Of a DNA stretch of 32,535 nucleotides, positions 1 through 32,535 are shown in pieces; positions within the stretch are counted from its first letter, which is position 1; the number at the start of each line of letters is the position of its first letter. The translations under genes and the position numbers were made by a program. This DNA is from an uncultured Polyangiaceae bacterium (GTDB lineage: Bacteria; Myxococcota_A; Polyangia; Polyangiales; Polyangiaceae). The notes beneath the pieces are model-generated. The model saw nothing but the letters and a program-made list of their open reading frames with translations, ran no database searches and had not been told where the DNA came from. The stretch is taken from positions 1 to 32,535 of the forward strand of contig CAYTRQ010000008.1 of NCBI GenBank assembly GCA_964440025.1. Reading direction: 5' to 3'.

Positions 1-51
1 CCCACTTCTGGGAGTGCTTCGAAACCGCTCGAAACGTGAGTTGCCGAGGCA

Positions 52-465
52 CTAGTGACACAGCCGAGTGAATTCGTTGGCGAGGGCCTCGAGTCCCTTC
101 AGTGACCGCTGCGCGTTGGCGCGCTGGGCGTGATACTGAGACGCTCGCTTCTGGGAGAGTGCCTGGGCACAGGCATCGAGCTGTCTGGAGAGCGTTTCCA
201 GTCTTTTGCGTAGATCTGTCCTCCATCGCTCGAGCTCCGACAGCTCTGAGGTGCCGGCGCCCAATCGTCTGGTCGCGCGCTCGACATCTCGGGAGAGCTG
301 TTGGAACTGCTCGGCGGAGGAGGCGGTCATCGAGAGCGACTCGAGGGGTGAAAGCGCGGCGTCGATCTGTTGACAGGCCCGCGCTCGCTTCACGGGCTCG
401 CAAGCCACGATCGAGGTGCCGAGTGCGGCGTAAAGGAGAAGCCGGCGGCCTCGAGGATTGCCCAT
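52..465 (-). CDS. hypothetical coiled-coil lipoprotein (137 aa)
   Basis: This is the C-terminal 137 codons of the 889-aa minus ORF. An internal ATG (plus-strand CAT at 463-465) opens MGNPRGRRLLLYAALGTSIVAC, i.e. a basic n-region, a hydrophobic core and an IVAC lipobox. The rest is Gln/Arg/Leu-rich helical sequence. No clear SD. Confidence 0.5.
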   Translation of the reverse strand: MGNPRGRRLLLYAALGTSIVACEPVKRARACQQIDAALSPLESLSMTASSAEQFQQLSRDVERATRRLGAGTSELSELERWRTDLRKRLETLSRQLDACAQALSQKRASQYHAQRANAQRSLKGLEALANEFTRLCH

Positions 466-513
466 GGGCTTTTTGTGCCTGAACAGACCGCTTGAGGGAA
501 GCACGCGGGTGCG

Positions 514-3192
514 ATGGCCAAAACTTGGCCCGGTGCTCTTGCTTTGGGCATGCCGTTGAGGATGCGATCTTCTGCGGAGCCTACGGTGACGGAGCTTCTC
601 GCCCGAGCGGAAGAACTGGCGCGGCGCCGGGCTGAACCTCTCGCGGGGGTTCATCTTCTGGCTTCGCTGGGGGCCGCAGCCGGGCCGGCGCGGGATCTTC
701 TGGAGGAGAAGGGGGCAGGGTTTCGTCGAGTGCTCGACCAATGGGAAGAGCTGCTCGACCGGGGGCCGCAGGAAAATCTTCAGATGATCTTGAGGGCGAC
801 TCAGCAGACCGCTCGGCGCTATGGCCAGCGTACGGCGACGGCGTCCCATCTGCTGCTGGCTCTTCTCGGGGACGCAGGTGGGTCCGTGCGCCGGGTGTTC
901 GACGCGATGGGGGTAGATGCAGCGGTGCTCCGGAGTTCTGCCATGCAGATTGCTCAGGGGCTGCCCACGCGGCGCCGGCCGGTTTCGTCGGCCGCGGAGG
1001 GAAGCTATGGAAATCTCGGGCGTCGCCCCCCGCGGGGTGTGGCCGTTCCGGTGATGCCCACGGAGCCCGTGCGCGGTCGTGCGACCGGGCGTCCTCGCCC
1101 GGCGGGACGAGGGAAGGGAGAAGCGGTTCCGCTCGTGTCGACCACGCCGGTCTCCCATCGAGCCGCCGACGTGCGCGTCCCTCCACAAAATGCCTTGGGC
1201 GCCTCCGCTTCTCTGGAGGCCCCACGTGAGGAGGCGGAGAGCGCCGCTGTGCAAGGCGGGGGTTGCAGCGCCGAGATCCGAGCTGCAGCAGGGAAAGGAC
1301 CTCCCGACGGGCCCTTTTCCTTGGATAGCAAGAAGTTTCCGATTTTGGCGCAAGTTGGAAGAAATCTCACCCTTTTGGCGGCCCAAGGGAAACTCGATCA
1401 AGTCGTGGGTCGTGAGGAAGAGATCGAGCACGCGCTCGATGTCCTGGCCAAGCGTCACGGCAACAATCCCTGTTTGATTGGGCCTGCAGGGGTGGGAAAA
1501 ACGAGTGTGGCGAGAGGGATTGCCGCACGCCTCGCGGAACTCGAGCGATCCGAGGCACAAGAGGGGGAGCAGATTGTTGTCGAGATCCCGATTTCGGAGC
1601 TGCTTGCCGGAACAGGCGTGCGCGGCGCACTCGCAGGACGGCTGGCAGCCCTCAAAAAAGAGGTCGAAGCCGCTGCGGGTCGGGTTGTCCTTTTCTTTGA
1701 TGAGATTCACCAGCTTTTCTCCGGAGACGCAGCTGAAGAGATCGCCGGCGATCTGAAACTCTCGCTGGCCCGCGGGCAATTGCCCTGTATCGGGGCGACG
1801 TCTCCGGAAGAGTTTCGGCGTGTCATCGAAGCCGATCCGGCCCTCTCTCGTCGGTTTTCTGCGGTGGAGGTGGAAGAGCCCTCGAGGGAAGACGCCTTTC
1901 TCGTTTTGTCCGGCGTTGCTGAACGCCTCGCGGGTCATCATCGGGTGCGCTACGACGAGGAAGCTCTGGCGCTCGCCATTTCGTGGTCGGTTCGGTATCT
2001 GCCCGGACGGGCCTTGCCGGACAAGGCGGTGGCCGTCATCGATCTTGCGGGTGCTCGGGCTCGCCGGCGCGGCGTCGATCGGGTCGATCCCGAGGCCGTT
2101 GCCGATGTCGTAGCGAATCAGGCGACGATGCCTGTCGAACGGCTCCTCCAATCCGATGCAGATCGTATGCTCGGCCTGGAGGAGATGCTGCGAGAGCGGG
2201 TCATCGGCCATGAACAGCACCTTGCCAAGATTGCTCGTATTCTCCGACGCAATGCTGCGGGGCTCGGAAGCCGACGCCCGATCGGTACGTTTCTGTTGCT
2301 CGGTCCGACGGGCGTGGGAAAGACGGAGACCGCCAAAGCGATCGCTGAGGTCCTGTTCCACAGCGAAGCTGCAATGACGCGCATTGATATGGCAGAAATG
2401 AGTGAGGCTCACGCTGTGGCACGCCTCATTGGGGCGCCGCCAGGGTACATTGGCCATGACGCTGGCGGGCAATTGACGGAAGCGGTTCGTCGACGCCCCT
2501 ACCAGGTCGTGTTGCTCGATGAGATCGAGAAAGCTCACCCCGAAGTTCTCACGACTTTTTTGGCGGTGTTTGATGAGGGGCGCATGACGGACAGCCGAGG
2601 GCGGCTCGTCGACTTTACCAATACCGTCATTCTTCTGACATCTAACTTGGGATCGTCCGCGTTTTTGGAGTCCCGGAAGAAGCGGGTTGGTTTTCGAGCC
2701 AATCAGGATGGCCAGAGGCATGATGCCGTCGAACCCATGAAGAACGCCGCTCGTGACGCCCTCCCTCCGGAACTCTACAATCGCATCGATGAGATCCTGA
2801 CTTTTGCTCCGCTATCACGCAGCGCCGTGCTCAAGATCGGACGAAAGCTCGTCAAAGGCCTTTCTGACGAATTGGAAATCAGCCGTGGCGCGCTTCTCGA
2901 AGTAGACGATGCAGCGATCGAAGTCCTTCTCGATCAGGGGGGCTATGATCCGGAGTTCGGAGCACGTCCCCTGCGGCGCACCTTGGCGCGTCTTGTTGAG
3001 GCGCCCCTTGCCGAAGCGTTGCTCTCGGGGCAGTTGGCGCCAGGTGACACATGGCAGGTCACCGGTTCTGGCGGCGAACTCCACTCCACGGTGCTTCGAA
3101 AGAACCGGCTGCCCGATGACGAAAACTCGAGCCTCGACGCGGGCGGTCCGTGTCATTGCCCCGCGGGCGGTTCTTCGAGCGCTTTTCGATAG
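514..3192 (+). CDS. ATP-dependent Clp protease ATP-binding subunit, ClpA/ClpC-like two-ring AAA+ unfoldase
   Basis: 892-aa ORF with an N-terminal Clp_N repeat pair (HLLASLG..., HLLLALLGD...). D1 has Walker A GPAGVGKTS and Walker B VLFFDEIHQL. D2 has Walker A GPTGVGKTE, Walker B VVLLDEIEKAHP and sensor-2 GARPLRR. There is no coiled-coil M-domain between D1 and D2. An RVGF loop in D2 resembles the ClpP-docking tripeptide. The start may be ATG 514 or ATG 550. Confidence 0.9.
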   Translation: MAKTWPGALALGMPLRMRSSAEPTVTELLARAEELARRRAEPLAGVHLLASLGAAAGPARDLLEEKGAGFRRVLDQWEELLDRGPQENLQMILRATQQTARRYGQRTATASHLLLALLGDAGGSVRRVFDAMGVDAAVLRSSAMQIAQGLPTRRRPVSSAAEGSYGNLGRRPPRGVAVPVMPTEPVRGRATGRPRPAGRGKGEAVPLVSTTPVSHRAADVRVPPQNALGASASLEAPREEAESAAVQGGGCSAEIRAAAGKGPPDGPFSLDSKKFPILAQVGRNLTLLAAQGKLDQVVGREEEIEHALDVLAKRHGNNPCLIGPAGVGKTSVARGIAARLAELERSEAQEGEQIVVEIPISELLAGTGVRGALAGRLAALKKEVEAAAGRVVLFFDEIHQLFSGDAAEEIAGDLKLSLARGQLPCIGATSPEEFRRVIEADPALSRRFSAVEVEEPSREDAFLVLSGVAERLAGHHRVRYDEEALALAISWSVRYLPGRALPDKAVAVIDLAGARARRRGVDRVDPEAVADVVANQATMPVERLLQSDADRMLGLEEMLRERVIGHEQHLAKIARILRRNAAGLGSRRPIGTFLLLGPTGVGKTETAKAIAEVLFHSEAAMTRIDMAEMSEAHAVARLIGAPPGYIGHDAGGQLTEAVRRRPYQVVLLDEIEKAHPEVLTTFLAVFDEGRMTDSRGRLVDFTNTVILLTSNLGSSAFLESRKKRVGFRANQDGQRHDAVEPMKNAARDALPPELYNRIDEILTFAPLSRSAVLKIGRKLVKGLSDELEISRGALLEVDDAAIEVLLDQGGYDPEFGARPLRRTLARLVEAPLAEALLSGQLAPGDTWQVTGSGGELHSTVLRKNRLPDDENSSLDAGGPCHCPAGGSSSAFR

Positions 3193-5864
3193 CGATATCT
3201 GCGAACGTCGTCGCGCAGAATCAGATGGGCTTCGTCCACGACCTGCAAGATGAGCTCGATGTCAGCACGTAAGTGCGCGGTCTTGGGGCTCAGTCGTTCG
3301 GGAGAGAGTTCTCTGTGGAGGTTGGCTCGAGCACGATCCACCTCTTGACCGGTTGCCCAGCGGGGGACCCCCAGCAAGGTGAAGTAGTCTCCTTCGTCCA
3401 CGAGAGCTCTGCGGGCGGCCACGCGGGAAGCAAACGCTTCGTCATCGATTTCTGAAGATCGGGTAGCGAATTCCTCTGGAGGCGTTCCGCTTGGCGTTCC
3501 TCCGCCGGCTGACAGGACGCCTAACTCGGTGAGTCCGAGAAGGACCGGCAAAAGCTCCGGTTCGCGTTCTAGGATCAGATTGAGGTCTCCGTTCGCCGCG
3601 GCGAGTGCTCGTCGCTCTAAATGGGGACCTAAAGCCGACTCGCCGAGCAGCGCTTGATTGCTGCCCGAACCGAGTCGCAGGGAGCCGCTGCCCAAAGCTC
3701 GGAACGCTGCTTTGGAGTCCACGACGCGCGCCAAGACATCCATGTAGATTTCTGCCCCAGCGGCTCCGCCGAACACCGCGGGTTCTTCGCTGATCCTGGC
3801 GGGTGCCGTCTCCTCGGCGACCACTTTTGCGGACGAAAGAAACATCCTTCCCAGGATCCATTCCGCGTGGGCTCGAAGTACGGGCCAGAGGTCTTCTTGG
3901 CGCAGTACACCGCGAGCAATGAGCGCTGCGCCCGCGTGCCGTCCGAAATGGGGAAGTGGCCCCAGTGCTTGGGTGGTTTCTGCGGTGATGTCACCGCGCT
4001 CCCTCAAGAAGCAGGTGAGCGTTTCGTCTTCCCGGCTCGAGGTTGCTGTGAGGAGATCGCCCTCACGGAGCAGAACACGGCGGACTCCCCCGCCGTCTTC
4101 TTGGGCCAAGGATCCGCTCCACCGCTGTCGGATCGCCTGCCCGATCATTCCGATCGCATGCCTTTTGCGCGCACGCTTGCCTTCTTTTTGGGGGGCCGCT
4201 TCTGGCGGCATGGGAAAGCGTTCGGAAAAATTGTCGAGAGTAGGAGGAGCAGGGGTTTGGAGTGACGCCGAACGCTGCTGCGGGTCGGTTCCCAGGAGAT
4301 CGCTGAGGTCATCGAGCGGGGGAGGAAATTCGCTTTCGTGCAATGGATCGGGAAAGGAGCTCCCGGCACTCTCGGAGCGTTCTGCTGAGGCGTAGGGGTA
4401 GTTGGTTGGGGGCTTGCCGCCAGGGTTCGTTTGATCTTCGGGAGGGAGTTCGGACTCGCTCCGGTGGGGAGGAGCAAGGGTCACAGCGTCGGAGCTCGGG
4501 GAAGGTCGATCGGTATTTCGGTCGGGAATGGGACCTCCCACCCGTTGGCTGGCGCCGATAGAGTCCAACTGCAGTCCGGGACTGGAGTCTTGAGCTGGTC
4601 GTTCGAGGCTTTCCGCTGCGTTTCCGGAATCTTGGAGGCTTTCTGCTGCGGAGCTGCCCGTTTCGGAAGAAGAGGTTCCGTTCCTGGAGCTGCCGTCCGA
4701 TTCCGAGCGAGTCTCGACGGCCGAAGGTCCTTGAGACTCTTGGTTGTCCTTGATGGGGAGGCCTTTTTCCGGGAGAGATGTGTCTTCCGCGCCCCCTTTT
4801 CTGGCGTCTGTTCCGGTGCCGAGTTCTGCTGGAGTCCGTTCAGCTGTGGAGGGACTTTGTGAGGGCGGGCCGGTTTGTGTGAATGTTTCTGTTAGCGAGG
4901 GTGCATTGGCCGGTGAGGCGGAACTCACGGAAATCGAAGCGGCGGCCTGCTGGCTGTGGAATCGGGTGGAATCTTCGTGGCCCAGAGGCTCCTTGAGGGC
5001 TTGGAGAAGCTCCTCGGCAGGTGCCCCCTGTTCTTCCGACTCGATCCCAATCCGCGTGGGACGCGAGGATTGAACCGGATGAGCGGCGACCCGCTTCCTC
5101 CCTTCCTCGAGCAGCGCCCGTGTTTCCGAGCTCAACTTGTTTTCTTCGGAACTAGGAGGAACGCTGCTCGGAGGCCCGGAAGGACGGGTGTCGGCAATGT
5201 AGGGGACCGAATCCGAGGAGACGGCGGGAGGCACCGACGCTGAAGCTGGGAGGGACCATGTGGGCTCTGGTGCCTCGACATTGTTTTGAAGATGCTCGAT
5301 ATCGGAGCGATAGGGTTTGCGTGCCGAGGCGACGAGAACGGGCGCCCGCTGGCGCCGTGCTTTTTGGGCCTTTCGGTCGTTCTTTTCGGGAGGGGCTCCC
5401 ACGATGTTTTGAATCAGATCGACCGTTTTGGTGAGGTTGAGAGGGCGATTGAGAGTAGCGGTTGCCAGCTCCTGAAATTCCTCCGCCTGGCGGAGGGCTC
5501 CATCATCATGGCCGACAAACAAAAGGAGCACGTCTTCGGAAGCGGCCTCCAACATTTCTTTGACGCGCGGGAGCGCCTCGTGGGCGTCGGCGTCGCAGAC
5601 GACAAGGGAAGGCAACTCGTAGCGAACGCGGCTGGGCAGCATGCCGAGCGGTACGTCCACAGTGGAATACCCTCGATTGCGGAGGCTCGTGATCAGACGT
5701 TCGGCTTCCGCCGAGGCGTCGCACACGAAAATGGGGCCGACACCACGCTTTGTGGGGTGCTTCGCGCTTGACTGTTGGTTGTGCTCGGCTCCGCCCACCG
5801 CCTCGATCCTATCGGTTTCCGCCGAAATGGGACATGCTGGAAGTACGAATTGAGGATGAGACAT
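3153..5864 (-). CDS. multidomain protein: receiver-like N-domain, ~400-aa Ser/Pro/Glu-rich disordered region, DUF4388-like segment, C-terminal degenerate J-domain
   Basis: The 965-aa ORF opens at GTG 6050, but the likely start is the internal ATG (MSHPQFVLP, codon 63 = 5864 by frame arithmetic). The N-terminus (IFVCDASAEAERLITSLRNRGYSTVDV...LVVCDADA) is CheY-receiver-like. The C-terminus DYFTLLGVPRWATGQEVDRARANLHRELSPERL...VVDEAHLILRDDVRRYRY follows J-domain helices I-IV but lacks HPD. Confidence 0.75.
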   Translation of the reverse strand: MSHPQFVLPACPISAETDRIEAVGGAEHNQQSSAKHPTKRGVGPIFVCDASAEAERLITSLRNRGYSTVDVPLGMLPSRVRYELPSLVVCDADAHEALPRVKEMLEAASEDVLLLFVGHDDGALRQAEEFQELATATLNRPLNLTKTVDLIQNIVGAPPEKNDRKAQKARRQRAPVLVASARKPYRSDIEHLQNNVEAPEPTWSLPASASVPPAVSSDSVPYIADTRPSGPPSSVPPSSEENKLSSETRALLEEGRKRVAAHPVQSSRPTRIGIESEEQGAPAEELLQALKEPLGHEDSTRFHSQQAAASISVSSASPANAPSLTETFTQTGPPSQSPSTAERTPAELGTGTDARKGGAEDTSLPEKGLPIKDNQESQGPSAVETRSESDGSSRNGTSSSETGSSAAESLQDSGNAAESLERPAQDSSPGLQLDSIGASQRVGGPIPDRNTDRPSPSSDAVTLAPPHRSESELPPEDQTNPGGKPPTNYPYASAERSESAGSSFPDPLHESEFPPPLDDLSDLLGTDPQQRSASLQTPAPPTLDNFSERFPMPPEAAPQKEGKRARKRHAIGMIGQAIRQRWSGSLAQEDGGGVRRVLLREGDLLTATSSREDETLTCFLRERGDITAETTQALGPLPHFGRHAGAALIARGVLRQEDLWPVLRAHAEWILGRMFLSSAKVVAEETAPARISEEPAVFGGAAGAEIYMDVLARVVDSKAAFRALGSGSLRLGSGSNQALLGESALGPHLERRALAAANGDLNLILEREPELLPVLLGLTELGVLSAGGGTPSGTPPEEFATRSSEIDDEAFASRVAARRALVDEGDYFTLLGVPRWATGQEVDRARANLHRELSPERLSPKTAHLRADIELILQVVDEAHLILRDDVRRYRYRKALEEPPAGQ

Positions 5865-6007
5865 TCTAGAACGCCGGCTCAACCCCCGAAGGGGGGCGAG
5901 ATACGTTCCAGTGAGAACCCCGGCACATGGCTCGCCTTGCCCTTCCGCGGGTGAGCGTTGGCGAGGGCCTTCGAGGTTGTGTGCGGGGGTTCTAGGTCCT
6001 CCGCCTC

Positions 6008-6240
6008 TCAATGACCGAGCACGATTGTCGAGCAGTCCTTGCGGCCCCACTTTTGGGTGAGGGCCCGCAAGGACTCTCGAAAGCCTGAAATCTGCTCGAG
6101 GTCATTGGTTGTGGCTTGTTTTTGAGCGAGCGACTTTCGCGCTCGTTCATTTAGGTCCTTCGCCTGAGGCTGGTGCCCAGTACAATGAGCACTGTAATGA
6201 GCACGACGAGAATGAGCTCGCCGGATGTCATGTCGAACAT
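6008..6240 (-). pseudogene. possible frameshifted TatA/TatB-family (twin-arginine translocase) gene
   Basis: ATG at 6240 encodes MFDMTSGELILVVLITVLIVLG, which closely resembles the E. coli TatB N-terminus [21 protein letters not shown], including the conserved Glu8. This frame then stops after TSLRRRT (stop at 6151). A second frame continues PQAKDLNERARKSLAQKQATTNDLEQISGFRESLRAL, which is amphipathic and resembles TatB ...SLATTVQNELTQELKLQEFQDSL. The two frames would join with a 1-nt indel next to the LG hinge. Confidence 0.3.
6034..6075. repeat. 15-bp-arm inverted repeat (14/15 paired) with 12-nt loop, intergenic hairpin
   Basis: AGTCCTTGCGGCCCC (6034-6048) pairs with GGGCCCGCAAGGACT (6061-6075), with one C-C mismatch. 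The loop is ACTTTTGGGTGA. There is no flanking U-tract on either strand. Confidence 0.6.
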
Positions 6241-6255
6241 GCTTTTGTCGCTATC

Positions 6256-6786
6256 ATGGTTGCTTGCACGGAGACCAGAGAATGCCCCGTTGTTGTTGGC
6301 CTCGGCGCGAACGTCGGATCCCCGCGAGCCCAACTTCGCGGGGCCCTCCAGGCTTTGCGGAGTCTGTCGGAGGGGTCAATGCAGGTCGCCAGTCTCTATC
6401 GCAGCGCGCCGATTGGTCCCGAGCAGCCCGATTTCCTCAATTCGGCAGCGGCGCTCGAGTGGTCGGGATCGCTAGAATTGCTTTTGGTCCGCTTGCACGA
6501 CATCGAGCGCGAGTTTGGACGACAACGGAATGAACGGTGGGGACCGCGGACCTTGGATCTCGATCTTCTCTGGGCCGGAGAGCGCTGTGTTGTGGAGCTT
6601 CATTTGACCGTTCCCCATCCAGAGCTTCTCCGGCGGGCGTTTGCGCTTTATCCTCTTGTAGAATTGGTACCTGACGCTCGAGATCCCAGCACGAACTTGC
6701 CCTATGGGGAGTTCGTGCCCGCCGTTCACTCACAGCGGATCGAACGCGTTGCGGGACCAGGATGGGCTGTGCCCCATTTCAATTGA
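6256..6786 (+). CDS. folK: 2-amino-4-hydroxy-6-hydroxymethyldihydropteridine diphosphokinase (HPPK)
   Basis: HPPK pattern: VVVGLGANVGSP, ASLYRSAPIGPEQPDFLNSAAAL, ERWGPRTLDLDLL, VPHPELLRRAFALYPL. The ORF opens at TTG 6109, but the domain begins right after ATG 6256 (MVACTETRECPVVVGLG). Confidence 0.85.
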   Translation: MVACTETRECPVVVGLGANVGSPRAQLRGALQALRSLSEGSMQVASLYRSAPIGPEQPDFLNSAAALEWSGSLELLLVRLHDIEREFGRQRNERWGPRTLDLDLLWAGERCVVELHLTVPHPELLRRAFALYPLVELVPDARDPSTNLPYGEFVPAVHSQRIERVAGPGWAVPHFN

Positions 6787-6949
6787 AACGAGGGGCCGAG
6801 AAGAAAAAAAAGAGCAGTGGACTCGGGCTTCCCGATCCGACTTCAGTGGACAGTTCTCAAGGGAGGTGGTACCGACCCGCCGCTCCCTCTCCTCGGTGGC
6901 CCGCAAACCCTGCGTGCTTACCCGCTTGGACGAATCGGAGAAAGCGCAC

Positions 6950-7465
6950 ATGAGTCTCATGGACACGAGTCACTTTGCAGACGGTGTGACGGCCCCAGTC
7001 TGCCAGCCGTTCCCTTTTCAGCTCGCCGCGGTCACGGTCGATCTCGACAAGAGCGTCCTCATTCAGATGGCGATGTTTTCGGTACTGATTGTGGTGCTGA
7101 AACCGTTGCTGTTCGATCCGATGTTGCGTGTGTTCGCGCTGCGGGAGGAACGGACCGATGGCGCCAAGGCGGAGGCTCGCGCCATGCAGGAGCGAGCGGC
7201 GGACATCCTGGCCAACTACGAGGCGCAGCTTGCCGAGGTGCGTGCTCAGGCAGCGGCAGAGCGCGAAGTCCTGAGGAAAGAAACCGCTCAGCTTGAAGCT
7301 TCGATTTTAGCGGAAGCACGCTCGGCTGCGGACGTGATCGTCTCGGAAGGACGCGAGCGTATCGACAAAGAGGTCAGCGAGCTCAATGCGGAGCTCGAAA
7401 GCCGCGAAGCCGAGCTTTCCGCGCGCATTGGAAGTCGTGTTTTGGGGAGGGAGCTTTCCTCATGA
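6950..7465 (+). CDS. F0F1 ATP synthase subunit b' (B/B' family)
   Basis: Internal ATG 6950 lies about 10 nt downstream of a GGAG. There is one TM helix (VLIQMAMFSVLIVVLKPLLF) followed by a long Ala/Glu/Arg helical stalk. The stop overlaps the next start (ATGA at 7462-7465). Confidence 0.8.
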   Translation: MSLMDTSHFADGVTAPVCQPFPFQLAAVTVDLDKSVLIQMAMFSVLIVVLKPLLFDPMLRVFALREERTDGAKAEARAMQERAADILANYEAQLAEVRAQAAAEREVLRKETAQLEASILAEARSAADVIVSEGRERIDKEVSELNAELESREAELSARIGSRVLGRELSS

Positions 7466-8388
7466 GTTTCGTTTTGAAGACTGCCGTGAGGTTCAGTGCG
7501 TCGTTTCTGAACTCATTGCTTCCCGATCCATGGCGTGTCGGCGCTCGGTTTTCTGCCCAAGCGCTTTCCTTGCTCGCACCCCTCGTTTTGCTCGGGATGG
7601 TTTCCTTCAGCTCTCCCGCTCAAGCGCAGATGACGGAGCATCAGCCTGACGAGGCACGGTCTGACGGGGCACGGGGAAACTTGCACGAGGGTGCTGCAGC
7701 TCACCGCGATGCCGTCCGCGGAGCTCACGGCCATAGTTCTGGGGAAGTCGGAGCTCATGAAGCCGATCAGAACGGTGAACACGGAGGGGGCGCGCATGGG
7801 CACGTTCCCGAGTTCTCGGATATCAATTGGTTCTACGGTCTTCTTGCGGAGCGAGAGGGACCTCCGAGTCTTCTGTTTCGTCCACCCGGAATGCCCGTTC
7901 CACTGGGCGCCTTGATCTTCAACAGCCTGCTCCTTTTCTACCTTCTTTGGCGTTTTGGGGGTCCGGCACTCCGCCGGGGTTTGGTGTCACGCAAGGAGCG
8001 CATTGCTGGTGAGATCCAGGCTGCGGCCAAAATGAAGGAGGAGGCGGAGAAGCAGCTTCAGCACTATGAACAAAAGCTTCACCATATGTCGGTCGAGCTC
8101 GAGCGCATCATGAAAGAGATGCGAGAACAGGCCGAGGCCGAGCACGCGCGAATTCTCGCTGAGGCCAAGAGTCGCCGTGAGGCGATGGAGCAGGAGGCTC
8201 TTGATATCGTCGCTCATGAGCTCGTCCAGGCTCGGCAAGAGGCCGTGCGCGCCTTGGTGGCTCGTTCGGTGAAGGCAGCAGCGGTCAGAATTGAAAAAGA
8301 TCTCCAAGACGAGGATCAGAATCGCTTGGCGGACATCCTCGTTCGGAACGTGGAAAAGCAGTTGGCCAATAGGGAGGTACGGTCGTGA
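7462..8388 (+). CDS. atpF: F0F1 ATP synthase subunit b with long signal-peptide/His-rich N-terminal extension
   Basis: 308 aa. Signal-like segment ALSLLAPLVLLGMVSFSSPAQA, then a His/Gly-rich stretch, INWFYG, a TM helix (LGALIFNSLLLFYLLWRF) and a charged coiled-coil stalk. Translationally coupled on both sides (ATGA, GTGA). Confidence 0.85.
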   Translation: MSFVLKTAVRFSASFLNSLLPDPWRVGARFSAQALSLLAPLVLLGMVSFSSPAQAQMTEHQPDEARSDGARGNLHEGAAAHRDAVRGAHGHSSGEVGAHEADQNGEHGGGAHGHVPEFSDINWFYGLLAEREGPPSLLFRPPGMPVPLGALIFNSLLLFYLLWRFGGPALRRGLVSRKERIAGEIQAAAKMKEEAEKQLQHYEQKLHHMSVELERIMKEMREQAEAEHARILAEAKSRREAMEQEALDIVAHELVQARQEAVRALVARSVKAAAVRIEKDLQDEDQNRLADILVRNVEKQLANREVRS

Positions 8389-8942
8389 GTGAGGGTGCAG
8401 TTGCCGATCGCTATGCGCGTGCGCTCCTCGATTTGGGCCGTGAAACCGGAGAATTGGAATCTCTGGCCGCGTCCATGAGGGAATTTTCGGAAGCGGCGGT
8501 GAGCCATCGAGAGCTTCGCGCGGTGTTGTTCGATCCCACCGTTGCGAAAGAGCAGAGGGCGAGCGTGATCCGCGCCGTAGGGAAAAGGCTTTCGATGCCG
8601 GAAATGGGCATACGTGGTCTTTTGCTCATGTCCCGGCGACGTCGACTGGGCGTCCTGTCGGCCGTGTCCCGTCGGCTCACCGAACTGGCCGATGAGGTGA
8701 CGGGCGTACTGAGGGGCACTGTGACGACCGCCCAACCCATGCCAGAGAACTTCTATGAATCTCTCTCGGAGAGCATTTCTCGGGCAACTGGCCGGAAGAT
8801 CATTCTCTCTCGTCAGGCCGACGAACGTCTCATTGGGGGCGCCGTGGCTCGGGTAGGAGACGCCACGGTCGATGCCAGCGTGCGCGGTCAGCTGGACGAC
8901 ATCGAGCGAGAGCTGACTCTTGCGCTCGGTAGCGAGAGTTAA
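8385..8942 (+). CDS. atpH: F0F1 ATP synthase subunit delta (OSCP)
   Basis: GTG start overlaps the atpF stop (GTGA), with GGGAGG about 8 nt upstream. OSCP pattern: ADRYARALLDLG..., C-terminal LIGGAVARVGDATVDASVRGQL. Confidence 0.9.
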   Translation: MSEGAVADRYARALLDLGRETGELESLAASMREFSEAAVSHRELRAVLFDPTVAKEQRASVIRAVGKRLSMPEMGIRGLLLMSRRRRLGVLSAVSRRLTELADEVTGVLRGTVTTAQPMPENFYESLSESISRATGRKIILSRQADERLIGGAVARVGDATVDASVRGQLDDIERELTLALGSES

Positions 8943-9021
8943 GCCCCTAACAATTTCACTGGTTCTCGAAGCAGATAGAATCGGGAGCCCAAACTCAGTC
9001 TTGCTAGAAAAACACGAGTGA

Positions 9022-10707
<1,686 letters not shown>

Positions 10708-10724
10708 TCGAGAAGTATCCAATT

Positions 10725-11633
10725 ATGGCCAATCAGAAGGAAATCCGGACGCGCATCGGCAGTGTGAAGAACACACAAAAGATCACGCGTGCCATGAAGA
10801 TGGTGGCTGGTGCTCGGCTCAATCGTGCGCAGAATCGGATTCAGGCGCTCCGTCCCTATGCAGTGGAAACGGCCCAGGTTCTTCACGATGTCGTAGGGGA
10901 TGCCAAAACTGATGAGCAGTTGGCTGAAGAGGAGCTGCATCCACTGCTTGCGCGCCGCGAGGAGAAGCGGGTCATCTATCTCGTTTTGACCAGCGATCGA
11001 GGCCTCTGTGGAGCATTCAACTCGACGATCCTCCGGCGCGCGGAAGCCATGTGGAAGGAAGCCGAGGCGGCGGGCAAGGAGGTTCAGCTCTATCTCATCG
11101 GCCGCAAGGGACGGGACTACTTTCAACGTCGCCGGGCGCCGATTGGTGAGATCTTTGCTGGAGTTTGGGACGATCTCGGGCTCGAACAAGCGAGGCGAGT
11201 GGCGCGTGGAGTGTTGAAGCCATTCGTCGATGGGGAGGTCGACTCGATTTATCTCGTCTACAATGAATTCAAGAGCGCGATGACCCAGAGGGTCGTTGCG
11301 GAGCCACTTTTTCCCCTCGCCGAACGTGTTGTGGAAGGCGAGGATCGGGCGTCCGATGCTCCACCAGTTCATCTCGATTTCACGTTCGAGCCGGATCGGG
11401 ACTCCCTTCTCGAGGTACTCGTTCCGATGTACATCGAGGTCACGCTTTTGCGTGCGCTTTACGAATCGATGGCTTCGGAGCTAGGGGCTCGGATGACGGC
11501 CATGGATTCGGCGACCAAGAATGCAAGCGATATGATCGATTCATTGACGCTGCAGTACAATCGAGCCAGGCAAGCCGCGATCACCACCGAGCTCATGGAA
11601 ATCATCGGCGGTGCGGAGGCGCTCGGAAGCTGA
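10725..11633 (+). CDS. atpG: F0F1 ATP synthase subunit gamma
   Basis: MANQKEIRTRIGSVKNTQKITRAMKMVAGARL at the N-terminus and ARQAAITTELMEIIGGAEAL at the C-terminus. Confidence 0.95.
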   Translation: MANQKEIRTRIGSVKNTQKITRAMKMVAGARLNRAQNRIQALRPYAVETAQVLHDVVGDAKTDEQLAEEELHPLLARREEKRVIYLVLTSDRGLCGAFNSTILRRAEAMWKEAEAAGKEVQLYLIGRKGRDYFQRRRAPIGEIFAGVWDDLGLEQARRVARGVLKPFVDGEVDSIYLVYNEFKSAMTQRVVAEPLFPLAERVVEGEDRASDAPPVHLDFTFEPDRDSLLEVLVPMYIEVTLLRALYESMASELGARMTAMDSATKNASDMIDSLTLQYNRARQAAITTELMEIIGGAEALGS

Positions 11634-11668
11634 GCGCGCCTTCCTCTTACCGAAAGCTGGGACGGGGT

Positions 11669-11941
11669 ATGGCAAAGAAAAGCCGGTCAGCAAGAAAGGC
11701 GCAGCGACAGCGCGCCGTCCGGGCTCAAGAGCGGGGGCTGCCCGTTCCCACGGATCAGAGTGAGGAGAGTGCGAGGGAGGAGTCTTCTTTTTCCGAGGGA
11801 GGGAGGAGGCCAGCGGGTGAGCAGATGGCGAGCGGTTCTGGGGTATCGTCGCAGCGCGGCTTGCCGACGATTGCGAAGGTTCTTCTCGGCGCGGCGGTGG
11901 TTTTGGTCCTTCTGTTTCTTCTTTCCCAACTGCGCAAATAG
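11669..11941 (+). CDS. small hypothetical tail-anchored membrane protein (90 aa)
   Basis: Basic N-terminus (MAKKSRSARKAQRQRAVRAQ), an acidic/Ser-rich middle and a single C-terminal TM helix (IAKVLLGAAVVLVLLFLLSQL). A G-rich SD-like GGGACGGGG lies upstream. No recognisable family. Confidence 0.45.
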   Translation: MAKKSRSARKAQRQRAVRAQERGLPVPTDQSEESAREESSFSEGGRRPAGEQMASGSGVSSQRGLPTIAKVLLGAAVVLVLLFLLSQLRK

Positions 11942-12112
11942 AGGCTCGGTGCGCGGCCTCGTTCGGCCTGCCTCGTTCGGGCGGCCTCATATTCCGGCTT
12001 GGGCCGGAGCGGAGACCGTGTGACGTTGCCGAAGTGAGAGGTTGCTCGCCTCACTCCGGGCGCCGGCGTTCTCGCTTGCCTTTGGTTCGTCCTCTTTGTC
12101 ACCATCGTTCCG

Positions 12113-13354
12113 ATGGACAAGGCGCATGTGCTGGGGATGGTCCTGGCGGGAGGAGAAGGAAAGCGGCTCTGGCCTCTGACGAGGGATCGAGCCAAGCCAG
12201 CCGTTCCGTTTGCGGGGAACTACCGACTGGTTGATTTTGCACTGAGCAACTTGGTCAATGGTGGGTATCGGCGTATCGCTGTTCTTACCCAATACAAAAG
12301 TCATAGTCTTGACCGGCACATTGCTCAGACGTGGCGCTTGTCCCCGCTCTTCAACAACTATGTCATGTCCGTACCGGCGCAGATGCGGCTGGGCAAGCGT
12401 TGGTTCGAAGGTTCCGCTGACGCGGTGTTTCAGAACCTCAACCTGATTCAAGACGAAAACCCTGACTATATTTGCGTCTTTGGCTCCGATCACATCTACC
12501 GGATGGATCCTTCTCAAATGGTCGAGGCGCACATTGCTTCCGGGGCAGGCGTGACGGTGGCTGGCATTCGTGTGCCCCGGAAAGAGTCGTTTCGCTTTGG
12601 CGTGATCGAGCCGAATGAGCAAGGACGCATCAAGGCTTTTCATGAAAAGCCCAAGGATGCGGTAGGGCTGCGAGACAGTCCCGATGAAGTCCTCGCGTCG
12701 ATGGGAAATTACGTATTTAGCGCTCGAACGCTTGTCGAAGCGGTTCAAGAGGATGCACTCGACTCGGGAAGCGCGCACGATATGGGAGGGAATATCGTGA
12801 CCAATTTGGTGAGCAGCGGTGACGCGGCTGTTTATGACTTTTCAACGAATCGAGTTCCCGGTGCTACGGCTCGAGATGCTGGGTACTGGCGGGACGTAGG
12901 GACTATCGATAGCTACTACGAGGCACAAATGGACCTCATTAGCGTCCATCCCGTCTTCAACATGTACAATCGCCAGTGGCCGATTCATTCGGGGCACTCG
13001 TCGCACTTGCCGCCGGCAAAGTTCGTGTTCGATGAGGAGGGGCGTCGAGGCGCGGCCATTGATTCCATGGTTTGCAGCGGAACGATTCTCTCGGGAGGGA
13101 CCGTGCGTCGCTCGGTGATTTCCACAGACGTGCTGGTTCATACGGGGGCTCTCGTGGAAGACTCGGTTTTGATGAGTGGAGTCGACGTGGGCCAGGATGC
13201 AGTGGTGCGGCGAGCCATCATCGACAAGAATGTCCAGGTTCCCGCAAACAGCAAGATCGGGGTGGACTTGGAGGCGGACCGCCGCCGCGGGCTGACGGTT
13301 TCGGATAGTGGCGTCGTCGTCATTGGAAAAGGTGACACGATCCACCCCGAATGA
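12113..13354 (+). CDS. glgC: glucose-1-phosphate adenylyltransferase
   Basis: [44 protein letters not shown], followed by a C-terminal left-handed beta-helix region. 413 aa. Confidence 0.95.
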
Positions 13355-13404
13355 AGCCAACGATGAGGGGGCTTCATTGCACGAGGGCTTGAGCTGGTGG
13401 GGCG

Positions 13405-14625
13405 ATGCGCTCTAAAGTCGCCTCGATGCGGATTGCTCTCCTCACCCGCGAATATCCTCCAGAAGTCTACGGTGGAGCGGGTGTTCACACCGAGTACCTG
13501 GCGCGAGAATTGGCTCGACTGGTCGATCTGCGGGTCCATTGCTTCGGCCAACCCCGTGAGGAGTTGCCGGAAGTCGCTCGAAGTTACGGCTATTGGTCGG
13601 CTCTTTCGGGCAATGAGCCCCATATGGCGGCCCTGCGGACTCTGGGCGTGAACCTCGAGATGGCGGCGGAGTTGGTCGATGTTCACCTTGTCCACAGCCA
13701 TACTTGGTATGCAAACTTTGCTGGACATCTCGCGAAGCTCATCTATGGGATCCCTCATGTGATGACCTCCCATAGTTTGGAGCCCCTCCGTCCGTGGAAA
13801 GAAGAACAACTACAAGGTGGCTATCGCCTTTCTTGCTATGTCGAAAAAACGGCCGCGGATGCGGCGGACCGTATCGTCGCCGTGAGTGCGAAGATGAAGG
13901 CGGACATCCTTCACGCCTATCCCGAGGTCGATCCGGACAAGGTCGAGGTGATCTACAATGGAATCGACACTGAGGAATACAAACCCGTATTCGGTCGAGC
14001 GATCTTGGAAAAGTACGGAGTCGATCCGCATCGGCCAGTTGCTCTGTTCGTGGGGCGGATCACCCGGCAAAAGGGAGTTGTCCATCTCCTCGAAGCTGCC
14101 GCCCATTTCGAACCGGAAGTGCAGCTCATCCTTTGCGCTGGAGCTCCCGATACCAAAGAGATTGCGGGAGAGGTGACCACCTTGGTCGAGAAGCTTCGGA
14201 AAACGCGGGAGGGAGTCGTGTGGATTCAGGAAATGCTTCCTCGAGAGGAAGTGATCGCGCTTCTTTCTGCGAGCACAGTATTCTTGTGCCCCAGTATTTA
14301 TGAGCCATTTGGAATAGTCAACGTGGAGGCCATGGGTTGCGGGACGGCCGTTGTTGCTTCTGCAGTGGGAGGAATTCCCGAAGTCGTTGTCGAGGGAGAA
14401 ACAGGCTCTCTGATCCACTATGCCGCGGACGCATCGGGGGAACCCATTGACCGAGACAAGTACTGTCGCGACTTTGCGCGGACGGTGAACGAAATTGCCA
14501 CCCACCCCAAGCGGGCTCGACTCATGGGGGAGGCGGGGAGACAGCGCGCGGTCGAACGCTTCAGCTGGACCAATATTGCTCACGAAACGGTGACTCTCTA
14601 TCGAGGTCTATTGGAGGGGGCCTGA
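13405..14625 (+). CDS. glgA: GT4-family glycogen synthase (Corynebacterium-type GlgA)
   Basis: MRIALLTREYPPEVYGGAGVH... and EPFGIVNVEAMGCGTAVVASAVGGIPEVVVEGETG (GT4 E-x7-E region). It directly follows glgC. The start is ATG 13405 or ATG 13426. Confidence 0.8.
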   Translation: MRSKVASMRIALLTREYPPEVYGGAGVHTEYLARELARLVDLRVHCFGQPREELPEVARSYGYWSALSGNEPHMAALRTLGVNLEMAAELVDVHLVHSHTWYANFAGHLAKLIYGIPHVMTSHSLEPLRPWKEEQLQGGYRLSCYVEKTAADAADRIVAVSAKMKADILHAYPEVDPDKVEVIYNGIDTEEYKPVFGRAILEKYGVDPHRPVALFVGRITRQKGVVHLLEAAAHFEPEVQLILCAGAPDTKEIAGEVTTLVEKLRKTREGVVWIQEMLPREEVIALLSASTVFLCPSIYEPFGIVNVEAMGCGTAVVASAVGGIPEVVVEGETGSLIHYAADASGEPIDRDKYCRDFARTVNEIATHPKRARLMGEAGRQRAVERFSWTNIAHETVTLYRGLLEGA

Positions 14626-16472
14626 TGTGCGGCATCGTTGGCTATGTCGGCGGGCGCAGTGCAGCCCATGTGCTTTTGGATGGCCTTCGTCGCTTGGAGT
14701 ATCGCGGCTACGATTCTGCAGGTCTCGCCGTCCATCACGGAGACTCACTCACCGTTGTTCGTGCCGTAGGTAAACTGGACAACTTGGCCCAAGCGATTGG
14801 GATCAAGGAGCTCCCAGGAAGCATGGGCATCGGTCACACTCGTTGGGCCACCCATGGCCGTCCAAGTGAGTCCAACGCCCATCCGCATCGTGCGGGCCCC
14901 ATTGCCGTTGTTCACAATGGAATCCTCGAGAATCATCTCGAGCTGAAGCTTCAGCTACAGCGGGACGGGATCGAGTTTTCGAGCGATACGGACACGGAAA
15001 TCGCGGCGCACTTGATTCATCGCGCGCTCGAAGAGATTCCTGATCTCCATGGTGCAAGAGCTCTCGTCGAAGCCGTTCGTCGAGCTCTGAGGCAGGTTCG
15101 AGGTGCCTATGCCCTGGCCGTCGTCAGTGAGGAAGTGCCGGATCGGGTCGTCGTGGCGAAGAACGCCTCGCCGCTCGTGATAGGAATGGGCCACGGCGAG
15201 AACCTTTGTGCTTCCGATATTCCCGCGTTGCTCAACTACACTCGCGACATCCTCATCCTCGAGGATGGGGAAATGGCGGAGATTTCACCGGAGGCGGTTC
15301 ATGTCGAGACCCTGGAGGGAGACCGGGTTGAACGCAGCCCGCGCAGAATCGACTGGAGCCCCGTTCAGGCCGAAAAAGGGGGCTTCAAGCACTTCATGCT
15401 CAAGGAGATCTTCGAGCAGCCACGCGCCATCGAAGACACTCTCAGGGGACGAATCGATCTTGAAGCGGGGGATTTAATTGAAGCGGATCTAGGACTCAGT
15501 CCGGAGCTGATCGAGAGGACTCGGCGGCTCTACTTCGTGGCGTGCGGCACAAGCTATCACGCCAGCTTGGCCGGGGTGCATTTCGCGGAGCGGTTGGCGA
15601 AAATCCCGGCGCGATGTGAACTGGCCAGTGAAGTGCGTTGCAGGCAGCCCGTCTTTGGTCCTGAGGATCTCGTTGTCGCGGTGAGCCAGTCTGGCGAGAC
15701 GGCCGACACCCTTGCGGCGCTGCGTGAAGCCAAGGCCCAGGGGGCCAACGTTTTGGCGCTGACGAACGTTTTGGACAGTGCCATTGCTCGAGCCGCGCAC
15801 GGGGCTCTCTATACCCACGCTGGGCCAGAAGTGGGCGTGGCGTCGACCAAGGCGTTTACGACCCAGCTTGTCGCCATGCTCATGCTTGCCGTTTATCTTG
15901 GTCGTCGTCGAGGGCATCTCTCTCGAGAGAGAGGTCGACAAGTCTTGCAAGCTCTCATTGGGCTTCCGGGCGATTTGCGGAAAGTCCTCCAGCGCGCGGA
16001 CGAGGTGTTGGCGGTGGCTCGGCGTTGGCATCATGCTCAACACATGCTGTTCTTGGGGCGCGGATTGGGATATCCCATTGCCCTCGAAGGGGCTCTGAAG
16101 CTCAAGGAAATCAGCTACGCTCATGCGGAGGGCTATGCTGCGGGGGAGATGAAACACGGCCCGATCGCGCTCATCGATGAGACGATGCCTGTTGTGGTGA
16201 TCGTGCCCCAGGACGCTCACTATGAGAAAACGCAGTCGAATCTTCAGGAGGTTCGAGCTCGAGAGGGGCGGGTGATTGCCGTACTGACCGAGGGGGATGA
16301 TTCCATCGGCCAATATACGTCCGACTTGCTGTTCGTTCCGGCGGTGGCTGAATGGGTTCTTCCGATGGTCACCTGTCTTCCGCTCCAGCTGCTTGCTTAC
16401 CATGTGGCCGATTTGAAGGGGACCGATGTCGACCAGCCACGAAATTTGGCGAAGACGGTCACGGTGGAGTGA
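14625..16472 (+). CDS. glmS: glutamine--fructose-6-phosphate aminotransferase (isomerizing)
   Basis: MCGIVGY N-terminal nucleophile, GHTRWATHG, two SIS domains and C-terminal PRNLAKTVTVE. The ATG overlaps the glgA stop (TGATG). Confidence 0.97.
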   Translation: MCGIVGYVGGRSAAHVLLDGLRRLEYRGYDSAGLAVHHGDSLTVVRAVGKLDNLAQAIGIKELPGSMGIGHTRWATHGRPSESNAHPHRAGPIAVVHNGILENHLELKLQLQRDGIEFSSDTDTEIAAHLIHRALEEIPDLHGARALVEAVRRALRQVRGAYALAVVSEEVPDRVVVAKNASPLVIGMGHGENLCASDIPALLNYTRDILILEDGEMAEISPEAVHVETLEGDRVERSPRRIDWSPVQAEKGGFKHFMLKEIFEQPRAIEDTLRGRIDLEAGDLIEADLGLSPELIERTRRLYFVACGTSYHASLAGVHFAERLAKIPARCELASEVRCRQPVFGPEDLVVAVSQSGETADTLAALREAKAQGANVLALTNVLDSAIARAAHGALYTHAGPEVGVASTKAFTTQLVAMLMLAVYLGRRRGHLSRERGRQVLQALIGLPGDLRKVLQRADEVLAVARRWHHAQHMLFLGRGLGYPIALEGALKLKEISYAHAEGYAAGEMKHGPIALIDETMPVVVIVPQDAHYEKTQSNLQEVRAREGRVIAVLTEGDDSIGQYTSDLLFVPAVAEWVLPMVTCLPLQLLAYHVADLKGTDVDQPRNLAKTVTVE

Positions 16473-16547
16473 AGGGCTACGGAGCGGAGCGAGCAGCCTC
16501 CGGAGCTACCTTGACACGATAGCCGCTTGAGTGCTCTTGCAGAGGAT

Positions 16548-17321
16548 ATGTCTGCACGTGGATTGTCTGCATTGCCTTTAGTGGTGACGTTCGCCCTCAG
16601 TTGTTCCGGTTCGAATCAGGAGGCGCCCGCTTCGCCCGAGGATGCTCAAGCTGAGGGGGAAGTCGAAGAGACGTCAGGACAATCCGACCCGGTCGAGGAA
16701 GCCTCGCCCGAGGAGGAAGAGACGAGTCAAGGGATCCCCACGGAGTGTCATGATGGGACGGATCCCTGTACGGCCGATCCCAAATGGGTCAAGAAGGTCT
16801 GCCAGGACGTCTACCCAGCGGTGGCTCTTTATCTTTTCCAGCCAGATGTCCCATTCACCAAGGCTTATCTGAGTCGGAAGACGAGGGCGGTCAATGCTTC
16901 CGGAGGGGTGACGAGCGGGGAGGAATGGCTCCAGTTTGACGAGCAGGTCGTCCTCCTCGTTCACCGAGAAGCGAGTACTGGAGGCATGCAGGTGAGCGGG
17001 GCTCAAGGTGGTTTCGATGCCATGCGTTGGGACGGCTCCTGCGTCACTCTCGGCGCTAATGAAGTGCGTACGCAGGTCCCTCCCGATCCCATCCACGCGC
17101 ACGTTCCTTGGCGCTACCTCGGCGATGATATTCAGGATGCTTTGAAGGACGTGGAGTCCGTGAAAGAAGCCTACATCACTCGCAAGCAGGAGTGCAGGGG
17201 AGTCTATAGTGGCAGTGTGAGCAAGAAGTGTGTGCGGGCTGACGAAGCTCTCAATGAAGAAATCGTTCGCGCCGTTCAAGAAGGTGAAGTGGACTTGCCG
17301 GTTCCCGAAAACCGCCCGTAA
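16548..17321 (+). CDS. hypothetical Cys-containing lipoprotein
   Basis: ATG 16548 opens MSARGLSALPLVVTFALSCSGSN (signal peptide with LSC lipobox). An acidic low-complexity linker follows, then a globular part with 8 Cys. The ORF track opens at TTG 16527. Confidence 0.65.
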   Translation: MSARGLSALPLVVTFALSCSGSNQEAPASPEDAQAEGEVEETSGQSDPVEEASPEEEETSQGIPTECHDGTDPCTADPKWVKKVCQDVYPAVALYLFQPDVPFTKAYLSRKTRAVNASGGVTSGEEWLQFDEQVVLLVHREASTGGMQVSGAQGGFDAMRWDGSCVTLGANEVRTQVPPDPIHAHVPWRYLGDDIQDALKDVESVKEAYITRKQECRGVYSGSVSKKCVRADEALNEEIVRAVQEGEVDLPVPENRP

Positions 17322-17351
17322 ATGATCGAGCGCGGTTGTTGAACAGTCCTT

Positions 17352-17375
17352 GCACCTCCCTTTGGGTTGAGGTGC
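17352..17375. terminator. 7-bp stem hairpin between convergent genes (possible weak bidirectional terminator)
   Basis: GCACCTC-CCTTTGGGTT-GAGGTGC sits between the lipoprotein stop (17321) and the MMPL stop (17383). There is no real U-tract. Its 5' flank and loop resemble the 6034-6075 hairpin. Confidence 0.3.
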
Positions 17376-17382
17376 TTGCCGG

Positions 17383-19998
17383 CTAAGCCGTGGACGGCTG
17401 TTTTTGCCCGTCCACGTTGGTGTCATGGGTGGGCTCCCCGGGGCCTGGACTGGCTTTGTCCATCTTCCAGGCCATCCACGCTGGCATGATTAGCACAGCC
17501 GTAGCCACACAGGTGACCTCGCTGATCGCCATGGCAATACCGAAGGAATTGAGAGCCCGATTGCTGCTCGTGTAGAGCGAAACATAGCCAATGATGGTGG
17601 TCAGCGAGCAGAGGACGACGGCTCCTCCGGTTCGCTGAACCGCCTCTCGCAGTGCTCGGCGAGCATCGGAGAGTCGCCGCTCTTCCACGATATAGCGCAC
17701 GATCACATTGATTCCGTAATCCGCGCCATTCCCGAACGTGATGGGAAACGCGACGAAATTGAGAAAGTTCAGGCGAATGCGGAGGCCTGCCATGGCGCCG
17801 GCCATCCATAGAATGCCTCCAAGGAGGGCGGAGAGTGTCAGGAAGCGGTGACGCCAACTTCGGAGGCTGACGAGGAGAAGAACGATTGTCGCCGTGAGTG
17901 CTGCAAGGATGGCCTGGGGGCCTTCGGTGGCGAGGGAGTCCAGAATGTCAGCGAAGACGAGGGCATTTCCGGTACTTGGAGGTCGCTTGCCATCGATGTC
18001 GATGGCGCGAACGGCTTGGGCCCATTCCACCCAATAGCGGCCATCCCAGTTGTTCCGGTCCAGGTGATGTTCGGAAAAAACGAGGCGGCCGACCGTCCCA
18101 TCTCGTTCCGTAAACGTTTGTCGGACCTCCTCGGGGAGATCCTCGTCGCCCACGGGGCTGATGTCCTTGGGCGGAATGTGTGGTTCGAGTTCCTCTTTTT
18201 CCTCTTCGCTCGCAAACTTCTTTGCTCGCAGGAGATCTTCCCGGAGCTGCTCGATGATGGGGATTTTTTCCTTTTGGTTGTCGGGAATGAGCGATTCGAT
18301 CGAACGGATCGGACCGAGAACTCTGGGGTTCTTTTCCGCGTAGGCTTCGAGCTGAGCGACGACTTCGGGAGTGTCGGCTCGCGTCGGGGACAAAATGGCA
18401 ATCGCGCTTCCCGTTTTCGTCTCGCTGACGATTTCGCCCTGTCGGTCATTGACCCATTGGATACGGCTATCGGGTTTCCGTTCCGAGGTGAGCTTCCGGA
18501 AGTCGTATTCGATCGGATTGGCTTGGATAGCGAGCCCCACGCCGATGACGGAAAAGACGGTCAGGACCGCCCCGACCGCCACGGACGTTTTGGGGCGAGA
18601 AAAAGCAAGCCAGGCGAAGAATCGGCCGTAGGGATTGCGTTTGAGCTGGGCAAGTCGCCTGGGGCGCAGTGGCGCGAGTCGTTCACTGGACAGCACGATG
18701 GTGGGAAGGAGTGTAAAGGCACTGATCCAGCACAGGGCCATACCGATCCCGCCAATGATCCCGAAGTCTCGGAAGCCTCGAAAATCGGTGATCGCCAGCG
18801 ACGCGTAAGCCAAACCTGCGGCCAGAGATGCGACGAGGGTGGCGGACCAGGTGGCAGCATGGGTCGTTCGGATAGCGGCCTCGTGTTCGTAGCCGCCGAG
18901 ACGTTCTTCGAAATACCGGGCCAGCCAGATGACATTGGGGTTGATCCCGTTGCCAATGACGATGCTCATCAAAAACGCCGTGGAGGTATTGAGGAACCCG
19001 ACGGTCAGTTGCGCTGCCGCGAAAGTGACGGCCACGGGCGGGATAATACACAGCCCCAAGACTGGCACTGCTCGCCAAGATCGGAAGAACAGATAAACGA
19101 CAAGCATGACTGCCAGTAGAGTTGCTCCACCGGCGAAGGCCATTTGTCGCGCCAACATCTTGGTTTCGATGTAGACGTCCATCAGATCCCCTCCGTAGTC
19201 GACCTGGGCGGAGGCGAGCTCGGGATCCTTTCTGATTTCGGCGAGATGGCCTTCGATCCGTTCGATCAAGGCATCGACCTGGCTCAACTGATTGCTCGTG
19301 ATGTCGGTTCTCAGGAAGATGATCGCGAGCGGTAGCTCCGGATGAGCGAACAGGCCCCGCTCGTAGTCGGGCAGATCGGCCTGTGCTTTCTCAGCCTCTT
19401 TCTCGACTCGTTCCTTGAGCTCTTCAATCGTAGGAGGCTCTTCGACATCGAGCCCTTCGTCGAGTCCCAGATCGAAGGGGCTTTGGTGCTCGGCTTCCCA
19501 CTCGACGCGGGCGTGCAGATCTTGCTGGAACTCTTTGAGAAAGTCTTTGTCGGCGTAGAGATACTTGTGCTTTTTTGCGAACTGCTGGAAATCCTTGATT
19601 CCCCAATCGACGGTGGTCAGCGCTGGATCGTTGGATGCTTCCAGTCGCTTGGCGAGCCGTTTGGTCGCTTCGAACGCCTTGTCGCGGTCCTCGGCTTGGA
19701 CGGCGAGGCTCATTGTGCTGGCGACTCCGAAGCGATCGACGAGCTGTTTCAGATCCACGACGCTCGGGGCCGTTTCCGGTAACAGCGCTTCGAAAGAGGC
19801 GTCCAGTTTCAACCGAGAGGCGATGGGGATCGCTACGACGGTCAGCAATAGCGCTATGATGAGAAACCATTTGGTCTGTCTCACCTGAGCGCGCGCGAGC
19901 TTGGACATCAGCTGTCCAAACCAATTGCGGGGCACCTCCACATGGGTGGGAGGCGTGAGTGGTGGGTCGGATTCAGGTTGGCTCATAGGCTTCGACAA
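17383..19998 (-). CDS. MMPL/RND-superfamily (COG1033-like) membrane exporter
   Basis: 871 aa. Two blocks of about 6 TM helices are each preceded by a large soluble loop, which is the typical MMPL/HpnN-like architecture. The start overlaps the 3' end of the upstream aminotransferase gene by 26 nt (or 14 nt from the second ATG). Confidence 0.85.
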   Translation of the reverse strand: MSKPMSQPESDPPLTPPTHVEVPRNWFGQLMSKLARAQVRQTKWFLIIALLLTVVAIPIASRLKLDASFEALLPETAPSVVDLKQLVDRFGVASTMSLAVQAEDRDKAFEATKRLAKRLEASNDPALTTVDWGIKDFQQFAKKHKYLYADKDFLKEFQQDLHARVEWEAEHQSPFDLGLDEGLDVEEPPTIEELKERVEKEAEKAQADLPDYERGLFAHPELPLAIIFLRTDITSNQLSQVDALIERIEGHLAEIRKDPELASAQVDYGGDLMDVYIETKMLARQMAFAGGATLLAVMLVVYLFFRSWRAVPVLGLCIIPPVAVTFAAAQLTVGFLNTSTAFLMSIVIGNGINPNVIWLARYFEERLGGYEHEAAIRTTHAATWSATLVASLAAGLAYASLAITDFRGFRDFGIIGGIGMALCWISAFTLLPTIVLSSERLAPLRPRRLAQLKRNPYGRFFAWLAFSRPKTSVAVGAVLTVFSVIGVGLAIQANPIEYDFRKLTSERKPDSRIQWVNDRQGEIVSETKTGSAIAILSPTRADTPEVVAQLEAYAEKNPRVLGPIRSIESLIPDNQKEKIPIIEQLREDLLRAKKFASEEEKEELEPHIPPKDISPVGDEDLPEEVRQTFTERDGTVGRLVFSEHHLDRNNWDGRYWVEWAQAVRAIDIDGKRPPSTGNALVFADILDSLATEGPQAILAALTATIVLLLVSLRSWRHRFLTLSALLGGILWMAGAMAGLRIRLNFLNFVAFPITFGNGADYGINVIVRYIVEERRLSDARRALREAVQRTGGAVVLCSLTTIIGYVSLYTSSNRALNSFGIAMAISEVTCVATAVLIMPAWMAWKMDKASPGPGEPTHDTNVDGQKQPSTA

Positions 19999-21283
19999 TG
20001 GCGCGGCGGTGAGGCCAGAGTTCTTCGAGCGCTTGTGCGTAAGTGTTCACCAGTTCGGCGTCTTGGGCGATCAAGGGGCAAGATTGGGAAAAGAGAACCA
20101 GCGAGGAATCCAAAAGCCTTTGCGTGCGCGGAAAATCCGATCGGTAGTTGTTGCGGATCCTTTCGGGCAGATCTTCCCGCTGGGAGAAAACTGCCTGTGC
20201 TGTTTGGCTGGTTTGTTCCCAAAGCGTCACTTCGAAACCGGTTGCCTTCATGGCCGAGACCAGAGCGTCGCGGACCCGGGTGGGCTCGAAGTCGGCGAGT
20301 CCGGCTTTTTCACGGTCGATAGAGATGCGATACTTGTGAAACACGGAGGTCCGCTCCGGAGGGATGGTGGGGGCGGTCAGACCGTCGAGCTGGGCGATGC
20401 ACCCACCGAGTCGCGAGGCATTTTCCTGGCATTCTTTGGTTCGTGCGGGGAGCTTTTCGAGTTGCGTTCGAGCAAACGCGGCCATCATCTCGTTGCCTCG
20501 AAACATTCCCCCAGGACGCTGACTGGTCAGGGAACGCCAACCATCCAGGGGGCGATGCTGGGGCATCCGCGCCGCATCGAAGAGCGAAAGGTCCTGCCCG
20601 AAATTGCGGACGGAGTTGGCAACTTCGGTTTGTTCCAAAGAGTTGCTGACGAAGACTCCTCCTTCGCCGCAGCCGAGATTTTTACTCGATTGCAGAGAGA
20701 ACCCACCTCCGTCTGCTTGAGCTCCGACGGGCCGACCCTGGTAGGTTGCGCCATGAGCTTGAGCCGCGTCTTCCACCAGGCTGGCGCCTATCCGGTGAGC
20801 GATTTGGCCCAGCTCATGAAGGTCGGCGGGACAGCCGTGCACGTGAACCGGCATGATTGCTTTGGTATTCTTTCCAATCCACCTTTCCACCTCTGCCGGT
20901 AGAAGGAGTCCCGTGCTGCTATCCACGTCAGCGAAGATGGGCTGTCCTCCACAAGCCATCACTGCCAGGGGAGTTGCAACGAAAGTGTAGCTGGGAACGA
21001 TGACTTCATCACCAGGCTGGACGCCGGCTGCTGCCAACGCCACGATGAGCGCGCTCGTGCCGGAATGGGTGAGAAGTGCATGTTTGGCTCCCACGAAGTC
21101 CGCGAACTCTTCCTGGAAAGCCATGGCTTCTGGCGCGAAAGGACCGGAGAGGATGCCGCGATCGAGAACTCGCATGACGGCCCGCTTCGAGTCTTCACAG
21201 ACAATCGGCCAAAGCCGATGACGGGCTTGGTTGATGAGAGTGCGGGGACCGTTGGGGCCCAGAAGAGCAGGGGGAAGAGACAT
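19973..21283 (-). CDS. DegT/DnrJ/EryC1/StrS-family PLP-dependent aminotransferase
   Basis: HSGTSALIVALAAAGVQPGDEVIVPSYTFVAT, MPVHVHGCPADL, VEDAAQAHGATYQGRPVG, FSLQSSKNLGCGEGG (PLP-lysine motif). At 436 aa it is longer than typical NDP-sugar aminotransferases. Confidence 0.9.
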   Translation of the reverse strand: MSLPPALLGPNGPRTLINQARHRLWPIVCEDSKRAVMRVLDRGILSGPFAPEAMAFQEEFADFVGAKHALLTHSGTSALIVALAAAGVQPGDEVIVPSYTFVATPLAVMACGGQPIFADVDSSTGLLLPAEVERWIGKNTKAIMPVHVHGCPADLHELGQIAHRIGASLVEDAAQAHGATYQGRPVGAQADGGGFSLQSSKNLGCGEGGVFVSNSLEQTEVANSVRNFGQDLSLFDAARMPQHRPLDGWRSLTSQRPGGMFRGNEMMAAFARTQLEKLPARTKECQENASRLGGCIAQLDGLTAPTIPPERTSVFHKYRISIDREKAGLADFEPTRVRDALVSAMKATGFEVTLWEQTSQTAQAVFSQREDLPERIRNNYRSDFPRTQRLLDSSLVLFSQSCPLIAQDAELVNTYAQALEELWPHRRAIVEAYEPT

Positions 21284-21530
21284 GAAGGCGTCAATGATCA
21301 GGAGGGGCGTCAGCTTCTTTGGGCGCCCACGAGGTGGTAGAAGCCATCTCGGCTCCCTTCAAGTGCTCGGGAGAGCCCCCTTTCTTACTGAGATGGCGGC
21401 TCCTCGTCCCGGTCGAGGTAGTCGTGAGCTGGCGTTTCAGCCCTTGCTGAGCCGGGTAGAGGCCCCGCTGCCCCGCACTGCTCTTCTGCCGTGGCGCTCG
21501 AGCGAGGGGATTGGCGAAGAAAGCAGTAAG

Positions 21531-22820
21531 TTACACCTCGCGCCGGGCTTGAGCAGCTCCCAATTGGGCTGCACCGCCGTTGGTGGCGGGAGAACGGGCT
21601 TGAGCTGCAGCTTGTCGTGCAGCAACCTCGCGTGCCCAGTCGTAGAGCATTCGCTCCTGCTGGAAAAGATCGTGAATGGGCTCCTCCCCATCGGCCACGT
21701 AGGGGGATTTGAAGTAGATGCTCATTTGACGTTGGATCCCCTTTTCGCCGTTTTCCTGGGCGACATCGAGGACGCGGACCATGTCGATGCACAAGGGGGC
21801 AGCCAAGATGGAGTCCTTGCAGAGGAAGTTGATTTTCATCTGCATGGGTTCGCCACAAAACCCCTGGACATCGATATTGTCCCAGGCCTCTTTCGCGTCT
21901 CCACGCGGCTTGTAGTAGTGGATGTGAACTTGGTGATTGTCTACGGTGTGGCCGACCACGCTATCGAGCACGCTCGCCTTGGAGCGTACCTTGGTCTCGT
22001 TGCTCCTCGGATCGTCGAGAACCAGGCCATCATTGTTGCCGAGGAAATTGACCGAATACCAGCCATCGACCCAAAGGCGACGGAGGCGCAACATGGAAGC
22101 CATCGCCGTCTTGACTAGGGTCTGGCCCGTTTTGCCGTCCATTCCAGCGTAGGGCACGCCGTTGTTCTCTGCCTGAATTCTGAGAGCCGGGATATTAGCT
22201 AGACTGGGTGCGAAATTGGCGTGGGGCATTCCCAGGCTATTCGCGGAGTAAACGTAGCGCATCGTTGGAGAGATCCCGCTATCGTTCTGATCGAGGCCCC
22301 GCTCGAACGCCTCGAGTGTTTGATGCACGGGGCCACGATCCATCCACTTTTCCGTGGATCCAAGATTGACCAGCACGACGCGGCGGAGTCCCGCGTTCTT
22401 CTGGAATTCGGTCATGTCGTGCTTGATGGCCTCGATTTGGCCTCGGTGCCCTCCGGTGGCACCCACGACGTGAAGTCCCTCGAGATTCTTGGCGTACTCC
22501 TTCGAAAAGACCGCTGGCCAGGGACGGAGGGAGGATAGTTCTTCTTTGACCGGTGCGAGTTGATCCGCACGAAAGACTCCGTGACGGAGAGCAGCGTCGT
22601 ACACCGACTCGTCGTTGAGATCCCAACCACCAAAGACAATGTCCTCGAGCTTCGCGAACTGCAGAATGTCCGTGAGCTTTTCTGCACGAAAACTATCGTC
22701 TGGCTCGGTCAGCATGGCCCTGCGCGGGGCTAAGCCCTTCTTCATGAGAGCCACGCCCGCGACGAGCGTCGAGGCAACCGCCCCATTTAATCCAATGATG
22801 ACTACACCTAGGCGTCCCAT
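21531..22820 (-). CDS. ino1: inositol-3-phosphate synthase (MIPS family)
   Basis: GVVIIGLNGAVASTLVAG (NAD fold), LVNLGSTE, GMDGKTGQTLVKT, SKASVLDSVVG, FLCKDSILAAP. The internal ATG 22820 is directly preceded by GAGGAA. The ORF track opens further upstream at 22901. Confidence 0.9.
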   Translation of the reverse strand: MGRLGVVIIGLNGAVASTLVAGVALMKKGLAPRRAMLTEPDDSFRAEKLTDILQFAKLEDIVFGGWDLNDESVYDAALRHGVFRADQLAPVKEELSSLRPWPAVFSKEYAKNLEGLHVVGATGGHRGQIEAIKHDMTEFQKNAGLRRVVLVNLGSTEKWMDRGPVHQTLEAFERGLDQNDSGISPTMRYVYSANSLGMPHANFAPSLANIPALRIQAENNGVPYAGMDGKTGQTLVKTAMASMLRLRRLWVDGWYSVNFLGNNDGLVLDDPRSNETKVRSKASVLDSVVGHTVDNHQVHIHYYKPRGDAKEAWDNIDVQGFCGEPMQMKINFLCKDSILAAPLCIDMVRVLDVAQENGEKGIQRQMSIYFKSPYVADGEEPIHDLFQQERMLYDWAREVAARQAAAQARSPATNGGAAQLGAAQARREV

Positions 22821-23005
22821 ATGTTCCTCGTGTGGCGCGAAACTAGCTCGAAACCCGGAAACCGCAATGCTGTTTCGCTCTCTCTGATTCAGGGCGAGCA
22901 ACCCGGCGAAATCGTGAGATGAGCCTGCGACCTTGTCTTCGCACTTTCCTTAATTGAACCAATGCGTTTTGAAAAATAGAACCAACAGAGAGACGGGCTC
23001 CGCTC

Positions 23006-24508
23006 TTAGCCCGCCAAGGTGGACGAGCCACCATAACTTTGAAGAATGTCACGACGCGAGTCGTCGACGATTCGGGGAAATTTGCTTTGGACGCTGGTGT
23101 TTCCTATGTCCTTCATGAATCGGGCCACCGAGCCTTTTGGTAAGACGACGAACTGAGGAGGGAGAATGGCGGTATTGTCCGTGCGGTGTTCGCGGTACAC
23201 TCGATTTCTCTCGCAAAGGGCTCGATCGAATGTACGGATGAACTCCGTTTCATCTTTTGGCCTTTCAGAGAATTCAGCGAAAAGCACGTAACGTGACTTG
23301 GCTGATCCGTCCACCCCTACAACCGCCCCCGCGGTGTAGTCCACCGCGATCCCTCCCGATTGTTCAAGAGCTGCCTGGACCGCCTCTTGGATTTCCACGT
23401 GAGTCGTGAGCTCCTGAGTCGTTGAGAGGCAGCCGGAAAGGCGGCCAGCGAATTCGATGCGGTGAGGGGCAACACTTCGAAATCGTACGAGATCTCCGAG
23501 TAGGTAGGCGTAGAGACCAGCGACTGTGGTGACGACGATAGCGTAGATCCGGTCCTTCTCGACCTCCCAAAGAGGAAGCCGCGTAGGTCTTTTTGCATCA
23601 ACCTCTTCGACCGGGACGAACTCGAAATAGGTGCCCCGGTGGGGAAGCATCAGCATGCCGGGGCCGGGATGGCCATGATCGGTTGACGCGTAGATGCCAC
23701 CTTCCGTTGCGTTGTAGGTATCGACGAGCGGAATCTCACGACCGACTCGCTCGCGAATCACGTCGAGATAGGGGGCTGCCGCGACGCCGCCTCCGACCAA
23801 CACGGTGAGATGGGGCCAGAGATCGGTCACCACTTTGGCGCGACGTCCTCGAGCGCGCGCGCGCTCCAGAAGCTTGTCAAAGAGAAGGGAAAACCAACAC
23901 GTCGTTCCACTAATGACTCTCACGTCATGATTGAGGTACCTGTCTGCAATCATGGTGAGCTTCTCATCATAATCGGAGATGCGCAGGATGTCTTCTTCCG
24001 GGAGAAAGAAGAGCCGGCTCGGTTTGGGCAAGGTCGCCACCATCAAGGCAGGATTGGAGGTGATCTTGACCGGGCCCTCTTGTTTCATCGTGATCGGTGG
24101 AAAAAGCCCAAGGCTGAACCCCCGCGTAAAATCTCGGCATCCGTGATGGCGCAGAAATCGAAAGAGTGCGTCGCTTCCGGAGGCTCGTTGAAGTTTGATT
24201 TGGAGATCGTTGATGGGGAGGAACTTGGGCTTGCCACCCGTGGAGCTGCCGGACGAGTTGCCGAAATACTCGACGAATTCGGGAACGAGCAGGCCCGTTT
24301 CGCCGTTCTTCATTCTCTCGATGTAGGGTGAGAAGCTGTCGTAGTCTCCAATGGGGACCGCGAGCCGGAAGTCGACTTCGTTTTTTATGTCGGAAAAGCT
24401 GTGGGAACGGCCAAACTCGGTGTGCTTGCAGCGTTCGACGATTTTCTTGAGTTGCCTCAGCTGTGTCTCGCGCACGTTGGCGAGTGAGTGATCCCAACGC
24501 GTGACCAT
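23006..24508 (-). CDS. GH3 (auxin-responsive promoter) family acyl-acid amido synthetase-like protein
   Basis: FGNSSGSSTGGKPKFLP (GH3 adenylation motif), TYNATEG, YLLGDLVRF, C-terminal KFPRIV. The likely start is the second ATG (MVTRWDHSLANV, 24508 by frame arithmetic). The ORF maximum is ATG 24589. Confidence 0.85.
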   Translation of the reverse strand: MVTRWDHSLANVRETQLRQLKKIVERCKHTEFGRSHSFSDIKNEVDFRLAVPIGDYDSFSPYIERMKNGETGLLVPEFVEYFGNSSGSSTGGKPKFLPINDLQIKLQRASGSDALFRFLRHHGCRDFTRGFSLGLFPPITMKQEGPVKITSNPALMVATLPKPSRLFFLPEEDILRISDYDEKLTMIADRYLNHDVRVISGTTCWFSLLFDKLLERARARGRRAKVVTDLWPHLTVLVGGGVAAAPYLDVIRERVGREIPLVDTYNATEGGIYASTDHGHPGPGMLMLPHRGTYFEFVPVEEVDAKRPTRLPLWEVEKDRIYAIVVTTVAGLYAYLLGDLVRFRSVAPHRIEFAGRLSGCLSTTQELTTHVEIQEAVQAALEQSGGIAVDYTAGAVVGVDGSAKSRYVLFAEFSERPKDETEFIRTFDRALCERNRVYREHRTDNTAILPPQFVVLPKGSVARFMKDIGNTSVQSKFPRIVDDSRRDILQSYGGSSTLAG

Positions 24509-24895
24509 TGCTCTTGCTGAAAGAGACAGTGCGCGGTCGGAACCCCGGGGAAGCGAGGTGTGAATCAGCGGAGAGGAGCGGGCCGACATGAGTGAACGGA
24601 AGCAGTCGGGACCGAGAAACTCGCAGTTGGAGTCGGCCCCGGCCGCCTGGTGTACAAGCAGTTCACGAGATCACAAGGGCATCCGGCGGGGAAGGAGGAG
24701 TAATGTTTGCGCTGGGGCGGAGAGGATTTCGCTGAATCGACGGAGAAAAGAGCGGAACGACAAGCCACTCGCGGGCCCCATCCTTTCCGCCGTGCAAGCT
24801 GCTACGCAGCGACGAGCCCGGGAGAAATCCGCTGTCGGTGTGGAGGAAAACTCAGATTTCGGTGATGCTGGATACTCCGACAAAGGGATGTCTCG

Positions 24896-26026
24896 GTGGA
24901 GGAGTGGCTCGAACTCCTCCCGAATCGCTTGAGGACCGAATTGCCCCGAACGGGATCACCGCTAAAACCCCGCGACCTCGTGATTCCGCCACCACGCCAG
25001 TTCTCCGTATCGCCAACGGGCATTTGGGGGGTCGTTCGTCGATTCGTTGTTCGCTGGGGGCGTCTCATCCTTTTCGCGGTCGGAGTCGCGGCCATTGTTT
25101 TGCTCGTGCGCTCAGCGGGAGTTCATGCCGTTTGGACCACGCTCTGGGAGGCCGCGCCGTGGCTCCCGCTGATTTTCGCCCTGGAGCTCACTTGGGTCGC
25201 CGTCGAAGGCGTGGGGCTGCTCGTTCTCTACGGTCATCATATCCGCTCGATTCCAGCACGGACCATCGCTGCTGCGATGCTCGTGCATTTCACGACGATG
25301 ATGGTGCTTCCGGTTGGACGTGCTGGGGCTGAAGTGGCGCGCGCGACCATGTTCTCGGCTCACGTGGGTGCGGCACGGGCGACCGCAGCAGCATCCTTGA
25401 TGCAGTCCCTCACCCTCGTTGCCAATACAATCGTCAGCTTGTTGTGTGCTTGGTTTGTCCTCACAGCCTCCGGGGGGATCGAGCTTTCACTTCTCCTCGT
25501 CATCAATGGAGCCGCAACCCTCGCTCTGGGAGGAGGCATGTATTTGGTCATGCGTCACGCCAGGTTCGGAGGATTTCTTGGAAGAAAATTCAAAAAGATG
25601 GCTCACGTGGGTCCGGAGATCGACGTGCACTACCGGGAAAGCCGCCGGCGTCATTTCCCCGCGTTCCTGTTTTGTCTTGCGGCGCGACTCGTCCAGACAT
25701 TGCAGTACGGGTTGATTTTACTGGCGGTGGTCGGGAGTTTCCGTTTCGTGGGGATGTTTTTGGCCCAGGGGATTCACCTTGTCGGAGCGGGGCTGGGGGA
25801 CATCGTACCCAATCAGGTGGGGGTGACCGAAGGTGCCTATCGGCTGTTCGCGCCGGTTCTTGGGCTTTCTGGTGAACCGGACAAGGCGGTGAGCATTGCC
25901 TTGCTGGCGCGGATTTCCACGCTCTCCGTGGCGGGGCTCTGTGCTCTCGTGCTTCAGGGTATTCCTGGAGCAGGGCGCTTCGCGCGAAGATCCGGCTCTG
26001 TTCAGGACGGGCCTTTCGGTTCATGA
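24896..26026 (+). CDS. UPF0104 / lysylphosphatidylglycerol-synthase-TM-region (flippase-like, PF03706-like) membrane protein
   Basis: Polytopic membrane protein. LPVGRAGAEVARAT and PNQVGVTEGAYRLF match the two conserved loops I recall for the MprF-flippase/HpnL-type family. GTG start; the N-terminal ~45 aa are uncertain. Confidence 0.7.
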   Translation: MEEWLELLPNRLRTELPRTGSPLKPRDLVIPPPRQFSVSPTGIWGVVRRFVVRWGRLILFAVGVAAIVLLVRSAGVHAVWTTLWEAAPWLPLIFALELTWVAVEGVGLLVLYGHHIRSIPARTIAAAMLVHFTTMMVLPVGRAGAEVARATMFSAHVGAARATAAASLMQSLTLVANTIVSLLCAWFVLTASGGIELSLLLVINGAATLALGGGMYLVMRHARFGGFLGRKFKKMAHVGPEIDVHYRESRRRHFPAFLFCLAARLVQTLQYGLILLAVVGSFRFVGMFLAQGIHLVGAGLGDIVPNQVGVTEGAYRLFAPVLGLSGEPDKAVSIALLARISTLSVAGLCALVLQGIPGAGRFARRSGSVQDGPFGS

Positions 26027-27513
26027 TAGGTCTTCGCCGCATGGATGCCGAGAACGAGGTCACGGAGCGTGTTCGGTCAGCGCGGGAAGCGGGCGCCGAC
26101 TGGTCACGACTCGATGTCGACGAGCGATTTGGAATTCTCAAAGCTGCGGCGAAACGTTTGCTCCGTGAGCGAGATGATATCGTCTCGATCGTCCAGAAGG
26201 AGCTGGGAAAGGTCCGCGCCGATGCTCTGTTCACCGAAGGACTGGGGCCTTTGGACGCGGTGACTGGATGGATGAGAGTTGTCGAGCAGAGTGTCTCTGG
26301 GAAGGTTTCGCTCAATCGCGTTGCCTTTCCCCAAAAGAGCGCTCGTGTCGAGCTCATCCCCCGCGGCGTGGTTGGCATTATCGCACCATGGAACTTTCCA
26401 GTAGCCGGCCTCTATCGCAGTGTATTTCCGGCGCTCCTTCTTGGAAACAGCGTGGTTGTCAAAGCGAGCGAGCACTCGCCAAGGAGCAGCGGTTGGTTTT
26501 TGAACATTCTGGCTGAAGAACTTCCAGCGGGTGTCGTGCAAATGCTTTCGGGAGACGGGCGCGTGGGGCAAATGCTGCTTCAAGAAGACATCGACGCCTG
26601 TGTCTTCACCGGATCGAGCCGGGTGGGACGAGAAGTCGAGGAAACCTGTCGCGCACGAGGCATAGCTTGTTCCGCCGAGATGGGCGGAAACGATGCGGCT
26701 GTCGTTTTCGACGATGCGGACTTGCCTCGCACGGTGGCTGGCCTGACTCATTGGGCATTGCAAAACGCAGGACAGGCCTGCGGCGCGCTCGAGGTCGTTT
26801 ACGTAGATAGCCGCGTCGAGGCGGAGCTCGTCGAGCGCCTCACGGACGCATTTCGCCGTCTGAACACGGAAGGTTACCGCGACAGGACGCTGGCTCCTCT
26901 TGCGCTGAACTCCCAATTCGAATTGGTGAAAAGCCAGATCGAAGATGCCGTCACTCGAGGTGCTACTGTCGAAACTGGGGGAAAGTCCGAGGGACTTTGG
27001 CTCGAGCCGACGCTCCTCAGTGGTTGCAATGAATCGATGCAGGTTGTTTCTGAGGAAACCTTTGGTCCGGTTCTTCCGGTGGTAGCCGTGGATGGCCCGA
27101 GCGATGCGATTCGTCGCGTCAATCGCGGTAAGTATGGGCTGACCTGCTCTCTGTGGACTCAGGATCTCGAGCGAGCGCGAAATCTGGCTCGGAGCATCGA
27201 CGTCGGGACGGTGACGGTCAACAATCACGCATTCACTGGCGCCATTCCGGATCTGCCCTGGAGTGGGCGTCGCAGTTCCGGACGTGGAATCGCGAACAGC
27301 GCTTGGTCGCTGCTCACTTTTGCCCGGCCCCAGACCGTTGTCGTCGACTACGGAAGTGGACCGGAACCGTTCTGGGCGCCGTTTGACGACAAGCTGGAGC
27401 GCCTGGGCAACCTCCTTGCGGACGCTCAACTTGGACGGATCACTCAGGCCTACCAGATCCCTCTTTTACTCCAAGCGCGGCGAAAGGTGGTTAAGGCGTT
27501 CTTTGGGATGTAG
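26023..27513 (+). CDS. NAD(P)-dependent aldehyde dehydrogenase
   Basis: IIAPWNFP, VVVKASEHSP, FTGSSRVG, EMGGNDAAVV, catalytic Cys in NAGQACGALE, EETFGPVLPV. The ATG overlaps the stop of the upstream membrane protein (ATGA). Confidence 0.92.
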   Translation: MIGLRRMDAENEVTERVRSAREAGADWSRLDVDERFGILKAAAKRLLRERDDIVSIVQKELGKVRADALFTEGLGPLDAVTGWMRVVEQSVSGKVSLNRVAFPQKSARVELIPRGVVGIIAPWNFPVAGLYRSVFPALLLGNSVVVKASEHSPRSSGWFLNILAEELPAGVVQMLSGDGRVGQMLLQEDIDACVFTGSSRVGREVEETCRARGIACSAEMGGNDAAVVFDDADLPRTVAGLTHWALQNAGQACGALEVVYVDSRVEAELVERLTDAFRRLNTEGYRDRTLAPLALNSQFELVKSQIEDAVTRGATVETGGKSEGLWLEPTLLSGCNESMQVVSEETFGPVLPVVAVDGPSDAIRRVNRGKYGLTCSLWTQDLERARNLARSIDVGTVTVNNHAFTGAIPDLPWSGRRSSGRGIANSAWSLLTFARPQTVVVDYGSGPEPFWAPFDDKLERLGNLLADAQLGRITQAYQIPLLLQARRKVVKAFFGM

Positions 27514-27531
27514 CCGCGGATGGGGGACGGG

Positions 27532-29469
27532 CTATTCCAGGACGTGCCCGATTTTTTCGGCGGCGCGGGTGGCTAGTGCCATCACGGTGAGCTGCGGGTT
27601 GACCCCCAGGGGGCCGTTGACGGTGGAGCCGTCGACGATGAAAAGGCCGGGAACGTCATGGGCGGAATGGTCGAGCCCGACGACTCCTCGCTTGGGATCG
27701 GGGCTCATTTTCGAGGTGCCCAATGGGTGATAGCTGGTGAGAAGAAAGTCGCCCGCCCGCATCGTCCTGCGTGAGAATTCCTCGAGCCCTCTCCGATTGA
27801 AGATCGTGATTCCCGGATAAATGCCCGGGAAGACTTCCTTGGCGCCCGCAGCGAGCAACAGCTCGGTGAGAAGCACTTGAGCTCGATGGATCTTCGCCAC
27901 CTCTCGTTTTCCGAGGTTGTATCTCATGACGGCTCGTCCCCGGTGATCGAGGTGAACGCGCCCTCGGGTTTCGTCACAGAGCAAAAAGCCCATGCCCGTC
28001 AAGTGCCTCGAGCGCTCGAAGACGCGCATGAGTCGTTGGCCGACGAGGCCGGTTGTTGCTGGCATCATGTGAGCCTCGGCGTGAGCGCTGAGTAGCATCA
28101 GGCCGTCCCGCAAGAACTCGTGAGAGTAGGCTGTCTGAGGAATGTATTTGTCCGCGTCGACAATCTCGTCGAACAGTCCTAGGCATGGGCCTGACGGATG
28201 CAGGGTCAGGTTTTTTCCTACCTGACCACTTGAGTTCGCAAGGCCCTGTTGCAGAAGGAGCTGGGGGGTCGCCATGGCCCCTCCCGCCAAAATGACCGCG
28301 GAGGCTTTGATGCGGAGGCGCTTTTCTCGCCCCGAGGGCTCGAGAACGGGGCGTTTGGCCTTGTCGAGAGCAACTCCTTCGATGCCGACCGCCCGCCCGC
28401 CTTCGAGCAGGATCCGTTCGGCTCTGAGACCGCTGAGCACGATGTTGCCGCGCTCCAGGGCCCCGGGAAGGTAGGCGACCAATGTGGAACGCCGCGCGTC
28501 GGTGGGACAACCATTGTCGCACATCCCATCCCCTTGGCAGCCTGGGGCGTTACGATGAATGGTGTCGGAGTGCCACCCAAGGCGCTCGGCGCCCCGACGA
28601 AAGATGTCATAGATGGGACCTGCATAACGCGTGTCTGCCGGTTCCACCTGAAGAATACTTTCTACGCGATCGTAGTAAGGGGCCAGCGCGTCGGCCGAAA
28701 ACTCGTCGCTGCCTAATTCTTCGCACCATCGATCGCTCACCCACCTAGGCGGACGGAACGACGTGCCGGTATTGACTGCCGTGGAGCCTCCGACCAGTCG
28801 TCCCTGAGGGATCAGCATGGGAGAATTACCCAATGAAACAGCGTGTCGGTACACTTGCTCCATGGTGGAGCGAAAGTTGCCCGGGAATTCGTTGCGGCGG
28901 ACGTGTTCGCCTTCCTCCACGAAGACGACGGCATGCCCTTGGTCGGCCAAGTGGCGTCCCACGACCGCCCCTCCAGCGCCGGTGCCGACGACCACGACGT
29001 CGCACTCGATCTGCTCGTCGTCGTCGTAATCCTCCGCCCGGATAATCTGGGATTCCCAACGGGGATGCTCGACGTTCTGAATGGTGCGAAGAGCACCTCG
29101 CAGGCTCCCCCGCGTGTCCGGAAGATCGAAGTGAGTGACCTTGTAGATTGCGCTGAGGCCGGCGATGCAGCGACCCAACACGGGATGGGTCGTCCATCGC
29201 GCGATGAGTTCTTCCGCCTTGGCTTGGGGAAGCGCTCGCAAGGGGCGTCCCGTCCTCAGGCGGGCGGCTTCATCGAGCATATGGTGGGCAGCTCTCCATG
29301 GCCCTAGGGCTTCTGGGAGCATGCGTGAGATGAAGTTCTCGGTGTGAATGACCGTTCGTTCACCGGCTCCTTCGAGGAGGGGAGTGGAGGGGATCAAGGC
29401 ACGCGCCACGGCAACCGAGACCGCATGTGTTTGGCTGGGCGTACCCTGGGCGGGAAGCTTCATCTGCAT
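27532..29469 (-). CDS. GMC-family FAD oxidoreductase with ~150-aa N-terminal extension (alcohol oxidase-like)
   Basis: DVVVVGTGAGGAVVGRHLADQGHAVVFVEEG (FAD Rossmann fold) and C-terminal HPLGTSKM...GLFIVDGSTVNGPLGVNPQLTVMALA. 645 aa. Confidence 0.9.
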   Translation of the reverse strand: MQMKLPAQGTPSQTHAVSVAVARALIPSTPLLEGAGERTVIHTENFISRMLPEALGPWRAAHHMLDEAARLRTGRPLRALPQAKAEELIARWTTHPVLGRCIAGLSAIYKVTHFDLPDTRGSLRGALRTIQNVEHPRWESQIIRAEDYDDDEQIECDVVVVGTGAGGAVVGRHLADQGHAVVFVEEGEHVRRNEFPGNFRSTMEQVYRHAVSLGNSPMLIPQGRLVGGSTAVNTGTSFRPPRWVSDRWCEELGSDEFSADALAPYYDRVESILQVEPADTRYAGPIYDIFRRGAERLGWHSDTIHRNAPGCQGDGMCDNGCPTDARRSTLVAYLPGALERGNIVLSGLRAERILLEGGRAVGIEGVALDKAKRPVLEPSGREKRLRIKASAVILAGGAMATPQLLLQQGLANSSGQVGKNLTLHPSGPCLGLFDEIVDADKYIPQTAYSHEFLRDGLMLLSAHAEAHMMPATTGLVGQRLMRVFERSRHLTGMGFLLCDETRGRVHLDHRGRAVMRYNLGKREVAKIHRAQVLLTELLLAAGAKEVFPGIYPGITIFNRRGLEEFSRRTMRAGDFLLTSYHPLGTSKMSPDPKRGVVGLDHSAHDVPGLFIVDGSTVNGPLGVNPQLTVMALATRAAEKIGHVLE

Positions 29470-29513
29470 CTTGTGGTGCGAAACCTTTCAGAGCGAAGAC
29501 AGGCGGTCAATGT

Positions 29514-30821
29514 TCAAGAGCGCGTCAATTCGGTTTCAGCTAGGTCAAAGGACCGATGATCGGGCAGATTTCGAACGCCTGCGGCCACCACCCCGTGGGG
29601 CTCCAAGCTTCCGAGGACGCCGAGGTGCAAGCGGCGCGCTGTCCCCAGGAGGGAATGACGCAACGCCGAGCGAGGGGCCAGGGTGCCGTCGAGTTCGTGC
29701 AGCTTCTGTTCCGTCGTTCGGCCTGCCGCGACGAATGTCAGGATCGCGTCGAAGTTGCCCGAGGCTTGTTTTCGGGCCAGCTCATCCCTTCCTCGAGGAG
29801 AAACAGTGATCTGGCGTTGCCGAGCGGACCAGACCCGCGCGATTTCCGCAGCGATCGCAGCGAGCCAGGGCTGGTCTCTGTCCACGAGGATCTGCAAAGG
29901 GGGGCCTGGCCAGGTGCCAGCGCGATTTTGAAGCAGGGGGGCAACCCCCAAAGATCGGAACCCTTGGGGCGGAAGTCGACTGAGTTGCTCGGTGAGAACT
30001 CCAGGTGCGGCGAAGCTCTTCAGATCTGTGCCTGGCAGGAGCACGAGCCAACCGAGCGACTCGAGAGAAAATCGCGTGCCCCCTTTGCGAAACTCGTGAA
30101 GTCCCGCACCCAAAAAGCCAATATGGCTGCGTCCCGTCTCGAAATCGCGGAGGCAATCATGGAGGTTGCGTTTTTGGCATCGCACTTCGTCGACGTAGCT
30201 TCCTCCGCGAGGAGCCCAGGGGTTTCTTGCAAGTTGAGAGATCGTTCCACCGCTTGGGAAAAGAGCGCCCGTCGTATCGGGCGCCTCGGGGTTGAATGAG
30301 GGGGGCACGAGAGCCGTCTCTGGCGCTGACAAAAGGCGAGCGATCTGTTCGGGACTCAGGTGGGTTCGGCATTCCAGGCGAGTTTTTCCCCGTGCCCTGA
30401 GTCGATTGAGCTGAGTCAGCGGTTGGTAAGTCCTGCTGGCCCTCTCGAGCGACCCAGCTATGGCGCTCGCGTCGAGCGGGCGGCCTCGAGCGCTTCGCAG
30501 GCCCGGGCGCAACTCGATGGTGATCCAAGGAGGACGGCTTTGGGGAAGCGCCGCAGCCAGAGTCGGGTAAACGACTCCACGCTGCGTTTGAGCAAACAGT
30601 GGCTCGAAGAGGGAAGGTCCAATCAGAGCGGCGAGGAGATCATGAGGATCATGGGGGTCAATCCTCGTGATGCCGACCGGCATCGAGAGCTGGAGGCGTC
30701 CCCCATAGCTGGGCCTCGCCAGAGCGTTGGCGTAGCTCGGACGAAATAATGGCGAGGCTCCAGCGAGGGCACCGAGCAGGGCCGTTCTCCGGGAGATGGG
30801 AAGAACACGGCAGGCGGCCAC
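29514..30821 (-). CDS. Tat-signal periplasmic protein, ABC substrate-binding protein family-5-like (orphan)
   Basis: Twin-arginine signal ISRRTALLGALAGASPLF...ANA. GGRLQLSMPVGITRIDPHDPHD...PSLFEPLF...YPTLAAALP...ITIELRPGLRSARGRPLDA follows the family-5 SBP N-lobe pattern. The likely GTG start at 30821 overlaps the upstream stop by 1 nt (TAGTG). The ORF maximum is ATG 30893. Confidence 0.6.
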   Translation of the reverse strand: MAACRVLPISRRTALLGALAGASPLFRPSYANALARPSYGGRLQLSMPVGITRIDPHDPHDLLAALIGPSLFEPLFAQTQRGVVYPTLAAALPQSRPPWITIELRPGLRSARGRPLDASAIAGSLERASRTYQPLTQLNRLRARGKTRLECRTHLSPEQIARLLSAPETALVPPSFNPEAPDTTGALFPSGGTISQLARNPWAPRGGSYVDEVRCQKRNLHDCLRDFETGRSHIGFLGAGLHEFRKGGTRFSLESLGWLVLLPGTDLKSFAAPGVLTEQLSRLPPQGFRSLGVAPLLQNRAGTWPGPPLQILVDRDQPWLAAIAAEIARVWSARQRQITVSPRGRDELARKQASGNFDAILTFVAAGRTTEQKLHELDGTLAPRSALRHSLLGTARRLHLGVLGSLEPHGVVAAGVRNLPDHRSFDLAETELTRS

Positions 30822-32257
30822 TATCTGAGAACCCAGAGGCTGTCGCCGACGGCGGCGACGACGGTTTGGGGATTTTTCCCGGCAAATGGACACACAGCGA
30901 GGGCGTGCACGGGGCCTTCGTCGAGTGTTGCGCGGGGCTCGAGACCTTGTTCGTCGACGCTCTGGATGACGAGGGCGTCCTCGTTGGGATCTTCGGTATT
31001 TTTGCTGGAGAGGATTTCTGCTTGCGAGTCCCCGTCCAGATCGGCGGCCTTGAGCTCATTTCCAGCCTGAGGAAGGGAAAATGTCCGTTTCTCCGAGGAA
31101 GGAGGAACGAGTGTGACGCTTGTCTGTTTGCCGATGGGGCTTTCGATGACGATTTGAGTGCTCGTTCCGTTGGGATGGGTGATCGAAGCTTGAGCGATGG
31201 CGGACAGGCTGGGGCCATGGGGAGCCGGTTGTTCAAGTGGAGGCGGGACGGAATGAAACGGACCACAGCTGACGGGAGCTTCGGCGAGTCCGGTGCTCGT
31301 GAATCGATGACAACCATGTGCCGATGGAGCGGCCGGGGGGGCGAAGCCCCGTGGCGCAAGGGAAGCGTCGAGCCAAACGAGATGGGACCGATCACTCAGC
31401 CCAACATAGAGATGCCCTTGATGGATCCAAGCGCTCGCTAACGGGGCTCTTAGGGGGTGCGGGGAAAGGGGGGAGAGTTCGTCCCATGAGACTCTTGCGA
31501 GGGTCTTGAAGGAGGTGGAAGTGAAGCGACCCAGGCGCAGCTCCCGTCGCGACACGACCAAAAGCGCTTGTCCGCCGTTGCCTTCGGCATCCCCGCAGGC
31601 AAGTGCGATGGGCTTCTGAACGGGGGATTCGAACCGCTGACGTTTGGTGAAGAGCCCCGGAGGGCTCGGCAAAAACTGACGAATTTCCGCGTCAGCGGTT
31701 TCGGAGAAGACGAGGTGGGTCGTGATGGTTCCTTCGGGGGCTCGTGTGCGGGCCCAGAATTCGTTGGGCCATTCGATGACGTCGACGACGAGGCTCAGGT
31801 TGCCATCTTGCAGAGAAGGAGAGAGCAAGACGAGCGAGAGATCGAGCTCGCGGGCTCGTTGTCGAGCCACATCGGGAGCCATCGGGTGAGGAGGTCTGTA
31901 GCGCGCTTCTGGAACGGCAGCGCCGACGACTGTGCGGATCTTGTTCGTGAGAGCGACAAGCTCTTCACGGGCCAGGTGGGAAGCGACGGCCGGTGCCACG
32001 GCGACCAGCGAGGGCCGAGCTGTGTTCAGGGTACGGACTTGCTGAGCGAGCCGGGTGAGGGTGCTTCCTTCTGGGGCCAGGTTCGGGCTCACGGGTGGCT
32101 GAGTCGACGGCGCCGGACCCTGTTCGGGGGCTTCTTCTGCGCGGAGGCCGGGACTTGTCGACAAGATCGCCCAGGCCGCTCCGCAGACGAGGAAGCGGCC
32201 TGGCAGAGCGTCATTTCGCCGCTTGCTTGGGTTTTTCTTGGGACAGGGGGAGACCAT
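30821..32257 (-). CDS. secreted hypothetical protein with FG-GAP/VCBS-like motifs
   Basis: The internal ATG (32257 by frame arithmetic) opens MVSPCPKKNPSKRRNDALPGRFLVCGAAWAILSTSPGLRA, a Sec signal. Motifs ACGDAEGNGGQALLVV and AADLDGDSQAEIL resemble FG-GAP Ca-binding repeats. The upstream part of the 567-aa ORF overlaps the M16 frame and looks non-coding. Confidence 0.6.
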   Translation of the reverse strand: MVSPCPKKNPSKRRNDALPGRFLVCGAAWAILSTSPGLRAEEAPEQGPAPSTQPPVSPNLAPEGSTLTRLAQQVRTLNTARPSLVAVAPAVASHLAREELVALTNKIRTVVGAAVPEARYRPPHPMAPDVARQRARELDLSLVLLSPSLQDGNLSLVVDVIEWPNEFWARTRAPEGTITTHLVFSETADAEIRQFLPSPPGLFTKRQRFESPVQKPIALACGDAEGNGGQALLVVSRRELRLGRFTSTSFKTLARVSWDELSPLSPHPLRAPLASAWIHQGHLYVGLSDRSHLVWLDASLAPRGFAPPAAPSAHGCHRFTSTGLAEAPVSCGPFHSVPPPLEQPAPHGPSLSAIAQASITHPNGTSTQIVIESPIGKQTSVTLVPPSSEKRTFSLPQAGNELKAADLDGDSQAEILSSKNTEDPNEDALVIQSVDEQGLEPRATLDEGPVHALAVCPFAGKNPQTVVAAVGDSLWVLR

Positions 32258-32535
32258 TTTTATCCAACTCGACGACCTTGAGACCGAGCTTTTCGAGCCC
32301 ACCAGAGATCTTGTCGTAGTCGCCGGCGATGACCACCCGGTAGTCGTCCGGCTGACAATAGGGTTGGGCCGCTTGGCGCGCCTCGATGAGATCGACGGAA
32401 TGGACTTGATCGGGCCAGGTGGTCCAGAAATCCGCAGGTCTCCCATGAATGGGCAGGGAAGCGAGCTTCCTCCCCAGGGTGTCGACGTGGGAGAATTCCA
32501 TCGGATAGCCAAGAAGGAGGCCACGGACAGCCTCC
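32211..32535 (-). CDS. M16 (insulinase/pitrilysin) family peptidase, C-terminal fragment (5' end outside window)
   Basis: The open frame runs off the window edge. ...DFWTTWPDQVHSVDLIEARQAAQPYCQPDDYRVVIAGDYDKISGGLEKLGLKVVELDKNG is the typical C-terminal tail of M16 peptidase domains. Confidence 0.5.
   Translation of the reverse strand, partial: EAVRGLLLGYPMEFSHVDTLGRKLASLPIHGRPADFWTTWPDQVHSVDLIEARQAAQPYCQPDDYRVVIAGDYDKISGGLEKLGLKVVELDKNGLPLSQEKPKQAAK

Follow-up and report, generated by a model that had tools for sequence, protein, structure and literature searches.

A conserved, modular gene cluster of Polyangia that may provide the cell envelope with an amide-linked aminocyclitol lipid

The window analysed here, 32,535 nt of DNA from an uncultured soil myxobacterium of the order Polyangiales, carries a cluster of enzyme and membrane-protein genes (Table 1) flanked by housekeeping genes for GlmS, GlgA, GlgC and ATP synthase. 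As the original prediction had it, the genes for a GH3-family amido synthetase, a myo-inositol-3-phosphate synthase (MIPS), a DegT-family aminotransferase and an MMPL transporter all lie on the minus strand, and all four proteins match the expected Pfam families (PF03321, PF07994/PF01658, PF01041 and PF03176) above the curated cut-offs. Upstream of GH3, in divergent orientation, lies a gene for a PF03706 membrane protein, whose stop is overlapped by 4 nt by an aldehyde dehydrogenase (ALDH) gene. GH3, MIPS and DegT are predicted to be soluble, while MMPL, like the PF03706 protein, is polytopic.

Table 1. Features of the cluster, with positions in the window
Feature	Position	Strand	Details
GH3-family acyl-acid amido synthetase	23006..24589	-	527 aa; PF03321, PF23571, PF23572
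Myo-inositol-3-phosphate synthase (MIPS)	21531..22820	-	429 aa from ATG 22820; PF07994, PF01658
DegT/DnrJ/EryC1/StrS-family PLP aminotransferase	19973..21283	-	436 aa; PF01041
MMPL/HAE3-type RND transporter	17383..19998	-	871 aa; PF03176
PF03706 polytopic membrane protein (LPG_synthase_TM / MprF-flippase-like, HpnL-like)	24896..26026	+	PF03706
Aldehyde dehydrogenase (ALDH)	26023..27513	+	PF00171
GMC-family FAD oxidoreductase	27532..29469	-	645 aa; PF00732, PF05199
GC-rich hairpin, then T-rich tract	22992..23015	-	terminator-like site, read from the sequence
22-nt block TAGTTTCGCGCCACACGAGGAA, 5' of MIPS start	22824..22845	-	conserved in 5 loci

The spacing of these genes depends in part on the choice of start codons. 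Read from its first start, TTG 22901, the MIPS frame spans 21531-22901 and leaves 104 nt to GH3; homology to solved MIPS begins at ATG 22820, just behind a GAGGA Shine-Dalgarno sequence, and with this start the originally stated gap of 185 nt is correct. The Shine-Dalgarno sequence is part of the block TAGTTTCGCGCCACACGAGGAA, in which all but 3 positions are invariant across the window and the loci L004, L005, L084 and L085; the block was not found in the other 81 loci. The MIPS leader folds no more than expected (z = 0.04) and has no Rfam match. The 247-nt gap between MIPS and DegT is exact, while the 26-nt overlap of DegT and MMPL holds for the MMPL start TTG 19998 and becomes a 14-nt overlap with ATG 19986 or a 64-nt gap with ATG 19908; homology does not favour any of the three. 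Between GH3 and MIPS, the hairpin, which overlaps the GH3 stop codon, is a possible terminator or attenuator.

Gene neighbourhoods were counted in 80 species-representative Polyangia genomes, with informative loci as denominators; all carriers are uncultured MAGs. In 52 of 65 loci GH3, MIPS and DegT follow one another in this order on a single strand, an arrangement far beyond chance, with MIPS adjoining GH3 in 61/70 and DegT in 55/65, and conservation of the cluster is vertical and spans two families. Independent transcription would be possible given the gaps of 185 and 247 nt and the terminator-like hairpin, and the flanking genes are unrelated housekeeping genes, as one would expect if four functionally unrelated genes had come to lie side by side fortuitously. 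However, the order of the genes persists amid completely different flanks, the GlmS, GlgA and GlgC surroundings recurring only in L084 and L085, and these neighbourhood statistics effectively refute chance adjacency, to which we attach a negligible probability. The predicted four-gene unit needs redrawing all the same: its genes are co-conserved, but it omitted GH3's most constant partner, the PF03706 gene, which adjoins GH3 in 57/63 loci, usually directly after DegT. Of the four genes MMPL is conserved least: some MMPL gene is present in 36/55 loci, and orthologues (41-49% identical) occupy the corresponding place in the cluster in 16/55 relatives; L084, L085 and L005, the closest syntenic relatives, lack it.

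The MIPS is a canonical enzyme, as proposed: besides its Pfam matches (PF07994, E 3e-64; PF01658, E 3e-33), it aligns best among solved MIPS with that of Bacteroides thetaiotaomicron (7NWR, E 1e-90), followed by that of Archaeoglobus fulgidus (E 2e-51), and it keeps all residues aligned to A. fulgidus N255, L257, K274, K278, K306, D332 and K367. A phosphatase and an inositol dehydrogenase had been named as gaps in the pathway, and indeed neither is found in the window. The phosphatase gap narrows in the relatives, where an IMPase-family gene (PF00459, E 2e-59) lies inside the orthologous cluster in 27 of 58; the dehydrogenase (PF01408) is not conserved across the 85 loci. The aminotransferase (PF01041, E 2e-74; catalytic-lysine motif FSLQSSKNLGCGEGG) falls in no curated NDP-hexose aminotransferase family in a family-model search, but its proposed membership of the inosose aminotransferases proved unassignable: among solved structures Fic25 comes closest by far (8GYH; 217 bits alone, 320 with a clade profile), an enzyme that aminates an aliphatic ketone bound to a carrier protein, and behind it 2-deoxy-scyllo-inosose and NDP-sugar enzymes score alike. 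We predict that DegT makes the pathway amine, an inosamine.

Plant GH3 enzymes, whose acid substrates are small aromatics or jasmonate, match the window GH3 at the level of their structures with E 4e-23, and the adenylation motifs SSGSS, YNATEGG and YxLGDxVRF are kept. Over its full length the protein matches the NCBIfam model of OlsH with 242 bits, below the 620-bit cut-off, and is a distant relative of that enzyme. OlsH, the only characterised bacterial GH3, makes N-acyl ornithine from free fatty acid and ATP (PMC12493201) and so provides a precedent for the proposed amide formation with a lipid acid. The window GH3 is accordingly predicted, by homology, to be an ATP-dependent ligase of a carboxylic, probably fatty, acid and the pathway amine. 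Since no OlsI-like O-acyltransferase is present at the cluster, a product with a single chain would be closer to a surfactant than to a bilayer lipid.

Both membrane proteins belong to families linked with lipids. The PF03706 protein (48.6 bits against a cut-off of 33.4) is stand-alone, about 350 aa long with some 8 hydrophobic segments, matches HpnL weakly and is a predicted flippase. MMPL (PF03176, E 5e-33; about 10-12 hydrophobic segments) matches the HpnN, HAE3 and BstA models below their cut-offs and is a predicted lipid extractor or exporter. In subclade clusters these are joined by further envelope lipid-traffic genes, MlaD in 16 loci and an Omp85-family gene in 17. The two oxidoreductases are lineage-specific accessories. 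ALDH (PF00171, E 9e-105) is syntenic in L084 and L085, lies close to the cluster in 6/80 species loci and possibly serves in acid supply. The GMC protein (PF00732 and PF05199, with weak PDB matches only) has an N-terminal extension of about 150 aa and no signal peptide, transmembrane or hydrophobic segment; linked to the cluster in 15/80 species loci, in many cases immediately upstream of GH3, it is a candidate for the oxidation step or for fatty-alcohol oxidation.

Could the product instead be a soluble aminocyclitol amide, to which GH3 adds a non-lipid acid and which the RND pump effluxes? The acids used by plant GH3 enzymes would fit, ALDH and GMC would be available to modify a small acid, and the aminocyclitol amides already known, hygromycin A (PMC10949010) and the nabscessins (PMC11364655), are soluble natural products. 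We nevertheless regard this as quite unlikely. The constant neighbour of GH3 is no tailoring enzyme but a membrane protein from a lipid-flippase family, and lipid-traffic genes, MlaD and Omp85-like, are added to the cluster. Tailoring genes of the PKS, NRPS, methyltransferase or glycosyltransferase kinds were not found in it. Its vertical conservation resembles that of a housekeeping envelope trait more than that of a sporadic biosynthetic gene cluster, and OlsH uses fatty acids.

In the GH3 tree, loci with the MIPS/DegT module separate cleanly from those without it. Eight loci that lack MIPS and DegT but retain GH3, PF03706 and MMPL form one clade, and in four of them a group-II PLP decarboxylase, also an amine-making enzyme, directly follows MMPL. 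This sister clade suggests that the amine-supply cassettes are exchangeable. The short forms also lend themselves to another explanation, in which GH3 turns an amine of general metabolism into an N-acyl amino-acid or amine lipid similar to ornithine lipids, while MIPS, the IMPase and DegT supply a separate envelope component. That component might be, for instance, a lipid head group with inositol or an amino sugar, and the genes would be neighbours because both products are bound for the same membrane. Here GH3, PF03706 and MMPL do stand alone, DegT homology does not support a cyclitol substrate, the PF03706-like BT_1521 adjoins MIPS in Bacteroides inositol-lipid clusters (PMC9246714), and ceramide phosphoinositol is reported from myxobacteria in work cited there. 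But the cluster conserves no CDP-alcohol phosphatidyltransferase, PIP synthase, nucleotidyltransferase or glycosyltransferase that could attach inositol or an amino sugar to another molecule; its sole ligase is GH3. The clean split of the GH3 tree and the decarboxylase that half of the short forms bring along likewise speak against this explanation, which we consider unlikely.

We give roughly an even chance to the reading that this conserved, modular Polyangia cluster makes an amide-linked aminocyclitol lipid that is delivered to the cell envelope. MIPS, with strong homology behind this step, would convert glucose-6-phosphate to inositol-3-phosphate, from which a phosphatase, one that roughly half of the relatives encode within the cluster and that here would have to be encoded elsewhere in the genome, would free myo-inositol. 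Oxidation to inosose could fall to the linked GMC oxidoreductase or to an unlinked dehydrogenase, and DegT would transaminate inosose to inosamine, a role suggested by the tight linkage of MIPS and DegT and not by subfamily. GH3 would then adenylate a carboxylic acid, probably a fatty one as with OlsH, and form the amide with inosamine, so that the product is most likely a fatty acid in amide linkage to an amino ring derived from inositol. Judging by family roles, the PF03706 protein may flip this amphiphile across the inner membrane and the MMPL/RND pump may extract it and pass it towards the outer membrane; clusters of relatives additionally encode MlaD and an Omp85-like barrel. Such a lipid type, if real, has been described by nobody so far.

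Among known systems, the membrane proteins recall HpnN, an HAE3 RND transporter, and HpnL, a PF03706 protein, whose genes lie together next to an operon for lipid biosynthesis and which belong to the same two families as the window pair; HpnN carries a lipid other than a phospholipid to the outer membrane. The window proteins score far below the respective cut-offs (HpnN, 223 against 752; HpnL, 28 against 196), and no hopanoid genes are present at the cluster, so the cargo must differ. In MprF, a lysyl-phosphatidylglycerol synthase/flippase, the PF03706 transmembrane domain is thought to flip an amine-bearing lipid; the window protein lacks the C-terminal aminoacyl-PG synthase domain. An alternative order of MIPS, DegT and IMPase-family phosphatase would share only its logic with the NtdC/NtdA/NtdB kanosamine pathway of Bacillus subtilis, where the DegT-family NtdA, a weak match to the window DegT, aminates a keto-sugar phosphate and the phosphatase acts last; dehydrogenase, substrate and phosphatase family all differ.

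In B. thetaiotaomicron, BT_1521-BT_1526 yield phosphatidylinositol and inositol sphingolipids through a PIP synthase and a PIP phosphatase (PMC9246714). BT_1526 is the closest solved MIPS and the lysyl-PG-synthase-like BT_1521 lies near it, but the PIP enzymes are absent here, and GH3 and DegT there. Hygromycin A biosynthesis sets the precedent for an amide-linked inosamine, with Hyg18 as MIPS, Hyg25 as phosphatase, Hyg17 as myo-inositol dehydrogenase and Hyg8 as aminotransferase (PMC10949010). The likeness extends to MIPS, phosphatase, aminotransferase and the amide link to a carboxylic acid; unlike this actinomycete antibiotic cluster, the window cluster has a flippase/RND membrane context and no PF01408 dehydrogenase, methyltransferase or other tailoring genes, and its amide enzyme, GH3, is unrelated to those for hygromycin A and the nabscessins. 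In the OlsH/OlsI ornithine-lipid pathway of Singulisphaera acidiphila (PMC12493201), a GH3 joins a free fatty acid to an amine at the expense of ATP, giving an N-acyl amide lipid. In contrast to that system, the window GH3 falls far short of the OlsH cut-off and is not accompanied by OlsI, its amine is predicted from the adjacent MIPS and DegT to be an aminocyclitol instead of ornithine, and the window also encodes a flippase-like protein and an RND pump.

The core of the gene set is conserved well beyond the window. For comparison, 14 GH3 orthologues were aligned, and a scan of one genome per GTDB species gave 80 loci, nearly all in Polyangia MAGs, which were compared by tblastn with the window proteins and by an unbiased all-against-all clustering of ORFs. 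All carriers of the cluster are uncultured, and the nearest relatives of the window (G+C about 59%) are MAGs labelled Polyangiaceae or Polyangiales. The inositol-3-phosphate synthase (MIPS) gene adjoins GH3 in 61 of 70 informative loci, the DegT aminotransferase gene is found in 55 of 65, and the collinear arrangement GH3>MIPS>DegT is kept in 52 of 65. Adjacency by chance, to which we give next to no credence, is refuted by these statistics. The original prediction placed the MMPL transporter in the same unit; here it fared less well, since MMPL is the least constant member (any MMPL-type RND protein in 36/55 informative loci, a clear orthologue of the window protein in 16/55), whereas the most constant partner is a gene that it did not list, encoding a flippase-like PF03706 membrane protein (57/63). 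Further families, identified by Pfam and NCBIfam together with a decarboxylase discussed below, are an IMPase-family phosphatase (PF00459, E 2e-59; 27/58 informative loci), an MlaD/MCE protein (16 loci) and an Omp85-family barrel (17 loci); a GMC oxidoreductase is linked in 15 loci and an aldehyde dehydrogenase (ALDH) in six.

The usual operon order is (IMPase) GH3 MIPS DegT PF03706 (MMPL) (MlaD). In a variant seen in Polyangiaceae, an Omp85-like gene lies upstream in divergent orientation and IMPase comes after PF03706 on the opposite strand; in the subclade formed by the window and the loci L004, L005, L084 and L085 the PF03706-ALDH pair is shifted to the divergent side, followed by GMC. L084 and L085 contain no MMPL gene at all, though their gene order matches that of the window all the way from GMC to the ATP-synthase genes; in these two and in L005, DegT directly precedes a lipoprotein-like ORF (with an FGE-sulfatase gene in L084). 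The absence from the three closest syntenic relatives means either a recent loss there or a re-insertion in the window. Given this absence and the lowest retention overall, MMPL is the most dispensable of the four genes originally grouped together.

The ORF map reproduced the four large minus-strand ORFs at exactly the positions first proposed, and all four proteins contain the expected Pfam domains well above gathering scores. MIPS almost certainly starts at ATG 22820, judging by sequence, because similarity to solved MIPS structures begins there and GAGGA lies 5' of it; with this start the GH3-MIPS gap is 185 nt, as predicted, and the 247-nt MIPS-DegT gap is exact. The predicted 26-nt overlap of DegT and MMPL holds with a TTG start, but it becomes a 14-nt overlap with ATG 19986 or a 64-nt gap with ATG 19908, two starts that are equally possible.

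Positions of genes, ORFs and conserved blocks in the window
Feature	Position	Strand	Remarks
ClpB-like gene	514-3192	+	
965-aa ORF	3153-6050	-	no Pfam match; 40-nt overlap with 3' end of ClpB-like gene
ATP-synthase b, b', delta, alpha, gamma, then GlgC	6704-11633	+	GlgC, not beta/epsilon
264-aa ORF	16527-17321	+	lipobox-like N-terminus (FALSC), acidic linker, no Pfam match
Shadow of the 264-aa ORF	16674-17426	-	
MMPL	17383-19998	-	PF03176
DegT	19973-21283	-	PF01041
MIPS	21531-22901	-	PF07994, PF01658
22-nt block	22824-22845	-	TAGTTTCGCGCCACACGAGGAA; just 5' of MIPS start
Second block	22930-22955	-	GAAAGTGCG(A/T)AG..AA
GH3	23006-24589	-	PF03321, PF23571, PF23572
PF03706 membrane protein	24896-26026	+	divergent from GH3; stop overlaps ALDH start
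Aldehyde dehydrogenase	26023-27513	+	downstream of PF03706 gene
GMC oxidoreductase	27532-29469	-	converges on ALDH
ORF upstream of GMC	29514-30893	-	no Pfam match
ORF upstream of GMC	30821-32524	-	no Pfam match; 73-nt overlap with preceding ORF

What does the ligase of this cluster join? The window GH3 belongs to the GH3 acyl-acid amido synthetases of the ANL superfamily, with the N-terminal, middle and C-terminal domains all above Pfam gathering scores (PF03321 112 bits, PF23571 63, PF23572 58; cut-off 23.6 each). All 14 orthologues share its adenylation motifs NSSGSS, YNATEGG and Y(x)LGDLVRF without change, and the motifs align with those of plant GH3.8. The sole curated bacterial relative is the lyso-ornithine lipid synthetase OlsH, which forms N-acyl ornithine from a free fatty acid and ATP (2025; PMC12493201; review PMC12971839). 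The relationship is distant: the window protein reaches 242 bits on the OlsH equivalog model NF052613 (NCBIfam), far below the cut-off of 620. Whereas OlsH is expected with the alpha/beta-hydrolase O-acyltransferase OlsI in its operon, no OlsI was found among the conserved neighbour families of the 85 loci, and the cluster holds no second acyltransferase.

The strongest indirect evidence on the amine comes from the modularity of the cluster. Eight loci carry a short form with GH3-PF03706-MMPL only, and their GH3s group together as one clade in a neighbour-joining tree without bootstrap; in four of them a group-II PLP decarboxylase follows right after MMPL (PF00282, E 7e-81; diaminobutyrate decarboxylase-like, below cut-off). 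Two amine modules thus occur on one core of ligase, flippase and pump, and the GH3 tree follows the module, which suggests that GH3 consumes the amine made by the adjoining module. That the GH3 product is instead an unrelated N-acyl amine lipid, with MIPS, IMPase and DegT supplying some other envelope molecule, seems unlikely to us: no transferase is present to attach inositol to anything, and the GH3 phylogeny divides by module. Among the short forms, L002 has an FMO-like monooxygenase gene after MMPL (15374-16999 of that locus), and in L001 and L002 the upstream genes include one for a Lon protease and one that is YggT-like; L017 also has recurrent upstream neighbours. One Sandaracinaceae MAG (JBHJHB01) encodes two GH3 paralogues (L054 and L061), one within a full IMPase-GH3-MIPS-DegT-PF03706-MMPL-MlaD cluster and a solitary one, which groups with L074 and L075 in a separate GH3 clade.

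The membrane proteins all come from lipid-handling families. MMPL is a polytopic HAE3/MMPL-type RND protein (PF03176, 115 bits in two stretches; at least 10 hydrophobic segments) in the expected range of about 800-900 aa with MMPL domains, and it stays below the cut-offs of the specific models (hopanoid transporter HpnN TIGR03480, 223 vs 752; NF052374, 139 vs 1100; sterol transporter BstA, 126 vs 1400). The PF03706 protein (48.6 bits vs cut-off 33.4; about eight hydrophobic segments) is a predicted flippase, MprF-flippase-like and weakly HpnL-like. That the product is a soluble aminocyclitol-amide metabolite we consider distinctly unlikely, given the flippase, MlaD and Omp85 context and the lack of tailoring genes.

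On the supply of the head group, the first enzyme is clear. MIPS scores 218 bits for NAD_binding_5 and 115 bits for Inos-1-P_synth, matches the solved structures of Bacteroides thetaiotaomicron BT_1526 (7NWR, E 1e-90) and the Archaeoglobus enzyme (1U1I, E 2e-51), and conserves all positions aligned to A. fulgidus N255, L257, K274, K278, K306, D332 and K367, of which we take K274, K278, K306, K367 and D332 to be the catalytic residues. By its sequence it is a canonical MIPS (EC 5.5.1.4). In one related locus (L003/L029, 11663-12864) MIPS is in two pieces, an N-terminal one of 53 aa and a remainder of 325 aa, which reflects a frameshift, pseudogenisation or an error of assembly. Where, then, would the keto substrate of the aminotransferase come from? 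The gene map agrees with the original prediction in showing neither an IMPase nor an inositol dehydrogenase gene in the window. An IMPase-family gene lies in the cluster in about half of the relatives; the dehydrogenase of the PF01408 (Gfo/Idh/MocA) type is absent from the window map and from all conserved neighbour families of the 85 loci. Nor did unbiased clustering bring up a dehydrogenase among the recurrent neighbours, the others (M19-like dipeptidase, DAHP synthase, ThrRS, AcrAB-like) all being lineage synteny. The enzyme may be encoded elsewhere in the genome. The GMC oxidoreductase, a soluble protein without signal peptide and with weak, generic GMC matches in profile and PDB comparison, is linked in only about one fifth of the loci, which would limit any role as the oxidase to some lineages at most; alternatively, GMC and ALDH together could turn a fatty alcohol into the acid substrate. 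With no inositol dehydrogenase in the cluster, the source of the keto substrate becomes a clear biochemical question.

One very unlikely solution is that the substrate of DegT is an inosose that still bears a phosphate, for example myo-2-inosose-1-phosphate, the intermediate of MIPS, and that the phosphatase comes last. A small hint in this direction is that the cluster IMPase-family protein fits the HisN model (171 bits) better than that for IMPase (121 bits), though it reaches neither cut-off. The HisN substrate, histidinol phosphate, is a vicinal amino-phosphate, and a HisN-like enzyme would here strip the phosphate from just such a group. The scheme mirrors kanosamine synthesis by NtdC/NtdA/NtdB, in which a keto-sugar phosphate undergoes DegT-type amination and the phosphatase acts last.

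DegT itself (PF01041, 252 bits) carries its Schiff-base lysine within FSLQSSKNL, which aligns with the lysine motifs of Fic25, DesV and 2-deoxy-scyllo-inosose aminotransferase. Its placement rests on ranked scores against PDB chains, from the single sequence and from a 21-sequence clade profile. Among solved structures Fic25 is by far the nearest (217 bits for the sequence alone, 320 for the profile); in ficellomycin biosynthesis it aminates the ketone of a carrier-protein-bound aliphatic amino acid. The other profile scores lie close together: Ser5 231, 7B0D 222, the 2-deoxy-scyllo-inosose aminotransferases 5W71/2C7T/5W70 214-218, DesV 212, perosamine synthase 202 and ArnB 193. Therefore, homology assigns DegT neither to an NDP-hexose clade nor to the inosose aminotransferases. 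The predicted StsC/BtrR/MosB identity does not follow from the scores, and the opposing outcome, a place among NDP-hexose enzymes, was not seen either: DegT reaches no curated NDP-sugar family (ArnB, PseC, WecE, LegC, DesI and RfbH equivalogs of NCBIfam, 107-170 bits vs cut-offs of 375-650). As a lead only, the lysine motif FS(L/M)Q..K...GEGG is common to the window DegT, 5W70 and Fic25, whereas DesV and 7B0D have FSFYP.KNLG.GDGG. An amino-group carrier protein, suggested by the likeness to Fic25, was rejected, as the 53-aa ORF that L003 has between these two genes, GH3 and MIPS, is no more than the N-terminus of its frameshifted MIPS and the GH3-MIPS gap of the window holds no plausible small ORF.

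The 22-nt block 5' of MIPS is near-invariant in the window, L004, L005, L084 and L085, and the second block is common to the window, L084 and L085, while the remaining intergenic DNA has diverged; a promoter or an operator within the cluster is one possible role for these blocks. A hairpin with a T-rich tract lies 3' of GH3. A sigma-70 promoter and terminator scan gave promoter-like sites at chance level, the gaps contain no Rfam match, and the folding of the GH3-MIPS leader does not exceed that of shuffled sequences (z = 0.04).

On its far side the cluster is followed by the lipoprotein-like ORF, GlmS, GlgA, GlgC and ATP-synthase genes. GlmS, GlgA and GlgC show synteny in L084 and L085 only, the remaining 80 loci lack them, and they lie outside the cluster; a mycothiol-like link to the neighbouring GT4 and GlmS was discarded, the GT4 being a GlgA-type glycogen synthase (560 bits vs 302) beside GlgC. 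The 264-aa ORF with the lipobox-like N-terminus recurs, 61-68% conserved, in the same convergent setting in L005, L084 and L085. With GlgC in place of beta and epsilon, the atp operon is split, as in L084 and L085, and the b-type subunits have long N-terminal extensions (Pfam domain from residues 119 and 156). The 965-aa ORF is either a gene or a high-GC shadow. The two ORFs upstream of GMC have counterparts of 43% and 38% identity in L085, and two M16 peptidase genes stand there instead in L084.

Taken together, the soluble enzymes belong to families for inositol phosphate synthesis, dephosphorylation (in the relatives) and ketone amination, next to one ATP-dependent amide ligase. In the pathway we propose, glucose-6-phosphate would be converted via inositol-3-phosphate, inositol and inosose to inosamine, which GH3 would N-acylate; the product would be flipped by the PF03706 protein and carried to the outer membrane by the RND, MlaD and Omp85-like parts. 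Strong sequence homology speaks for the conversion to inositol-3-phosphate, and every later step we infer. The well-supported and testable prediction is of a lipid class not yet described, which would have an export route of its own and be widespread in an order that has been little studied; our literature search, incomplete in coverage and no proof of absence, found neither this gene combination nor an N-acyl inosamine lipid. The outer-membrane lipids of the order are unusual, as in Sorangium. More of a long shot is the joint reading of a phosphorus-free outer-membrane aminolipid family in Polyangia, built from a plug-in amine cassette, GH3, PF03706 and RND/MlaD/Omp85, with a head group made without inositol dehydrogenase.

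If the predicted lipid exists, aminocyclitols would be a new head-group class among bacterial amide-linked aminolipids and, next to what OlsH uses, a second class of substrates for GH3 enzymes of bacteria, and lipid synthesis would be genetically tied to a dedicated export route of flippase, RND protein, MlaD and Omp85. The swappable amine cassettes (MIPS/DegT/IMPase vs PLP decarboxylase) make GH3 specificity directly testable and offer parts for designer amide lipids.

Finally, we would like to compare this cluster with known routes to similar molecules. The aminocyclitol branch of hygromycin A is formed by Hyg18, Hyg25, Hyg17 and Hyg8 (PMC10949010), and the nabscessins are natural inosamine amides (PMC11364655). 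Both are inosamine amides like the proposed product, but they are soluble antibiotics arising from other amide-forming chemistry. Every component of the Polyangia cluster is of a known family, and its logic extends the OlsH aminolipid paradigm.
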